A model generated the notes under the pieces. It worked only from the letters and a program-made list of their open reading frames with translations, was not told the origin of the DNA and made no database searches. Shown here in pieces: positions 1-64,000 of a stretch of 64,000 nt of DNA. Origin of the DNA: Alphaproteobacteria bacterium (GTDB lineage Bacteria > Pseudomonadota > Alphaproteobacteria > MPNO01); contig OY763326.1 of the NCBI GenBank assembly GCA_963667285.1, forward strand, positions 879,068 to 943,067. The letters run 5' to 3'. The translations under genes and the position numbers were made by a program. How positions within the stretch are numbered: position 1 is the first letter of the stretch; the number at the start of each line of letters is the position of its first letter.

Positions 1-846
1 GGGCGCTACCGGGCGCTGTGCGAGCACTACGGCATGGAGGCTACCCGCAACAACCGCGGCGTGGCGCATGAGAACGGCTCGATCGAGGGGCCGCACGGCC
101 ACCTCAAGCGCCGCATCGCGGATGCCCTGGCGCTGCGCGGCTCGTCCGACTTCGAGGATCTCGACGCCTATCGGCGCTTTGTCGCCGACGTGGTCGGCCG
201 GGCCAACGCGCACCGTTCCAAGGCGATCGAGGCCGAGGGCGCGGTGCTGCAGGACCTGCCGGTCGGGCGGACCGTCGATTACCAGCCGATCAGCGTCAAT
301 ATCACCTCGTCGTCCGGCTTCACCCTGCGCCGCGTGTTCTACACCGTGCCCTCGCGCCTGATCGGGCACCGGCTCGGTGCGCGCGTCTACGACGACCGGA
401 TCGACCTCTTCCTCTCAGGCAGCCATCTGCTCACCCTGCCGCGCGGCCGCGCCGGCGCCAGCGGTCCGGGCGTCCACGTCGTCAACTACCGCCACGTCAT
501 CCATTCGCTGAAGAAGAAGCCGATGGCGCTCCTGAACCTGGTCTATCGCGACGAGCTGTTCCCGCGCGAGGCCTACCGGCGCTGCTTCGAGAAGGCCCTG
601 GAGCGGCTCACCGAACGCGAGGCCTGCCGGCTCGCCGTCGCCCTCCTGGCGCTCGCCCATGAGGAGAACTGCGAAGCCGAGCTGGCCGCCGAGATCGACC
701 GCGCGCTCAAGGCCGGCCGTCTCCCCGACCCCGGCGAGCTCAAGGCGCGCTTCGCGCCGCGGCGCGGCAAGATGCCCAGCGTCGACGTCACCAGGCCGCC
801 CCTCGTCGGCTATGGCGCATTGCTGAGCGCGGGAGAAGCGGCATGA
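1..846 (+). CDS. istA: IS21-family transposase IstA, C-terminal part (5' end lies outside the window)
   Basis: Frame is open from base 1. It ends at 846 and overlaps by 4 bp the start of a classic IstB gene. The gene order and ATGA overlap are typical of IS21 istA-istB. Confidence 0.75.
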   Translation, partial: GRYRALCEHYGMEATRNNRGVAHENGSIEGPHGHLKRRIADALALRGSSDFEDLDAYRRFVADVVGRANAHRSKAIEAEGAVLQDLPVGRTVDYQPISVNITSSSGFTLRRVFYTVPSRLIGHRLGARVYDDRIDLFLSGSHLLTLPRGRAGASGPGVHVVNYRHVIHSLKKKPMALLNLVYRDELFPREAYRRCFEKALERLTEREACRLAVALLALAHEENCEAELAAEIDRALKAGRLPDPGELKARFAPRRGKMPSVDVTRPPLVGYGALLSAGEAA

Positions 847-1682
847 CCGACAACCAGGACAAGATTGCGACCGACCCCAACAAGGTCGACGCCATGAAGC
901 TCTCCCTGATGCTCACCGAGCTCCGCCTGCCGACGATCGGCCAACTCTGGCAGAGCTTCGCCAAGCGGGCCGACAAGGAGGGATGGACCGCGGCCCGCTT
1001 CCTCGCAGCCCTGACCGAGCACGAGCTCGCCGAACGCGATCGGCGGCGGATCGAACGCCACCTCAGGGAGGCCAAGCTGCTGCCTGGCAAAACCCTCGAC
1101 TCCTTCGACTTCAACGTCGTGCCGATGATCTCCAGGGCCCAGGTCAACGCGCTGGCCGCCGGCGACGCGTGGCTCGACCAGGGCGCCAACTGCCTGATCT
1201 TCGGACCGCCAGGGGCCGGCAAGAGCCATCTCGCCTCCGCCATCGGCCTCGCCCTGGTCGAGAACGGATACCGCGTGCTGTTCACCAAAACCACCGATCT
1301 CGTGCAGCGCATGCAGGTCGCGCGCCGCGAGCTCGCCCTGGAAGCCCTGCTGGCCCGGCTCGACCGCTTCAACCTCCTGATCCTCGACGACCTCGCCTAT
1401 GTGCGGAAGGACCAGGCCGAGACCGGCGTGCTCTTCGAACTCATCTCGGCACGCTACGAGCGGCGATCCCTGCTGATCACCGCAAACCAGCCCTTCGGTG
1501 AGTGGAACAAGGTGTTCCCGGACGAAACAACCGCGGTGGCCGCCGTCGACCGCCTGGTCCACCACGCCACCATCCTCGAGATGAACGTCGAGAGCTATCG
1601 CCGCCGCGCCGCCCTCGACAGAGGCAAGCGAAAGGCCGGCCGGCCGGCAAGCTACGCCACCGGGAAAAACACCGGGGACTGA
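843..1682 (+). CDS. istB: IS21-family helper ATPase IstB
   Basis: Walker A GPPGAGKSHLA and Walker B LLILDDL. The C-terminal stretch ERRSLLITANQPFGEWNKVFPD...DRLVHHA is diagnostic of IstB. Confidence 0.9.
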   Translation: MTDNQDKIATDPNKVDAMKLSLMLTELRLPTIGQLWQSFAKRADKEGWTAARFLAALTEHELAERDRRRIERHLREAKLLPGKTLDSFDFNVVPMISRAQVNALAAGDAWLDQGANCLIFGPPGAGKSHLASAIGLALVENGYRVLFTKTTDLVQRMQVARRELALEALLARLDRFNLLILDDLAYVRKDQAETGVLFELISARYERRSLLITANQPFGEWNKVFPDETTAVAAVDRLVHHATILEMNVESYRRRAALDRGKRKAGRPASYATGKNTGD

Positions 1683-1780
1683 GCTGCCGGCGCCGGATCG
1701 GCAGAGCGCCACGAAACTCACGGCCCGCGGGGATCGCCTCCGCGGGCCGCTTCTTCTCCGACCGACCAACACCGTCCCTC

Positions 1781-1894
1781 CGCGACAATCAAAAACCCCC
1801 TTGCAATCGCCGCCGCGACAGGGAATCATCCTCTCGCCGCTGCCGCCGGGAATCTCATCCTGATTGACGCGCGGCTCTCACCCAGATTGTCGCG
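1781..1894. repeat. Perfect 10-bp inverted repeat pair (cgcgacaatc at 1781-1790, gattgtcgcg at 1885-1894) in the IS tail
   Basis: Read directly from the sequence. The two arms are exact reverse complements about 95 bp apart. They may be IS21 subterminal IstA-binding repeats or mark the terminal IR. Confidence 0.4.
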
Positions 1895-2152
1895 CTATAG
1901 GTGGCTGAACTCGCCGCGCGGATACTTCACCGGCGGCAGGTTGTCGGGCATCGCATCGACGGCGTCATAGGCGTCGAGCGTGCCCTGCATCACGTCGAGG
2001 AAGTCCTGGATACGGTCGTCGGCCATGGTCATGCTCAGATCTGCGACGACTTCCTTGAGCTCGGCGTGTGTCGGTCTCCGTGCTGTCATGTCCGCAACCC
2101 TCCCTTCGAGAACAGAGCCGCCTATCCGGCCAGATTTTCGGTCCGAAGGCAA
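1895..2152 (-). CDS. Small hypothetical protein, GatC/amidase-associated-subunit-like (speculative)
   Basis: 85-aa ORF with an acidic helical pattern, LKEVVADLSMTMADDRIQDFLDVMQGTLDAYDAVDAMPD, reminiscent of GatC-like small subunits. Its 3' end abuts the IS end. Confidence 0.25.
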   Translation of the reverse strand: MPSDRKSGRIGGSVLEGRVADMTARRPTHAELKEVVADLSMTMADDRIQDFLDVMQGTLDAYDAVDAMPDNLPPVKYPRGEFSHL

Positions 2153-2297
2153 ATCGCCACCCGCCGGGCCGGCCCCGGCTTCGGTGGTTGCCCGATCCCC
2201 CGGCCGAAGCGTAGCCCCGCTTCGCGGGCATGGTGTGGGCGCGGGGCGGTTGGCATAGCGGCCGGGCGCGGCGGAAGGTCCGATCCGGCATTCGCCG

Positions 2298-2900
2298 TCA
2301 TTCGATATTCGCCGTTTCTTCGGGCGTCTTGGCGAACCGCATATCCATCAGCCCCGACGGCGTGCGCGCAATGATGACCTTGGCCGGCGACCCGCCGGAA
2401 TTCCGGATCACATGGGCGATCCGGCTGTCCCAGTGAATGCTGTCGCCGGCGGACAACGAATAGGTCTCGTCGCCGTACAAGACCTCGATTTGACCTTCAA
2501 GCACGTGACAGGCCTCCTCGCCCTCGTGCGTGTGGGCCTTGTCCATGGCGGTGGATTGCGCCGGAATCTCGACGATGACCAATTCCAGCTGCCGGCCAGG
2601 GGCGGACATGAACTGGATGACCCGACGATCGTCCTTCGACGCGCTTGGCTCGCCGAAATGAACATGCGGGCGGTCCGCCGCGCGGATAACGGTGCATCCG
2701 GCGTTGTCGTCGACGAACAGCGAGGAGACCGATAGCCCGAGCGTCGCCGCCAGCTTCTGCAGGGTCTGGATCGACGGCGAGGCCTTGCCGGTTTCGACCT
2801 GGCTGATATAGGCGCGCGACAGGCCGCTTCTGCTCGCGACATCGTCGATCACCAGCTCGCGCCGCAATCGGGCCTCGCGCAGCCGTCTACCGAAATTCAA
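2298..2900 (-). CDS. XRE-family HTH transcriptional regulator with C-terminal cupin domain
   Basis: N-terminal HTH LREARLRRELVIDDVASRSGLSRAYISQVETGKASPSIQTLQKLAATLG. The C-terminus is a cupin-type sensor. It is transcribed divergently from a TRAP operon. The start is uncertain: an alternative ATG lies at 2960. Confidence 0.7.
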   Translation of the reverse strand: MNFGRRLREARLRRELVIDDVASRSGLSRAYISQVETGKASPSIQTLQKLAATLGLSVSSLFVDDNAGCTVIRAADRPHVHFGEPSASKDDRRVIQFMSAPGRQLELVIVEIPAQSTAMDKAHTHEGEEACHVLEGQIEVLYGDETYSLSAGDSIHWDSRIAHVIRNSGGSPAKVIIARTPSGLMDMRFAKTPEETANIE

Positions 2901-3038
2901 GCTGTCCCTCCCTTGCGATCTTGCGCCAGACTGGCCCGAACATTTGGAAATATCAAACAAAATTCATTGACATCATATTTGGTGCTGTCTAGCGTCAAAT
3001 CGGAGATGCGAAACGGCAATCCGACGGGAGGTCGGCCC
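2901..3038. promoter_or_regulatory. AT-rich divergent intergenic region with a consensus TTGACA (2967-2972) and the SD GGGAGG ahead of dctP
   Basis: The local AT-rich island catttggaaatatcaaacaaaattcattgacatcatatttgg stands out in a very GC-rich background. It lies between the divergent regulator and dctP. Confidence 0.3.
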
Positions 3039-4037
3039 ATGAAAAGATACGCGTCACTTTCCATAGCCCTGATTGCGGGAATACTCGTTGCGTCAGGCCC
3101 CGGGCGGGCGGCCGACTACACCATGAAGATCGGCATGGTGACGGGCAACGATCAGCAGCACATCTACGCCCAGCGCTACGAGAAGGAACTCGAAAAGGTG
3201 ACGGGCGGCCGGATCGACGTCAAGGTGTTTCCACGCGGCCAGCTGGGCACGCCTGCGCGCCACATCGAAGGCCTCCAGGTGGGCACCGTCGAAGCCTTCA
3301 TCACGCCGTTCGATTTCTTCATCGGCGTCGATGCGCGTTACGGCGTGTTCAGCATCCCGGGCATGTTCAAGGACAAGCAGCACGCCTCGCGAACCATGCG
3401 CGACCCGGCGCTCAACAAGGAAATACTGTCGATCGCCGCGAACAAGGGCATCATCGGCATCACGGCGTTCCCGCACTCGGTGGCGCATTATTTCGGCAAG
3501 ACGCCGATCCTCTCGCTCGACGACTTCAAGGGCAAGAAGTTTCGCGTGAACGCAACGCCGGCGGAGCGCGAGCGGATGAACCGGTTCGGCGCCTCGGCGG
3601 TTCCGATGCCCCTCGGCGAGGTCGTGCCCTCGCTCCAGCGCGGCGTCATCGATGGCACCATGAGCGGGATCGCGATCTACGTGTTCCGCAAGTTCATCGA
3701 CCTGGGCAATGTGGTGACCGTGACCAACGATACGCTGATCATCAGCCAGGTGGCGGTGAGCAAGGCGTGGCTGTCGAGTCTGCCGGCCGATTTGCAAAAG
3801 GCCGTCGTCGACACCGGTCTCGGACTGCAGGACTGGATCAACGAGCATTCGGATGTGATGGAGGCCGGGCTGACCGAGAAGTGGCTTTCCATGGGCGGCA
3901 AGTTGCACAAGTTCAGTGCGTCGGACCAGGCCGAGCTCGAGAAGCGGCTCGCATCGGTGGGTGCCGATGTCACCAAGTCCGATCCGGCGGTCAGCGCGTT
4001 CTTCGAGAGGGTCAAGCAGGTCGGCGAGAAGTACTGA
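3039..4037 (+). CDS. dctP: TRAP transporter substrate-binding protein (DctP family)
   Basis: Signal peptide MKRYASLSIALIAGILVASGPGRA. DctP-like body. GGGAGG SD 8 nt upstream. Followed by dctQ and dctM. Confidence 0.85.
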   Translation: MKRYASLSIALIAGILVASGPGRAADYTMKIGMVTGNDQQHIYAQRYEKELEKVTGGRIDVKVFPRGQLGTPARHIEGLQVGTVEAFITPFDFFIGVDARYGVFSIPGMFKDKQHASRTMRDPALNKEILSIAANKGIIGITAFPHSVAHYFGKTPILSLDDFKGKKFRVNATPAERERMNRFGASAVPMPLGEVVPSLQRGVIDGTMSGIAIYVFRKFIDLGNVVTVTNDTLIISQVAVSKAWLSSLPADLQKAVVDTGLGLQDWINEHSDVMEAGLTEKWLSMGGKLHKFSASDQAELEKRLASVGADVTKSDPAVSAFFERVKQVGEKY

Positions 4038-4044
4038 GGAACGA

Positions 4045-4060
4045 CGGGTCCGCCGACCCG
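4045..4060 (+). terminator. GC-rich stem-loop (cgggtc-cgcc-gacccg) immediately after dctP, in the intercistronic region
   Basis: Perfect 6-bp stem with a 4-nt loop, read from the sequence. A second 8-bp stem (gcgagacc / ggtctcgc) lies at 4076-4106. The dctP-dctQ gap is unusually long (about 250 bp). Confidence 0.3.
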
Positions 4061-4283
4061 GGACGGCACGCGCGTGCGAGACCGGCCGCGTCGGCGCGGG
4101 TCTCGCCGGCGTGCCCGACCGGCGTGAAGAGCGCGGGCGTGGGGGCGCCCCGGGGGCGCCGCCTGCGGCGCGACGCGATTCCCATGTCCGCCACGCCGAT
4201 GCGGATTCGGGAGGCGATCCGGTGCGGAGGTCCCTGATTTCGTGTAGCTTCGCCGAGCCTGCCCACCGGTCGAGCGCTCCGGG

Positions 4284-4790
4284 ATGAACGCTGAAGGGCC
4301 CGAACGACACGTTGCCCGCGATGTGTTGAACGTCGCGCTCGACAAGCTGCCCATGACCGTCATCGGCATCCTGACCCTCGCCGGTCTCGCCATCAACTTC
4401 GCCAACGTCATCGCCCGGTATGTGTTCGGGTTCGCGTTTTTCTGGGCCGAGGAAATTCTCGTCTTCATCGTCGTCTGGAGCGTGTTCGTCGGCGCGATCG
4501 CCATCACCTACAGGGGCGGGCACCTGAAGATGAACCTGTTTTCGGACAATTTCACCGGGCCGTTGCGCGGGATCGTGAACGGGCTCGTCGTCCTCGGCTT
4601 CCTGTTCTCCGGTATCTTCGCCGTGATCCATTCATACCGGTTCGTCGCCATCATGGCGCGAAACGCGACCGTGAGCGTAACGGCCGAGATCCCGATGACG
4701 GTGCCGCACTCGGCCATCATGATCGGATTCGCGTTCATCGTGCTCGCGGTCATCGTCCGCATCCGGGCCTATCTTCGGGGCGACTTTTAG
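4284..4790 (+). CDS. dctQ: TRAP transporter small permease (DctQ family)
   Basis: Four-TM small protein of typical DctQ length and hydrophobic pattern. Sits between dctP and dctM. The true start may be an internal Met near 4353. Confidence 0.8.
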   Translation: MNAEGPERHVARDVLNVALDKLPMTVIGILTLAGLAINFANVIARYVFGFAFFWAEEILVFIVVWSVFVGAIAITYRGGHLKMNLFSDNFTGPLRGIVNGLVVLGFLFSGIFAVIHSYRFVAIMARNATVSVTAEIPMTVPHSAIMIGFAFIVLAVIVRIRAYLRGDF

Positions 4791-4831
4791 CCATGGCCGG
4801 TCGCTCCGGCGGGCGCGGGGGAGGCCGGTAA

Positions 4832-6103
4832 ATGGAGATCGTGATGGTGGGCATGCCCGTCGTCCTGCTCTTCCTGGGCTTTCCCATCTTCATCGTCCTG
4901 CTTGCAACCTCGGCCGTCGTCCTCCTGTTCTTCGCCAGCGTGCCGCCCATGGCGGCGCACCAGGTCATGTTCGGAAGTCTCGACAAGTTCGCGCTTCTGG
5001 CCGTCCCGTTTTTCATATTCACGGGCGAGCTGATGGCGCGGGGCGGCGTCTCCCGGCGGCTCATAGCCTGGGTCACCTCGATCGTCGGCGGCATCCGGGG
5101 CAGCCTGCCGATGACGGCGCTCGGCACGGCGACCATCTTCGGCGCCATCTCGGGAACGACCACGGCCACCGTCGCCGCCATCGGGGCGACCATCTATCAA
5201 CCGCTTCGCGACGCCGGCTATTCGGAGAAGTTCGCGTCCGGCATGCTCACCTCGGCGGGCGCCATCTCCAATATCATCCCGCCCTCCATCGCGATGATCC
5301 TCTACGGCATCGCGTCCGACGTATCCGTCATCCAGTTGTTCGCGGCCGGCATCGTCCCGGGGCTGCTCATGGCCGGCATGTTCGCCGCCTACATCTACTG
5401 GGTGGCCCGCAAGGAGGGCGTGCACGAAAGCGACCGGTTCAGCTGGCGGGGATTCGTCCTGGCGACCTGGCAGGGCGCCTGGGCGCTGGGCGCCCCGGTG
5501 ATCATCCTCGGCGGTATCTACAGCGGCGTCTTCTCGCCCACCGAGGCGGCGGGCGTCGCCGGGGTCTACGCCCTGGTCGTCACGCTTCTCATCTATCGGG
5601 AGGTGACGCTCCGCGAAGTGTTCGAGATCGCGTCCCGCTCGATGTACCTGACCGCCCAGATCTTCATCATCGTGGCGGTCGCGGGTGTCTATTCCTGGTT
5701 GCTGACCATCAGCGGCGGCGCGGCAGCCGCCACCGCGTTCATCGGCGATCTCGATATGCCGCCCTGGGCGGTGCTGTTGGTGATCAACATCTTCCTGCTG
5801 CTCGTGGGGACGGTTCTCGACACCGCGTCGGCGATTCTGGTCTTGACCCCGCTGCTTGCCGTCATCGCCAAGACCCTCGGGGTCGATCTGGTCCATTTCG
5901 GCATCATCGTCGTGGTCAATCTCACCATCGGCACCTTTACGCCGCCTTTCGGGCTCAACATTTTCGTCGGCCAAGCTGTGTTCAAGGTGCCGCTGGCCAA
6001 GCTCTATCCCGGACTCATGCCGTTCATCGTGCTCGCCATCGCGGCGCTGATGGTGATTACCTACGTGCCGTCGCTGTCGCTTTGGATCTTGAAGTTCATC
6101 TGA
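4832..6103 (+). CDS. dctM: TRAP transporter large permease (DctM family)
   Basis: 423-aa polytopic membrane protein with DctM-type motifs (GIYSGVFSPTEAAGV, TPPFGLNIFV). Confidence 0.9.
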   Translation: MEIVMVGMPVVLLFLGFPIFIVLLATSAVVLLFFASVPPMAAHQVMFGSLDKFALLAVPFFIFTGELMARGGVSRRLIAWVTSIVGGIRGSLPMTALGTATIFGAISGTTTATVAAIGATIYQPLRDAGYSEKFASGMLTSAGAISNIIPPSIAMILYGIASDVSVIQLFAAGIVPGLLMAGMFAAYIYWVARKEGVHESDRFSWRGFVLATWQGAWALGAPVIILGGIYSGVFSPTEAAGVAGVYALVVTLLIYREVTLREVFEIASRSMYLTAQIFIIVAVAGVYSWLLTISGGAAAATAFIGDLDMPPWAVLLVINIFLLLVGTVLDTASAILVLTPLLAVIAKTLGVDLVHFGIIVVVNLTIGTFTPPFGLNIFVGQAVFKVPLAKLYPGLMPFIVLAIAALMVITYVPSLSLWILKFI

Positions 6104-6430
6104 GGGAGGCCGGGAATTTGCTCCGCCGGCCAGCCGGACTGGCCGGCAACCCGTCAATGCAATAGCCTTCCCACCGGACCGGTCGCAGGAGGGCGGGTCG
6201 AGGCGGCATCCCATGCCCGCCATTCGCAGCCTCGCCATGGCGCTCGGCATTTTCCTGATGCTGGCGGCGCGTGCTGTGCACTCCCGGGCGGCGATCGCCG
6301 ACCGCGCCGTCGCCCGGGCCGACGATGCCTTCGAGCCCGATGACCGGTTCTTCGAAATCCGGAAGGGACGGCATGGACCGGGGAACCGCGACCCTCGCCG
6401 GAAGCTCATCCGCGCGGAAAGCATGTTCGG

Positions 6431-7579
6431 CTATCGGCACAGGGCGTTTCCGGTTTTCTGTACGGATTGGCGGCGCGGTTCCTTTTCCGTCAGCGTTTCG
6501 AGAAAGGCGACGAGATCGGCCCGTTGGCGCGCGCTCAGGTCCAGGCGGCGCAGAATCCGTTCGCCCGCGGCGTGCAGCCGTTCCTCGTCGATCGTCGAAT
6601 AGTGGCGGGCGACGTCGGCGAGCGTCTCGTGGCTGCCGGCATGCATGTAGGGCGCGGTGAGCGCCGCGTTGCGCAGGCCCGGCACCCGGAACTCGCCGAA
6701 ATTGCTCTGGCGCAGGCGGACATAGCGGGTCTTGGCGGCGGTGGAGCGCCGCGCATCGTCGTTGAAGCGGCCCAGCAGGGTGTAGGGGCTCCGGCGCAGC
6801 TTGCGGATGCCGCCGTGCCGGCCGGGATCGACCCGACCGGGCTCGACGAAATGCGGCACGCCGGCATCGGCGAACTCGCCGTTGGTGAAGGCCGGGCCGA
6901 AATGGCAGAAAGCGCAGTTGCCCCGGCCGACGAACAGGCGCAGGCCGCGCTTGGCGGCGGCGGGATAGCGGGCCCGGCCGGCCGCATCGCCGCGCGCGAG
7001 CGCGTCGCGGAAATCGTCGAACGGCGCGCGGCCGGTGACCCGGGTTTCCAGGAACGCCGCCAGCGCTTTGCCGAGATCGACGAATATCCGCGCGTCGTCC
7101 GCGCCGGGCGCCGCGCCGAAGGCGCGCCGGTATCCGCAGGAAAGCCGCCGGTCGGAGCGGACCAGCCGCGCCGCCCCGCCGGTGCCGACACCCATTTCGC
7201 GCGCATCGAGCAGGGGCCGCAGGTTTTGCGCCCACAGCGAGTCCTGCGCGCCGTCCCAGCCGAACCAGCGGTTGAACCCGAGGTTGAACAGGCCGGGCGC
7301 GTTGCGGTCGACGATCCGCTGCCCGCGGCTGCGCGGCAGGCCGTCGGTCCAGGCCCGGTCCGGCCTGTGGCAGGTCGCGCAGGAGACCGCGCCCGAGGTC
7401 GACAGGCGCGGTTCGAAAAACAGCGCCCGGCCGAAGGCGATGGCGGCGGGCTTGCCGGAAACCCGGTTGCTCGGATCGGGCAGCAAAGCCGGCGGCCACG
7501 GCCCGTGGCGCAGGATCCGGCGCTCTTCCTCGGCCGTGAAGTCGAGCGCCGGCGCCGGCGCGGCGACGCCGGAAAGCAT
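6431..7579 (-). CDS. Di-heme cytochrome c peroxidase / MauG-family protein
   Basis: Two CxxCH heme-binding motifs (CATCH, CAFCH). Size about 380 aa and architecture are typical of bacterial CCP/MauG. N-terminal signal-like segment. The start was chosen at an in-frame ATG; the ORF extends further upstream. Confidence 0.8.
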   Translation of the reverse strand: MLSGVAAPAPALDFTAEEERRILRHGPWPPALLPDPSNRVSGKPAAIAFGRALFFEPRLSTSGAVSCATCHRPDRAWTDGLPRSRGQRIVDRNAPGLFNLGFNRWFGWDGAQDSLWAQNLRPLLDAREMGVGTGGAARLVRSDRRLSCGYRRAFGAAPGADDARIFVDLGKALAAFLETRVTGRAPFDDFRDALARGDAAGRARYPAAAKRGLRLFVGRGNCAFCHFGPAFTNGEFADAGVPHFVEPGRVDPGRHGGIRKLRRSPYTLLGRFNDDARRSTAAKTRYVRLRQSNFGEFRVPGLRNAALTAPYMHAGSHETLADVARHYSTIDEERLHAAGERILRRLDLSARQRADLVAFLETLTEKEPRRQSVQKTGNALCR

Positions 7580-7641
7580 GCAGATTGCGATCGCAAGCTC
7601 CGGCAGCCGGGCGGCGACGGAGGCGCCTGGGCGCCGGGGCG

Positions 7642-8052
7642 TCACTCCGGCACCGTCTCGGCGGTCAGCTTGTCGCGGCCCGCCGCGCCGCGGACATCCA
7701 GAATCAGCTGCCAGCGCCCCGGCATGTGGAACATCAGGCCCTCGGCCTTTCCGGACGGGCCGTCCAGGGTCACCGCGGGCCGGTAGTTCATGCCGTGCCT
7801 GTGGTCCGGCATCCAGCCGCGCACCCCGACCCGGCCGACCGGCGGCCCGCAGAGATGGAAACGGATGGAGAAATGCGCGCCGACCGGGATTGGGGCGGGT
7901 TCCGATCGCCACCATGCGGTCCACGTCTCGCCGGCGATGCTCGCGCCGCCGGTCCAGCCCTCCGGACGGGGGCAGGCCGCCGCCTGGCCGGCCGCGAGCA
8001 CGAGCGCAAGCGCGGCCGCCAGCACCGGTCCGCCGAGGCGCCACCGGGCCAT
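7642..8052 (-). CDS. Small secreted His/Met/Trp-rich protein (possible metal, e.g. copper, chaperone)
   Basis: 136 aa. Signal peptide MARWRLGGPVLAAALALVLAAGQAAA. Mature part with WTAWW, HRHGM and MFHMPG motifs. Sandwiched between the Tat-amidohydrolase and the di-heme CCP. Only the 3' third of the 486-aa track ORF is plausible. Confidence 0.5.
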   Translation of the reverse strand: MARWRLGGPVLAAALALVLAAGQAAACPRPEGWTGGASIAGETWTAWWRSEPAPIPVGAHFSIRFHLCGPPVGRVGVRGWMPDHRHGMNYRPAVTLDGPSGKAEGLMFHMPGRWQLILDVRGAAGRDKLTAETVPE

Positions 8053-8057
8053 CGCGC

Positions 8058-8897
8058 CTAGCGCAGCTGCGCCAGATGCGGCCGGATCATCGCCTCGCCG
8101 TTGCGCCAGGCGATCTTTTCGGCGAGGCCGCGCGGCAGGTCGGTCAGCCATTGCCGGGTCCAGTCGGCGTGCTCGGCGACATAGTGCCAGCGTTCCGGCG
8201 TGAAGGTGTCGGTGCCGACCATGACGCGGTCGGGGAAGGCGGCGAACAGGCCGCGCCAGTCGTCGTCGACCCGGCCGCCATGGGCGTGTTCGCTGCGGAA
8301 GGCCAAATCGGTCCACAGATTCGCGTGCTTCCCGAGCATCGGGCCGACGATGTCCGGATCGACGAAGCCGGCATGGGCCCAGAGCACCCGCGCTTCCGGC
8401 CATTGGGCGAAGATGTCGTCGACCGCGCCGGCGTCCGAATGGGCGTGCAGGAGAAGATTGTGCCGCCGCGCGAGCTCGATCATGCGCCGCGGCACCGCCT
8501 TGTCGGTCTGCGCGGCGTAGAGGTGGAACTCGCCGACCGCGACCCACCTGAAACGCATCAGACGGTCCTCGAGAAAGTCGACCACCGACGGATCGTCGAC
8601 CCAGCTGTTGATCTCGCCGCGCCGGCGGTAGGGGCGCAGGCTGGGCAGGACAAGGCCCGGCGCCGCGGCGTGGAGCGCCCTTGTGCCGGCGTCGCCCGAG
8701 CTCGACACCAGCGCCCGCTTCAGCCCCGCCTTCCGCAGAATGGCGACGGCTTCGCTCGCGGAAAGGCGCTCTGCGGCGTCGTGGCTGAAATGGATATGGG
8801 CGTCGAAGATCGGCATCGGCGCGCCGGCGGCGCGGGCCGCCCCGGGCAGCAGCGCCGCGGCGGTCGAGGTCGCGAGAAAGCGACGGCGCGAAATCAT
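8058..8897 (-). CDS. Tat-exported amidohydrolase-2 family (TIM-barrel metal-dependent hydrolase)
   Basis: Twin-arginine signal MISRRRFLATSTAAALLPGAARAAG. IFDAHIHFSHD metal-binding start typical of the amidohydrolase_2 / ACMSD-like fold. Confidence 0.7.
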   Translation of the reverse strand: MISRRRFLATSTAAALLPGAARAAGAPMPIFDAHIHFSHDAAERLSASEAVAILRKAGLKRALVSSSGDAGTRALHAAAPGLVLPSLRPYRRRGEINSWVDDPSVVDFLEDRLMRFRWVAVGEFHLYAAQTDKAVPRRMIELARRHNLLLHAHSDAGAVDDIFAQWPEARVLWAHAGFVDPDIVGPMLGKHANLWTDLAFRSEHAHGGRVDDDWRGLFAAFPDRVMVGTDTFTPERWHYVAEHADWTRQWLTDLPRGLAEKIAWRNGEAMIRPHLAQLR

Positions 8898-9196
8898 GGC
8901 GTCCAGCCCCCCTTGAGCGGTCCGGATCGAATGTCGGTCGGGCGCTGTCCGGACATGCCCCCGATGCTGGACCACCGGTTCCGGGAAAATCCCGCTCATC
9001 CGCCTCGGGACCGGCATTCCGGCCGATCGAGCCGTGCGGACGAACCTCGTCGCAATCCGTTCGCCGCGCCTCACACCTGGATCGTGCATCCTCCGGGCCC
9101 AAAAGCCAAGAGGCGTTAAGACATTCGGCCGCAGCCGTTCAGCTTTCCAGTGTCAGGACAGGAGCCCGCCCGCGCCGATATGCTAGGCTCCGCCTC

Positions 9197-10642
9197 ATGG
9201 CCTTCGACGACCTCAGGGACTATCTCGCGGTGCTCGAGCAGCGCGGGCTGTTGCGCCGGGTGCGCGAGACGGTCGATCCGGAATGGGAGATCGGCTGTCT
9301 CGTCAAATGGGCGTTCCAGGGCCTGCCCGAGGACGAACGCTTCGGCCTGTTCTTCGAGCACGTCGCGGGCAGCGACATCCCGGCCGTGACCGGCGCGCTC
9401 GGCGCCTCGACCGAGGCCTATGCCACGGCGCTCGGGGTCGAGCCCGACGAGATCAACGCCAAATGGGAGCGCGCGCTGCGCAACCCGGTGCCGCCGGCCC
9501 GCGTCGACGAGGCGCCGTGCCAGGAGGTCGTGCACGAGGGCGGCGCGGTCGATCTGTCCCTGCTGCCGATCCCGGTCTGGACGCCGGGCAAGGACGCCGG
9601 GCGCTACATCACCACGATCGTCGCCACGAGCGACGCCGAGACCGGGGTCCAGAACCACGGCGTCTACCGCACCCTCGTTGCCGGCCGCGACCGGCTGGTC
9701 TGCAACCTCTCGCCGGGACGGCAGGGGCGGCTCTGCTGCGAGAGCCATCACGCGCTCGGCCGACCGGCGCCGATCGCCTTCGTCATCGGCGCCGAGCCCG
9801 CGGTCTATCTCGCGGCGGTCACCAACTTTCCCATCGGCGTCGACGAGGCGACGCTCGCCGGCGGCCTCAAGGAGGCGCCGGTCGAGACGGTGCGCGCGCG
9901 GACCGTCGACCTCGACGTGCCGGCCCGGGCCGAGATCGTGATCGAGGGGCTGGTCTATCCGGGCGAGACGGCGAAGGAGGGGCCGTTCGGCGAGTTCGCC
10001 GGCTATATGGGGCCGGTGTCCGACCGGCCGGTCGTGCGGGTCACCGCGATCACCCACCGCCGGGACCCGATCTTTTACGGCATCGCGAGCCAGATGCCGC
10101 CGAGCGAGAGCACGCTGATGCAGAGCCTCACCAACGCCGGCGCGCTACGCAAGGTGCTGCGCCACGACCTCGGCGAGCGCGGCGTGGAGGACGTCCATAT
10201 CGACCTCACCTTCGGCGGGCTGCTGGCGCATGCGATCGTCGCGATGCGCCCGCGCGTCGCGGGCGATGCGCAGCGGATCGGGCGGATCGTCGCCGCCATC
10301 GCGCCGGTCAAGCGGGTCACCGTGGTCGACCACAATGTCGACATCCGCGATCCGCTGCATCTCGACTGGGCGATGAACGCCCATTTCGACCCGGCGCGCG
10401 ATACCGTCCTGATCGATAACGTATTCGTGCCGATGTATATGGACCCGTCGGTCCGGGTGCGCGGCGGCAACACCGATCCCGGCAGCAAGATCGTCGTCGA
10501 CGCGACCCGCAGCATCGACGCGGGCGAGCTGTCGATCCCCTCGCGCCCGCTGATGGAGAAGGCGCTCGGAAGCTGGCGCAAGGCCGGGCTTCCGGAATTC
10601 GAGATCCCGAAACGGCTGGCCTTCCGTCTCGACGACGCGTGA
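9197..10642 (+). CDS. UbiD-family (prFMN-dependent) decarboxylase
   Basis: N-terminus MAFDDLRDYLAVLEQRGLLRRV is classic for UbiD. Full length 481 aa. No UbiX-like partner in the window. Confidence 0.85.
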   Translation: MAFDDLRDYLAVLEQRGLLRRVRETVDPEWEIGCLVKWAFQGLPEDERFGLFFEHVAGSDIPAVTGALGASTEAYATALGVEPDEINAKWERALRNPVPPARVDEAPCQEVVHEGGAVDLSLLPIPVWTPGKDAGRYITTIVATSDAETGVQNHGVYRTLVAGRDRLVCNLSPGRQGRLCCESHHALGRPAPIAFVIGAEPAVYLAAVTNFPIGVDEATLAGGLKEAPVETVRARTVDLDVPARAEIVIEGLVYPGETAKEGPFGEFAGYMGPVSDRPVVRVTAITHRRDPIFYGIASQMPPSESTLMQSLTNAGALRKVLRHDLGERGVEDVHIDLTFGGLLAHAIVAMRPRVAGDAQRIGRIVAAIAPVKRVTVVDHNVDIRDPLHLDWAMNAHFDPARDTVLIDNVFVPMYMDPSVRVRGGNTDPGSKIVVDATRSIDAGELSIPSRPLMEKALGSWRKAGLPEFEIPKRLAFRLDDA

Positions 10643-10709
10643 GACGCAGTTCCCGGCGCCGGCGCGGTTCTTCCGGTTTCCGCGCGGCGGTGCTCCCCGC
10701 CCCGCCGGT

Positions 10710-12029
10710 TCAGCCGCCGAAGAGCAGGGTCGGCAGGTAGAGCGCGGCAGGCGGGAACAACGCCACGACCGCCAGCACGATGAGCTGGCAGACCACGAAG
10801 GGCACCACCCCGCGGAACATCTCGCCGTAAGTGATTTCCGGCGGCGCAATCGCCCTCAGATAGTAGATGGAAGGGGCCACCGGCGGCGTGAGGTAGGACG
10901 TCTGGATGACGATGCAGACCATGATCCCGAACCATATCGGGTCGATGCCCACGCTCCTGATCAGGGGCGTGAAGATCGGCATGCAGATCAGCACGATCGA
11001 GACCCAGTCGAGGATGAAGCCCAGCACGAAGAACACCGCGAGCATCAGGATCGTCAGCTCGACGGGGCCCGGCTTGAAGGTATCGAGAAAGACGCGGATC
11101 AGGTCGTTGCCGCCATTGACCATGAAGATCGCGGAGAACATCACGCCGCCCAGCACGGTGAACATGACCATCACGTTCACCCGAATGGCGCGTTCGACGA
11201 CCTGCATGGCGACGTCCCAAGACATCCGCCCGTAGGCGACGATCAGCGCGACCGCACCGAACGCCCCGACGGCTGCGGCTTCGGTGGGCGAGGCGATGCC
11301 GGCAAGAATGGATCCGAGGACGGCGACGATCAGGATGATCGCCGGGACCAGCGCGACCACGGTAATGCGCAGCTTTTCGATAGTCGGGACGCGCATCTCT
11401 TCGGCCTCGACCGCCGGGCCATCCTCGGGCCTGAGATGGCAGCGCAGCGCGATGTAGACCATGAACAGAAAGGTCATCAGCAGGCCGGGGATCACGACGC
11501 CGGCGAACAGGTCGCCGATCGATTCCTCCACCACAGACCCGTAGACCACGACCACGACGGTCGGCGGGATGATGGTGCCGAGCGAACCGCCCGCGCAAAT
11601 CGTCCCCGAGATCAGATCGTGCTTGTAGCGCTGCTTGATCATCGGCGGGATGGCCATCATGCCGACAACCGTCTCGACCGCTCCGACGACGCCGGAGCAG
11701 GCGGCGAAAATGCTGCACATGGAAATCGACGTCAGGGCCAGCCCGCCGCGGAGCCTGCCGATCCACAGCTGGATCGCGTGGAACAGCCTGTCGGCGATGC
11801 CCGAGCGCTCCAGCGCGCTGCCCATGAAGACGAACAGGGGCAGTGCCGTCAGCACATAGTTCGACGACACGTCCTTCAGACGGCTGAACATCTGCGGGCC
11901 GAGCGTGTCGCCGAAAAACCAGAACCCGAACGCGAAGGAGAGCCCGATCATGCTGAACGCGACGGGTATGCCCATGAACACGAGAAGGAAGAGCGCGGGG
12001 AACATCCAGATTGCGGGAATGTCCAGCAT
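10710..12029 (-). CDS. dctM: TRAP transporter large permease (DctM family)
   Basis: 439-aa polytopic membrane protein with DctM motifs. Downstream of dctQ and dctP on the same strand. Confidence 0.9.
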   Translation of the reverse strand: MLDIPAIWMFPALFLLVFMGIPVAFSMIGLSFAFGFWFFGDTLGPQMFSRLKDVSSNYVLTALPLFVFMGSALERSGIADRLFHAIQLWIGRLRGGLALTSISMCSIFAACSGVVGAVETVVGMMAIPPMIKQRYKHDLISGTICAGGSLGTIIPPTVVVVVYGSVVEESIGDLFAGVVIPGLLMTFLFMVYIALRCHLRPEDGPAVEAEEMRVPTIEKLRITVVALVPAIILIVAVLGSILAGIASPTEAAAVGAFGAVALIVAYGRMSWDVAMQVVERAIRVNVMVMFTVLGGVMFSAIFMVNGGNDLIRVFLDTFKPGPVELTILMLAVFFVLGFILDWVSIVLICMPIFTPLIRSVGIDPIWFGIMVCIVIQTSYLTPPVAPSIYYLRAIAPPEITYGEMFRGVVPFVVCQLIVLAVVALFPPAALYLPTLLFGG

Positions 12030-12053
12030 GACCGCGCCGCGCCCCGCCGGCCC

Positions 12054-12587
12054 CTATTCCCGTTCGCCGATTGCGCGACGGCGGGCCGCAAGGACGCCGG
12101 CCCCGTGCCGCACGGTCTCCACGCAGGCCTGCAGCCAGAGCGCGAACAGACCGATGGCAAGCGCGGTATAGAACGGCCAGACTATCGGCGCCCACGCGCT
12201 CACGAGCTCTACCTCATCGGTGACGAATGCCGAATAGCTCCGCCGAAACGCGGCGTCGGCGACGATCCAGATCGCCGGAATGAACAGGCAGACATATGAC
12301 AGGATATTGGCGATGTGCTGCACCGGCATCGGCAGGCGGCTCGAAAGGACATCGATGCGGACATGCACATTCTTCTGCAGCCCGTAAGCGCCGGTCAGCA
12401 TGAACAGGGCCCCGTGCACCATGAAGGTGATGTCGAAGGCCCAGATCGTCGGTGCGTTGAACGCGTAGCGGGCGACGACCTCGTACAGCCCGACAAGGAT
12501 AAGCGCCGGGAAGAGAGCGAACCCGGCGTAGCTCGCGAGCCGCGCCGGGGCGTCGGCCCATTTGTCTGCCAGAGAGAGGATCCCCAT
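12054..12587 (-). CDS. dctQ: TRAP transporter small permease (DctQ family)
   Basis: Start taken at MGILSLADKW (ATG at 12585-12587). Four predicted TM segments. The upstream part of the track ORF is a non-coding artefact. Confidence 0.8.
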   Translation of the reverse strand: MGILSLADKWADAPARLASYAGFALFPALILVGLYEVVARYAFNAPTIWAFDITFMVHGALFMLTGAYGLQKNVHVRIDVLSSRLPMPVQHIANILSYVCLFIPAIWIVADAAFRRSYSAFVTDEVELVSAWAPIVWPFYTALAIGLFALWLQACVETVRHGAGVLAARRRAIGERE

Positions 12588-12645
12588 CGGTCGCCCAGGG
12601 GGCGGGCGGGGCTGGCGCCTCACCCGCCCGACCGCGGCCTGGCGG

Positions 12646-13707
12646 CTATTGCCGGTCGATGACGAGATACTTGGAGTTCTTCGACCAGGACTCCTGGAAG
12701 GCGTAGAAGCTCTTGGCAAACTTCTCCATCCATGGATTTCCCTTGGCGTTTTGCTCCTTCACCTTGGCGTCGGCCCATTCCCGTCCGGCCTTGCGCACGG
12801 CGTCGATGAACTCGGGCGACAGTTCGACCAGCTCGTTTGCCGGCGAGGCATCCATCTCGGCCATCGCCCTGGCGTTGTTGACGTTGAGCGTCGCATAGGA
12901 GCGGATCATCACCGAGTCGCAGACCATCTGCATCTTGGCCTGGATATCCCTCGGCAGCGCATCCCAACTCTCTTTTCGCATCAGAATTTCGTAGAGGCCG
13001 CCCGGTGCGTGAATGCCGGGGTAGATGACGTATTTGGCGACCTTCTGAAAGCCGAGGGAGTAGTTTCCGTAGGGATCGAGATATTCGGCGCCGTCCACGG
13101 CCTTGCGCTCGAGCATGGTGAAGACCTCGGGCCCGGGTACCAGCGTCGGCGCGGCGCCCAGCTTGCGCATGACGAACGTGTTCGCCCCCGCCGTGCGGTA
13201 GCGGAACCCCTTGAGGTCGGCGAGCGACTGCACCTTCTTGTGAGAATTCGCAAACAGCTCCGAACCGATGATGCCGCAGAACATGCCGTGATAGCCGAGG
13301 CTGTGGCGATAGTCGGTCCACAATTGCTCGCCGCCGCCGCCCAGCACCCAAAGGAGCTTGGCGTGGGGCCCCATCCCGCCCGGGATGTCGCCGATGAACG
13401 CCGAGGCGGGCAGTTCGTTGATCTCGAAACCGGGGTAATGATAGGCCATGTCGGCCCGGCGATCCTTCACCGCCCGGTGCGCCTCGAAGATGCTCGCCAG
13501 AACGAAGGCGCCGTAAGGCTTGATCACGACGGCGCCGTCGGTCGCGATCCTGACCTTCTCGGTGAACGCTTGCGGATAGAGCTTCCAGGTCACGGTGCCT
13601 TCGGGCACGAAGCTGGTCAATTTGAACTGGAACTTGGACTGCGCGGCAGCGTCCGCCGTCACGGCGAGCGAAAGCGCGCCCGTCAATGCGATCAGTGTCT
13701 TGCGCAT
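12646..13707 (-). CDS. dctP: TRAP transporter substrate-binding protein (DctP family)
   Basis: Start at MRKTLIALTGALSLAVTADAAAQ (signal peptide). DctP-like body. Confidence 0.85.
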   Translation of the reverse strand: MRKTLIALTGALSLAVTADAAAQSKFQFKLTSFVPEGTVTWKLYPQAFTEKVRIATDGAVVIKPYGAFVLASIFEAHRAVKDRRADMAYHYPGFEINELPASAFIGDIPGGMGPHAKLLWVLGGGGEQLWTDYRHSLGYHGMFCGIIGSELFANSHKKVQSLADLKGFRYRTAGANTFVMRKLGAAPTLVPGPEVFTMLERKAVDGAEYLDPYGNYSLGFQKVAKYVIYPGIHAPGGLYEILMRKESWDALPRDIQAKMQMVCDSVMIRSYATLNVNNARAMAEMDASPANELVELSPEFIDAVRKAGREWADAKVKEQNAKGNPWMEKFAKSFYAFQESWSKNSKYLVIDRQ

Positions 13708-13849
13708 GGCCACACCCTCCCCTTCTTGTATCTTGCCGGTCTGACGCCGACTGGCCGGCATCCGGTTGCAAGAATCGGTCGGAACGGGTCCGCGGCCACG
13801 ACGGCGTCCGGGGGATTGTACGGCAGTCGCCGCACCCGGTCGACCGGGA

Positions 13850-15265
13850 TCAGGGGAACAGCTCGGCCATTCGGCCGGCCAGACGGTGGAGCCGCCGATT
13901 GCGCTCGAGGATCCGCGACATCATCGGCGCGGCCTCCCGGAGGATCGCTTCGGCGTCGAAGGCGACGATCCGGCCGTCCGCCACCACCACCCGACCGTCC
14001 ACCAGCACCGTTTCGACGGAGCTCCCGTTCTCGGCGAATACCAGCTGGCTCGACGGATCGTTCACCGGCACCCACCAGGGTGCGTCCAGCCGGTAAAGGA
14101 CGAGGTCGGCCCGCTTGCCGACCTCGATCGAGCCGACGGCCCCGGATTGCAGGATCGCCGCGGCGCCGCCGGCGGTCGCCATGCGCAGGACATCCGTCGC
14201 TCCCGGCCAGCGCGCGCGCTCCGGCAGCGCCGGCCGGTGGAGGATCGCCGCCAGGCGCAACGCCTCGTGCATGATCAGATTGTCGTTGGTCCCCGCGCCG
14301 TCCGTGCCGAGCGCGATCGTCACCCCCCTCGCCATCATCTCGGGGATCGGAGCCGTCCCCGCCCCGATCTTCAGGTTGCTCTCCGGATTGTGTACGACGA
14401 CCGACCCGCCATCCGCGAGACGCCCTATGTCGTCGTCGTCCAGCCATATCGAATGGGCGAGGGAGAGCCTGCGGTCGAGCAAGCCCAGCCGGTCCAGGTG
14501 CTCGACCATCGTGCATCCGTACATGCCCTGCGCGATATCCGCCTGGACACGCGACTCCAGGAGGTGGGTGTGAACGCCGAGATCGTACCGTTCCGCCAGA
14601 TCGCGGCACATGACAAGCGCCGCGTCGGTGCAGCGCTCCGGGTTGGACGGGGCCGGAAACACCGCGAGCCTGCCGTCCACGCCGTGCCAGCGTTGGACCG
14701 CGTCGACCGTCAGCGCGCGCACCTCTTCGAGCGGCACCGGCTTCAGCGGATCGAGCGCGTCGATCTCCGCCGCCACCTCGCGCGGTATCGCGCCGTCTTC
14801 TGGCAGGATGTCGGCGAAAGCCGCGTCGTAGAACCTGAGACCGAGCACCGCCCGCATTCCGGAATCGCGGTAGGCGCCCATCGCCGCATCCACGTCGTCC
14901 ATCGTGCAGGCCTGGCCGGGGAAATGATCGAGCACGGCGGTGGTCCCGCTCAACAGCATCTGGATGCAGCCGAGCATCGCGCTGACATACACTTCGCGCG
15001 GCGTCCTGTTCGCCGTGTAGGCCTGGTTCATCCACATGAACGCCGGGTGGCTCAGGCGATCGCCCGTACCCTGGATCAGGTTGGCCGGGGAATGCGTATG
15101 CGCGTTCACGAAACCGGGCGCGAGCAACCGCCCGCGCCCCTCGATCACCCGATCGTAGTCGTCTGCCCCGGCGCCGGCGTCCGGCCCGATCGCGGAGATT
15201 TCACCCTTGGAGACGACGACATTCGCCGTCTCGTGAACGACATTGTCCCGGCCGAGCGAGAGGAC
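13850..15265 (-). CDS. Amidohydrolase, ATZ/TRZ-like deaminase/chlorohydrolase family
   Basis: GFVNAHTHS metal-ligand motif. Size about 470 aa. Typical of the cytosine/guanine-deaminase-like amidohydrolase subfamily. The start may be an upstream GTG/TTG. Confidence 0.8.
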   Translation of the reverse strand, partial: VLSLGRDNVVHETANVVVSKGEISAIGPDAGAGADDYDRVIEGRGRLLAPGFVNAHTHSPANLIQGTGDRLSHPAFMWMNQAYTANRTPREVYVSAMLGCIQMLLSGTTAVLDHFPGQACTMDDVDAAMGAYRDSGMRAVLGLRFYDAAFADILPEDGAIPREVAAEIDALDPLKPVPLEEVRALTVDAVQRWHGVDGRLAVFPAPSNPERCTDAALVMCRDLAERYDLGVHTHLLESRVQADIAQGMYGCTMVEHLDRLGLLDRRLSLAHSIWLDDDDIGRLADGGSVVVHNPESNLKIGAGTAPIPEMMARGVTIALGTDGAGTNDNLIMHEALRLAAILHRPALPERARWPGATDVLRMATAGGAAAILQSGAVGSIEVGKRADLVLYRLDAPWWVPVNDPSSQLVFAENGSSVETVLVDGRVVVADGRIVAFDAEAILREAAPMMSRILERNRRLHRLAGRMAELFP

Positions 15266-15590
15266 CATCGCGTCACGGATCAGAATGCTCTCCCGGGTGG
15301 CCAAGCCGTTCTCCCTTGTTGCCGAACGAGCTTGTCTTCGCGGGCCGCATACGGCAACCCTGCCGGGGCCGGCGGCCTGCGATCCCGACGGTCGAGGCCT
15401 CACCTGCCGTCTTTACCGAGAGGCGGGGCGGTTTGTCGCGCCCCGCGAACCGGCGGCAGCGGACACGTCCTCCGGCGGTCCCGGCCCACCGCCTTCTGGA
15501 CGGCGCGGCCTGCATCGTTGCCCGCGTTTCGACCGGTGCCTAAACTCGGGCCTTCGTTCGAGCCGCGCATGTTCACCAATTGAGGGCGCG

Positions 15591-16430
15591 ATGGATACCG
15601 TTGTCGAGCCTCGGGACCGGGTCGTCGATGTCGACGGCCTGTCGATGCATTACCTGGACTGGGGCGACCCGGCGAAGCCGGCGATCGTGCTGCTGCACGG
15701 GCTGCGCGGCCATGCCCATTCCTGGGACGACGTCTCGTTGGCGCTGTGCCGCGATCTCCGGGTGCTCGCGCTGGATCAGCGCGGCCGCGGTCTGACCGAC
15801 TGGGCGCGCGACGGCGATTACGGCGTCGATGCCTTCGTCGGCGACCTCGTGGGGTTCCACCGCGCGCTGGGTCTCGAAAAATTCATCCTGATGGGCCATT
15901 CCATGGGCGCGCGCAACGCCATGGCCTTCGCCGGCCGGTACCCGCACATGCTGGAAAAACTCGTGCTCAGCGAGTTCGGCCCCGAGATCAATCCCGTGGG
16001 CGCGCAGCGGATCGGCAAGGAACTGATCGACGTGCCGGAGGAATTCGACACCGTCGACGATGCGATCGCCTATATGGCGCAGCTCAACCGCTTTGCCTCG
16101 GAAGCGGTAATGCGGCGGCGCGAGCTCCACGCCACCCGGGAGCTGCCGAACGGCAGGATCGGCTGGCGCTACGACATCGAGATCCGCGCGGCGCGGCGCC
16201 GGGGCGACCCGGTCGCGCCGCTCGACTTGTGGCCGGCCTTGCCGCAGATCGCCTGCCCCACCCTGGTCGTTCGCGCGACGGAAACCGATATCCTCGACCG
16301 CGACGTCGCCCGGAGGATGATCGAGACCTTGCCCGACGGCCGGCTGGTCGAGATCGAACGCGCCGAGCACATGGTGTTCGAAGACAACCCGGAAGACTTT
16401 ATCGCCACGGTTCGCGACTTCCTCGTCTGA
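15591..16430 (+). CDS. Alpha/beta-fold hydrolase
   Basis: HGLRGHAHSWD oxyanion/HG motif and GHSMGA nucleophile elbow. 279 aa. Confidence 0.8.
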   Translation: MDTVVEPRDRVVDVDGLSMHYLDWGDPAKPAIVLLHGLRGHAHSWDDVSLALCRDLRVLALDQRGRGLTDWARDGDYGVDAFVGDLVGFHRALGLEKFILMGHSMGARNAMAFAGRYPHMLEKLVLSEFGPEINPVGAQRIGKELIDVPEEFDTVDDAIAYMAQLNRFASEAVMRRRELHATRELPNGRIGWRYDIEIRAARRRGDPVAPLDLWPALPQIACPTLVVRATETDILDRDVARRMIETLPDGRLVEIERAEHMVFEDNPEDFIATVRDFLV

Positions 16431-16506
16431 CGACCGTTGCACCGGGCGCCGGGCTATCGTCCGCCCGCTGTAGCCGACGCGCGGTGCGGCCGCGCAGGCT
16501 TCGTTC

Positions 16507-16900
16507 CCGGCTCACCGTCACCGAGGACACCTACGGCATTCACGACATGGAATACGGCATGTGTTCCGCCTGGGTGTACGAGAACATGGGCGACGCCTAT
16601 GACAGCCTCGACGAGGGCTTCACGATCGGAGGCCCGCTCGGCTATCCCTCCTTCGGGTGCTACGAGGTGCTGCAGAAGGCCCTGAGCGGGTATCCCATCG
16701 AACCGGAGAATATTCCCGAGACCTTCAACATATTTCAGACCCTGGCTTTCGAAATGCCCGAAGGGACGTTTCGGACCCAGGAAGGGCGCAGCAAGCCCGG
16801 CGACTTCATCGAATTCGTTGCGCGCATGGATACGCTATGCGCCGTGAGCGCCTGCCCCGCAGCCGGCAGGCCGCTGAGGGTCCAGGTCTACGAACCCTGA
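16507..16900 (+). pseudogene. 5'-truncated remnant of a DUF1989 (urea-carboxylase-associated) family gene
   Basis: About 130 C-terminal codons (TEDTYGIHDMEYGMCSAWVYEN...FVARMDTLCAVSACP...LRVQVYEP). They are about 65% identical by eye to the C-terminal two-thirds of the intact DUF1989 gene at 34751-35377. The N-terminal about 75 codons are absent, and there is no room for them after the preceding gene. Confidence 0.6.
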
Positions 16901-16988
16901 ATTGCGGCCAGGGAAACGGGCGGTATCGGTGCCGCGGCGATCCGTGCTTAGATCGGCGCCGACGGACCATGAAGCGGAGGATCGATCG

Positions 16989-18131
16989 ATGGGCGAGACG
17001 ACCGCGTATCTTTCCCCGAACGGAGACAATTCGAGCCGGGGCGACGGGCCGGCGACCCGTCTTGTGGTGGCGACGGTGGAAGGTGTCGCGACCTTTCGGC
17101 GCGAGGGCCGGGGTGCGCCGTGGCATCTGGCCGATCGCTCGCTGTCGGAGTGCCATGTCGGATCGCTGCTCTTCGAGCCGGTCTCGGGCAAGCTGTTCGC
17201 CGGCGCCCATGCCGATGGCGGGCTGTGGGTCAGGGACGGCGAGGTCGGCGCGTGGCGCCGGCTGACCGACGGGCTCGACCGGCCGCACATATACTGCCTC
17301 GCCGCGCGCCGGATCGGCGACCGGGTGACGCTGTTCGCCGGTACCGAGCCCGCCGCGCTCTACCGCAGCGAGGATTTCGGCGAGACCTGGGGTGAGGTGG
17401 AAAGCCTGCGCGCGGTCCCCGGCACGGACAAATGGACGTTTCCGCCGCCGCCGCATCTGGCGCATGTCAAGTCGGTCGTCTTCCACCCGGCGCGGGAGCG
17501 GACATTCTATGCCCTGGTCGAGCAGGGCGCGCTGCTGCAGACCGACGACGACGGCCGCACCTGGACCGAGCTCGCCGGCTATGCCGGCGCCGGCGATATC
17601 GCCTATCACGACGTCCACCGGCTGGTGATCAGCGCGAACGACCCGCGTCTGTTCTATCTCGCCACCGGTGAGGGGCTCTACCGCAGCGGCGATGGCGGCC
17701 GGAGCTGGGAGCACCTGATGAAGCGGGCCGAGCGGATCGGCTATCCCGACTTCCTGTTCTTCGATCCGCGCGACGACGACACGCTGTTCCTGGGCGGGGC
17801 GCGCAACGATCCGGGCAAGTGGTTCGGCGATCCGATGGCCGATTCGATCATCGCGCGCAGCACCGACGGCGGCCGCACCTGGCTCGAGCTCGATCACGGC
17901 ATGCCGAGCCCGATGGCACCGGCATTCGAGGCGCTCTGCCTGCACCATTGGGACGGCGGCATGATGCTCGCCGTGGGCACCGCGACGGGGGAGGTCTATG
18001 TCAGCGAGGACGACGGCGGGTCGTGGAGCTGCATCGAGGACAACGCGGGACCGGTCTCCAAGGACCACCACCACCTCGCCTGGTACCCGAAGGCCGAGCG
18101 CGAGGCCGCGATGGCGCTGCGCCGCGCCTGA
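16989..18131 (+). CDS. BNR/Asp-box repeat protein (Ycf48-/sialidase-like beta-propeller)
   Basis: Five S-x-D-x-G-x-T/S-W Asp-box motifs (SEDFGETW, TDDDGRTW, SGDGGRSW, STDGGRTW, SEDDGGSW). Paralog of the gene at 25902-26900. Confidence 0.65.
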   Translation: MGETTAYLSPNGDNSSRGDGPATRLVVATVEGVATFRREGRGAPWHLADRSLSECHVGSLLFEPVSGKLFAGAHADGGLWVRDGEVGAWRRLTDGLDRPHIYCLAARRIGDRVTLFAGTEPAALYRSEDFGETWGEVESLRAVPGTDKWTFPPPPHLAHVKSVVFHPARERTFYALVEQGALLQTDDDGRTWTELAGYAGAGDIAYHDVHRLVISANDPRLFYLATGEGLYRSGDGGRSWEHLMKRAERIGYPDFLFFDPRDDDTLFLGGARNDPGKWFGDPMADSIIARSTDGGRTWLELDHGMPSPMAPAFEALCLHHWDGGMMLAVGTATGEVYVSEDDGGSWSCIEDNAGPVSKDHHHLAWYPKAEREAAMALRRA

Positions 18132-18148
18132 ACGGCGCAGGCGGGTCA

Positions 18149-18180
18149 CGCGTCGGTGTGGAAACCCCTGCGCCGACGCG
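18149..18180. terminator. Stem-loop between convergent genes (cgcgtcgg ... ccgacgcg)
   Basis: 8-bp perfect inverted repeat with a 16-nt loop in the 78-bp convergent gap. No U-tract. Confidence 0.2.
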
Positions 18181-18209
18181 ATCCGCGCTTCCGGCCAAGA
18201 CGCATAGGC

Positions 18210-19475
18210 TCAGAAGAAGACGAAGGCGCGGACCACGGCGTTCTTGCGACAGGGCGCGTCGGCGGGCGCGGTGGGGTCGATGCAGGCGGTGTGGAAAGAC
18301 CAGCGCGAGACCGAGCCGTCGGCGATGGAGTCGTAGCATTTGAGCATCGAGACTTCGGTCGGCGTCTGCCGGGGGATCCAGTACCACTCGTGGTCGGGCC
18401 GGTAGGTGAAGCGCGTGGTCTCGCCGACGCGGTCGTCGTAGACGCGATAGTTCGTGATGTAGGGCTGGTCGGCGAAAGAGGGCCAGGCGCAGAGCACGAA
18501 GGGGAACTGGCCCACGGTTTCCATCGGCTTGGCGAGGTTGATCGACACGAACCGGCGCGACATCTTCTCGTCGGCCTCCGCCTCGGTGTATTGCTGCTCG
18601 CGCCCGAAATTGCGCAGGTTCTTCGTCAGCAGCTCGCGGCAGCGCACCCGGCCGCTGTTGTCGTTGAGGTCGTTGTGCACGAGGTTGACGTAGCTGGCGT
18701 TCACGCCCGGGTTCCTGGCCTCCTGGTCTTCCGTGCGGTCGCCCTGGTAGTCCTTGTCGAAGATGTCGTGGTTGTAGACCAGCGCATCGGTCGCATCCGG
18801 GAAGAACGCCAGCAGGAGTTCCTCGATCTCCGGATAGAACACGCGCTGCACCTCCGCCGAATCGTAGAAGTTCCCGCATCTGGACTCGAGATGCGCCAGC
18901 GAGACGCCGAGCCGGTCCATGCATTCGGGGCTCTCGACCGACAGGCCGGGGTAGTACTCCCCGATGCGGCGTGCGTCGCGCATCACCTGCGGGAAGTAGA
19001 GGCTGCGCCGCCCGTTATTCTCTTCCGCCTTGCGCAACGCCTCCGCCTCCACCGCGCGCGCCGGGTCACGCCACAGCGCGTTGGACGAAACGATGGAGTA
19101 GGACGGTTGCTCGTGCGCGGTGTATCGCAGCGGGAGCGCCAGGCTGCCTTCGGGGGCCTCGATGCCGTTCGCCCGGATATGCTCCAGGCATTCCTCGTAC
19201 TCGCGGAACCCGGGGCCCCACTCGGTCTCGATGGGGCCGGGCGGCGCGCTCTCGACCCGATCGATGAATGCCTGCACACGCCCCTCGGCGACCTGGTCGA
19301 GCGCCGCCTGGATCGCCGCGGCGGTTCCCGCATCCCCGTCCCGATCGAACGACATGTACGACAGGCCGCCATTCGCCGCGACCGGCGGCGGCTGTCCCTT
19401 GGTGAGTTGCAGCGACGGCACATAGACCGACGCATCGGGCGCAGCCCGGTTCCCGATCGCTTCATGCCCGTCCAT
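18210..19475 (-). CDS. Hypothetical protein, possibly CmcJ/NvfI-family (AsaB-like) non-heme-iron oxygenase fold with an N-terminal extension
   Basis: The C-terminal half has H-x-D (LVHNDLND), an RRFVSINLAKPME segment and a distal SFHTA His, resembling the CmcJ-like family. This is a weak assignment. Confidence 0.3.
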   Translation of the reverse strand: MDGHEAIGNRAAPDASVYVPSLQLTKGQPPPVAANGGLSYMSFDRDGDAGTAAAIQAALDQVAEGRVQAFIDRVESAPPGPIETEWGPGFREYEECLEHIRANGIEAPEGSLALPLRYTAHEQPSYSIVSSNALWRDPARAVEAEALRKAEENNGRRSLYFPQVMRDARRIGEYYPGLSVESPECMDRLGVSLAHLESRCGNFYDSAEVQRVFYPEIEELLLAFFPDATDALVYNHDIFDKDYQGDRTEDQEARNPGVNASYVNLVHNDLNDNSGRVRCRELLTKNLRNFGREQQYTEAEADEKMSRRFVSINLAKPMETVGQFPFVLCAWPSFADQPYITNYRVYDDRVGETTRFTYRPDHEWYWIPRQTPTEVSMLKCYDSIADGSVSRWSFHTACIDPTAPADAPCRKNAVVRAFVFF

Positions 19476-19737
19476 GACATGCCCTCCGGTTAGAGACCGT
19501 TCGTCGCGCCGCGCCAGGATGCGCGGTTTCCAGGACGCGAGCCCGACCGCGACGATTGTAGCGAACCGGTGCGCCAGGTGACAAATGCGTGATCGCGACA
19601 GCACCGCGCCGAGCGCCGGCCCGCCGGCCGCGCTAAGATCGCGCCTCAGGCAGGTCAGGCGGGAGGGGGCTTACGATGACGACAGGCACGATTCTCGCCG
19701 CGCCGCCCCGCGGCGACAGGCCCGGGAGCGACCCGTC

Positions 19738-19968
19738 ATGACGGCCCCGCCCTGGGTAGAGATCCTCGGCATCGTTGCCATCGCGATGATGGTCACGTGC
19801 TACGCTCTCGAGAGACGCGGCACGTTCTTCATCGCGGCCTTCGCGGCCGGCTGCGCCCTCGCCGCGGTCTACGCATACCTGATCGATTCCTATCCCTTCC
19901 TGATCGCCGAGGGTATCTGGGCGGTCGTCGCCGCGCGCCGCTGGCAGGTCGCGCGGCGCCTCGCCTGA
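19738..19968 (+). CDS. Small membrane protein (2 TM)
   Basis: 76 aa, MTAPPWVEILGIVAIAMMVTCYALERRG..., two hydrophobic helices. Divergent from the preceding gene. Confidence 0.45.
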   Translation: MTAPPWVEILGIVAIAMMVTCYALERRGTFFIAAFAAGCALAAVYAYLIDSYPFLIAEGIWAVVAARRWQVARRLA

Positions 19969-20009
19969 CGCCGGTCGGGCGTCGGGGCGGGTCAACCGAA
20001 GGGGCGCCA

Positions 20010-22136
20010 ATGCCGGAGGCTCGGGAAGACGCGGCGGGACCGGCCGGCGAGACCCCGGGACGATGGATCGCCGGGCTCGATATCGGCGGGACCTTCACCG
20101 ACGTCTTCATGATCGAGCCCGCCACGGCGAAAACCCAACGCTTCAAGTCGCTGACCACGCCGCAAGATCCCGCGCGGGGCGCCATCGACGCCCTGCGACA
20201 GGCCTGCCGGGAGACCGGTGCGGCGGTCGACGACCTCGCGATCGTCATGCACGCGACGACGCTGGTCTCGAACGCCCTGATCGAGCGCAAGGGCGTCAGG
20301 ACCGCGCTGGTCGCGACCGCAGGCTTCGCCGATCTGCTGGAGATTGCGCGCGAGAAGAAATACGACATCTACGATCTCGGCCTGGAAAAACCGCAGCCGC
20401 TGGTGCCGAGGGACGCGTGCTACGAGCTTGCGGAGCGGATCGACGCCGATGGCTCGGTCGTCGAGCCGCTGGACGAAGCGGCGGCGAGCGCGCTGATCGG
20501 GGAGATCGCCCGAAGCGGGGCACAGGCGGTCGCGGTCTGCCTGCTCCATTCCTACGCCAACCCGCGGCATGAGCGTCGTTTCGGCGAACTCCTTGCCACG
20601 CACCTGCCCGGCGTCGCGTGCTCGCTCTCTTCGGACGTCCTGCCGGAGATGCGGGAATACGAGCGCGCCACCACCACGTCCGCGAATGCCTACGTCCTGC
20701 CCCTGGTCGAACGGTATCTCGCACGGATCGAGGAAGGGCTCGCGGCCCGGCTCTTCGTGATGCTGTCCAGCGGCGGAATCACCACCCCGGATATCGCCCG
20801 GAAATTCCCCGTCCGGCTGTGCGAGTCGGGCCCGGCGGCGGGGGCCGTCATGGCGGCCGAGGCGGGCCGCGTTCTCGCCGCCCCCCACATACTGTCCTTC
20901 GACATGGGCGGGACGACGGCCAAGACCTGCCTCATCGAAAACGGCTCCCCCGTCGTGACCACCGAGTTCGAGGTGGCCCGCCACCACCGCTTCAAGAAAG
21001 GCAGCGGGCTGCCGCTGCGCCTGCCGGTCGTCGACATGATCGAGATCGGTGCCGGCGGCGGCTCCATCGCGAGGGTCGACGATCTGGGCCTGCTCAAGGT
21101 CGGGCCCCAAAGCGCCGGCGCCGACCCGGGCCCCGCCTGCTACGGGCGCGGCGGAACCATGCCCACGGTCACGGACGCGGACCTCGTGCTGGGCTATCTC
21201 GCCCCGGACGCGTTTCTCGGCGGCGCCATGGCGCTCGACCGGGAGAAGGCGCATTCCGCGATCGACGATCGCGTCGCCGGGCCGCTGGGTCTCACGGTCG
21301 AGGAGGCGGCGCTCGGGATCCACGCCGTGGTGGACGAGATGATGGCGAACGCCGCGCGGATACATATCGGCGAGCGCGGGCTGGACCCGGCGAGCCATGT
21401 GCTCGTCGCCTTCGGCGGCGCCGGCCCGGTCCACGCGGGCGGCGTCGCGCGGCGGCTCGGCATCGGCAGCTTCGTCGTGCCCGGGTCCGCCGGGGTGGGC
21501 TCGGCGCTCGGGCTGCTGCTGGCGCCCCGCGCCTACCGCCTGTCGCGAACGTCGATCGGGACCGTCGACGCGATCGACTGGACGGCGGTCGAACGGGCCT
21601 TCCGGGAGATGGCCGGGGAAGCGACGGAAGTGCTGAAGCGCGCCGGCGTGGCGGCGGCGGAGATGGCCTTCACGCGAATCGCCGAGATGCGGTATTTGGG
21701 GCAGCGCAAGGAGCTGGCTGTCCGACTCCCCGACGGCAGGCTCGGCGCGGACCGGATGGACGCGATCCGGCGCGCCTTCGAGGTGGAGTACGAACGGGTC
21801 TACCGGCGCATCCATGCCGGGCACCCGGTCGAAACGCGCACATTGCGCCTCGTCGCCGAGGGGGCGCCGGTCGTCGGGTCCGTCCCGGTCCCGCCGGCGG
21901 GCGCGGCCGGGGCCAGGCCGCGCCGGCGAACGATCTGGCTGGAGGGGTCGGATGCTCCGTCCGCCGCGCGGGTCTGGCGGTGCGACGAGGTTCCGGCCGG
22001 CCGCCGCATCCGCGGTCCGGCGATAGTCGAGGATATCCACACCACGATCGTCGTCGACCAGGGGTCGGTGGCTTCGTTCGACACCGGCCGCAATCTCGTC
22101 GTCGAGCTCGGGGGAGGCGGCGATGGCCCGGCGTGA
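20010..22136 (+). CDS. hyuA: Hydantoinase/oxoprolinase family, A subunit (HyuA-like)
   Basis: N-terminus RWIAGLDIGGTFTDVF (ASKHA ATPase fold of HyuA). About 700 aa. 14-bp overlap with hyuB. Confidence 0.85.
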   Translation: MPEAREDAAGPAGETPGRWIAGLDIGGTFTDVFMIEPATAKTQRFKSLTTPQDPARGAIDALRQACRETGAAVDDLAIVMHATTLVSNALIERKGVRTALVATAGFADLLEIAREKKYDIYDLGLEKPQPLVPRDACYELAERIDADGSVVEPLDEAAASALIGEIARSGAQAVAVCLLHSYANPRHERRFGELLATHLPGVACSLSSDVLPEMREYERATTTSANAYVLPLVERYLARIEEGLAARLFVMLSSGGITTPDIARKFPVRLCESGPAAGAVMAAEAGRVLAAPHILSFDMGGTTAKTCLIENGSPVVTTEFEVARHHRFKKGSGLPLRLPVVDMIEIGAGGGSIARVDDLGLLKVGPQSAGADPGPACYGRGGTMPTVTDADLVLGYLAPDAFLGGAMALDREKAHSAIDDRVAGPLGLTVEEAALGIHAVVDEMMANAARIHIGERGLDPASHVLVAFGGAGPVHAGGVARRLGIGSFVVPGSAGVGSALGLLLAPRAYRLSRTSIGTVDAIDWTAVERAFREMAGEATEVLKRAGVAAAEMAFTRIAEMRYLGQRKELAVRLPDGRLGADRMDAIRRAFEVEYERVYRRIHAGHPVETRTLRLVAEGAPVVGSVPVPPAGAAGARPRRRTIWLEGSDAPSAARVWRCDEVPAGRRIRGPAIVEDIHTTIVVDQGSVASFDTGRNLVVELGGGGDGPA

Positions 22137-23712
22137 CGGAAGGCTCGACCCGGTGCGGATCGAGCTGTGCTGGAACCGCCTGGTCTCGATCGCCAGCGAA
22201 CAGGCCGCGACCATGGTCAACAGCGCCTTTTCCACCGTCCTCGGCGAGATGGAAGACCTGTCGGCGGCGGTGTTCGATGCCCGGGGCGTCATGCTGGCGC
22301 AGTCCGTGCAGGGCGCGCCGGGACATCTCGGAACGCTGAGCATCGGCATGGACCACATCGTCGATGCGGTCGGACCGGCGGGCTTCGGGGCGGGCGACGT
22401 CTTCATCACCAACGACCCGTGGCTGGTCTCGGGGCACAAGCACGACATCACCGTCGTCACCCCGGTCCACCGCGGCCGCGATCTCGTCGGGTTCACCGCA
22501 AGCAATTGCCACACCGTCGATATCGGCGGGCGAATCTTCTCGGCGGCGGCGGAGGCGGTCTATGAGGAGGGGCTCCAGATCCCGATCATGAAGCTGTTCG
22601 ACGCCGGCGAGCCCAACGACACGCTGTTCCGCATCATCGAGGACAACGTGCGGTCTCCCGAGCTGGTGCTCGGCGACCTGGCCGCGCAGGTTTCGGCAAA
22701 TCACGTCGCGGGGGACCGGCTGCGCGCCCTCATGGATCTGGAGGGCCTTGCCGATCTCTCGGGAATCGCCGACGAGATCACCGCCCGCACGGAACGGAAG
22801 ATGCGCCAGGCGATCGCGGCGCTTCCCGACGGGACCTATCGCGGCCGGGTCATGCTCGACGGCTTCGGCGAGCCGCTGACGATCGCCGTCGCCATCGCGG
22901 TGGCGGACGACGAGGTCGAGGTTGATTTCGCGGGGACCTCTCCGCAGATCGCAAAGGGCGTCAACTGCGTCCTGAACTACACCAAGGCCTTCGTGTTCTA
23001 CGCGCTCAAATGCGCGCTGAGCCCCGACATCCCGAACAACGACGGCACGCTGCGCCCGATCCGGGTGAGCGCGCCCGAGGGGTCCATTCTGAACGCCCGC
23101 CATCCGGCTCCGGTCGGCGGGCGCCATCTGGTGGGGCTGTTCGTTCCCTTCGCGATCTTCGATGCCCTGGCCCCGGCGATCCCGGACCGCATCGTCGCCG
23201 AAAGCTCGGTCCTCGGCGCGGTCACGCTCGCCGGCGAGGGAGATGACGACGCGCCATACGTGTTCACGTTCTTCTGCTCGGGCGGGATGGGCGCGCGGGC
23301 GGACCGGGACGGGCTCGACGCGACCGCCTTCCCGAGCAACGTCGCCAACGCTCCGGTCGAGGTGATCGAACAGGTCGCGCCGATACGCTTCACCGGGCGC
23401 GCGCTGATCCCGGACTCTCCGGGCGCCGGCAGGTTCCGCGGCGGGGCGGGACAGCGCATCGGGCTCACATTGCGCAGCCGGAATGCGGCGACGGTCTCGA
23501 CCATGTTCGAGCGCGCGCACTTCCCGCCTCGCGGTGTGCAGGGCGGCGGCGATGGCGGGCCGACGCGGCTCAGCCTCGACGGCAGACCGATCGACCCCAA
23601 GCGGGGTTTTCGCCTGGAACCCGGATCGGAGTTCGTGATCGAGACCCCGGGCGGCGGCGGCTACGGGCCGGCCGGCCGCCGGGAGCCGCGGGGCGCCGGC
23701 GGGTCCGGTTGA
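22123..23712 (+). CDS. hyuB: Hydantoinase/oxoprolinase family, B subunit (HyuB-like)
   Basis: N-terminus DPVRIELCWNRLVSIASEQAATMVNSAFS is typical of HyuB. 529 aa. Confidence 0.85.
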   Translation: MARRDGRLDPVRIELCWNRLVSIASEQAATMVNSAFSTVLGEMEDLSAAVFDARGVMLAQSVQGAPGHLGTLSIGMDHIVDAVGPAGFGAGDVFITNDPWLVSGHKHDITVVTPVHRGRDLVGFTASNCHTVDIGGRIFSAAAEAVYEEGLQIPIMKLFDAGEPNDTLFRIIEDNVRSPELVLGDLAAQVSANHVAGDRLRALMDLEGLADLSGIADEITARTERKMRQAIAALPDGTYRGRVMLDGFGEPLTIAVAIAVADDEVEVDFAGTSPQIAKGVNCVLNYTKAFVFYALKCALSPDIPNNDGTLRPIRVSAPEGSILNARHPAPVGGRHLVGLFVPFAIFDALAPAIPDRIVAESSVLGAVTLAGEGDDDAPYVFTFFCSGGMGARADRDGLDATAFPSNVANAPVEVIEQVAPIRFTGRALIPDSPGAGRFRGGAGQRIGLTLRSRNAATVSTMFERAHFPPRGVQGGGDGGPTRLSLDGRPIDPKRGFRLEPGSEFVIETPGGGGYGPAGRREPRGAGGSG

Positions 23713-23783
23713 AGCGGTACCGCCCGCTGGTATCATCGGTGCGCGGCAGGAGCGTCGAGCGGACGACCCACGGGAGAACGGGA

Positions 23784-24923
23784 ATGGAGGACCCTCGACC
23801 GGCCGGCGTCGAACTCGACAGCCGGTGGCCGCGCTACGATCGGGCCGCTCTCGGATTCCGCCATTACTGGTACCCGGTGCTGGAGTCGCGAAAGCTCCGC
23901 AAGCGTCCCCGCCCGCTGACGCTTCTGGGCGAGAAGATCGTCCTGGTCCGCGATCGCGGCAGGGCCTACGCGCTCGGCGACCGCTGTCCTCACCGCGGCG
24001 TTCCGCTTTCCATGGGACGGCGCGAATTTCCCGGTAGGCTCACCTGCTGCTATCACGGGTGGACCTTCGACCTGGCCAGTGGCGAGCTGGTTGCCGCGCT
24101 GACCGACGGGCCGGATTCGCCGGTCTGCGGCGACCCGCGGCTGAGAGTGCGGACCTACCCGGTCGAGGAACGGGCCGGGCTGATCTGGATATATGTCGGC
24201 GACGAGCCGCGGCCGCCGGTCGACGACGACATTCCGGCGTCCCTGCTGCGAGCCGACGCGGTGGTCGAGCCGATGGTCGATCTGCGCGACGGCAACTGGC
24301 GCTACGCGATGGAGAACGCGGTCGACGACGCCCATGCCAAGTGTCTGCACCGCTACAATCTGTGGTTTTTCTTCACCAGGCTTCCGGGTTACGGGACCGG
24401 AGCGCGCATGGCGACGTCGGAGGACGGCAAATGGCTCCGCCGCGAGAGCACGCCCGAGTTCCGCCCGGCCGACTATCCGGGCGTCGGCACCTGGCCGAGA
24501 CACGATTTCTGGCGCTGGCGCGGCGGTCGCCCGAAGGCCGGCAAGGGCACCGGCAGCAACATCCTCGGGGGCGCGTGCCTGCCCGGGATCTTTTCCGTCG
24601 GCCATGAGAGCTGGGAGGATTTCCAGATCTTCGTGCCGGTCGACGAGGACCGCCACCTGATGCTTCAGGTGTCGGTGCGCCACACCGCGGGGCTGGGGGC
24701 CTGGCTGTGGCGGCTGCGCTACTGGACCTATATCCGGCTCATCCATCACATCATGTTCAACCGCTGGGAGGACGGACGGGTGGTCCCGGCGATGAGCGAG
24801 CCCGAGCATCTGTTCCGGCCCGATATGGCGGTCGTCCACTGGCGGCGATGGTGCCACGAGAACGCCCGGCGCTCGCCCGCAGAGCCGGCCGGGGCTGCAC
24901 CCGCGGAGCGCCAGGCAGGTTGA
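23784..24923 (+). CDS. Rieske [2Fe-2S] non-heme-iron oxygenase, alpha subunit (alpha-only type)
   Basis: Rieske motif CPHRG...CCYHGW. Catalytic-domain His/Asp region DAVVEPMVDLRDGNWRYAMENAVDDAHAKCLH. No beta-subunit or reductase gene adjacent. Confidence 0.8.
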   Translation: MEDPRPAGVELDSRWPRYDRAALGFRHYWYPVLESRKLRKRPRPLTLLGEKIVLVRDRGRAYALGDRCPHRGVPLSMGRREFPGRLTCCYHGWTFDLASGELVAALTDGPDSPVCGDPRLRVRTYPVEERAGLIWIYVGDEPRPPVDDDIPASLLRADAVVEPMVDLRDGNWRYAMENAVDDAHAKCLHRYNLWFFFTRLPGYGTGARMATSEDGKWLRRESTPEFRPADYPGVGTWPRHDFWRWRGGRPKAGKGTGSNILGGACLPGIFSVGHESWEDFQIFVPVDEDRHLMLQVSVRHTAGLGAWLWRLRYWTYIRLIHHIMFNRWEDGRVVPAMSEPEHLFRPDMAVVHWRRWCHENARRSPAEPAGAAPAERQAG

Positions 24924-25780
24924 GAGTCGTGGTAACCGGAGGATCCGGGAAGGCGGGCCGGCCGCTGGTCGAAGAGCTGGCCTCGGACGGCGCCGGAAGA
25001 TCGCGCCATGAGGTGCTGGTCTTCGACAGGGCGCCGATGCCCGAACGGCAGGGGGCGCGCTATCTCGCGGGCGACGTCGAGGATCTCGGGCAGGTCCATG
25101 GCGCGCTGGCCGGTGCCGACGCGGTCATCCATCTCGCCGGCATCCACACCCACGGCATCGCGGCGAACGAGAAGACCTTCCGGGTCAACGCAATGGGCAC
25201 GTTCAACGTGCATGAAGCGGCCTGGCGGCTCGGCATCCGGCGCGTGGTCACGATGAGCAGCGAGGCGGTGCTGGGCTGGGCGCCGGGGTCGTGGGAGAGA
25301 GAGCACGTCCCCGCGTATTTGCCGCTCGACGAGGACCACCCGGTCGGCGCGCAGGACGCCTATGGCCTCTCGAAGGTGGCCTGCGAAGCGATCGCCCGGT
25401 CCTACACCGCCAAGTGCGGCATGGTTACGGTCGTCCTGCGGCCGCCCTGGATCGTCTCGCCGGAGGAGCTGGACGGCCTGCGCGACACTGGCGGCGTGAC
25501 TCCGGCGCGGTTCGGCCTCTTCCACTACATCGACTCCCGCGATCTTGCGGCGGCGTGCCGCGCGGCGATCGAACGGCCCCTGGCGGGGTCCCATACGCTG
25601 TTCGTCGGATCGGAAGAAACCACCGTGGCGGAGCCCCTGTGCTCGCTCTATCCCAGGCTGATGCCGGCGCTCGGCGACAAGGCGGAGTCCCTCACCGGCG
25701 CGCGCGGGCCGGTCTCGACGGAGCGCGCGCGGATGCTCCTCGACTGGACGCCCACGCGCTCCTGGCGGCAGGAGCGCTGA
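24920..25780 (+). CDS. NAD-dependent epimerase/dehydratase (extended SDR) family protein
   Basis: VVVTGGSGKAGRPL Rossmann motif. YGLSK active-site Tyr/Lys. TTG/GTG start overlapping the upstream stop. Confidence 0.75.
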   Translation: MRVVVTGGSGKAGRPLVEELASDGAGRSRHEVLVFDRAPMPERQGARYLAGDVEDLGQVHGALAGADAVIHLAGIHTHGIAANEKTFRVNAMGTFNVHEAAWRLGIRRVVTMSSEAVLGWAPGSWEREHVPAYLPLDEDHPVGAQDAYGLSKVACEAIARSYTAKCGMVTVVLRPPWIVSPEELDGLRDTGGVTPARFGLFHYIDSRDLAAACRAAIERPLAGSHTLFVGSEETTVAEPLCSLYPRLMPALGDKAESLTGARGPVSTERARMLLDWTPTRSWRQER

Positions 25781-25901
25781 TCCGGGGATCGCGCCCGTCC
25801 CTCGCGGAACCTGGTGAGAAATGCGGGCTTGCCGGTCGGACGGGTGTGGACGGGCGGGTCGGGATCGTGCTTGCATTCGATGACGGGAGCGGGAGGTACG
25901 G

Positions 25902-26900
25902 ATGGCCACGTCTCTATTCGTCGCGACGGGGAACGGGGTCTTCCTCGCGGAGCCGAACGGCGCCGGCCGCGAGACCCGGCCTCTGGGGCTGCAAGGCAAG
26001 GGCATGGTGCGCTGGATCCTGGCCGACCCGTCTTGCGCCGGGCGGGTGTGGGCGGCGACGGAGCGCTCGGGCGTCTGGCGGACCGATGACGGCGGTGCGA
26101 CCTGGACGGAGAAGAACGAGGGGCTGGTCTACAAGCACACCCTGTCGCTCGCCCTTCATCCGGCGACCGGCACGCTCTATGCCGGCACGGAGCCCGCCTG
26201 CATCTTCAGATCGAGCGATGCCGGGGACAGCTGGGTCGAGCTCGAGACCCTGCGGCGACTCGGGACGCGCAAGGACTGGACCTTCCCGGGGCCGCCCTAT
26301 GTCGCCCATGTGCGCGGCATCGGGCTGTCGCCATCCGACCCCGAAATCATCTTCGGCGCGGTCGAGGAGGGTTGGCTGGTGCGCTCGCGCGACGGCGGCG
26401 AGAGCTGGGTCAACATCAAGGACGGCACCGAGTTCGACTCGCACACCGTCACCGTGCTTCCGGATGGCGAAACCGTGATCTCGGCGTCGGGCAAGGGCCT
26501 GTACCGGAGCACCGACGGAGGCGAGACATTTGCCGCCGCCTATGCCGGGATCGCACACCCCTATCTGATAAACGTCGCGGTTCATCCCGGCCGGCCCGAC
26601 ATGCTGTTCACCGCCGGCGCGGAGGTGCCGCCGCCGGGCTGGCGTCGGCCGGAAGGCGCCGGGGCGGGGTTCTACCGGAGCGAGGACGGCGGGGAGAGCT
26701 GGTCCCGCCTGACCGGCGGGCTGCCGGAGCGCATCGGGCCGGCGCCGCGCTCGATCGCGATCGACCCCGCGTCGCCCGAGACCGTGTTCGTCGGGCTCAA
26801 CGACGGCGAAATCTGGGCCAGCCGGGACGGTGGGGAGGCGTTCGACCGTATCGTCGCCGGCCTGCCCCCCGTGCTGGGGATCGCACCGGTCCCCGCCTGA
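25902..26900 (+). CDS. BNR/Asp-box repeat protein (paralog of 16989-18131)
   Basis: Asp-boxes TDDGGATW, SSDAGDSW, SRDGGESW, STDGGETF, SEDGGESW, SRDGGEAF. Same domain order as its paralog. Confidence 0.65.
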   Translation: MATSLFVATGNGVFLAEPNGAGRETRPLGLQGKGMVRWILADPSCAGRVWAATERSGVWRTDDGGATWTEKNEGLVYKHTLSLALHPATGTLYAGTEPACIFRSSDAGDSWVELETLRRLGTRKDWTFPGPPYVAHVRGIGLSPSDPEIIFGAVEEGWLVRSRDGGESWVNIKDGTEFDSHTVTVLPDGETVISASGKGLYRSTDGGETFAAAYAGIAHPYLINVAVHPGRPDMLFTAGAEVPPPGWRRPEGAGAGFYRSEDGGESWSRLTGGLPERIGPAPRSIAIDPASPETVFVGLNDGEIWASRDGGEAFDRIVAGLPPVLGIAPVPA

Positions 26901-26907
26901 ACCCGAC

Positions 26908-27861
26908 ATGGGCGGAGCGGAAAGGCGGGACAGCTTCGACGGCATCGCCATCTTCGTCCGCGTGGCGCAAAGCGCCAGCTTCTCGGAAGCGGCGCGCCAT
27001 CTCGGCTTGTCGGCATCCGGTGTCAGCCGGGCGATCGCGCGGCTCGAATCGAGGCTCGGAACCCGGCTGGTCGACCGGACGACGCGGCGCCTGTCGCTGA
27101 CCGCCGAGGGCGGCGCCTATTTCGAGCGGTGCCGGCACATCCTCGCCGAACTCGAAGCCGCCGAGAACGCCCTGGCCGAGGCGCGCGGCGTGCCGCGAGG
27201 ACCTCTGCGGATCCAGGTGCCGCGCGGATTCGGCCGCACGGTGGTCGTGCCGGCGCTCGCCGGTTTCCTTTCGCGCCACCCCGAGGTGACCGTCGACGTT
27301 ACCGTCAACGACGGCGCCATCGATCCGAGCGAAGAAGGGGTGGACGCCTCCTTCATTCTGGGCGAGCCGGCGACCGGCCGCTTTGTCGCCCGCAGGATCT
27401 GCACCATCGGCTATGCCGTCTGTGCCGCGCCCGGCTACCTCGAGGCTCATGGCAGGCCGATGGGCCTCGACGATCTGGCCCGGCACCGATGTCTCAACTA
27501 CCTCCGTCCGCGTTCCGGGCGCCGACGCGACTGGACGCTGTGCAGCCACGGCAAGGAAGTCTCGGTGCCGGTCGCGTCGGTGCTCGACGCCAACGATATC
27601 CAGGCAGTTCACCAGGCGGCCCTGTCGGGTGCCGGGCTCGCCTATCTGATGGATTTCCTGATCGCGGGCGACGTTGCGGCCGGACGGCTGGAAATCGTCC
27701 TGCCGGGCCATGTCCTGCGTGGCGTACCGGTGTTCCTGTGCTATCCGCGGAACCCGCATCGCACGCCGCGCCTGACCGCCTTCGTCGACTATCTCGGCGA
27801 GACCCTGCCCGCCGGCGCGGACTGGTCGATCGACCGGCTGGTCGGCTCGACTATTGACTGA
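26908..27861 (+). CDS. LysR-family transcriptional regulator
   Basis: N-terminal wHTH FDGIAIFVRVAQSASFSEAARHLGLSASGVSRAIARLE. LysR substrate-binding domain. About 317 aa. Confidence 0.85.
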   Translation: MGGAERRDSFDGIAIFVRVAQSASFSEAARHLGLSASGVSRAIARLESRLGTRLVDRTTRRLSLTAEGGAYFERCRHILAELEAAENALAEARGVPRGPLRIQVPRGFGRTVVVPALAGFLSRHPEVTVDVTVNDGAIDPSEEGVDASFILGEPATGRFVARRICTIGYAVCAAPGYLEAHGRPMGLDDLARHRCLNYLRPRSGRRRDWTLCSHGKEVSVPVASVLDANDIQAVHQAALSGAGLAYLMDFLIAGDVAAGRLEIVLPGHVLRGVPVFLCYPRNPHRTPRLTAFVDYLGETLPAGADWSIDRLVGSTID

Positions 27862-27940
27862 GTATCAAAGCAGTTTCTCCCATTTGGACCTTTGAGGCAT
27901 CAATAGCGAGCGCTACCATCGGCCCGCATCGCATTGCCAT

Positions 27941-28759
27941 TTGCGCACGGTGAAACGGATGACCGGCGAATTCGAGCGCGAAACCGTCGACCTGCCCACC
28001 GGGCCTGTGACGTATTTCGCAGCCGGGGCGGGGCACGATGTGGTCTATCTCCACCCCGCCGCCGGGATGCGCATTTCCGACCCGCTCCGTCGCCTGGCCC
28101 GACGATTTCGCGTCTGGGCGCCGGTCGTGCCGGGTTTCGACGACACCTTGGCGCACGAAACGGTCGATACGATGCCGGCGCTCGCCGATCTGCTCGCGGC
28201 GTTCATCGCAGCCGGGCCCGGCCGCGCGGTCGATGTCGTGGGCAGCTCGCTGGGCGGCTGGCTCGGCGCCTGGCTCGCGGTTCGCCACCCGGATCTGGTG
28301 GAACATCTCGTGCTCGCGGCGCCCGCCGGATTCAGACCGGTCGACGCGCCGCCGCTCAGCTTCGATCCCGACATCATGCGCGCCCAGCTCTACGCCCATC
28401 CCGAACGGGTGCCGCCCGACGACAAGCCGCCGGAGATGCGCGAGGCCAATGCCAGGGCGGTCGCCCGATACGGGCTGGGCAACTCCCACGACGCCGGACT
28501 CCAGGCGAAGGTAGCGGCGATCGCCTGCCAGACCCTGATCCTCCACGGTACGCTCGACGTGCGGGTTCCGGCGTCGGGCGTGCAGATGCTCAAGGAGCGA
28601 ATTCCCAATTCGCAGCTGGTCTATGTCTACGACGCCGCCCACAGCCTGGAGCTCGACCAGCCCGGGCGCGTGGGCGCCCTGATCGAGGATTTCCTCGTCA
28701 GGGGCGAGGCCTTCATCGTCAACCAGGCGCTGCCCGAAGCGGTGGAGACCGTTCCATGA
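27941..28759 (+). CDS. Alpha/beta-fold hydrolase
   Basis: GSSLGGW nucleophile elbow. HGTLD and AAHSLE catalytic-triad context. 4-bp overlap with the downstream LLM gene. Confidence 0.75.
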   Translation: MRTVKRMTGEFERETVDLPTGPVTYFAAGAGHDVVYLHPAAGMRISDPLRRLARRFRVWAPVVPGFDDTLAHETVDTMPALADLLAAFIAAGPGRAVDVVGSSLGGWLGAWLAVRHPDLVEHLVLAAPAGFRPVDAPPLSFDPDIMRAQLYAHPERVPPDDKPPEMREANARAVARYGLGNSHDAGLQAKVAAIACQTLILHGTLDVRVPASGVQMLKERIPNSQLVYVYDAAHSLELDQPGRVGALIEDFLVRGEAFIVNQALPEAVETVP

Positions 28760-29907
28760 GATTCTCGCAAACCCACCACATGCCCTATACGGATATCGAC
28801 GAGGCCGGGCTGGGTTGGCCGATCTCGAACAGCCGGTTCGATTCCGGGCGCGCGATCGAAATGTTCCGCGCCTACACCCACGCCAAGGTGTATGCCGAAG
28901 AGTGCGGGTTCGACGCGATCGGCTGCAACGAGCACCACATGAGCCCGTTCGGCATGATGCCGAACCCCAACCTGATCGCCGCCGCGGTGACGGAACGCAC
29001 GTCGAGCGCCGAGATCCAGCTCAGCGGCAACATCGTGCCCCTCACCAACCCGATCCGGATCGCCGAAGAATACGCGATGATCGACGTGATGAGCGGCGGA
29101 CGGCTGATGGCGGGCTTCATGCGCGGCATCCCGCACGAATATGTCGCCTACAACGTCGCGCCGGACGAATCCTGGAGCCGCATGCGCGAAGCCGTGCAGC
29201 TGATCCTCAAGGCCTGGACCGAGCCGGAGCCGTTCGGCTGGGAAGGCGAGCATTACCGCTTCCGCGCCGTCTCGATCTGGCCCAAGCCGGTCCAGCGGCC
29301 GCACCCGCCGATCCTGATGTCGGGTGGCAGCCCGACATCGGCGCGCTTCGCCGCCGAACACCGGGCGATCATGGGCATCCTGCGCGTGCTCAATTTCGAC
29401 CAGGCGCTGCAGCTCATCGACATCTACAGGCAGAAGGCCCGCGAGGACGGGTGGGAGCCCGGCCCCGACCGGTTCATGGTCGGCGTGCCGACGGCGGTCG
29501 CCGAGACCGTCGAGGAGGCGAAGCGGGCGCTGCATGACGGCACCCAGTATTTCTTCGATGTCCTGCAAGGCGGCATAAACCGGGCCCAGCTCCTGGTGCT
29601 CCAGAAGACGCGCTTCAACGCCGACGACACCCTGGTGCGCCCGGTCGACAAGGACCAGCGGATGAAGGCGACGCCGGTCGAGCAGCGCATCGAGAACGGC
29701 CAGGTGCTCTGCGGCACGCCCGACATGGTGGTCGACCAGATCGAGCGCATGCACGCCGCGCTGAATCACGGGCACATGAATCTGATCGTCAAGGTCGGCA
29801 ATATGCCGGACGATTTCGTCCTTCGGAGCATGAAGCTGCTCGGCGACCATGTGTTCCCGGAGGTCAAGCATCTCGGCCGGGCGACCGAAACCGTCGCCGC
29901 CGAGTAG
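28756..29907 (+). CDS. Luciferase-like (LLM-class) flavin-dependent monooxygenase/oxidoreductase
   Basis: 383 aa TIM-barrel LLM pattern (AEECGFDAIGCNEHH..., LSGGRLMAGF). Translationally coupled to the upstream hydrolase. Confidence 0.8.
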   Translation: MRFSQTHHMPYTDIDEAGLGWPISNSRFDSGRAIEMFRAYTHAKVYAEECGFDAIGCNEHHMSPFGMMPNPNLIAAAVTERTSSAEIQLSGNIVPLTNPIRIAEEYAMIDVMSGGRLMAGFMRGIPHEYVAYNVAPDESWSRMREAVQLILKAWTEPEPFGWEGEHYRFRAVSIWPKPVQRPHPPILMSGGSPTSARFAAEHRAIMGILRVLNFDQALQLIDIYRQKAREDGWEPGPDRFMVGVPTAVAETVEEAKRALHDGTQYFFDVLQGGINRAQLLVLQKTRFNADDTLVRPVDKDQRMKATPVEQRIENGQVLCGTPDMVVDQIERMHAALNHGHMNLIVKVGNMPDDFVLRSMKLLGDHVFPEVKHLGRATETVAAE

Positions 29908-29936
29908 CCCGGCCCGGGGCACGCAGGAGCGAATCG

Positions 29937-30293
29937 ATGCCGAGCGTCACCGTCGTCAACCGGGGCAACCGGTCTTTCGAGGTCAGGCAGGGCCGCGCGC
30001 TGCTGACCGGCGCGCGCGAAGCCGGGCTGCCCTGGCGCTGGTATTGCGGCGGCGAGGCGCTCTGCGGAACCTGCTGCATGCTGGTGGTCGACGGCGCGCT
30101 CGACGAGCCCAACGAGATCGAGCGCTATTTCATCGAGGGCTGGGGCTACCATCCCGGCTTTCGCCTCGCCTGTCAGGCGCGTGTCGTCGAGCCGGTCGCG
30201 GTAATATCCTGCGCCGAGGAAGGCTATGACAGGGATGCGGTGCTCGCCGCCTACGACGCGGCGGTGGAGCAGAGAAAAGGGGATCGACCATGA
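29937..30293 (+). CDS. [2Fe-2S] ferredoxin
   Basis: 118 aa with a CGGEALCGTCC ... C cysteine cluster typical of 2Fe-2S ferredoxins. Overlaps the next gene by 4 bp. Confidence 0.7.
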   Translation: MPSVTVVNRGNRSFEVRQGRALLTGAREAGLPWRWYCGGEALCGTCCMLVVDGALDEPNEIERYFIEGWGYHPGFRLACQARVVEPVAVISCAEEGYDRDAVLAAYDAAVEQRKGDRP

Positions 30294-30943
30294 CGGAGAC
30301 CGACACCGCATCCGCGCTGACACCCGAATCCTTCGCCCTGATGAAGGACCTGGTCGGCAAGGAAGCGGCGCTGCTGACGATGGACCTGATGAGCGAGGAA
30401 TCGAAGCTCCGCTACCGCAGCTTCTACCCCTGCGGCGACATGCTGATCGGGCTGCGCTATGCCGAGCCGCGACCCGACGGCAAGGGGTTCAAGCCCGGCC
30501 GGTCGCTAAAGATCATGAACGGCAGGATCGTCTCCGAGCCGCGCCGGGACGTCCAGTTCACCCCGCCGCTGGTGCCGCATCATGCCGAGCATGTCTACGG
30601 CTTCTGGCACATCAACGACCAGCAGGAGATGGTCATGAACCTGAAGCTCGGCGACGACCGCCGGCTGACGGTGCTGATCGAGGGCTATCCCGAGCGCGGG
30701 CGGATCGACCGCTTCGCCTGGTTCTGCCTCGAATGCCTGAACCCGCTCTACATGGTCGAGGTGGAGACCGCCAGGGTCGGGCTGGGCGGCTACTACGCCG
30801 TCCAGGAGGACGGGTTCGCGGCGTTCAACGGCGACGAAAAGCTGCGGACATGCGCGTCATGCGGCGCCGTCCACCCGGTCGCCTATTCGATCTTTCCGTG
30901 GAACGATACGCCGGAAGAACGCGCGGCCCGCGAGCTCTGGTAG
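30290..30943 (+). CDS. Cupin protein with C-terminal Cys4 rubredoxin-like ribbon, 3-hydroxyanthranilate-3,4-dioxygenase (HAAO)-like
   Basis: WFCLECLNPLY...(about 35 aa)...RTCASCGAVHPV: two CxxC pairs spaced as in bacterial HAAO (W-Y-C-x2-C...R-C-x2-C-G-x-H). Cupin core upstream. One of three paralogs in the window. Confidence 0.5.
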   Translation: MTETDTASALTPESFALMKDLVGKEAALLTMDLMSEESKLRYRSFYPCGDMLIGLRYAEPRPDGKGFKPGRSLKIMNGRIVSEPRRDVQFTPPLVPHHAEHVYGFWHINDQQEMVMNLKLGDDRRLTVLIEGYPERGRIDRFAWFCLECLNPLYMVEVETARVGLGGYYAVQEDGFAAFNGDEKLRTCASCGAVHPVAYSIFPWNDTPEERAARELW

Positions 30944-30983
30944 GGTCGCCCGGCGGCCCGAGAACAAGGACAGGGAGAAGGAC

Positions 30984-32009
30984 ATGAGACTGCTGAAGAC
31001 CCGGCATCCGGCGGCCGTGCTCATCGCGGCGGGCGCGATTGCCCTCGCCGGCGGGACGCAGACCGCCCAGGCCCAGCTGTCGCTCGCCAAGGTCAAGGTC
31101 GCGATGCCGTTGACCGTCCTGGTCCAGCGCGCGGCGCTCGAAGGCGCGATCGCGTCCGGCGCGTTCAAGCGCGAGGGTCTCGCGGTCGAGGTCATCTCAT
31201 TCCGCTCCTGGACGGAGCCGGTGCAGTCGCTCGCCGCGGACGCGGCGCAGTTCGCGCTCGGCGGCGGAAGCTTCATCCGTGCCTCGCTCGGCGGCAAGGC
31301 GCCGGTGCGCGCCATCGCGCTGGTCTCCAGCCGCTACCCCTACGCCTTCTGGGTCAAGAAATCGAGCGGCATCAAGTCGTTCGAGGACCTCCGGGGCAAG
31401 ACGATCCAGACCGTGCGGGCGGGCGAGACGCTCGACAACGTCTGGCAGCAGATCCTGGCGACCGCCGGCCTCGGGATCACCGACGTCAAGCGGTTCGAAT
31501 CCTTCAACGGCTTCGGCTCGCTGATGAGCGGCAACGCCGATATCGCCAATATCTCCAGCAACTGGATCGGAAAGTCCCGAAAGGCCGGGCTGGTTCTCCT
31601 GCTGGACTACAACGACTGGCGCAAGGAGCAGGGGCTGCCGACGAACGAGGCCCAGAATCTCGGCTGGGGCACGTCGCTGAAGATGCTCAAGCAGCACCCG
31701 GATACCGTGCGCGCCTTCCTCCGCGCGCTCGCCAGGGCGACCGTCCGGCTGCGCGAGGACCGCGACTTCGCCGTCTCGGTGCTCACCGCCAAGCCCTATT
31801 CCCAGACCGAGGAAACGGCGAAGGAGGTGTGGGAGATGCACCGCAACGCGTGGATGCTCCGCCTCGACCCGTCCAAGGGCGACTATTCGTTCGACGCCGC
31901 GATGTCGGAAGTCGCGCTGCGGCGGCCGAAAGGGTCGATCGACGTGCGTCAGGCGAGCGCGCTGGAGCCGATCGCCGAGGTGTTGAAGGAGCTGAAGATC
32001 TCCTTCTGA
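30984..32009 (+). CDS. ABC transporter substrate-binding protein, NitT/TauT (SsuA/NMT1-like) family
   Basis: Signal peptide MRLLKTRHPAAVLIAAGAIALAGGTQTAQA. NMT1/SsuA-type periplasmic-binding fold by composition and length (341 aa). Confidence 0.8.
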   Translation: MRLLKTRHPAAVLIAAGAIALAGGTQTAQAQLSLAKVKVAMPLTVLVQRAALEGAIASGAFKREGLAVEVISFRSWTEPVQSLAADAAQFALGGGSFIRASLGGKAPVRAIALVSSRYPYAFWVKKSSGIKSFEDLRGKTIQTVRAGETLDNVWQQILATAGLGITDVKRFESFNGFGSLMSGNADIANISSNWIGKSRKAGLVLLLDYNDWRKEQGLPTNEAQNLGWGTSLKMLKQHPDTVRAFLRALARATVRLREDRDFAVSVLTAKPYSQTEETAKEVWEMHRNAWMLRLDPSKGDYSFDAAMSEVALRRPKGSIDVRQASALEPIAEVLKELKISF

Positions 32010-32029
32010 CCGGCGGCGGTGCCGGGAGC

Positions 32030-32794
32030 ATGGAGGAGCCGAGCCTCGAGGTGATCGGGGTCACCAAGTCGTTCCCGACCGCACAGGGCCGGCTCCAGGT
32101 GCTCGATGGGATCGACATGACCCAGGCCCGCGGCGAGGTGGTCTCCATCGTCGGCGCGAGCGGATCGGGCAAGACCACATTCCTCAGGCTCGTCGCCGGG
32201 CTCGATACGCCTGACAGCGGCGCGCTCAGGCTCGACGGGCGGGAGATCGACGGACCGACTCCCGAACGGTCGCTGATCTTCCAGCAGTTCGGCCTGATGC
32301 CGTGGCTCAGCGTGCTGGAGAACGTCCTGTTCGGGCTGGCGACGAGCGGCCTCTCGAAGACCGAGCAGCGCGACCGCGCCAACGACGTCATCGGGCGCGT
32401 GGGACTGCAGGGGTTCGAGGACTTCCACCCCAAGGCGCTGTCCGGCGGCATGCAGCAGAGGGTCGGGATCGCGCGGGCGCTCGCGGTCGAACCGCGGCTC
32501 CTGCTGTGCGACGAGCCCTTCGCATCGGTCGACGCGATGACCCGCCAGACCATGCAGACCGACCTTCTCGACATCGTGACCCAGCACAGGGCGACCGTGC
32601 TGCTGGTGACCCACGACATCGAGGAGGCGCTGTTCCTCGGCGACCGGGTGCTGGTGTTCTCGTCGCGCCCGGCTCGGGTGATCGAGGAGATCGACGTGGC
32701 GATCGCCAAGCCGCGCGAGCATTCGGTCAGAATGTCGGCCGCGTTCCAGGAACAAAGGGCGATGCTTTGGGAACTCCTCCAGGCAGCCGCCTAG
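32030..32794 (+). CDS. ABC transporter ATP-binding protein (NitT/TauT family)
   Basis: Walker A GASGSGKTT. Signature LSGGMQQRVGIARAL. Walker B LLLCDEPFASVD. The start coordinate is good to plus or minus 1-2 nt. Confidence 0.85.
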   Translation: MEEPSLEVIGVTKSFPTAQGRLQVLDGIDMTQARGEVVSIVGASGSGKTTFLRLVAGLDTPDSGALRLDGREIDGPTPERSLIFQQFGLMPWLSVLENVLFGLATSGLSKTEQRDRANDVIGRVGLQGFEDFHPKALSGGMQQRVGIARALAVEPRLLLCDEPFASVDAMTRQTMQTDLLDIVTQHRATVLLVTHDIEEALFLGDRVLVFSSRPARVIEEIDVAIAKPREHSVRMSAAFQEQRAMLWELLQAAA

Positions 32795-32814
32795 AGAACG
32801 GCGAACCCGCCCGG

Positions 32815-33570
32815 TTGCGCGCGCTTGCGGCGCGGCCGGGCACGCTCTCGCTGCTCATCCTCCTGGCCATCCTCGCCGGCTGGGAGGCCGGCGGGAGGAC
32901 CGGCGTGCTCGACACGTTTTTCTTCAGCACCCCCGGTGCGATCGCGGTCAAGGCCTGGGCGATGCTGATCGACGGCAACCTCCTGTTCCATAGCCTGCGC
33001 ACGGGCTACGCCTATGTCGCCGGGGTGGTCGCGGCGATCGCGGTGGGGGCGGTGGCGGGGCTCGCCATGGGCTGGTGGCGGCGCTTCGGCGATGTGGTCG
33101 ATCCCTACGTCGTCTTCTTCTCGGCGATGCCGCGCATCGCCCTGTTCCCGGTCATCATCCTGATTTTCGGCATCGGCGACCTGTCGCGGACGATCATCGT
33201 CTTCCTCGGCGTGGTCTTTCCGGTCCTGTTCAACGCCTATATCGGCGCCAAGCAGACGCCGCGGCTCCTGATCGATGTGGGACGGGTTTTCGGCTACTCG
33301 CACAACCGGCTGTTTACCGCCGTGGTCCTGCCGGCGGCGCTGCCCTATCTGATCGCGGGGTTCCGCATCGGGGTGACGCTCGGGATCATCATGATCGTGG
33401 TCGCCGAGTTCCTCGCCGCGTCGGCCGGGCTCGGGCAGCAGATCGCGGTCACCGCGCAGAATTACCAGATCGCCGAGATGTGGGCCTGGGTGCTCTACAC
33501 CTCGTTCTACGCCCTGCTGATCGTCCGCGGCATGGACCGCTTCGAGCGCTGGGCGATGCGCTGGGCCTGA
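32815..33570 (+). CDS. ABC transporter permease (NitT/TauT family)
   Basis: Six-TM BPD-type permease. The start was guessed at a TTG just after the ATPase stop. The upstream part of the track ORF is an artefact. Confidence 0.7.
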   Translation: MRALAARPGTLSLLILLAILAGWEAGGRTGVLDTFFFSTPGAIAVKAWAMLIDGNLLFHSLRTGYAYVAGVVAAIAVGAVAGLAMGWWRRFGDVVDPYVVFFSAMPRIALFPVIILIFGIGDLSRTIIVFLGVVFPVLFNAYIGAKQTPRLLIDVGRVFGYSHNRLFTAVVLPAALPYLIAGFRIGVTLGIIMIVVAEFLAASAGLGQQIAVTAQNYQIAEMWAWVLYTSFYALLIVRGMDRFERWAMRWA

Positions 33571-33581
33571 GGAGGGTCGTC

Positions 33582-34730
33582 ATGAGCGAACAAATCGTCT
33601 CCATCGACGTGCGTCCGGCGGAGTTCGGGGACCGGAGCCCGCGCCAGGGGGTGCAGGATTTGGTGAGACCGCGTATCTACGGCCGGCTCGCCGAGGAAGG
33701 CTGCGGCAAGGACGTCGCCCATCTCGTCCTCCACCCCGCCGTCAACTTCATGCACCACTACCTGATCGAGCCGATGCAGGCGCGCGGGCGGGCGATCCTC
33801 GGGCTCAACACGCGCTACGCGAACAACGACTCGACCCTGCTGGTCGAGCGCGTCATCCAGGATATCGGCGCGGGCGTAAAGTTCCTGCGCGACCGGGGCT
33901 ACCGGCGGATCGTCTATATCGGCAACTCGGGCGGCGGTTCGGTCGGCACGCTCTACCAGGCGCAGGCGGAACGGCTCACGATCGACACCACGCCGGACGG
34001 GCTTGCCATCGACCTCTACCCGGAGGACCTGCCGCCGGTCGACGCGATCGTGCTCGCGTCCTGCCATATCGGACGGGGCCGGCATTTCGGCATGTCGCTC
34101 GATCCTTCGGTGCTCGACGAGCGCGAGCTCACCCGTACCGATCCCGAGCTCGACATGTTCAACCCCGCCAACGGCCCGCCTTACGACCGCGCTTGGCTCG
34201 AGCGCTACGCCGAGGCGCAATCGGCGCGGCACCGGCGGATCACCGGCTGGGTCCTCGGGCGGCTGCGCGAGATCGACGCGATGCCGCAAGAGGCCGGGCT
34301 CGCCGACGAGCCGTTCCTGATCCACCGCACCTACGCCCGGCCGCAGATCCTCGATCCGACGATCGACCCCAACGACAGGCCCGTCGCGTCCTCGATATGG
34401 GGCGGGGCCAGGGCGACCAACTACGCCGCCACGGTTCTCGGGCGGTTCACCACGCTCCGGTCCTATCTCAGCCAGTGGAGCCTGCTCGGCCGCGCGGCGG
34501 ACGGCCCGGCGCGTCTCGCCGAAACCTCGGTGCCGGCGATCAACATCCGGTTCTCCGCCGACGAGGGCACCTATCCGAGCCTGTCGCAGGAATATTCCGA
34601 CGCCGCGGACGGACGCTGCGAGGATTACACCCTCGTCGGCGCGCGGCACTTCCCCTACAAGCAGGAGAACGGCCCGGCGCTGATTTCCGAGCTCGCCGAC
34701 GTGATCGCCGAATGGGGCGACCAGGGCTGA
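33582..34730 (+). CDS. Alpha/beta-hydrolase-fold protein with G-N-S-G-G nucleophile elbow (unknown specificity)
   Basis: IVYIGNSGGGSVGTLYQ (Ser nucleophile) and a C-terminal GARHFPY His. 382 aa. About 60% identical by eye to the minus-strand gene at 35385-36527. Confidence 0.6.
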   Translation: MSEQIVSIDVRPAEFGDRSPRQGVQDLVRPRIYGRLAEEGCGKDVAHLVLHPAVNFMHHYLIEPMQARGRAILGLNTRYANNDSTLLVERVIQDIGAGVKFLRDRGYRRIVYIGNSGGGSVGTLYQAQAERLTIDTTPDGLAIDLYPEDLPPVDAIVLASCHIGRGRHFGMSLDPSVLDERELTRTDPELDMFNPANGPPYDRAWLERYAEAQSARHRRITGWVLGRLREIDAMPQEAGLADEPFLIHRTYARPQILDPTIDPNDRPVASSIWGGARATNYAATVLGRFTTLRSYLSQWSLLGRAADGPARLAETSVPAINIRFSADEGTYPSLSQEYSDAADGRCEDYTLVGARHFPYKQENGPALISELADVIAEWGDQG

Positions 34731-34750
34731 CCTGCGCCGGAGGCGAACCA

Positions 34751-35377
34751 ATGAACATTCTGGAAGACGTGACACTCCCCGGCCGGCAAGGCGGCGCCTG
34801 GATCGTGCGGAAGGGACAGCATGTTCGGGTCATCGACGTCGAAGGCGGCCCGATCGGCGATTTCGTCTGCTTCAACGCCGACGACCTCACCGAGCGGTTC
34901 AGCCAGACGCGCACCCGGACGAACCACGGCAAGTTTCTCCTGTCCGAGGGAGACCATCTCTACTCCCGCGCAAACAACCCGATGCTGACGATCGTGGAGG
35001 ACAGCTACGGCATCCACGACCTGCAATACGGAATGTGCTCGGCCTGGGTCTACGAGAATTTCAGGAACGACGAGTATCGCGGCTTCGCGGCGGACGCGTT
35101 GACACTGGGCGGACCGCTCGGAATGCCGACTTTCGGCTGCTACGAAGTGCTGCAGCGGGCGCTCGCGGACTGGCCCATCGAGCCGCACGACATTCCGGAC
35201 CCGATCAACCTGTTCCAGACCGTCGACTACGATGCGGACAGGGGAACCTTCACCCTTGTCGACGGGCGCAGCAAGCCGGGCGATTACATCGACTTCGTCG
35301 CCCGCATGGACACGCTGTGCGCCCTCAGCGCCTGCCCGTCGATGGGGCGGGCGCTCCGCGTCCAGATCCACGAATAG
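34751..35377 (+). CDS. DUF1989 family protein (urea-carboxylase-associated protein family)
   Basis: 208 aa. Conserved GIHDLQYGMCSAWVYEN and FVARMDTLCALSACP blocks of DUF1989. Intact copy of the remnant at 16507-16900. Confidence 0.7.
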   Translation: MNILEDVTLPGRQGGAWIVRKGQHVRVIDVEGGPIGDFVCFNADDLTERFSQTRTRTNHGKFLLSEGDHLYSRANNPMLTIVEDSYGIHDLQYGMCSAWVYENFRNDEYRGFAADALTLGGPLGMPTFGCYEVLQRALADWPIEPHDIPDPINLFQTVDYDADRGTFTLVDGRSKPGDYIDFVARMDTLCALSACPSMGRALRVQIHE

Positions 35378-35384
35378 GAACGGA

Positions 35385-36527
35385 TCAGGCGGACCACCCG
35401 GCAAGCAAGTCGGCGAGCTCGGCGATCAGCTCGTCCCCGTCCGGCTGGGTGAAGGGGAAGTGCATCGCGCCCTTGAGTAGATAGGTCTCGCAGCGCGATC
35501 CCACGGCCTCGGTGTACCGGCCGGTCTCCGAAGGAAAACAGCCCTCGTCGGCCGAGTACTCGACATTCAGCACCGGCACCGAGGTTTCCGCCAGGCGCGC
35601 CGGGCCATCGGCGACGCTGAGCGGGCTCCACTGGCTGAGATAGGACCGGAGCGTGGTGAAGCGGCCGAACACGCCGGCGGAGTAGTTCACCGCCCGCGCC
35701 TTGCCGAAGATCGTCGCATCGCCCGCCGGCCGGTCGTTGGGATCGATCGAGCGGTCGAGCGTGGCCGGCTTCGCGCAAGTACGGTGGATGACGAAGCCTT
35801 GGTCGTCGGCACGGGGATGGGCCTCCAGCTGACGCAGCCGCGCCAGTACCCACCCGGTGATCCGGTCGTGCCGCGCGGCCTGTGCCGCCTCGTAGCGCGC
35901 GAGCCAGTCGCGATCGTAGGGCGGCCCGTTGTCGGGATCGTACATGTCGAGTGCCGGGTCGGCCGAAAGCGCATCCGCCTCGTCGATCACCGACGGATCG
36001 AGCGCCGAGCGGAACTGCTGGTGGCGCCCCGGATGGGCGCTCAGCAGGACCACCGCGTCCGCCGGTGGGAGGTCTTCGGGTACGATGTCGAAGGGCCGGC
36101 CGTCGGGCGTCGTCTCGATGGTGAGGGTCTCGGCCTGCGCCTGATAGAGCGACATCACCGGACCGCCGCCCGAGTTGCCCACCAGAACGACGCGCCGGTA
36201 ACCGCGCTCCCGCAGCCAGCGTACGCCTCCGCCGACATCCTGGATCAGCCGCTCCATCAGCAGCGCGCTGTCGTTGTGGAGATGGCGGCTGGTGAGGGTG
36301 AGCACGGCGCGGCCGCGCGCGGCCAGCGGCGCCTGGGCGTAGTGGTGCAAGAAGCTCACCGCCGGGTGCATGAAGAGGAACGCGACATTCTTGCCGCAGC
36401 CCGCATCGGCGATCTTGCCGAGGATTCGGGGGCGCACCCGGTCGGCGATCCCCTGCCCGACGGGCGGGGTATTGCTCGGCCGCAGGTCTATCGAGACGAG
36501 CTCGCCGCGCTCGGCGGGGTGGGTCAT
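35385..36527 (-). CDS. Alpha/beta-hydrolase-fold protein with G-N-S-G-G elbow (paralog of 33582-34730)
   Basis: VVLVGNSGGGPVMSLYQ and KGAMHFPF. Collinear similarity to its paralog over the full length. Start ATG overlaps the stop of the upstream HAAO-like gene (ATGA). Confidence 0.6.
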   Translation of the reverse strand: MTHPAERGELVSIDLRPSNTPPVGQGIADRVRPRILGKIADAGCGKNVAFLFMHPAVSFLHHYAQAPLAARGRAVLTLTSRHLHNDSALLMERLIQDVGGGVRWLRERGYRRVVLVGNSGGGPVMSLYQAQAETLTIETTPDGRPFDIVPEDLPPADAVVLLSAHPGRHQQFRSALDPSVIDEADALSADPALDMYDPDNGPPYDRDWLARYEAAQAARHDRITGWVLARLRQLEAHPRADDQGFVIHRTCAKPATLDRSIDPNDRPAGDATIFGKARAVNYSAGVFGRFTTLRSYLSQWSPLSVADGPARLAETSVPVLNVEYSADEGCFPSETGRYTEAVGSRCETYLLKGAMHFPFTQPDGDELIAELADLLAGWSA

Positions 36528-37087
36528 GCGCCCCTGGCCATGTCCTCGCGCAGCTCGGCCGCCACCGCCCCCCATCCATAGGGAGCGAGATCGATCTCGT
36601 CATGCGTCCGGCCGCAGGACGGGCAGGTCCGGCGCGCCGCGTCGGCGTTGAACGCGCGGCAGGCGCGGAGATAGCCCTCCTGCGGGATCTCCTCCGCCGT
36701 GTCCCAGACATCGCGGGCGATCTCCGCGCCGCAGCCCTCGCAATACCAGGCGACCGCCTCGAGGCCGGGGTGCTCGGCCTTGTAGCGAAGCTGGACGCAT
36801 TCGCCGTCGGGGACGATGCGATGCGGCGTGCCGGAGGGCACGTAGACGAAATCGCCCGGAACCACCGGGTGGAAACGGACCGGGCCGTCGGGGAATTCGA
36901 CCCGGCCCTCGCCCGACATGTTGACCAGCACCGTGTCGTGCTCGCAGATCAGGAAGAAGGGCTGGGGCGTGTCGTTGCGGCTGAGGCAGATCTGCGGGTC
37001 CACGCCCGCCGGCAGCATGGGGTACTCGTCGTAAGGGCCGCGCTTCGCGGCCTCGTCGAAGGCGGCGAAGCGCTGCTTGCGTGCCAT
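36524..37087 (-). CDS. HAAO-like cupin dioxygenase with C-terminal Cys4 ribbon
   Basis: VAWYCEGCGAEIARDVWD...ARRTCPSCGRTHDE closely mirrors the bacterial 3-hydroxyanthranilate 3,4-dioxygenase C-terminus (FEWYCDACG...RRCPHCG.VHP). Cupin block PFFLICEHDTV...VPSGTPHRIVP. 187 aa, matching HAAO size. Confidence 0.55.
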   Translation of the reverse strand: MARKQRFAAFDEAAKRGPYDEYPMLPAGVDPQICLSRNDTPQPFFLICEHDTVLVNMSGEGRVEFPDGPVRFHPVVPGDFVYVPSGTPHRIVPDGECVQLRYKAEHPGLEAVAWYCEGCGAEIARDVWDTAEEIPQEGYLRACRAFNADAARRTCPSCGRTHDEIDLAPYGWGAVAAELREDMARGA

Positions 37088-37102
37088 TGCGGGCTCCTCC
37101 GC

Positions 37103-37828
37103 CTAGCCGGCCGCGGCCGCCGTCTCGCTCAGGCTCTGATGCGCCTCGCGGATGATGTCGGTCATGTCGCGGTAGCGGTCCCAGCCCCAGCGCCCGAGCG
37201 GGAACGGCGGGTTGACGTTGCCGCATTTGGGGCAGGTCCGGTTGCGCTCATCGGCGTTGTAGTTGAGCGCCGCCTGAGCGCTGCCATAGATCGTGTGCAG
37301 GTGGCCGACGGGACCGACCTCGTCCTTCTGCTTTCCCCGTCTGGGCGGCGTCGAATCGAATTCTTCCCGGTAGATTTCGGTCGAGCAGGCGGCGCAGGTG
37401 AAGGCAACGGCCTCTCTTTGCGGGACGCCGGTGGACTGGCGCTGGGTGACCGAGACCAGCGAGAAGCTTTCGGGACTGTCCGGTTCGCTCAACAGGTTTC
37501 CGACGCCGTGGCTGCGCGCGCTGGCGCGCACCAGCCCGGCCTTGCCGCGCCCCGTGGTGGCGCCCGAACCGAAGACGATCGCCACCTCGTCGACCGTGTT
37601 CTCATGCTCGAAATAGCCGTAATCGCCGCCCGACTGGCCGTAGAACAGCGCGATGGTGGGCACCATCGCGCCTTCATCCACATAGGGGAACATCGGCGTC
37701 AGCGTGCTGACCAGGGTGCGCGCGTAGTCGTAGACATTGCACTTCAGCGGCTGCTTGTCCGTCGCCGGCGGCGGCATGGAGACCGTCTTTCCCGCCCTGT
37801 CGTTCACATCCCCCTCCTCACCTTCCAT
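37103..37828 (-). CDS. HAAO-like cupin with C-terminal Cys4 ribbon (more divergent paralog)
   Basis: VAFTCAACSTEIYREEFD...RNRTCPKCGNVNPP. Putative metal ligands in FEHENTVDE (H...E spaced by 6, as in HAAO). The start is uncertain; an internal Met lies at about 37777. Confidence 0.45.
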   Translation of the reverse strand: MEGEEGDVNDRAGKTVSMPPPATDKQPLKCNVYDYARTLVSTLTPMFPYVDEGAMVPTIALFYGQSGGDYGYFEHENTVDEVAIVFGSGATTGRGKAGLVRASARSHGVGNLLSEPDSPESFSLVSVTQRQSTGVPQREAVAFTCAACSTEIYREEFDSTPPRRGKQKDEVGPVGHLHTIYGSAQAALNYNADERNRTCPKCGNVNPPFPLGRWGWDRYRDMTDIIREAHQSLSETAAAAG

Positions 37829-37939
37829 GCCGTCAGGCGCGACAGCGAGCCCTCGATTATAGGCGCGGCGCGGCTCGCGCCAAAGCCGGCCGACACCGAC
37901 TGAAGGTCGAGGCCCGGGCGCGCCGGATCAACTTTCGCG

Positions 37940-38704
37940 CTAGCTGTTCCACCACGGCACGTCGCTGAACGAGCGCAGATCGAGCTCGTTCGTCCAGGTC
38001 GAGCGGTGCTGGCGCGCGAGGTGGAGATAGGTGTCGGCGATCTTCTCGGGCAGCATGAGCCCATCATGCTCCATGCCCCGGCTCTCGCGCAGCGCCCGGA
38101 ATTTCTCCGGGCCGAGCATCTTGCCCAGCGTATCCGGGGCATCGACCGCGCCGTCGACCAGTATGTGGACGATGTGAATCCCGCTGGGGCCGAATTCGGC
38201 ATTCAGCGTCTGGCACAGCATGCGCCGTCCGGCCATCGACGCGGCGTGCGAATGCTGGCCCTCGTTGCCGCGCACGGCCGCCGTGGAGGAGGTGACGAGC
38301 ACGGTGCCGCGGCCGCGTTCCGCCATCCGGGGGCAGAGCGCGGACGCGGCGCGGAACAGGCCGAAGGTCGCCATGCGCCAGCCGAGTTCGAAGACCTTGT
38401 AGCTGGTCTCCTCCAGGCTTCTGCCGCCGACCTGCGAGCCGAGATTGTAGAGCGCCACCTCGATCGGCCCGATCTCCTCCTCGACCGCGGCGATGCGCGC
38501 CTCGATGCTGTCCGGCTGCACGGCGTTCAGCAGATAGCCCGTGGCGTCGCCGCCCTCGCTCCGGATGGCCTCGACCAGCCGGTTGAGGCCGTCCTCGTCG
38601 GAGCGGCGGCAAAGCACCGCATGGTAGCCCTCTCTCGCGAACCGCATTCCCACCGTGCCGCCGATGCCGGCGCCGGCGCCGATGACGAGACAAACCGGTT
38701 TCAT
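37940..38704 (-). CDS. Short-chain dehydrogenase/reductase (SDR)
   Basis: Start MKPVCLVIGAGAGIGG (TGxxxGIG Rossmann) with a GGAGAGGAG SD. Catalytic tetrad region. 254 aa. The 5' two-fifths of the track ORF is an artefact. Confidence 0.8.
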   Translation of the reverse strand: MKPVCLVIGAGAGIGGTVGMRFAREGYHAVLCRRSDEDGLNRLVEAIRSEGGDATGYLLNAVQPDSIEARIAAVEEEIGPIEVALYNLGSQVGGRSLEETSYKVFELGWRMATFGLFRAASALCPRMAERGRGTVLVTSSTAAVRGNEGQHSHAASMAGRRMLCQTLNAEFGPSGIHIVHILVDGAVDAPDTLGKMLGPEKFRALRESRGMEHDGLMLPEKIADTYLHLARQHRSTWTNELDLRSFSDVPWWNS

Positions 38705-38823
38705 CGCAATCTCCTCTCCCATGCTTTCCGCCGTGGCGGCCCGAATGTCCCGGCCCCACCCGCCGGATACCGCGACGGACGCCGGGCTCCCGCACCGCGC
38801 GGCGGGACACGACGGGGCCGCGT

Positions 38824-39357
38824 TCAGCCTCCGGCCGCGGATGGATGAATGGCGACGAAGCGCTCCTCGGTCCAGCCCTTGTCGTAAGGGGTGCAGAAAA
38901 TACCCTCGTACTGCACGGTACGGACCTTCCACTCTCCGTCGACGCGGCGGAACTCGCAGCTGTACCGACCCATGATCCAGACCGCTTCGCGGCTGTCGCC
39001 CGGCCCTTGCAGGGTCGCCGGTTCGAAGCACAGCCAGCTGCCATCCGCCGAATCTCCGTCGACTTCGATGGCCTCCGTGCCGAGCAGATGGCTGGATTCG
39101 CGGATTCTCGTGCCTGCGGAGAATTTCTTCCTGAGCGCCGCGCGCCCGCGCTCGTCCATCGCGACATCGGCGAAGCCGGATGCACTGGTCCACTTCCCGT
39201 CGTCGGTATAGAAGGCGACCATTCGCTCCCCGTAGCCCGGATGCTCGCGGTCGTCGGCCTTGTGCATCATGTCGGTCATCAGCCGGCGTATGGCGGATTC
39301 GTCCTCCAGCCGCCGCAGCCTGCCGCGCAATTCCTCGATCGTCTTCTCGACGTCCAC
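38824..39357 (-). CDS. NTF2/SnoaL-like protein, putative small (beta) subunit of the upstream Rieske dioxygenase
   Basis: About 177-aa C-terminal portion of a long track ORF. NTF2-like composition. Lies 44 bp downstream of a Rieske alpha gene, in the position and size expected for a beta subunit. GTG start inferred, with a GGGGAG SD. Confidence 0.5.
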   Translation of the reverse strand: MDVEKTIEELRGRLRRLEDESAIRRLMTDMMHKADDREHPGYGERMVAFYTDDGKWTSASGFADVAMDERGRAALRKKFSAGTRIRESSHLLGTEAIEVDGDSADGSWLCFEPATLQGPGDSREAVWIMGRYSCEFRRVDGEWKVRTVQYEGIFCTPYDKGWTEERFVAIHPSAAGG

Positions 39358-39401
39358 CGCGTCGCTCCCCGCCCTGTCCGGCCTGCCGTCCCGGCGCGAA
39401 T

Positions 39402-40685
39402 CTAGGCTTCGGCCAGCGCGGCCTCGCCCCATTTCCATTCGCGGCGCGCCAACACCTGATCGACCGAGGTGTCGGCAGGCACGATTACCATTCGGCTGTC
39501 GATGTCCGGGAAGGCGACCGTCCCGTCGAGCGCGGGCAATGTCTCGCCGGCCATCTGCTTGCGGACCAGATCCAGCAGGTAGCGGCGCAAATGCATCACC
39601 AGGACGTCGCGGGAACCGATCTGCTCGAGGCTGCGGTCGACGATCGGCCCCATGCTCTGCAGGATCGCGACATCCTGCGCGGCGATGCCGCGGATGCCGG
39701 AGAAGTTCTCGTGTTTCTGCCGTTCGCGGTCGAGCAGATGCATGTTCTCGAGATTGCCGCGCGAGCGGTACTCGATCTCGGGATCGATCAGGTCGTGGCC
39801 GAAATTGTGTTCGAGGGTCCGCCGCTCTTCCTCGTCCGCCGGCGTGTCGGGATCGTAGTGGACGTAGTAGAGCCAGTGATGCTCGTCGTCGATCGGTACC
39901 CAGGCGTGCCAGATGTAGCGCAGCTTGGTGCGCCCGGCGGGGACGATGGTGTGGCAGGGAACGACGAAGGGATCGACCCAGTAGAGCGCCCTGGCGGGAT
40001 CGGGCGTGTTCCAGCGCCAGATCGTCTGGAAGCCGAACGCCTCGTCCCGGGTGAATCCCCTGGGCCGCGGATCGACCCCCATCGCCTCGCGGGTCTTGTC
40101 GATCGGCGCCTCTCCGATCGGACTGTGCAGGAAGGAGGGGTGCGAGATGTCGATATCGGCTTCGAGGCCCTGCAGGTAATTGCATTCCTGGCGGTAGTGG
40201 TAGCCCAGCACGTGGCTTGCCGGCAGCCTGGTGAACAGGAAATCCGGGAAGGGCGGCGGCACCGGCTCGCGCCCCATATAGGTCCAGACGATGCCCCCCG
40301 CCTCATGCGTCGGATAGGCGGTGACCTCGATGGTCTTGCCGAAATCGGGGTTGAGCTCGGTCGGCGTATCGACGACCCGCCCCTCCACGTCGAACTTCCA
40401 GCCGTGATAGACGCAGCGCAGGCCGCACTCTTCGTTGCGACCGTAGAGCAGCGACACGCGGCGGTGCGGGCAGAACTCGTCGAGCAGGCCGACCCGACCG
40501 TCGGTGTCGCGAAACGCGACCAGCCGTTCGCCCAAGAGCTTGATGGCGACCGGCGCGCCGTCCGGCTCCGGCAGCCGTTCGGCGAGCATGGCCGGCAGCC
40601 AGTAGCTGCGGAATATCTCGCCCATCGGCGTTCCGGCGTCGGTACGCACCAGGAGCTCGTTCTCTTCCCGCGTTATGGCTGCCAA
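39402..40685 (-). CDS. Rieske non-heme-iron ring-hydroxylating oxygenase, alpha subunit
   Basis: Rieske CPHRRVSLLYG...CVYHGWKF. Catalytic-domain mononuclear-Fe region. 427 aa. Confidence 0.8.
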   Translation of the reverse strand: MAAITREENELLVRTDAGTPMGEIFRSYWLPAMLAERLPEPDGAPVAIKLLGERLVAFRDTDGRVGLLDEFCPHRRVSLLYGRNEECGLRCVYHGWKFDVEGRVVDTPTELNPDFGKTIEVTAYPTHEAGGIVWTYMGREPVPPPFPDFLFTRLPASHVLGYHYRQECNYLQGLEADIDISHPSFLHSPIGEAPIDKTREAMGVDPRPRGFTRDEAFGFQTIWRWNTPDPARALYWVDPFVVPCHTIVPAGRTKLRYIWHAWVPIDDEHHWLYYVHYDPDTPADEEERRTLEHNFGHDLIDPEIEYRSRGNLENMHLLDRERQKHENFSGIRGIAAQDVAILQSMGPIVDRSLEQIGSRDVLVMHLRRYLLDLVRKQMAGETLPALDGTVAFPDIDSRMVIVPADTSVDQVLARREWKWGEAALAEA

Positions 40686-40938
40686 GACGCTTTCCCCGCG
40701 CTGATGGATCGAGGTGGACCGGGTGCCACGCTCCCGCCGGCTACCGAAACGCTGGACCTGCCGTCAAGCTCCGGCGGCTCGCCGCCGCTTCGGTGACCGC
40801 GCCGTCCCGGCCTCACGGGCCGATGCCCGGGACGCCGGACGAAGACCGAGTATCACAAAGGGTGCAGAGCGCGGCAAGTTGGCCGCGGGCGGACGCGGTA
40901 ACGGTTTCATGGCGCGGGCGCCCGGACATGTCCCGATT

Positions 40939-41439
40939 TCAGAACGGCGCCAGCAGGGCGCCGTGCGGCGCATCGCAGTTGAGGAGGTCGACGCGCTTGC
41001 TGGCTATACGCCACTCGCCTGCCACGCGCCGAAGCCTGTAGTCGTAGGCGCCGGCGAAGACCCGCTGGTCGTCGGCGCGATAGTCGAGCATCACGAAGTT
41101 CGCGGTGACGCGACAGGCGTCATCGCCGTTCCTTTCGCGTATTGCAACGTTGCCGACGACATGGCGGGTGCGAACGGGCGGGATGTTCGCGAATGCCTTG
41201 TCGTGCCGCAGCCGACGCGCCCGCGCCCGCAACAGGGTGACGCCCTCGTGGATCAGCGACGCGGTATCCGAGGCGCTGGACTGGTCCGGTTGCGACGGCA
41301 CCCAGTAGAGTCCGTCTTCGCAGAACAGGTCGACCCATTCGTCGTAGCGTCCGCCGTCGATCGACGCGCATTCACGAAACAGGAAGTCCTCGATCTCCCT
41401 CTGCAGCAGCAAACCCTCCAGGGACGGGCTGTCGTCCAT
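40939..41439 (-). CDS. Ring-hydroxylating dioxygenase beta (small) subunit
   Basis: 166 aa. N-terminal LQREIEDFLFRECASIDGGRYDEWVDLFCEDGLYWVP is the hallmark beta-subunit motif. Overlaps the upstream alpha gene by 8 bp. Confidence 0.8.
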   Translation of the reverse strand: MDDSPSLEGLLLQREIEDFLFRECASIDGGRYDEWVDLFCEDGLYWVPSQPDQSSASDTASLIHEGVTLLRARARRLRHDKAFANIPPVRTRHVVGNVAIRERNGDDACRVTANFVMLDYRADDQRVFAGAYDYRLRRVAGEWRIASKRVDLLNCDAPHGALLAPF

Positions 41440-41445
41440 CGGCGC

Positions 41446-42756
41446 TCACCCCGACCGCATATAGTCGAGCCAGGCGCGATATTGCGTCCGAATCGGCAGC
41501 TCGCTGGTGCCGGACCCCGCGTAGCCACCCCCGTCGAGCGGTCGGTCGCATCCCTCCTCCCGCTCCAGGTTGATCCATTCGGGCTCGGCGGCGGCAAACC
41601 CGGCCTGGCACCCCTTGTAGATCTCCAGATCGTCCGTGGCGATCAGCGAGGCCGGAGAGTTGAGCGTGGTGAGAAAGCGCACCGCGCTCTCGTAAAGCCA
41701 CTCCGGCGCGCCCTTCAGACGGAAACAGAAACTGTGCGCGATCGTGCGGTCGACCGCGACCGGTTCCACGAAGCGCATCGACTGGAACCGCGGGTTGATC
41801 ACGAAATTGGGATAGATCAGGTGGTTGTACGTGTCCCAGCCGAGTACCGCATCGGCCTGCCCGGTACCGAGGCGGGCGGCGAGAAGCTCGCGATAAGCGT
41901 TGAATTCGGGGGTGTCGGGCATGGCCGAAATCATGCCGCTTTCATAGAACCCGCCGATATAGCTGTGGCCGCGAGCGAAGCCGCAGGTTCCCGCATTGGA
42001 CATGCCCGACAGCGGGATCCCGTTGGCTGCATACATTTGCAACGCCTGCTGTGTCGCGGGATCCGGCGGCGCGCCTGTCTCGAGATCGCGGCCCACGCTG
42101 ATCGACGAATCGTGGACGAAGGTGGGATGGACCAGATCGTTGGCGTTTTCCATGTGCAGCTTCCAGTTGCCCGGGTAGTCCTGGCGAAAGCCGCCGCCCG
42201 CGAGCTCGACCTCGCCGTCGGGCGCGCGGTCGACGAGGTTGTCGAGGGCCTTCGCAGCCGGGCCGAGAAAGCTGGGGAGATCGGGACCGTCCGTGGCAAG
42301 GCTGGCGAACACGAAGCCGCGGTAGTCCGCGGTACGCGGCACCGGGGCAAGCCCGGCATGGGCACCGCCCGGGGAATCGGGGCGGGCATACCCGTCCGGC
42401 TGGGGAACCCCGAGCAGGCGCCCGTCCCGACCGTAGACCCAGCCATGGTAGGGGCACGCAAACCGGTCGGCGGTGCCGCGGTCGGCAATGCACACCAGCA
42501 TGCCGCGATGCAGGCACCGGTTGCGCAGAACGCGGATTTCGCCATCTTCGCCTCGGACGACGAGCAGCGGCTCGCGTCCAATCCTGGCGCGCAGGAAATC
42601 GCCCGGCCGGCGAAGCTGGCTTTGGTGCGCCACGAAGATCCAGGCACGCCCGAATATCCGCTCCATCTCCAATTCGAAGATGGCGGGATCGGCGTAGACG
42701 CGTCGATGGACACGGCCGGGCTCGACCAGGGCTTCCACCGAGGACAGGCCAGTCAT
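41446..42756 (-). CDS. Rieske non-heme-iron ring-hydroxylating oxygenase, alpha subunit
   Basis: Rieske CLHRGMLVC...CPYHGWVYG. 436 aa. Followed by its beta subunit. Confidence 0.8.
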   Translation of the reverse strand: MTGLSSVEALVEPGRVHRRVYADPAIFELEMERIFGRAWIFVAHQSQLRRPGDFLRARIGREPLLVVRGEDGEIRVLRNRCLHRGMLVCIADRGTADRFACPYHGWVYGRDGRLLGVPQPDGYARPDSPGGAHAGLAPVPRTADYRGFVFASLATDGPDLPSFLGPAAKALDNLVDRAPDGEVELAGGGFRQDYPGNWKLHMENANDLVHPTFVHDSSISVGRDLETGAPPDPATQQALQMYAANGIPLSGMSNAGTCGFARGHSYIGGFYESGMISAMPDTPEFNAYRELLAARLGTGQADAVLGWDTYNHLIYPNFVINPRFQSMRFVEPVAVDRTIAHSFCFRLKGAPEWLYESAVRFLTTLNSPASLIATDDLEIYKGCQAGFAAAEPEWINLEREEGCDRPLDGGGYAGSGTSELPIRTQYRAWLDYMRSG

Positions 42757-42821
42757 ATCGGGGCTCCCCGCTGGTTCGGTATCCTAAGCGCCGGGCATGC
42801 GGGTAGGAAACCCCGCCGCCC

Positions 42822-44123
42822 TTATCCCATCGTATCGGGCAGGAACAGAACGATGGATGGGAACGCGACCAGTAGCAGAATTCGCAGGACGTCGGTGACG
42901 ATGAATGGCGCCACACCGCGGTAGATGGTCGACAGCCTGACGTCCCTGGCGACACCGCGGATCACGAACACGTTGAGACCGAATGGCGGCGTGATCAAGC
43001 CCAGCTCCACCGTCATGACCACCACCACGCCGAACCAGATGGGGTCGAAGCCGAGATCGACGATCGCCGGGAATATGATCGGCACGGTCAGGATGATCAT
43101 TGCCAGCGAATCCATCAGGCAGCCGAGTATCAGGTAGAACAACAACAACAGCAGCAGGATGCCGTAAGGTCCGATCGGCAGCGCAAGCAGCAGGTCGGTC
43201 AGTTTCTGCGGCGTCTGGGTAATGGCAAGAAAGACGCCGAACAGCAGGGCCCCGATCAGGATGGTGAATACCGCCCCGGTGGTGCGGACGCTCTCGATCA
43301 GACAGTCGAGCGTTTGCCGCAGGGTCAGGCTGCGCCGAATGACGGCGATCAGGAAAGCGCCGGCCGCGCCCATGCCCGCGGCCTCGGTCGGCGTGAACAC
43401 GCCGCCGTAAATCCCGCCGATCACGAAGAAGAACACCAGCGCGACCGCCCACACATTGCGCAGCGACGCGATCCGTTCGCGCCACGACGCCCGGACCCCG
43501 GCCGGCACCGCATCGGGGTTGAACCAGGCAATGATCTGCACTGTGGTCATGTACATCGCGACCGCCAGCAGGCCCGGAATGAAGGCGGCGATGAACAGGC
43601 GACCGATATCCTGTTGGGTGATGATGCCGTACACCGCCAGCACCACCGACGGCGGAATCAGAATGCCGAGCGTGCCGCCCGCGGCGATAACGCCGGTCGA
43701 AATGCTGCTGCTATAGCCGTAGTCGCGCATTTCCGGCAGGGCGACCTTGGCCATCGTCGCTGAGGTCGCGACCGAGGAGCCGCAGATCGCCGCGAAACCG
43801 GAGCAGGCCGCGAGCGTCGCCAGCGACAAGCCGCCGCGGCGGTGGCCGAGCCAGGCGTTGCCGGCGCGGAACAGCTCGCGGCTCATACCGGACGCGCTGG
43901 CGAACGCGCCCATGAGGATGAACAGCGGGATCAGCCCGAACGCGAAGTCGGTGGCGTTGCGGATCGGCGACAGCGCCACCAGGCGCAGCGCCGGGTCGAT
44001 GCCGCTCAGGCTGGCGAAGCCGCCGATGCCGACGATCGCCATGGCGATACCGACGGGAACGCGCAGCAACATCAGCACGAGCAGGACGACGAAGCCGAGC
44101 CCTGCGATGAGGTCGTTGTCCAC
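42822..44123 (-). CDS. dctM: TRAP transporter large permease (DctM family)
   Basis: DctM motifs (GGIYGGVFTPTEAAGMG, TPPFGLNVFV). Start inferred at a GTG near 44123. The upstream part of the track ORF is an artefact. Confidence 0.85.
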   Translation of the reverse strand: MDNDLIAGLGFVVLLVLMLLRVPVGIAMAIVGIGGFASLSGIDPALRLVALSPIRNATDFAFGLIPLFILMGAFASASGMSRELFRAGNAWLGHRRGGLSLATLAACSGFAAICGSSVATSATMAKVALPEMRDYGYSSSISTGVIAAGGTLGILIPPSVVLAVYGIITQQDIGRLFIAAFIPGLLAVAMYMTTVQIIAWFNPDAVPAGVRASWRERIASLRNVWAVALVFFFVIGGIYGGVFTPTEAAGMGAAGAFLIAVIRRSLTLRQTLDCLIESVRTTGAVFTILIGALLFGVFLAITQTPQKLTDLLLALPIGPYGILLLLLLFYLILGCLMDSLAMIILTVPIIFPAIVDLGFDPIWFGVVVVMTVELGLITPPFGLNVFVIRGVARDVRLSTIYRGVAPFIVTDVLRILLLVAFPSIVLFLPDTMG

Positions 44124-44134
44124 CCGCGCCGCCG

Positions 44135-44629
44135 CTATTCGTGTGGCAGGCGCGCGCCGGTGCCGACCGCGCGGCGGCGCAGCAGCCGCCACAGGCGGAT
44201 CGCCATCAGGATCGTCGCCGCGACGATACCGACCCACGCCAGGGCGTAGAACGGCCAGATGTCGAGGCGCAAGTCGAAGGTCTGCGAGGTCGTCTCGTAG
44301 GTCACGACGATCTTGCGCACCAGCATCCGCGCGAACACCGCCATCGCCACGAGCGAGCAGGCGGTGGCGAAGATATCGATCAGGCGCTTGCCGCGAAGGC
44401 CGACCAGGGTCCACAGCACGTCCATCTGGATGTGCTCGTCGCGATAGCCGGCAACGGCGATGCCCCAGAACACCACAACGCCGATCATCAGCCGACCGAT
44501 ATCGAAACTGTCGGGGACCGGAAAGTTGAACAGGTAGCGCAGAAGGACCGAGGCGAAGGTCAGCGCGGCAACGAAGGCAAGGAATAACCCGGCCAGCGTT
44601 TCGATGCCGGAGATTGCTTTCTGGACCAC
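44135..44629 (-). CDS. dctQ: TRAP transporter small permease (DctQ family)
   Basis: 164 aa, four TM segments, between dctP and dctM. Confidence 0.8.
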   Translation of the reverse strand: MVQKAISGIETLAGLFLAFVAALTFASVLLRYLFNFPVPDSFDIGRLMIGVVVFWGIAVAGYRDEHIQMDVLWTLVGLRGKRLIDIFATACSLVAMAVFARMLVRKIVVTYETTSQTFDLRLDIWPFYALAWVGIVAATILMAIRLWRLLRRRAVGTGARLPHE

Positions 44630-44709
44630 GGCTGAAGACGCAAGCGCCGACGAATGGGCAAGTCGGGTGGGGCGCGGGTCGGCCCCGCCCGATGGTCGCG
44701 GCCGGCGCC

Positions 44710-45738
44710 CTACTGGAGCAGCGCGTTGTGCTTCTTCAACGCGGCTATCAACTCGTCATAGGCCTTGTCGGCGTCGATACCCTTCTTGGTCGCCCCTTCC
44801 GCCCAATGGGCGCGAATCGGCTTCGCCGCCGCATGCCATGCGTCCTGGGCTTCCCGCGGGATCGTGTAAACCTCATGCCCCTTCATGTTCTGCAGCTTGG
44901 TGCGGCCGAGGAATTCCCATTCGGTGAACGCCTCGGTCACCTTGCGCGCCCAATCCGGGGTGCAATGCGCATCGACCGCCTGCTTCTGGGCCGACGAGAA
45001 CTTGGCGTAGGTGCCCTTGTTCATGACCCAGATGAACGCGGTGGACGCGATCGGAAAGTCCATGTGGTATTTGAGAGGCTTGTGGATGCCCCAGATCTGC
45101 ATCGAGTTCCACGAGAAGAACACCGCGTCGGCAATGCCCCGCTCGACAAGGTCACGGGTATCGCCGCCCGGCGCGTAGACGCTGCTGCCCCCGAGGTTCT
45201 TGACCAGCTGGGCGATGGTGCCGTTCATCGGCCGGATCTTCAGGCCCTTGAGGTCCTGCGGCATCACGATCTTCCTGGGCTTGCTGGAGATGACACCCGG
45301 CTCCAGCGCATGCGCCAGGCAGAAATGGACGTCGTTCATCTCGTACTGAGCGTATTTCCGATACCACTCGGTCAAGGCCGTCGACGCGGGCCGGCTGTCC
45401 GACACCAGCAATGGCAGCTCGATCGCCGAGATTATCGGCCATCGACCGGGGATGAAGCCGGGGTTGTACCAGGCGATATCGACGATGCCGTCCTTCGCCA
45501 TGTCGTATTGATCCTTGGCCTTGCCAAGCTGCTGCGACGGGAAAATGGTGATCTTGATCGTCCCGCCTGACGCGTCCTCGACCGACTTGGCCCACGGCAC
45601 CATTCCCTTGGTGTGCAGCGGAAACTTTGCCGGCAGATGATGCGCATAGCGCAGATTGAAAGTCTTCTCGGCGGCCTTGGCGCCGGACAGCGCGAACGCG
45701 GCGACCAAACAGATAGCCAGAGCCGTCTTGGACCACAT
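44710..45738 (-). CDS. dctP: TRAP transporter substrate-binding protein (DctP family)
   Basis: Start MWSKTALAICLVAAFALSGAKAA (signal peptide). DctP-like body. The first about 140 codons of the track ORF are an artefact. Confidence 0.8.
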   Translation of the reverse strand: MWSKTALAICLVAAFALSGAKAAEKTFNLRYAHHLPAKFPLHTKGMVPWAKSVEDASGGTIKITIFPSQQLGKAKDQYDMAKDGIVDIAWYNPGFIPGRWPIISAIELPLLVSDSRPASTALTEWYRKYAQYEMNDVHFCLAHALEPGVISSKPRKIVMPQDLKGLKIRPMNGTIAQLVKNLGGSSVYAPGGDTRDLVERGIADAVFFSWNSMQIWGIHKPLKYHMDFPIASTAFIWVMNKGTYAKFSSAQKQAVDAHCTPDWARKVTEAFTEWEFLGRTKLQNMKGHEVYTIPREAQDAWHAAAKPIRAHWAEGATKKGIDADKAYDELIAALKKHNALLQ

Positions 45739-45794
45739 GGTAGCTGTCCTCCCCTTTTTTCTGGGATGAATTAGATGGAGCCGGGCGAGGGGGG

Positions 45795-46520
45795 TCAAGG
45801 TCGGTGCGCAGACCGGAAGGGATCGCCCCCGGGCACGACAAGCGTCTCCATCGGCACGTGGACGCTGCCGCCGGTATGGGCGGGGAAGAACCCGACATCG
45901 GCGCGCAGCGTCTCCCGGGCAGGCGAGGACAGCGCGGTCGACAGCGCCCGGGCGGAATCGAAAACCGCCTTGTTGCGCAGCAACGCCTCGGCGAACCGGA
46001 ACGGCAATCCGGAGACGACGACGGCCGGCGTGTCGACCGCGACCGCCCGGACGCCCGGCAACGCGGCGATCAGCGGCGCGTGTGTGGCCGTGTAGTGGTC
46101 GAGCCAGGCCTGCTCGTCTTCCGCCGGGCCGGGGTAATGGACAAGGTAGGAGCACAAGCGCGTCGCCCCGTCGGGGGCGGGATCGGGGACGGCGTAGAGG
46201 CGGCGAAGCATACCCTGTTGCGACACCGTCGCTCCGGCGAGGCCCGGCAGGAAACCGGGATCGGCGAGCCGCCGCAGGCCGGTGTCTTGCCGGAGAGCGC
46301 GTTCACAGCCCGCGACGTCCGCGAACTCCAGCTCGAGGGCCAACAGGGGCGCGTCGTCATCGCCGGTATGGGGATGAGGCGCGGGCAACGGCGTGTGGAC
46401 ATACGCGGTCTGGAGATCGGGAGCGCCGCCGACCGCCTCCACCACCCTTCCGCGCTCCGCGTCGGACAGGCCGCCGGTCGGCCCGCCACGATGAAAGAAG
46501 CAATACCAGGTCACAGGCAT
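45795..46520 (-). CDS. Hypothetical protein, possible tandem EthD-like / dimeric alpha+beta-barrel domains
   Basis: Two about 100-aa repeats with a similar pattern (YCFFHRGG...AYVHTP and CSYLVHYPGP...HYTATHAPL). Weak family assignment. Confidence 0.3.
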   Translation of the reverse strand: MPVTWYCFFHRGGPTGGLSDAERGRVVEAVGGAPDLQTAYVHTPLPAPHPHTGDDDAPLLALELEFADVAGCERALRQDTGLRRLADPGFLPGLAGATVSQQGMLRRLYAVPDPAPDGATRLCSYLVHYPGPAEDEQAWLDHYTATHAPLIAALPGVRAVAVDTPAVVVSGLPFRFAEALLRNKAVFDSARALSTALSSPARETLRADVGFFPAHTGGSVHVPMETLVVPGGDPFRSAHRP

Positions 46521-46569
46521 GGGTTCTCGACCTCCGCGCCCGAGCTGCCGGGTCGAAACGGCGCGCGGC

Positions 46570-47520
46570 TCAGGCGGCCGCCGTCTCCGCCCGCATGATC
46601 CCCATGCCGGTCAGCCATTCGGGGACCGCGAAGTAGCAGTCGACGGTCGCCTCGTAGGGGCCGGCCGCCCGCATCGCCGCGAAGGCGGCCGTCCAGGCCC
46701 GGACCTCGTGGACGCCGACCCCTCCCACCGCGGACAGCGCGTCGTCGTCGGCCTCGTCGTAGGCCTCGAGGTCGCCGCTCCGCAGCGACTCCATGAAGCC
46801 GGCGTCCCACGCAGGGTCCGGCGGGAGGCAGGGGCGCAGGCCGGCGGCGAGGTCGCGCCCCGCCTGGACGACCCGTGCCTGGCGCTTCTCGTAGTCGGCC
46901 GCGCTGGCCTCCCCGCCCTCGATCAGCCGTTCGGACAGGCCTTGCGCGAACATCGCCGGCCCGGCATTGGGCGGATCGTGGGAGAGCCCGCCCGAGCCCA
47001 CGACCAGGACCCGCTTCCCCAGCCCCGCAAGGAAGCGCCCGACGGCCTCGCCGAACAGGCGCACGCGCTCGAAACCCGGATAGGGCGGCGCGTTGCCGTT
47101 GACCATGATGGGCAGGCATGGCCGCGCCGCCAGGCCGCCGCAGAACGCGTTGAGCGGCAGCGTCACGCCGTGGTCGACCAGCATCCGGTGCGACACGGCG
47201 ACATCGATGCCGGCTTTCCGAACCGCTGCGATGCAATCGCGCGCGATTTCCCCGGGAACGTCGAGCGGTCCCGGCTGGGTGCCCCAGTCGATGCCGCCAC
47301 GCGCTTCGGTCGCGATGCAGAAGGACGGCATGGCCCGGTAGAAGAAGGCGTTGAAGTGGTCTGGATAGAAGACCGCGACCAGCTCGGGATCGTAGTCCCG
47401 GACCCATGCCGCGAGCGCCGCCATCGAGCGCTCCCATCCCTCGCGCGCGGTCCGGTCGGCGGGGACCGCGTAGCCGAGTTGGAGCGGGCTGTGCGAAAAG
47501 CAGGCCACCGCCAGCGACAT
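46570..47520 (-). CDS. Class III extradiol ring-cleavage dioxygenase (LigB/MhpB-type catalytic subunit)
   Basis: N-terminus MSLAVACFSHSPL matches the LigB/MhpB start (LHCLSHSPL). 316 aa. Confidence 0.7.
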   Translation of the reverse strand: MSLAVACFSHSPLQLGYAVPADRTAREGWERSMAALAAWVRDYDPELVAVFYPDHFNAFFYRAMPSFCIATEARGGIDWGTQPGPLDVPGEIARDCIAAVRKAGIDVAVSHRMLVDHGVTLPLNAFCGGLAARPCLPIMVNGNAPPYPGFERVRLFGEAVGRFLAGLGKRVLVVGSGGLSHDPPNAGPAMFAQGLSERLIEGGEASAADYEKRQARVVQAGRDLAAGLRPCLPPDPAWDAGFMESLRSGDLEAYDEADDDALSAVGGVGVHEVRAWTAAFAAMRAAGPYEATVDCYFAVPEWLTGMGIMRAETAAA

Positions 47521-47784
47521 TGCCGGTCTCCCCTTCCTGAACGACGGCGCATCGCCGACGAGATCGAACAGTGTAGGCGCATGCTCGCCGCCGTCGAGGG
47601 CTACGAGGCCATCGCCTGGAAGAACGCCGGGGCGCACCCGGCTCCCCGCTCCGTTTGTGGACGCCCGGTACGAGTCCGGGCACGGCGCAAGAGTAACCCC
47701 TCATGCCCAGCGGGCGCGAAGGTAGCCTGTCCCGAGCTTGTCGAAGGGCCGTATCGCGGGGCGGCGACCCGGTTCCGGCGGCGG

Positions 47785-49221
47785 TCAGCGGGGGAGTTCG
47801 GAGGGGCGGCCGGTCAGCCAGGCATCGACCGCATGGGCGCATTGGCGGCCCTCGCGGATCGCCCAGACGACCAGGGACTGACCGCGGCGCATGTCGCCCG
47901 CGACGAAGACCTTGTCGCGCGAGGTCCGGTAGCTCTCGGTGTCGGCCTGCACATTGCCGCGCCCGTCGAGGGCAACGCCCAGCGCTTCGATCATGCCGTC
48001 CCGCACCGGTCCGGCGAAGCCCATGGCGAGCAGCACGAGATCCGCCTCGATCTCGCCTTCGGAACCGGGAACCGGGACGAAGCCCTCGCCGGGCCGGAAG
48101 CGCACCTGCCGGGTCGCGAGCGCGCGCACCCGGCCGGCCTCGTCGCCCAGGAAGGCCGTGGTCTCGATCTCGTAGAGCTGCTCGGAGCCTTCCTGCTGCG
48201 ACGGCGAAATGCGGAGCCGGCGGGGCCAGTAGGGCCAAACCAGGCTCAGATCCGGGTTCTCTTCCGGCTCGTCGAAGATTTCGAGCTGCACGATCCTCGC
48301 CGCGCCCTGGCGGGTTGCGGTGCCGATGCAGTCCGAGCCCGTGTCTCCGCCGCCGATCACGACGATATTGCGGCCGGCGGCGTCGATCCTGCCCGCCGGG
48401 GCGGGGTCGCGGGCATTGATGCGGTTCTGCTGCGGCAGGAACTCCATCGCGAAACGGATACCGCCCAGCTCCCGGCCGGGCGTTCCGGCCAGATCGCGCG
48501 GCGCCTCGGCCCCGCCCGCCAGCACCACGGCGTCGTGGGTCGCGACCAGCTCCTCGACATCGACGTTGACGCCGACATGCGCGCCGGTGCGGAAGACGAC
48601 GCCTTCCGCCGCCATCTGCGTCATGCGCCGGTCGATGAGGTGCTTCTCCATCTTGAAGTCGGGAATGCCGTAGCGGAGCAGGCCGCCGATGCGGTCCTCC
48701 TTCTCCATCAGCACGACATCGTGGCCGGCGCGGGCCAGCTGCTGCGCCGCGGCCATGCCGGCCGGCCCCGAGCCCACGACGGCGACGCGCTTTTCGCTGC
48801 GCTCCGCCGCTGGCTGCGGCTGGACCCAGCCCTCCTCGAAGCCCTTGTCGACGATCGCGCATTCGATGGTCTTGATGGTGACCGGATCGTCGTTGATGGT
48901 GAGGACGCAGGCTTCCTCGCAGGGGGCGGGGCAGATGCGGCCGGTAAACTCGGGGAAGTTGTTGGTCGAGTGCAGGTTGTCCAGCGCTTCCCGCCAGTCG
49001 TCGCGGTAGACTAGGTCGTTCCAGTCCGGGATCTGGTTGTTGACCGGACAGCCGTTGTGACAGAACGGGATGCCGCAATCCATGCAGCGCGCCGCCTGCT
49101 TGCGGTTGGCCTCGTCGCCGAGCGGCTCGACGAATTCCCGCCAGTGCCCGACGCGCTCCTCGACCGGGCGGTAGGGGCGTTCGCTGCGCCCGAATTCGAG
49201 GAAGCCGGTGACCTTACCCAT
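47785..49221 (-). CDS. gltD: Glutamate synthase (NADPH) small subunit
   Basis: 4Fe-4S region [20 protein letters not shown] Rossmann [14 protein letters not shown]. 478 aa. 8-bp overlap with gltB. Confidence 0.9.
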
Positions 49222-52200
49222 GCGCCTCGATCTTCCGGTCGGCGGCGGCCATTTCGGTCAGCGCGCGGCGGTATTCCACGGGCGTGACCTTGACGAACCG
49301 GTCCCGCGCGGCCTCCCAGTCCGCGAGCATGGCGGCGGCCACGGCGCTTCCGGTGTAGCGGCGGTGGCGCTCGACCATGCCGTAGAGCCGCGCCTCGTCA
49401 TGCCGCATCATGTCCTGCAGGTCGCGGGCTTCCCGTCCGCTGGCGGGGACCGCCTCCAGCATCACCCCCGCCAGGTTGCACCGCTCCTCGAACGTCCCGT
49501 CGGGGTCGTAGACATAGGCGATGCCGCCGCTCATGCCCGCGGCGAAGTTCCGCCCGGTGGAGCCCAGCACCGCGACGCAGCCCCCGGTCATGTATTCGCA
49601 GCCATGGTCCCCCACCCCCTCGACGACCGCCCAGGCGCCCGAATTGCGCACCGCGAAGCGCTCCCCCGCGACGCCGGAGAAATAGCATTCGCCCTCGATC
49701 GCCCCGTAGAGAACCGTATTGCCGACGACGATGTTCTCGCTCGGCACGTAGGGCGATGCGGCAGGCGGGCGGATGACCAGCCGGCCGCCGGAAAGCCCCT
49801 TCCCGACATAGTCGTTGGCGACGCCCTCGAGATGGATCGCCATGCCGCGCGTGGCCCACGCGCCGAAACTCTGCCCGCCGACCCCCTTCGCCTCGATGAC
49901 GATGCTGTCCTCGTCCAGACCCGCATGGCCGCGCCGCCTGGCGACCTCGCCCGCCAGCATGGCGCCGACCGTGCGGTTCACGTTGCGCACCTCCGTGCGG
50001 ATCCTGACCGGGCGGCCTTCCTCCAGCGCCGGCGCGGCGTCGGCGATCAGGCGGTTGTCGAGCGCGCGGTCGAGACCGTGGTCCTGCCCCTCGCTGTTGT
50101 GGATGTCGACGCCGGGACCGACCTCCGGTTTGAACAGCAGCCGGTTCAGGTCCACGCCATGCGCCTTCCAGTGGTCTTCCGCGCGGCGCATGTCGAGCCG
50201 GTCCGAGCGGCCGATCATCTCGTCGAAGCGCCGGAAGCCCAGCCGCGCCATGATCCGGCGCACTTCCTCGGCGACCAGGAAGAAGTAGTTGATCACATGC
50301 TCGGGCGTGCCGGCGAAGCGCCGCCGGAGCTCCTCGTCCTGGGTGGCGATGCCGACCGGGCAGGTGTTCAGATGGCACTTGCGCATCATGATGCAGCCGA
50401 TCGCGACCAGGGGCGCGGTGGAGAAGCCGAACTCGTCCGCCCCGAGCAGCGCGCCGATGGCGACGTCGCGCCCGGTGCGCAGCCCGCCGTCGACCTGCAC
50501 GGCGATGCGGGTGCGCAGATCGTTGAGCACCAGGGTCTGGTGGGTCTCGGAGAGGCCGATCTCCCAGGGCGAGCCGGCATGGGTGAGCGAGGTGACCGGC
50601 GAGGCCCCGGTGCCGCCCTCGAATCCCGAGATCGTGACATGGTCGGCCTTGGCCTTGGAGACGCCGGCGGCGACCGTGCCGACGCCGACCTCCGAGACCA
50701 GCTTGACGCTGATCCGCGCCGCCGGGTTCACGTTCTTCAGGTCGTGGATGAGCTGGGCCAGATCCTCGATGGAATAGATATCGTGATGCGGGGGCGGCGA
50801 GATCAGGCCGACGCCGGGGGTCGAGTGCCGCACCCGCGCGATGTTGCGGTCCACCTTGTGGCCGGGGAGCTGGCCGCCCTCGCCGGGCTTGGCGCCCTGC
50901 GCCATCTTGATCTGGATGTCGTCGGCGTTGACGAGGTATTCCGTGGTGACCCCGAAACGGCCGGAGGCGACCTGCTTGATCGCCGAGCGCATGTTGTCGC
51001 CGTTCGTCATCGGCGCGAAGCGATCGGCTTCCTCGCCGCCTTCTCCGGTGTTCGACTTGCCGCCGATGCGGTTCATGGCGATCGCCAGCGTGGTGTGCGC
51101 CTCGCGCGAGATCGAGCCGAAGGACATGGCGCCGGTCGCGAAGCGCCTCACGATCACGGATGCCGGCTCGACCTCCTCCAGCTTTACGCCGTTGCCGTCC
51201 TCGCGGAACTCGAACAGGCCGCGCAGCGTCATCAGCCTGCGGCTCTGGTCGTTCAGGATGGCGGCGAAGTCCTCGTAGCTCGCCGCGTCGTTGGCGCGCG
51301 CGGCATGCTGGAGCTTGGCGACCGTGTCCGGCTCCCACTGGTGGCGTTCGCCGCGCAGCCGGTAGGTGTATTCGCCGCCGACATCGAGCATGTCGCGGTA
51401 GATCGGCGCGTCGCCCCAGGCGGCGCGGTGGCGGGCCGCCGTTTCGGCCGCGATCTCGGCGAGCGAGGCGCCTTCCACCGTGGTGGCCGTGCCGGTGAAA
51501 TAGCGCTCGACGAGCTCGCTCGCCAGGCCGACCGCATCGAAGATCTGCGCGCCGCAATAGGACTGGTAGGTCGAGATGCCCATCTTGGACATGACCTTCA
51601 GCAAGCCCTTGCAGACGGCCCTTATGTAGTCCCGATGGACCTTCTCGCGGGTGAAGTCCGCCGGGAAGGCGCCGTCCTCGTGGAGCGCGTCGAGCGTCTC
51701 GAACGCGAGATAGGGGTTGACCGCCTCCGCCCCGTAGCCGGCAAGCACGCAGAAGTGATGCACCTCGCGGGCTTCGCCGGTCTCGAGCACGAGGCCCACC
51801 TCGGTGCGCGAGCCTTCGCGGATCAGGCGGTGGTGCACCGCCGAGCAGGCCAGCAATGCCGGCAGGGCGATCCGGTCCGGTCCGATCGCGCGATCGGACA
51901 GGATGAGGATGTTGAAGCCCCGTTCGACCGCCCGGCTGGCTTCGTCGCACAGCCGTTCGACGGCGGGCCCCAGGCCCGCCCCGCCCTCGGCGGCGTCCCA
52001 GGTGGCGTCCAGCGTCTCGGTCACGAACGCCCCGCCGACCAGATCGGCCACATGGCGGATCTTGTGGAGGTCGCTGTCGGTCAGGATCGGTTGCGACACT
52101 TCGAGACGGCGATGCGTGCCGCCGCTGTCCAGGTCGAGCAGGTTGGGGTGGGGTCCCACCATCGAGACCAGCGACATCACCAGCTCTTCCCGGATCGAAT

Positions 52201-53800
52201 CGATGGGCGGGTTGGTCACCTGGGCGAACAGCTGCTTGAAATAGGTGTAGAGCAGCTTCGGTCGTTCGGAGAGGACGGAGAGCGGCGTGTCGGTGCCCAT
52301 CGACCCGACCGGGTCGTCGCCGTGCTCGCCCATCGGCCGCAGGAAGACCTCGAGATCCTCCTTGGTGTATCCGAAGGCCTGCTGGCGGTCGAGCAGATCG
52401 CCCGCCCGGGACCGGTTGCTCGCCGCGAGCGGCGGCGCCTCCAGCTCGTCGAGCTGGAAGGCGGTGTCGGCGAGCCACTGGCCGTAGGGGTGCGAGCGCG
52501 CGAGCTCGGTCTTGAGCTCGCCGTCGTCGACGATGCGGCCCTGTTCCAGGTCGATCAGGAACATCTTGCCGGGCTGCAACCGCCATTGCTGGGCGATGCG
52601 CTCCGGCGGGATGTCGAGCACGCCCACCTCCGACGCCATCACCACGAGACCGTCCGTGGTCACCAGATAGCGCGCCGGGCGCAGGCCGTTGCGGTCCAGC
52701 GTGGCGCCGATCTGCCGTCCGTCGGTGAAGGCCACCGCCGCCGGCCCGTCCCACGGCTCCATCAGCGCCGCGTGGTACTCGTAGAAGGCGCGTCGTTCCG
52801 CGTCCATCAGCGGGTTGCCGGCCCAGGCCTCGGGAATCAGCAGCATCATCGCATGGGCGAGCGAATAGCCGCCCCGGACCAGCAGCTCCAGCGCATTGTC
52901 GAAGCAGGCGGTGTCCGACTGTCCGGGCGGGATCAGCGGCCACAGCTTCTCCAGATCCTCGCCGAACAGCTTCGAGCTGGTCGCGTGCCGGCGCGCCGCC
53001 ATCCAGTTGAAGTTGCCGCGCACGGTGTTGATCTCGCCGTTGTGGCAGATCATCCGGTAGGGATGCGCCAGCCGCCATGAAGGGAAGGTGTTGGTCGAAA
53101 ACCGCTGGTGCACGAGCGCCAGCGCGGACGCCATCCGTTCGTCCTGAAGGTCGAGGTAGTAGTCGCCCAGCTGCGGCGCGAGCAGCATGCCCTTGTAGAC
53201 GATGGTGCGGCAGGAGAGAGAGGCGATGTAGAAGTCGTCGAGGCCGGGCGTGTCCTCTTCCGCGGCCCCGTTCTCGATCCGCTTGCGGATGACGAACAGC
53301 TTGCGCTCGAAGGCATCGCCCGGAGCGGTGTCGCTGCCCCGTCCGACGAAGATCTGGCGCACCACCGGCTCTGTGGTCGCCACCGTCGGCCCCAGGATTG
53401 CGCTCGCGACGGGGACCGTGCGCCAGCCGGCGACGCGCTGGCCTTCCTCGCCCACGATGCGCTCGACCAGCGCCTCGCAGGCGAGGCGCGCCGCTTCGGA
53501 GCGCGGCAGGAAGACGGCGCCGACCGCATAGTCGGCCTCGTCCGGCAGGTCGATGCCGGCCTCCGGCGCGACGGCGCGGAAGAGCGCGTCGGGCTTTTGC
53601 AGCAGGATGCCGGAGCCGTCCCCGGCCAGCGGATCGGCGCCGACCGCGCCCCGGTGGTCCAGGTTCAGCAGGATTTCGAGGCCCTGCCGGACAATGCGAT
53701 GGGACTTGCGGTTCCCAATATCGACCACGAAGCCGACGCCGCAGCTGTCGTGCTCGTTACGCGGATCGTAGAGTCCCTGCTTGGGCGGCAACGCAGACAA
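49214..53800 (-). CDS. gltB: Glutamate synthase large subunit
   Basis: 1528 aa. N-terminal amidotransferase Cys in [13 protein letters not shown] and 3Fe-4S domains. GXXDGG C-terminal domain. Confidence 0.95.
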
Positions 53801-53986
53801 GGGGTATCGTCTCCACAGGTTTCGTCCAGAAAGAACCGCCGCCTCCGGGACCGGTTCGGGCGACGCTCAAAAGACCAACCATATAGAGCATCGCGGGGTC
53901 TGGTAGAAGACAAGCGGGACGATTGCCTCGGCCGCTCAGGCAAACTCAAGGTGGCCGAACCGATGGCCGACCCACCCCCGGCGCGA

Positions 53987-55060
53987 TCAGCTTTCGACCG
54001 GATGGTTCCAGCCGTGGCGGTCCTCGATGCGGCCGTACTGGATGCCGGTAAGCTCGTCGTGGAGGGATTTGGTGAGCGGCGCTTCGCCCGCCCGCCGGGG
54101 AATCAGGTCGCGCCGCCTGAAGTTCAGCCGGCCGACCGGGAGCACGACCGCGGCGGTTCCGGTGACGAACACCTCTTCGAGCGCGCCGCCGTCGCACGCA
54201 CCGACGATTTCGTCGATCGCAACTTCCCGCTCCTCGACGGCGATGCCGCGGTCGGCCAGCAGGGCGATGATGCTCTCCCGGGTCACGCCGGGAAGGATCG
54301 CGCCGTTCAGCGCCGGCGTGACGACGCGGTCGCCGAGCTTGAAGAACACGTTCATCAACCCGGCCTCCTCGACATAGCGGTGCTCGCTGCCGTCGAGCCA
54401 GAGAACCTGGTCGAACCCGTCAGCGCGCGCCAGCCGGCCGGCGGAAAACGTCGTCGCGTAGTTGGCCGAGGTCTTGGCCTCGCCCACCCCGCCATGCGGG
54501 GCGGTCCGCGCGAAACGATCCTCGACCTTGAGCGACAGGCCGCTATCGCCGCTCCTGAAATACGCCCCGACCGGACAGGTCATGACGATGAACCGGTAGG
54601 CGTTCGACGGCCGGACCTCGAGATGCGATTCCGCGCTGAAAACGATCGGCCGGATATACAGCCCGTGGCCCGGCCGGTCGGAAATCCAGCCGCGGTCGAT
54701 AGCGACCAGCCGGGTCACCGCCGCGACGAAGTCGTCCTCGTCGATCTCGGGAATGCACATGCGCCGGCACGAAAGCCGCAGCCGCCTGGCGTTGCGGTCG
54801 GGACGGAAGACGCGGACCCTTCCGTCGACGCCGACAAACGCCTTCAGCCCCTCGAACGCCATCTGGGCGTAGTGCAGCGTCATCGCGCCCGGTTCGATGG
54901 GGATCGGGCCGTAGGGGACGATCTCCGGATCGCGCCACGCGCCGTCCCGCCACGCCATGGCGAACATGTGGTCGGAAAAGACCTCGCCGAATACCAGCCG
55001 GTCGAGATCGAGATCCCCCAGCCGGCTCCGTTCGGTCAGGCGGACAACCAACCCGTCCAT
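53987..55060 (-). CDS. ilvE: Class IV aminotransferase (branched-chain amino-acid aminotransferase-like)
   Basis: FSDHMF...LHYAQMAFEGLKAF BCAT signature. 357 aa. The gene symbol is tentative. Confidence 0.8.
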   Translation of the reverse strand: MDGLVVRLTERSRLGDLDLDRLVFGEVFSDHMFAMAWRDGAWRDPEIVPYGPIPIEPGAMTLHYAQMAFEGLKAFVGVDGRVRVFRPDRNARRLRLSCRRMCIPEIDEDDFVAAVTRLVAIDRGWISDRPGHGLYIRPIVFSAESHLEVRPSNAYRFIVMTCPVGAYFRSGDSGLSLKVEDRFARTAPHGGVGEAKTSANYATTFSAGRLARADGFDQVLWLDGSEHRYVEEAGLMNVFFKLGDRVVTPALNGAILPGVTRESIIALLADRGIAVEEREVAIDEIVGACDGGALEEVFVTGTAAVVLPVGRLNFRRRDLIPRRAGEAPLTKSLHDELTGIQYGRIEDRHGWNHPVES

Positions 55061-55099
55061 CTCTGTTCCCCGTGCTGCCGCGGGCCCGAAATCCGGGCG

Positions 55100-56089
55100 T
55101 CAGGACAGCAAGTCTATCGTTTTCCCCACCCCGGCCGCCCGGGCCCGCCGGTAAATCGACCACGCGAGCGGCATGTCGACACTCCCGAGGCCGGTCGGTA
55201 TCGCCATGATGCGGTCCCGATCGCCATGGCGGCCGGGGCGGTTCCCGAGGACGATATCGCCGAAGGAGGTGAAATCGTCCGGCAGCTCCAGATCGGGGCG
55301 CCGCTGCGCCGCGGCGGCCCGCAGCCCCGCGTCGTTGTCGGCGACCAGCAGGTCGAGGACTTCGAACGCCTCGTCTTCCCAGGCGGTCAGCACATCGAGC
55401 GGTATGGCCAGCATGCCGGGCGTCCACCAGCCGGCCTTGAGCGGCCGTTCCGATCCTTGCGGTATCGACGAGACGACGATGTCCATGCCGCGAACCGCAT
55501 CCTCGGCGGTGTCCACCGGGGTCAGGGTCCAGCTCCCCTCCTCCGCCATGACGGCGCAGAATTTCTCGCGGCTCGCCGGCGTGCGCGATGCGACGAAGAC
55601 GTCCTTGAGGGTGGGGAACAGGGCCGACAGCACCCTGAGAGACCACATTCCGAGGCCGCCGCACCCGACCAGGCCGAGACGCACCGGGTCGCGGCGCGCG
55701 CAGTGCCTGGCGGCGACCGCGCCGCAGGCCGCCGTCCGCACGAAGGTGATCCACATGCCTTCCATGATCGCCACGGGCAGCCCGTGTTCGGGATCGTTGA
55801 GGACGATCAGCCCGGAGGAGTCGGGAAACCCGCGCTCGGTGTTGCCGGGGTAGTAGGAGATCCACTTCATCCCGAGCGCCTTTTCCCCGGCGACCCAGGC
55901 CGGCATGGCGTGCAGGAAGCTGTGCGGACGATCGGGATGCACGCCCGCCTTCACCGGCACCTCGACCTCGCCCCTCCCGTCCATGCGGTAGGTGTGTTCG
56001 ACCATCTCGACGATGTCCGCGAGCGGCGGCGCCACCGCCGCGATATCGGCGCTGTCGAGCAGGAGCTGTTCGGGGAACCGCGCTGTCAT
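55100..56089 (-). CDS. Ornithine cyclodeaminase / mu-crystallin family protein
   Basis: 329 aa. Rossmann LGLVGCGGLGMW. OCD-family N-terminal pattern. Confidence 0.85.
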   Translation of the reverse strand: MTARFPEQLLLDSADIAAVAPPLADIVEMVEHTYRMDGRGEVEVPVKAGVHPDRPHSFLHAMPAWVAGEKALGMKWISYYPGNTERGFPDSSGLIVLNDPEHGLPVAIMEGMWITFVRTAACGAVAARHCARRDPVRLGLVGCGGLGMWSLRVLSALFPTLKDVFVASRTPASREKFCAVMAEEGSWTLTPVDTAEDAVRGMDIVVSSIPQGSERPLKAGWWTPGMLAIPLDVLTAWEDEAFEVLDLLVADNDAGLRAAAAQRRPDLELPDDFTSFGDIVLGNRPGRHGDRDRIMAIPTGLGSVDMPLAWSIYRRARAAGVGKTIDLLS

Positions 56090-56104
56090 CCTCTCAGGCT
56101 CCCG

Positions 56105-57421
56105 TCACCGGGTCATCAGGCCCGGCAGGGACAGGGAAATCTCCGGGAAGGCCATGATCAGGGCCATGGCGATGACGTCGCAGATCAGGAAGGGAACCGC
56201 CGCCCGGATGATGTGGCCCATGGTCGTGTCGGGCGGCGACACGCCCTTCATGACGTAGAGCAGGATGCCGTAAGGCGGGGTGGTCTGCGCCATCTCGATG
56301 TTGATCAGGAACAGGACGAGGAACCAGATCGGGTCGTAGCCCAGCTGCTTCACCACGGGCAGGAAGACCGGCAGGGTGATCAACATCAGGGGCACGCCCG
56401 AGATGAAGCCGCCGAGGATCAGGATCACGAACTGCATCATGACGATGAGCACCAGCGGCGCCACCGGGAGCCCGACGGCCCATTGCACGAGATACCGGTT
56501 CGCGCCGGTGAACGCGAGCACCTGGGAATAGGCCTGGGCGGCGGCGAGGATGATCAGCACCATCACCGAAATTCGCAGCGTGCTCTCGATCGCCTCGCGC
56601 GTGACCTTCCGGTTGAGCCCGCCATAGCAGGCGGCGAGGACGAATGAGCCGGCGGTGCCGAGCGCCGCCGCTTCGGTCGGCGTGGCGACGCCGAGAAAGA
56701 TCAGCCCGACGACGAGGAACACGATGAGCCCGAGCGGCAGGACGTATTTGACGGTGAGCGAAATCTTCAGCCCGAGCGGCACCCTCTCGATCGCGTAGCG
56801 GGGCGCGAGGTCGGGCTGCAGATAGCAGCGGACGATGATGTAGGAGGCATAGAGCACCGCCATCAGAATGCCCGGCAGGACGATCGCGATCAGCAGCTTG
56901 CCGACCGACACCTCGGCCAGCACCGCCAGGATCACGCCGAGCCCGCTCGGCGGGATCATGATCGCGAGCCCGCCGCTGCCGAGCAGCGGGCCGATGCTCA
57001 TGGGTTTCTTGTAGCCCCGCGATTCGAGCTCGGGCGCGAGCGTCGCGCCGAGCATCGCGGTGGTCCCGATGCTGGCGCCGCTGAGCGAGGCGAGCACCGT
57101 CCCCGACGCCACGGCGAGCAGCGACAGGCGCCCGGGCAGGTTTCCGAGCCATTTGTCGAGCGCGTCGATCATGCGCGCCGCCACACCCGCCCGGAACATC
57201 ACCTCGCCCATCAGCACAAACAGCGTTATCGGCAGCAGGACGAAGACCGTCAGGCTGCCATAGGCGCTGTTGACCATCTGTTCGAGACCGGCCTCGCCGC
57301 CCATCAGCAGGAACATGCCCACGATGTTGACCGCGAAGAACGCGAAGACCACCGGAACCCCGACGAACAGCAGGGTGAAGAGCGCCCCCAGGATCAGCGC
57401 GATGGACCAGTACCATTCCAC
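56105..57421 (-). CDS. dctM: TRAP transporter large permease (DctM family)
   Basis: 438 aa. DctM motifs (TPTEAAALGTAG, TPPYGILLYV). Confidence 0.9.
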   Translation of the reverse strand: MEWYWSIALILGALFTLLFVGVPVVFAFFAVNIVGMFLLMGGEAGLEQMVNSAYGSLTVFVLLPITLFVLMGEVMFRAGVAARMIDALDKWLGNLPGRLSLLAVASGTVLASLSGASIGTTAMLGATLAPELESRGYKKPMSIGPLLGSGGLAIMIPPSGLGVILAVLAEVSVGKLLIAIVLPGILMAVLYASYIIVRCYLQPDLAPRYAIERVPLGLKISLTVKYVLPLGLIVFLVVGLIFLGVATPTEAAALGTAGSFVLAACYGGLNRKVTREAIESTLRISVMVLIILAAAQAYSQVLAFTGANRYLVQWAVGLPVAPLVLIVMMQFVILILGGFISGVPLMLITLPVFLPVVKQLGYDPIWFLVLFLINIEMAQTTPPYGILLYVMKGVSPPDTTMGHIIRAAVPFLICDVIAMALIMAFPEISLSLPGLMTR

Positions 57422-57445
57422 GCCGGTTTCCTCCCGCTGCGCGCG

Positions 57446-57958
57446 CTAGAGGTCGACTTGCATGTCGCCGGACCGCTGCTCGGCGGGGGACCGTATCAGC
57501 CTCCAGGAATCCCTCACCAATTGCACCAGGAAGACGGCGCTTCCCAGGGGGATAACCGCAAGCACGATGAAGATGGGAACTTCCTCGACCTTGAAATAGT
57601 CGTATTCGTTGGTCAGGAATTTCTCCCACGTGACCTTGCTGCCCTGCCAGACCAGCACCAGGCAGACGCAGATCCCGAGCAGCAGTCCGAAGAGCTCGGA
57701 GGCGAGGCGGGTCCGCTTCCCGAACCGCGTCACCAGGATGTCGAGGCGGACATGGCCGCCCCGCTGCTGCAGCCAGGCGGCGCCGAGGAACGCGATGAAG
57801 AGCAGGCTCCACTCGTTGAGCGCGATCACCCAGCGGATGGACTCGCCGAAGAAATAGCGCGAGCCGACATCGGCGGACACGCTGACGACCTGGAAGATCA
57901 GCAGCGCGCCGGCGATCCAGGCGAAGGCGTTGACGATCCTGTCGAATACCGCCCCCAA
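57446..57958 (-). CDS. dctQ: TRAP transporter small permease (DctQ family)
   Basis: 170 aa, four TM segments. Confidence 0.8.
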   Translation of the reverse strand: MGAVFDRIVNAFAWIAGALLIFQVVSVSADVGSRYFFGESIRWVIALNEWSLLFIAFLGAAWLQQRGGHVRLDILVTRFGKRTRLASELFGLLLGICVCLVLVWQGSKVTWEKFLTNEYDYFKVEEVPIFIVLAVIPLGSAVFLVQLVRDSWRLIRSPAEQRSGDMQVDL

Positions 57959-58016
57959 ACGGTGCCTCCGCCCGAGCGTTGCCTGGATTGCCGGAAAGCC
58001 CCGCGATGACGGGGCG

Positions 58017-59009
58017 TCAGCGCGTGATCATCTTGCGGATCTTCGCGTACTGCTCGGGCGCCAGTCGCTTCTTCATGACCGCCCAGCGCGATTCGTTGGC
58101 TACGTCCACCCATTTCTTCGCTTCGTCGGCGGGCAGGCCGATGAACTTCACGCCGCTTTTCTGCAACTTGGCCATCTCGGCCGCCTTCAGCTCCTTGCCC
58201 TTCGGAACCATGAAGCGTTCCATCTCGGCCTGTTCGTCGAGCATCAACTTCTGCGCGGCGGCGGACAGCTTGTTCCACTTGCCGCGGTTGATGAAGCTGA
58301 ACACCGTGTGCGCCGGCCAGAACGCGTCGGCCATCGCGCAGCAGATGACTTCGTGAATGCCGATATTCGTTGCCGCCAGCGGAAACGGCGCCGCCTGCAC
58401 GACGCCGCGCTCGAGCCCGGGATAGATCTCGGAAATCTTCATGTGGATCGGCGACGCGCCGATCGCCTTCATGAAGGGATCGTAACCCGAGTGGGACCGG
58501 ATCTTGACGTTCTTCAGATCCGCCATCCGGTTGATCGGCTTCTTGGAGAAAATATGGAAACCCACATCGGTCGCGGTGCGTCCCATGACCTTGATGCCGA
58601 TCTTCTTGTGCGCTTCGTCGAGAAGATCGATGTATCCGACCTCGCGCTCTTCCTTCGGCGATATCTCCGACATGCCCACGGTACCGATCTCCGGCACCAG
58701 CGCCTGATGGATGGTGAAGGTCATCACCATGTCGGAGATGCCCTTGCTCGTCGCGTTCATCTGGTCGCGCAGCGGGACGACCGACGGCCCGCCGATATAG
58801 TCGAGCTTGAGGACGCCCTTGCCGGCCTCGTTCACCCGCTCGATGAAGCGCCTGAACATCACCATGCTGGGGTAGTTTCGATCCGGCTGCGAGAATGTGA
58901 CGACGCGCAGCGTCGTCTCGGCCGCCGTGGCCGGGAGAGCGAAACAGACCGCCGCCGCCGCACATGCGGAAAGCGCCGCTATACGCATCGTGAGGTAAGC
59001 CGATTTCAT
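58017..59009 (-). CDS. dctP: TRAP transporter substrate-binding protein (DctP family)
   Basis: Start likely MKSAYLTMRIAALSACAAAAVCFALPATAAE (signal peptide). An alternative start lies at 59042. Confidence 0.75.
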   Translation of the reverse strand: MKSAYLTMRIAALSACAAAAVCFALPATAAETTLRVVTFSQPDRNYPSMVMFRRFIERVNEAGKGVLKLDYIGGPSVVPLRDQMNATSKGISDMVMTFTIHQALVPEIGTVGMSEISPKEEREVGYIDLLDEAHKKIGIKVMGRTATDVGFHIFSKKPINRMADLKNVKIRSHSGYDPFMKAIGASPIHMKISEIYPGLERGVVQAAPFPLAATNIGIHEVICCAMADAFWPAHTVFSFINRGKWNKLSAAAQKLMLDEQAEMERFMVPKGKELKAAEMAKLQKSGVKFIGLPADEAKKWVDVANESRWAVMKKRLAPEQYAKIRKMITR

Positions 59010-59235
59010 GGGTTTTCCTCCCCTGTAACGAGCCCCCGGCATTGCGCGAGGCGGTCGGGTGTCTGCTGCGAATGAACCGGTCGGCGCGCCCCGCCGTCGG
59101 CCTCACCGCGTATGCGGAGGGACGCGGCTCACTCCGCTGAGGAAGTCATGGTAGCGCCGATTCGCCGGCCGGAGCAAATTGCCGGTTATCCGGACGCGCG
59201 CGCCGCGCTCGATCCGGTTCGACCCATTCCCCGGG

Positions 59236-60387
59236 TCAATCGACCACGAAGAGCTCCCAGCCCGGATCGGTCGAGAGTATTTCGCAGCCGTGCTCGCGGA
59301 TGACCACGTGCTCTTCCGGGTTCACCAGCCCGTCCGGGCTCTCGATCTTGGGCTCCGGGGTGAGCGTCATGCCGACCTGGAGAACGGTCGGGTCGAACCG
59401 GTTGATCGACGGCGGTTCGGTCTCCAGTCCGATGCCGTGCCCGATGCGCTTCGCCGGGTGATCCGAATAGTTGACGAAATCGGTCCTGGCCAGCAGGGAC
59501 TGGGAATACTCGAAAATTTCCGACATGCCGGTTCCCGGGGTCATGCGGTCCATCACCTTGAACAGGATTTCCCACATACCGTCATGCTCGCGGCGCTGCC
59601 GGTCGCTCGGCGGGCCGAACACCGCCCGGCGGGTAAAATCCATGTGATAGCCCTCGAAATGGCAGCCGCCGTCGAGATAGAGCACGTCGCCCGCCTGAAA
59701 CGCGCCGCCGGGCCCGGTCGCGCCCAGCGCGGTCGGCGGTCCGGAATCCAGATCCGCCCCCTCCTCGAAGTAATAGGCGATGATGCGCTTCTGGATTTCG
59801 GCGGACGTGATGCCGGGGTGGAGCTCCTCGATGCAGCGTTTCCACGCCCGGCCGCCGATCGCACAAGCCTCGCGCTGCGCCTCGATCTCCCACTCCGACT
59901 TTATCATCCGGCAGCCCCAGACGACGGGACCGGACTCGACGAAACGGACGCCGGGCAGATCGTCCTGCAAGCGAATGAAATCGCCATGCGGGATACCGAG
60001 CCATGTCTCGCGCCCGAGCTCGATCCCGATCGTGGCATCCAGCAGCCCGCGATCCTCGAGGACGCCGCGTATGCCCCAGTCCACCCGTTGGTCGGTGTTG
60101 AACGGCACCTCGGGATAGATGCGGCGGTCCTCGACCCAGGATGGGTAAGGCCGGTCGTAGAGGCGCGCGAACATTCCCGGGCCCGACCAGCTTATGACCG
60201 CGGCCTCCCCCTCCAGGGGAAGGATGAAAATATTCGGCCGCTGCCTCATCCATGCCGGCGCCCGCTGACCGCTGAAATAGTAAAAGGTCGTCGGGTCGGT
60301 CACCACGAGACCGTCCATGCCGCGCTCGCTCATGAGCGAGCGCGCGTGTGTTTTCCGGGTTTCGTACTCGCTCGCCGGGACGGCCAT
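59236..60387 (-). CDS. M24-family metallopeptidase (creatinase/prolidase/ectoine-hydrolase-like)
   Basis: Pita-bread C-terminal domain with metal ligands (HGIGLETEPP, DGGCHFEGYHMDFTR). Creatinase-type N-terminal domain. 383 aa. Confidence 0.8.
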   Translation of the reverse strand: MAVPASEYETRKTHARSLMSERGMDGLVVTDPTTFYYFSGQRAPAWMRQRPNIFILPLEGEAAVISWSGPGMFARLYDRPYPSWVEDRRIYPEVPFNTDQRVDWGIRGVLEDRGLLDATIGIELGRETWLGIPHGDFIRLQDDLPGVRFVESGPVVWGCRMIKSEWEIEAQREACAIGGRAWKRCIEELHPGITSAEIQKRIIAYYFEEGADLDSGPPTALGATGPGGAFQAGDVLYLDGGCHFEGYHMDFTRRAVFGPPSDRQRREHDGMWEILFKVMDRMTPGTGMSEIFEYSQSLLARTDFVNYSDHPAKRIGHGIGLETEPPSINRFDPTVLQVGMTLTPEPKIESPDGLVNPEEHVVIREHGCEILSTDPGWELFVVD

Positions 60388-60518
60388 CGAACACCTCTTT
60401 GGAAATACCGGCTGTCGCGCAACAATGAGCTTATGCGACCGCCATCCCGGCTTCAACTCAGGACGCCACCGGTTCCCGCCTGTTGCCCGGACGGCGGCCC
60501 GATGATATGGGGTCGGTC

Positions 60519-61772
60519 ATGAAGACCGTGTTCAGCAACGCGAACGTCATCGACGGAAAGGGCGGCGCGTTCCACGGTTTCGTCGTGGTCGAGGGCAGGG
60601 AAATCGTTCGTGTCGGCCACGGCGAACCCCGCCTGTCCACCACCGGGTACGAGGTCGTGGACCTCGGAAACAAGTGCCTGCTGCCCGGGTTCTTCGACTG
60701 CCACGTCCATCTGCGCTCGGACGGGCTCGCCGATCCGCGCGCCCAGGTGCTGTCCGACACGGATGCGCTCTGCGCCTTGCGGTCCGCGCGCAATGCCAGG
60801 CGCACGATCGAAGCGGGGATCACCACGATACGGGATTGCGGGTCGACCAACTTCGTCGATTTCTCGGTGCGCCGGGCGGTGGAACAGGGGCTGGTTCCCG
60901 GCCCCCGCATGGTGCTGTCGGGCAAGATCATCTGCATGACCGGCGGTCACGGGTGGAACGTGGGGCAGCAGGCGGACGGTCCGGACGGGGTTCGCAGGGC
61001 GGCGCGCGAGCAGCTGCGCGCCGGGGCGGACAACGTCAAGCTGATCGCGACCGGCGGCATCCTCACGCCGGGCACCGAAATCGGCAGCGCCCAGCTCACC
61101 GTCGACGAGCTGCGCGCCGGTGTCGAAGAGGCGAAGAAGGCCGGCGCCATCTCGGCCGCGCACGCGCATGGCGCGACCGGCATAAGGAATGCGGTGCGGG
61201 CGGGCATCGACTCGATCGAGCATGGCTATTTCCTCGATGACGAGGGTATCGAGCTGATGCTCGAACGCGGCACCTATCTGGTGGCCACGTCGGCCGCGGT
61301 GAGGAATGTCGCGACGCGGGGCGTCGAGGACGGCTTGCTGCCCGATGTTCACAGAAAGGCCTGCGAGGCCGTCGACAGCCATATCGAGAGCTTCGGCAGG
61401 GCCTGGCGCGCCGGCGTCAAGCTGGCGATGGGAACCGATTCCGGCGTTCCCTTCACGCGCCACGGACGAAATCTCGAAGAACTCGCGCATCTGGTGGAGA
61501 TGGGTCTCGGCCCCATGGAGGCGATCCAGGTCTCGACGCTCGGCAGCGCGCGGCTGCTGCGGCTCGACGACCGTCTTGGCAGCATCGAGGAAGGCAAGCT
61601 GGCCGACCTGGTCGTGTGCGACGGAGATCCGCTGCGCGATATCGCGGTCCTTCAGGACAAGGACCGCATCGAGTGGGTGGTCAAGGACGGCGAGGTCGTG
61701 ATTCGCCGCGGCGGCGCCCGCGCCACCGGGGACGCACCGGCGTGCGACACATTCTCTCCAACGCCCGCATAA
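60519..61772 (+). CDS. Amidohydrolase-family metal-dependent hydrolase
   Basis: NANVIDGKGG start. FFDCHVHL metal ligands. Internal HAHGA/HG motif. 417 aa. Confidence 0.75.
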   Translation: MKTVFSNANVIDGKGGAFHGFVVVEGREIVRVGHGEPRLSTTGYEVVDLGNKCLLPGFFDCHVHLRSDGLADPRAQVLSDTDALCALRSARNARRTIEAGITTIRDCGSTNFVDFSVRRAVEQGLVPGPRMVLSGKIICMTGGHGWNVGQQADGPDGVRRAAREQLRAGADNVKLIATGGILTPGTEIGSAQLTVDELRAGVEEAKKAGAISAAHAHGATGIRNAVRAGIDSIEHGYFLDDEGIELMLERGTYLVATSAAVRNVATRGVEDGLLPDVHRKACEAVDSHIESFGRAWRAGVKLAMGTDSGVPFTRHGRNLEELAHLVEMGLGPMEAIQVSTLGSARLLRLDDRLGSIEEGKLADLVVCDGDPLRDIAVLQDKDRIEWVVKDGEVVIRRGGARATGDAPACDTFSPTPA

Positions 61773-62965
61773 TCGACGGCACCGGAGAGGTCCTCGCGGA
61801 CCGTTTCATCGTCGTCGAGGACCGGACGATCGCCGACATCGCTCCGATGTCCCGCTTCCCCGAAACGCCCGCGGGCGAGGTCTTGGACGTTTCCGGCCTC
61901 TCCGTGATGCCGGGGATGATCGACTGCCATGTGCATCTGTCCATCGACGGCGACGCCGACCCCATCGCCCAGGTGGTGGGCGACACCGCGGCGATGTCAG
62001 TCCTTCGCATGGCCCGCAACGCCGAGCGCACGATCTCCGCCGGCGTGACGACGGTGCGCGATCTGGGCGCCAGGGACCATATCGACATGTCCTTCCGGCG
62101 TGCCCTCGCCGAGGGCTTGCCGATGGCGGCGCCGCGGCTGGTCCTGAGCGGCCGGCCGGTCACCATGACGGGCGGCCATTGCTGGCAGTTCGGCCGTCAG
62201 GCCGACGGGGTCGACGACGCGAGGCGGGCGGCGCGGGAACAGATTCGCGCCGGCGCGGACTGCATCAAGCTCATGGCGACCGGCGGTATCCTGACCCAGG
62301 GCAACGAGATCGGCGCGGCGCAGCTCGAGGAAGCGGAGATGCGCGCCGCCATCGAGGAGGCCGACAAGGCGGGAAAGCTGAGCGCCGTCCACGCGCATGG
62401 CGCGTCGGGGATCAAGAACGGCATCCGGGCCGGCGTGCAGAGCGTCGAACATGCCTATTTTCTCGACGACGACGGCATCGACATGATGCTGAAGCGCGGC
62501 GTGTGGCTGGTCCCCACCGCGGCCGCGGTCGACCTCGTGGTGAAGAACGGGATCGGATCCGGGATACCGCCCGATGTGGTGGAGAAGGCCGGGTCCGCGG
62601 TGGAAAGCCAGCGCGCGTCCTGCGCCAGGGCGCTCAAATCCGGCGTCAGGATCGCGATGGGCACCGATGCGGGCACGCCCTACAACCGGCACGGCGAGAA
62701 TGCCCAGGAACTCGCCGCGCTCGTATCGCTCGGCATGACGCCCATGGATGCCATCCGCGCGACCACGATCCGGGGGGCGGAACTCCTCGGTCTGTCGGAC
62801 CGGCTGGGAACCGTGCAGGTCGGAAAGACGGCGGACATCCTGGTCGTCGACGGGGACCCGCTGGCGGATATATCCATCCTCCGCGCCCGCAAGCGCATCG
62901 CGATGGTGTTCCAGGACGGCGAAATCGTGGCGCGTCGCGGAGAGATCGTGGCGTCGGGATCCTGA
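61741..62965 (+). CDS. Amidohydrolase-family metal-dependent hydrolase (tandem paralog)
   Basis: Collinear with the upstream gene (NARIIDGTGE, MIDCHVHL, AVHAHGASG). GTG start inferred. Overlaps the 3' end of the upstream paralog by about 30 bp in another frame. Confidence 0.7.
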
Positions 62966-63046
62966 CCCGGGCCGGTCTCGGCGAGGGCGACGGGCGTAAC
63001 GCTCCCACTTGAAACGGGTAGGCGCCAGGAGCCTTCGGCTTCGCCG

Positions 63047-64000
63047 TCAGCCGCCATCCACCAGCGGCATCACCCTGGAGGCGAAGGTCTCCAGCCCTTC
63101 CATCATCGGGTAGAAATGCACCAGCGGGCAGTCGATGCCGATCGATTCCAGGTAGCGCAGCCGATCGGCGATCTGGCGGGGCGTGCCGACCAGGCCGGCG
63201 CCGAGACCCTTGGCGGCGACCGCGGAGACCGGGTCGCGGCCGCCATACTCCTCGAGCTCCCGGACGCGCTCCTCGGCCTCGCCGGCGCTCTCGGTGCAGA
63301 TGACATGCGCGCTGACGCCGTAGGACAGCGACCGGCCGCACTCCACGGCCCGCCGGTCGAGCTCGTCGATGTCGCGGGCGAAGTTGGCCAGGTTGGCGTC
63401 GGCGTTGGCATAGCCCGGATCGTAGGCGACGAACCACGCGTCGCAGGCCCGCGCCACCACCTCCCTGCCCGCCTCGGAGCGGCTGGCGGCATAGATCGGC
63501 GGGTTGGGAAGCTGGACCGGCCTGATCGGCAGCCGCCCCGACTCGCAGCGGTAGAACTCGCCCTCCAGGGTGAAAGTCTCCTCGGTCCAGAGCCCCTTCA
63601 TCACGTCGACGAACTCCCCCATCCGGCGGTAGCGGGCGTCCGACTGGTCGAGCCAGCCGCCGTTGCCGAAGACGTCGAACTCTTCCTCGTACCAGCCGTT
63701 GACGACGTTGACCGCGAACCGCCCGCCGCTGATGCGGTCGAGCGAGGCCCCCATCTTGGCGGCAAGCTGGGGCGGGACGATGCCGGGGTGGACCGCGCAC
63801 ATAAGCTCGATCCGCCGCGTATGCGCGATCAGTGCGGAAGTCAGCATCCAGGCCTCGAGATCGGGGCCCAGATGGCGCTCGGCGATCAGCGTGGTCTCGA
63901 AGCCCAGCGCCTCGGCGCGCCTGACGACATCGACCGCTATGCGGAACGACTTGTCGACATCGCCGCCGGCGCCGGGCGTGCGCAGATCGGAAACCGCGTC
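63047..64000 (-). CDS. LLM-class flavin-dependent oxidoreductase (N-terminus beyond the window end)
   Basis: Luciferase-like TIM-barrel pattern. The reading frame stays open to the window edge (AEALGFETTLIAERHLGPDLEAW) upstream of the first listed Met. Confidence 0.7.
   Translation of the reverse strand, partial: DAVSDLRTPGAGGDVDKSFRIAVDVVRRAEALGFETTLIAERHLGPDLEAWMLTSALIAHTRRIELMCAVHPGIVPPQLAAKMGASLDRISGGRFAVNVVNGWYEEEFDVFGNGGWLDQSDARYRRMGEFVDVMKGLWTEETFTLEGEFYRCESGRLPIRPVQLPNPPIYAASRSEAGREVVARACDAWFVAYDPGYANADANLANFARDIDELDRRAVECGRSLSYGVSAHVICTESAGEAEERVRELEEYGGRDPVSAVAAKGLGAGLVGTPRQIADRLRYLESIGIDCPLVHFYPMMEGLETFASRVMPLVDGG

Follow-up and report, generated by a model that had tools for sequence, protein, structure and literature searches.

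We consider the chance about even that the locus at positions 53987–62965 of the window (the whole 64,000-nt stretch of DNA analysed here) represents one form of an operon conserved in proteobacteria that serves the uptake and catabolism of a small carboxylate-bearing amide, in all likelihood a compound of the dipeptide or N-acyl-L-amino-acid type. All eight genes of the preliminary description were present at or near their claimed positions, each with a strong match to its Pfam family, and the described order was confirmed: the minus strand carries the M24 gene, dctPQM, the OCD-family gene and the class IV aminotransferase gene, and two overlapping amidohydrolase genes, amd1 and amd2, are transcribed divergently from them. 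The start codons of M24, DctP, Amd1, and Amd2 were re-set from homologue lengths and ribosome-binding sites to ATG 60387, ATG 59009, ATG 60519, and GTG 61742, respectively; that of DctP was placed by the GGGGAGGA Shine-Dalgarno (SD) sequence and homologue length. With Amd2 starting at GTG 61742, the overlap between the amidohydrolase genes is 31 nt, not 157 nt.

The minus-strand genes would be co-transcribed. The junctions from dctP to ilvE are 15–58 nt long with an SD-like sequence at each, including that of ilvE, which begins 39 nt downstream of the OCD gene, and no convincing terminator was found between the genes of the locus. The M24 and dctP genes are separated by a 226-nt spacer (59010–59235, minus strand) containing the inverted repeat GCGGAG...CTCCGC. 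The length of this spacer ranges from 115 to 540 nt among close relatives and it had no match in Rfam; it is a possible internal promoter or processing site. The presumed control region that separates the divergent M24 and Amd1 genes (60388–60518, 131 nt) contains a TTGAA-N17-CATAAG element that faces M24 and is conserved in an alignment with the relatives L001–L004. This element, which a simple sigma-70 scan did not flag, is a putative −35/−10-like element.

In Alpha- and Betaproteobacteria alike, the same genes recur within a single operon. Among 53 M24-anchored loci, the OCD gene was present in 42, a class IV aminotransferase in 41, an amidohydrolase in 26, the TRAP system in 19, GGT in nine, and a TTT system in seven; since these loci were collected by M24 sequence patterns and come mostly from MAGs, the counts carry a bias and are incomplete. 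The carriers live in sludge, soil, and sponges. A compact form, LysR< AMD-BCAT-M24-OCD-DctPQM-AMD, occurs in Hyphomicrobiales and Rhodobacterales, and a reciprocal look-up anchored on the binding protein instead of M24 led to the same operon. The synteny across more than 50 loci and the agreement of the reciprocal look-up indicate that the genes constitute one functional unit, as had been proposed. A literature search found no publication on this operon. It is highly improbable that genes for a peptidase, a transporter, and housekeeping functions lie together here by chance without a common pathway, ilvE being part of gltBD. The position of gltB after ilvE in the window and in L001 would suit such an explanation, as would the M24–dctP spacer, which could divide transcription units. 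However, the same families occur together in several gene orders over two proteobacterial classes, and elsewhere ilvE stays with the M24 and OCD genes, not with gltB. The conserved synteny thus largely refutes a chance neighbourhood.

The three TRAP genes encode the large permease DctM (56105–57421, minus strand, 438 aa; Pfam DctM, 7e-72), the small permease DctQ (57446–57958, minus strand, about 170 aa with an uncertain start codon; Pfam DctQ, 2e-26), and the solute-binding protein DctP (58017–59042 as first called, refined to 58017–59009, minus strand, 330 aa; Pfam DctP, 8e-26). DctM passed TIGR00786 with 277 bits (cut-off 268); besides DctM and the BCAT, none of the locus enzymes passed a curated equivalog cut-off. 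Judged from its sequence, DctP is a member of a distinct orthologue group: the binding proteins of the operon fall at 43–95% identity, and below them comes a gap that extends to 33%. Its AF2 model has a pLDDT of 91.8. The invariant R171 occupies the position of the carboxylate-binding Arg of TRAP binding proteins. The closest solved structures are of the TakP/lactate type, TTHA0766 and Bpro_4736 (TM 0.74–0.87), with 4mnc (25% identity) and the lactate-binding 2zzv being nearest. The ligands of these proteins are not peptides but 2-oxo and 2-hydroxy monocarboxylates, lactate among them, which counts against a dipeptide substrate, although their identity to DctP is only 23–25%.

The amidohydrolases Amd1 (60483–61772 as first called, refined to 60519–61772, plus strand, 417 aa; Pfam Amidohydro_1, 2e-59) and Amd2 (61616–62965 as first called, refined to 61742–62965, plus strand, 407 aa; Amidohydro_1, 6e-61) both conserve the binuclear-metal ligands HxH, K, H, H, and D. 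The best PDB match was 2QS8 for Amd1 (257 bits) and 3MTW (Cc2672) for Amd2 (240 bits). Both proteins belong to the Cc2672/Sgx group of carboxypeptidase-like dipeptidases, sharing the fold and the binuclear site with Cc2672, Sgx9359b, Sgx9355e/2QS8, Sgx9260c, ochratoxinase, and CaeD/ColD at 200–257 bits, whereas they scored below the NF051886 cut-off of 500 bits (352.8 for Amd1 and 344 for Amd2). Among their nearest solved relatives, which are 2QS8, 3MTW/3DUG, 3MKV, and ochratoxinase, 2QS8 is an Xaa-hydrophobic dipeptidase, 3MTW/3DUG are Arg/Lys carboxypeptidases, and 3MKV is specific for Xaa-Pro (PMC11342369). The relatives CaeD and ColD strip a C-terminal L-leucine (PMC5636949), and the characterised members of the group act on dipeptides or N-acyl amino acids, from which they free the C-terminal L-amino acid. 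From the intact ligands and these relatives, both hydrolases are predicted to be catalytically competent and dipeptidase-like. Here, amd1 and amd2 form part of a conserved operon. The two proteins are 54% identical and fall into separate clades. The description of an overlapping, divergently transcribed pair holds, but a recent tandem duplication is rejected, as the separate clades indicate old paralogues.

The M24B-like metallohydrolase (59236–60456 as first called, refined to 59236–60387; Creatinase_N and Peptidase_M24, 7e-29; 383 aa) is encoded by the first gene of the minus-strand unit. Its two-domain architecture is that of M24B Xaa-Pro dipeptidases and aminopeptidase P, and it retains their complete set of five metal ligands (D239, D250, H317, E345, and E358). 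These enzymes (prolidase/PepQ and aminopeptidase P) were its best PDB sequence matches, but at an identity of only 24%, and the cut-offs of the PepQ and PepP equivalog models were not reached. Moreover, the protein lacks the three substrate-binding histidines typical of Xaa-Pro peptidases: it has no residues equivalent to His243, His350, and His361 of E. coli APP, and the His350 position is occupied by an invariant Lys313. It is equidistant from prolidase and the ectoine hydrolase DoeA (Foldseek E 1.1e-23 for both), with DoeA aligning along the full length. The protein thus does not group with the generic Xaa-Pro peptidases and may be something other than a peptidase; the missing His triad also counts against a dipeptide substrate.

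The preliminary description had proposed a pathway related to but distinct from ectoine catabolism. Ectoine loci are likewise composed of M24, OCD, and TRAP genes (PMC5924519), and when the locus was compared with the ectoine/hydroxyectoine clusters (DoeA/EutD, DoeB/EutE, EutABC, UehABC or EhuABCD, EnuR), an M24 protein with Creatinase_N, an OCD-family enzyme, an aminotransferase, and a TRAP importer were common to both. However, the M24, OCD, and binding proteins failed the ectoine-specific models or matches. Against the DoeA models (cut-offs 575 and 613), the M24 protein scored 83 and 66 bits, and the OCD protein reached 88 bits against EutC (cut-off 472). UehA and TeaA had no sequence match to the binding protein and share merely its fold, TeaA being 39th in the structural ranking with 17% identity. 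Instead of an Atf/DoeD-type aminotransferase, the locus encodes a class IV BCAT, and the two Cc2672-type amidohydrolases are an addition. No DoeB/EutE, EutA/B, DoeC/D, Ssd, or EnuR gene was found in the locus, in agreement with the earlier remark that the DoeB-type deacetylase is missing, and the regulator genes of related loci are of the LysR or MarR type. The ectoine pathway itself is ruled out, as the DoeA, EutC, and UehA-type binding-protein markers all fail; the suggested distinctness from known ectoine loci thus stands while the ectoine-like framing falls. We give little probability to an ectoine-like route whose substrate would be a cyclic amidine or imino acid and in which M24 would open the ring like DoeA, an amidohydrolase would replace DoeB, and the OCD enzyme and aminotransferase would process a diamino acid. 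Such a route would suit the equal closeness of M24 to DoeA and prolidases and the absence of the peptidase His triad, which would befit a substrate other than a peptide, and a DoeB-like step is conceivable for N-acyl-amino-acid amidohydrolases. On the other hand, the DoeA and EutC models are missed widely, and a BCAT, present in two non-orthologous forms, would be needless for an ectoine-type diamino acid.

The OCD-family NAD(P) enzyme (55100–56089, minus strand, 329 aa; Pfam OCD_Mu_crystall, 2e-43) resembles archaeal alanine dehydrogenase (AlaDH) and SbnB more closely than cyclodeaminases or EutC, as judged by its NCBIfam scores (the best being 155.6 bits for archaeal AlaDH and 152.3 for SbnB, against 88 for EutC and 52 for ornithine cyclodeaminase). 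It passed no NCBIfam equivalog, and its scores are less than half of the cut-offs of the AlaDH (AF1665), SbnB, and Thermococcus Pyr2C reductase families, which provide its top HMM and PDB matches (1omo/1vll AlaDH, 6t3e, and 4m54). The residues K47, K75, R118, and D232 are kept in 47 orthologues, and this Lys/Lys/Arg/Asp pattern aligns with the active site of archaeal AlaDH. In the papers searched, no enzyme of these families was found to share an operon with M24 hydrolase and BCAT genes.

Two further explanations were weighed. One is a basic-dipeptide route, in which Amd2-type enzymes free a C-terminal Arg or Lys, M24 serves as an amidinohydrolase like its relative creatinase, the OCD enzyme makes proline or pipecolate from ornithine or lysine by cyclodeamination, and the BCAT takes the hydrophobic partner. 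The top solved relatives of Amd2 are the L-Arg/Lys carboxypeptidases Cc2672 and 3BE7/3DUG, ornithine and lysine cyclodeaminases belong to the OCD family, and the M24 protein carries a Creatinase_N domain. Creatinase was, however, the farthest M24 relative compared (19–20% identity, with no sequence match at E≤1e-3), and it is not known to have the full di-metal site that the M24 protein keeps. Since the OCD protein is also nearer to AlaDH and SbnB than to ornithine cyclodeaminase and most versions of the operon lack Amd2-clade genes, this route is improbable. The other is an opine-like route, for which we see a similarly slim chance: the amidases would first remove acyl or lactam groups from an N-(carboxyalkyl) secondary amine, and oxidative cleavage of this amine by the SbnB-like enzyme would yield the two substrates of a BCAT, namely 2-oxoglutarate and a branched-chain amino acid. 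SbnB releases 2-oxoglutarate from an N-substituted glutamate. The near-equal SbnB and AlaDH scores, the conserved Asp, and the linkage of the BCAT to the operon are consistent with this route, but the SbnB cut-off of 327 bits was missed, the need for three amidases is hard to explain, and the habitats of the carriers are not typical opine niches.

The aminotransferase gene ilvE (53987–55060, minus strand, 357 aa; Pfam Aminotran_4, 5e-32) is the last of the unit. Its product passed NF009897 (406.7 bits, cut-off 307) and TIGR01123 (326.9 bits, cut-off 250), and by these models it is a bona fide type II branched-chain aminotransferase. Of the two identities originally considered, BCAT was thus retained, and a D-amino-acid transaminase was ruled out. 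All 12 aminotransferases tested passed BCAT equivalog cut-offs; the window and three further loci have type II, and eight loci have type I, the form that most other lineages carry. This indicates a non-orthologous replacement within one operon context. Since gltB follows the gene here and a BCAT is absent at the equivalent position in the close relatives L003 and L004, the BCAT could be partly housekeeping in this organism. Nearby genes encode a LIV-type ABC transporter, acyl-CoA dehydrogenases, and an IOR-like 2-oxoacid oxidoreductase, and these neighbours fit amino-acid and 2-oxo-acid catabolism.

A small amide as the substrate, also suggested in the preliminary description, is supported by the three metallo-amidases of the locus, with which it is compatible. 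In the favoured dipeptide or N-acyl-amino-acid reading, the compound would be imported by the TRAP system via the specialised DctP with its usual carboxylate-binding arginine. The amide bond before the C-terminal L-amino acid would then be cut by two different Cc2672/Sgx-type binuclear-metal amidohydrolases, one of which is replaced by a gamma-glutamyltransferase in other lineages, and the atypical M24B metallohydrolase would cut a further, non-standard amide. The released branched-chain or hydrophobic amino acid would be transaminated by the operon's own BCAT. Finally, the AlaDH/SbnB-like OCD enzyme with NAD(P)+ would oxidatively deaminate a second amino or imino acid product or cleave a C–N bond, although the case for involving such an enzyme in simple dipeptide breakdown is not a compelling one. 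On the best reading, the operon would serve small dipeptide-like or N-acyl-amino-acid carboxylates that yield a branched-chain amino acid.

The window has a G+C content of ~68%, because of which spurious long ORFs are plentiful, and the real genes were chosen from the ORFs by family matches; their start codons were refined with homologue lengths and Shine-Dalgarno sequences. All families named in the preliminary description were placed correctly in this way, with the starts adjusted. The minus strand encodes an M24 hydrolase with Creatinase_N and Peptidase_M24 domains (59236-60387), the TRAP components DctP (58017-59009), DctQ (57446-57958) and DctM (56105-57421), which occupy adjacent genes and match the Pfam families of the same names, an OCD/mu-crystallin-family protein (55100-56089) and a class IV aminotransferase (53987-55060). 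Two amidohydrolases, Amd1 (60519-61772) and Amd2 (61742-62965), were assigned by family matches on the plus strand and overlap by 31 nt with the refined starts. The divergent control region between the M24 gene and Amd1 is 131 nt and the spacer between the M24 gene and dctP is 226 nt, while the junctions from dctP to the aminotransferase gene are 15-58 nt, each with a Shine-Dalgarno-like sequence. The ORF at 63047-64000 (minus strand) encodes a luciferase-like monooxygenase that is nearest to SfnG and alkanesulfonate monooxygenase; an N-terminal truncation of this protein was rejected, since its frame runs past the window end.

In a consensus scan, no terminators were seen between the genes and promoter-like sites were no more frequent than in shuffled sequence; Rfam detected no RNA elements in the window. 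No regulator gene was found within 53987-62965 or adjoining the control region 60388-60518. In this region, 5' of the M24 gene, a TTGAA-N17-CATAAG/CATAGG element is kept in the alignment with the loci L001-L004, which include the closest relatives, and adjoins a partly palindromic GTCGC..GCGAC stretch. From their sequences, the TTGAA-N17-CATAAG element and the palindrome could be a promoter and an operator. A G+C-rich hairpin, GCCCCG-TCATC-GCGGGGC followed by TTTCC, is located directly past the dctP stop (~57985-58016, minus strand) within the 58-nt dctP-dctQ spacer, and was not flagged by the terminator scan. A possible role is that of a partial attenuator, by which the binding protein would be expressed more strongly than the permease.

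Related loci were collected with a pattern scan built on an alignment of M24 relatives, taking one genome per species, which gave 56 loci. The M24 family is well populated, with proteins of 383-385 aa whose only names are 'Xaa-Pro dipeptidase/aminopeptidase' or 'M24 family metallopeptidase'. The closest loci (87-95% protein identity) are from Defluviicoccus and alphaproteobacterial MAGs. Others are found in Rhodospirillales, Hyphomicrobiales (Pseudolabrys, Microvirga, Aquibium, Nitratireductor, Microbaculum), Paracoccus and Alcaligenaceae/Burkholderiales (Pusillimonas, Pigmentiphaga, Neopusillimonas), and a few in Acidobacteriota, Tectomicrobia and Actinomycetes. The carriers include many soil, sludge, marine and sponge-associated Alpha- and Betaproteobacteria. 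When the window proteins were mapped onto these loci and all locus ORFs were clustered, three recurrent architectures emerged. Type A, in Hyphomicrobiales and Rhodobacterales, reads LysR<, amidohydrolase>, aminotransferase>, M24>, OCD>, DctP>, DctQ>, DctM>, amidohydrolase>. Type B, in Betaproteobacteria, reads MarR>, aminotransferase>, gamma-glutamyltransferase (GGT)>, an amidohydrolase> in some cases, M24> and OCD>, followed by DctPQM or a TctC-type receptor. Type C, of the window and its relatives, reads <amidohydrolase, <amidohydrolase, M24>, DctPQM>, OCD>, aminotransferase>. Neighbours were counted in ~6-7 kb around the M24 gene at 53 loci; since many contigs are short, the counts are lower bounds. 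At least 42 of the 53 loci had an OCD gene, at least 41 a class IV aminotransferase, at least 26 an amidohydrolase and at least 19 a TRAP system, and a TTT receptor and GGT were present in at least 7 and 9, respectively.

As an independent check of synteny, a search was begun at the binding protein rather than at the M24 protein. In Rhodoplanes sp. Z2-YC6860, the orthologue of DctP (50% identity) belongs to a compact operon of type A whose genes are 4-40 nt apart, and a binding protein at 45% identity was in a type-A operon as well. One at 44% identity was surrounded by aromatic ring dioxygenases, a context which places it at the edge of the orthologue group. The genes of the operon thus form a functional unit rather than a chance neighbourhood.

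ORF clustering also revealed GGT at 13 loci (338 bits, slightly below the cut-off of 358), a MarR regulator at 10, a LysR regulator at 7 and LIV-type ABC systems at a few. A fused indolepyruvate-ferredoxin-oxidoreductase-like 2-oxoacid oxidoreductase with TPP_enzyme_C, POR and DUF6537 domains occurs at the related loci L024 (15393-19105), L026 (3775-7489) and L058 (9799-13322), and acyl-CoA dehydrogenases with a FadB-like enzyme occur at the loci of sponge symbionts. Together, these neighbours fit the catabolism of amino acids and their 2-oxo acids. Some single genomes carry more than one M24(-OCD) locus: L004, L007 and L021 are all on CBDFNA010000003.1, and one Defluviicoccus MAG carries both L003 and L008. 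The neighbours of these paralogous loci differ, with a TRAP system in one and 2OG-Fe(II) oxygenase, FAA-hydrolase-family, tautomerase, MFS or Rieske oxygenase genes in others. The M24 family seems to have diversified inside this lineage, perhaps to several substrates. In Microvirga sp. M2 (L026, NZ_CP134065.1), the entire operon including a type I ilvE is on a 609-kb plasmid. A tblastn search of the M24 protein against 72,556 plasmids gave no matches at E<=1e-40.

The M24 protein passed no curated model. It scored 82.9 bits against a cut-off of 575 for NF038259 (DoeA_2), 65.9 against 613 for TIGR02993 (DoeA), 76 against 630 for the archaeal PepQ model NF040821 and 39 against 465 for NF008131, so that the PepQ/PepP models failed as well. 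Its best sequence matches in the PDB were Pyrococcus prolidases (87 bits, catalytic domain only), followed by DoeA (71 bits, full-length alignment), and this order was unchanged with the family profile. With the AF2 model (pLDDT 82.6), Foldseek ranked Xanthomonas prolidase (24% identity) and Halomonas DoeA (23%) equally (both E 1.1e-23) and placed creatinases below them (19-20% identity, ~1e-19). Creatinase was rejected as a template for the M24 protein because it gave no sequence match and the lowest structural match. The pita-bread catalytic domain with its Asp, Asp, His, Glu and Glu ligands is present: D239, D250, H317, E345 and E358 are invariant in 17 family members and correspond in the alignment to the metal ligands of Pyrococcus prolidase. 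Mutant studies of E. coli aminopeptidase P showed that its His243, His350 and His361 bind the substrate. All three of these non-ligand histidines are absent at the corresponding positions of the M24 protein; that of His350 is occupied by an invariant Lys313. Compared with the prolidase motif HxxGHGxGLxxHE, the M24 motif is AKRIGHGIGLE-T-EPP, and the histidine of 'HE' is deleted throughout the family (GHGIGLE-T/N-EPP). Model confidence was lowest at residues 309-326, exactly the region of the altered motif. Judged from sequence and model, the M24 protein is a metal-dependent hydrolase that probably forms a separate clade, and neither a generic Xaa-Pro peptidase nor an orthologue of DoeA or creatinase. 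A cyclic amidine or lactam is a very unlikely substrate of the operon.

The binding proteins of the TRAP system form a tight group of 43-95% identity, below which identity drops to 33%. The closest structures to the DctP model (AF2, pLDDT 91.8) were Bpro_4736 (4mnc, 25% identity), the ligand of which we take to be benzoylformate, and lactate-binding TTHA0766 (23%). Ectoine-binding TeaA ranked only 39th by structure (17% identity), and 3FXB and 2VPN/2VPO (UehA/TeaA) were absent among the 59 PDB sequence matches of DctP at E<=1e-3. The aromatic-catabolism context of the neighbouring clade, together with the presumed benzoylformate ligand of 4MNC, suggests that the wider binding-protein clade takes hydrophobic monocarboxylates. 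R171 is invariant in 40 binding proteins, is within a strand of the model (169-172) and, in the ungapped phmmer register, falls <=1 residue from Arg147 of SiaP. Since the conserved Arg of TRAP binding proteins pairs with the carboxylate of the substrate (PMC4646407), the position of R171 indicates that the ligand bears a carboxylate. A second, unrelated TRAP system is present at 42822-46155 (minus strand), consisting of a DctM-containing ORF, possibly a fused DctQM (42822-44414), and a DctP-containing ORF (44710-46155).

The OCD protein belongs to its superfamily, as indicated by PF02423 (148.9 bits), a Rossmann motif and the conserved carboxylate-binding Lys and Arg; an exact-sequence look-up found no identical record. 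The top model scores were obtained with archaeal alanine dehydrogenase (AlaDH, 155.6 bits) and SbnB (152.3 bits), followed by the Pyr2C/Pip2C reductase (96), cyclodeaminase (94), EutC (88), BhcD (71) and ornithine cyclodeaminase (52) models. Every score was far under its cut-off, and the curated cyclodeaminase models failed (NF005762, 52 against 350 bits; NF006141, 94 against 408 bits). In the PDB, the scores were highest for AlaDH at 112, with Thermococcus Pyr2C reductase at 109, SbnB at 98, mu-crystallin at 71, lysine cyclodeaminase at 56 and P. putida OCD at 43 bits. K47, K75, R118, a GCGGL nucleotide motif and D232 are kept in 47 operon-linked OCD orthologues. K47 corresponds to Lys in AlaDH and to Arg in both mu-crystallin and the Pyr2C reductase, and D232 corresponds to Asp in AlaDH and SbnB but to Ser in mu-crystallin. 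We infer that oxidative release of an amine of the AlaDH/SbnB type is more likely than a plain ketimine reductase or cyclodeaminase reaction.

The locus had been proposed to be ectoine-like. Ectoine clusters are characterized by the EutD/DoeA and EutE/DoeB pair and by EutABC for hydroxyectoine (PMC5924519; PMC13188858), and further contain Atf, Ssd, UehABC or EhuABCD importers and the EnuR and AsnC regulators (PMC5924519; PMC13188858). The M24 protein of the window fails the DoeA models and shares 23% identity with the solved DoeA, the OCD protein reaches 88 bits in the EutC model TIGR02992 against a cut-off of 471.65, and the UehA/TeaA match fails too. A family scan detected no EutA or EutB in the locus, and the other marker genes are also absent; the reported lack of DoeB was borne out, as all eight genes called in 53987-62965 fall into other families. 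Ectoine clusters have EnuR (MocR/GabR-type), the role of which has been described (PMC5924519), or AsnC, whereas relatives of the present operon have LysR or MarR. The likeness is thus limited to the family make-up of M24, OCD and TRAP, and the locus is not an ectoine pathway.

Amd1 and Amd2 share 54% identity. In a neighbor-joining (NJ) tree of 36 operon-linked amidohydrolases they are in separate old clades, and a third clade consists of the downstream amidohydrolase of type A, which indicates that every version of the operon holds two different paralogues, or one together with GGT. DCHVH, K, HAHG, EH and GTD are kept at >=95% in the 36 sequences, and the binuclear HxH/Lys/His/His/Asp site is intact; the identities of the metal ligands, including the carbamylated Lys, follow CaeD and Cc2672 (PMC5636949). 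The Caulobacter Xaa-Pro dipeptidase model NF051886 (cut-off 500) was missed by both proteins (352.8 and 343.6 bits). In the PDB, Amd1 matched 2QS8, a Xaa-hydrophobic dipeptidase (Sgx9355e), with 257 bits and 3MTW (Cc2672) with 238 bits, and Amd2 matched 3MTW with 240 bits and 3BE7/3DUG with 224 bits. The next matches for both were 3MKV, 3FEQ, ochratoxinase and OTA-degrading amidohydrolases. Among these relatives, 3DUG and Cc2672 release C-terminal Arg or Lys (PMC11342369), 3MKV cleaves Gly/Ala/N-acyl-Pro (PMC11342369), and CaeD and ColD, which are related to Cc2672, remove C-terminal L-leucine from aryl-carbonyl-leucine (PMC5636949). As a whole, this group cleaves dipeptides or N-acyl amino acids and frees their C-terminal L-amino acid; an identity of 35-40% is too low to assign the exact specificity of Amd1 and Amd2. 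Basic dipeptides converted to proline would suit the Arg- or Lys-releasing relatives and are a highly improbable substrate, and the relatedness of Amd1 to 2QS8 is consistent with the branched-chain aminotransferase (BCAT) of the operon.

The class IV aminotransferase of the window passed the type II BCAT equivalogs NF009897 (406.7 bits against 307) and TIGR01123 (326.9 against 250). The D-amino-acid transaminase considered in the preliminary description was rejected, as its models gave 32-43 bits against cut-offs of 277-320. The aminotransferases of the type-A and type-B operons are only 23-30% identical to the window enzyme and pass type I IlvE models (355-419 bits against a cut-off of 279). 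All 12 operon-linked aminotransferases tested were BCATs, four of type II and eight of type I. The presence of two non-orthologous BCAT lineages in one operon context argues that BCAT activity itself is required, and hence that the pathway yields, as one product, an L-amino acid of the branched-chain or a similar aliphatic kind, or else has the 2-oxo acid of this amino acid as an intermediate. The fused oxidoreductase may take the 2-oxo acid produced by BCAT. The gene for the large subunit of glutamate synthase, gltB, follows ilvE after 186 nt in the window and in the closest relative L001 only, and elsewhere BCAT accompanies M24 and OCD without gltB; BCAT is absent from the window-equivalent position in L003 and L004. 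The megaplasmid location in Microvirga suggests that the operon BCAT is an accessory copy and not a housekeeping gene. In the window, gltB (49214-53800, minus strand) encodes GATase_2, Glu_syn_central, Glu_synthase and GXGXG domains, and the ORF after it (47785-49221, minus strand) may be gltD.

We read the locus as a substrate-specific module. A small carboxylate-bearing amide would be imported and hydrolysed by two or three different metallo-amidases, and the amino-acid products would be handed to BCAT and the AlaDH/SbnB-like dehydrogenase. A dipeptide-like or N-acyl amino acid substrate from which Leu, Ile or Val is freed fits most of the data; it leaves the lost peptidase histidines of the M24 protein and the substrate of the OCD enzyme unaccounted for. 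An opine-like secondary amine is attractive, because its two cleavage products would be precisely the BCAT substrates, and is nevertheless a very unlikely substrate. It is doubtful, but conceivable, that the M24 protein carries out a non-peptidase hydrolysis, such as the opening of a cyclic amide or amidine ring, and that the AlaDH/SbnB-like enzyme splits a secondary amine to give a 2-oxo acid and a branched-chain amino acid, both used by the dedicated BCAT; this would be a new, widespread pathway for a natural compound that has so far not been counted among bacterial nutrients.

Literature searches on this set of genes yielded papers on ectoine or on other topics and no description of the operon; one match, a GapMind preprint, was set aside because it dealt with an unrelated M20 amidohydrolase. 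The operon is real and coherent, is widely conserved and consists of known enzyme families; it belongs with the binding-protein-dependent catabolic operons for small nitrogenous acids, and nothing in it is mechanistically surprising yet. The current names of its enzymes are generic ('M24 family metallopeptidase', 'amidohydrolase', 'ornithine cyclodeaminase family'). The operon lends itself well to ligand screening, and the replacement of one BCAT type by the other provides an unusually firm handle on one step. The substrate, if found, would at once give a function to a distinct M24 subfamily, to an OCD subfamily, to three clades of amidohydrolases and to a group of TRAP binding proteins, mend annotations that otherwise drift to 'ectoine utilisation' or 'prolidase', and account for the recruitment of two unrelated BCAT types to one operon. 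It would also reveal which small nitrogen-rich compound the carriers scavenge, and the BCAT case illustrates that neighbourhood evidence is able to fix one step in an unknown pathway.
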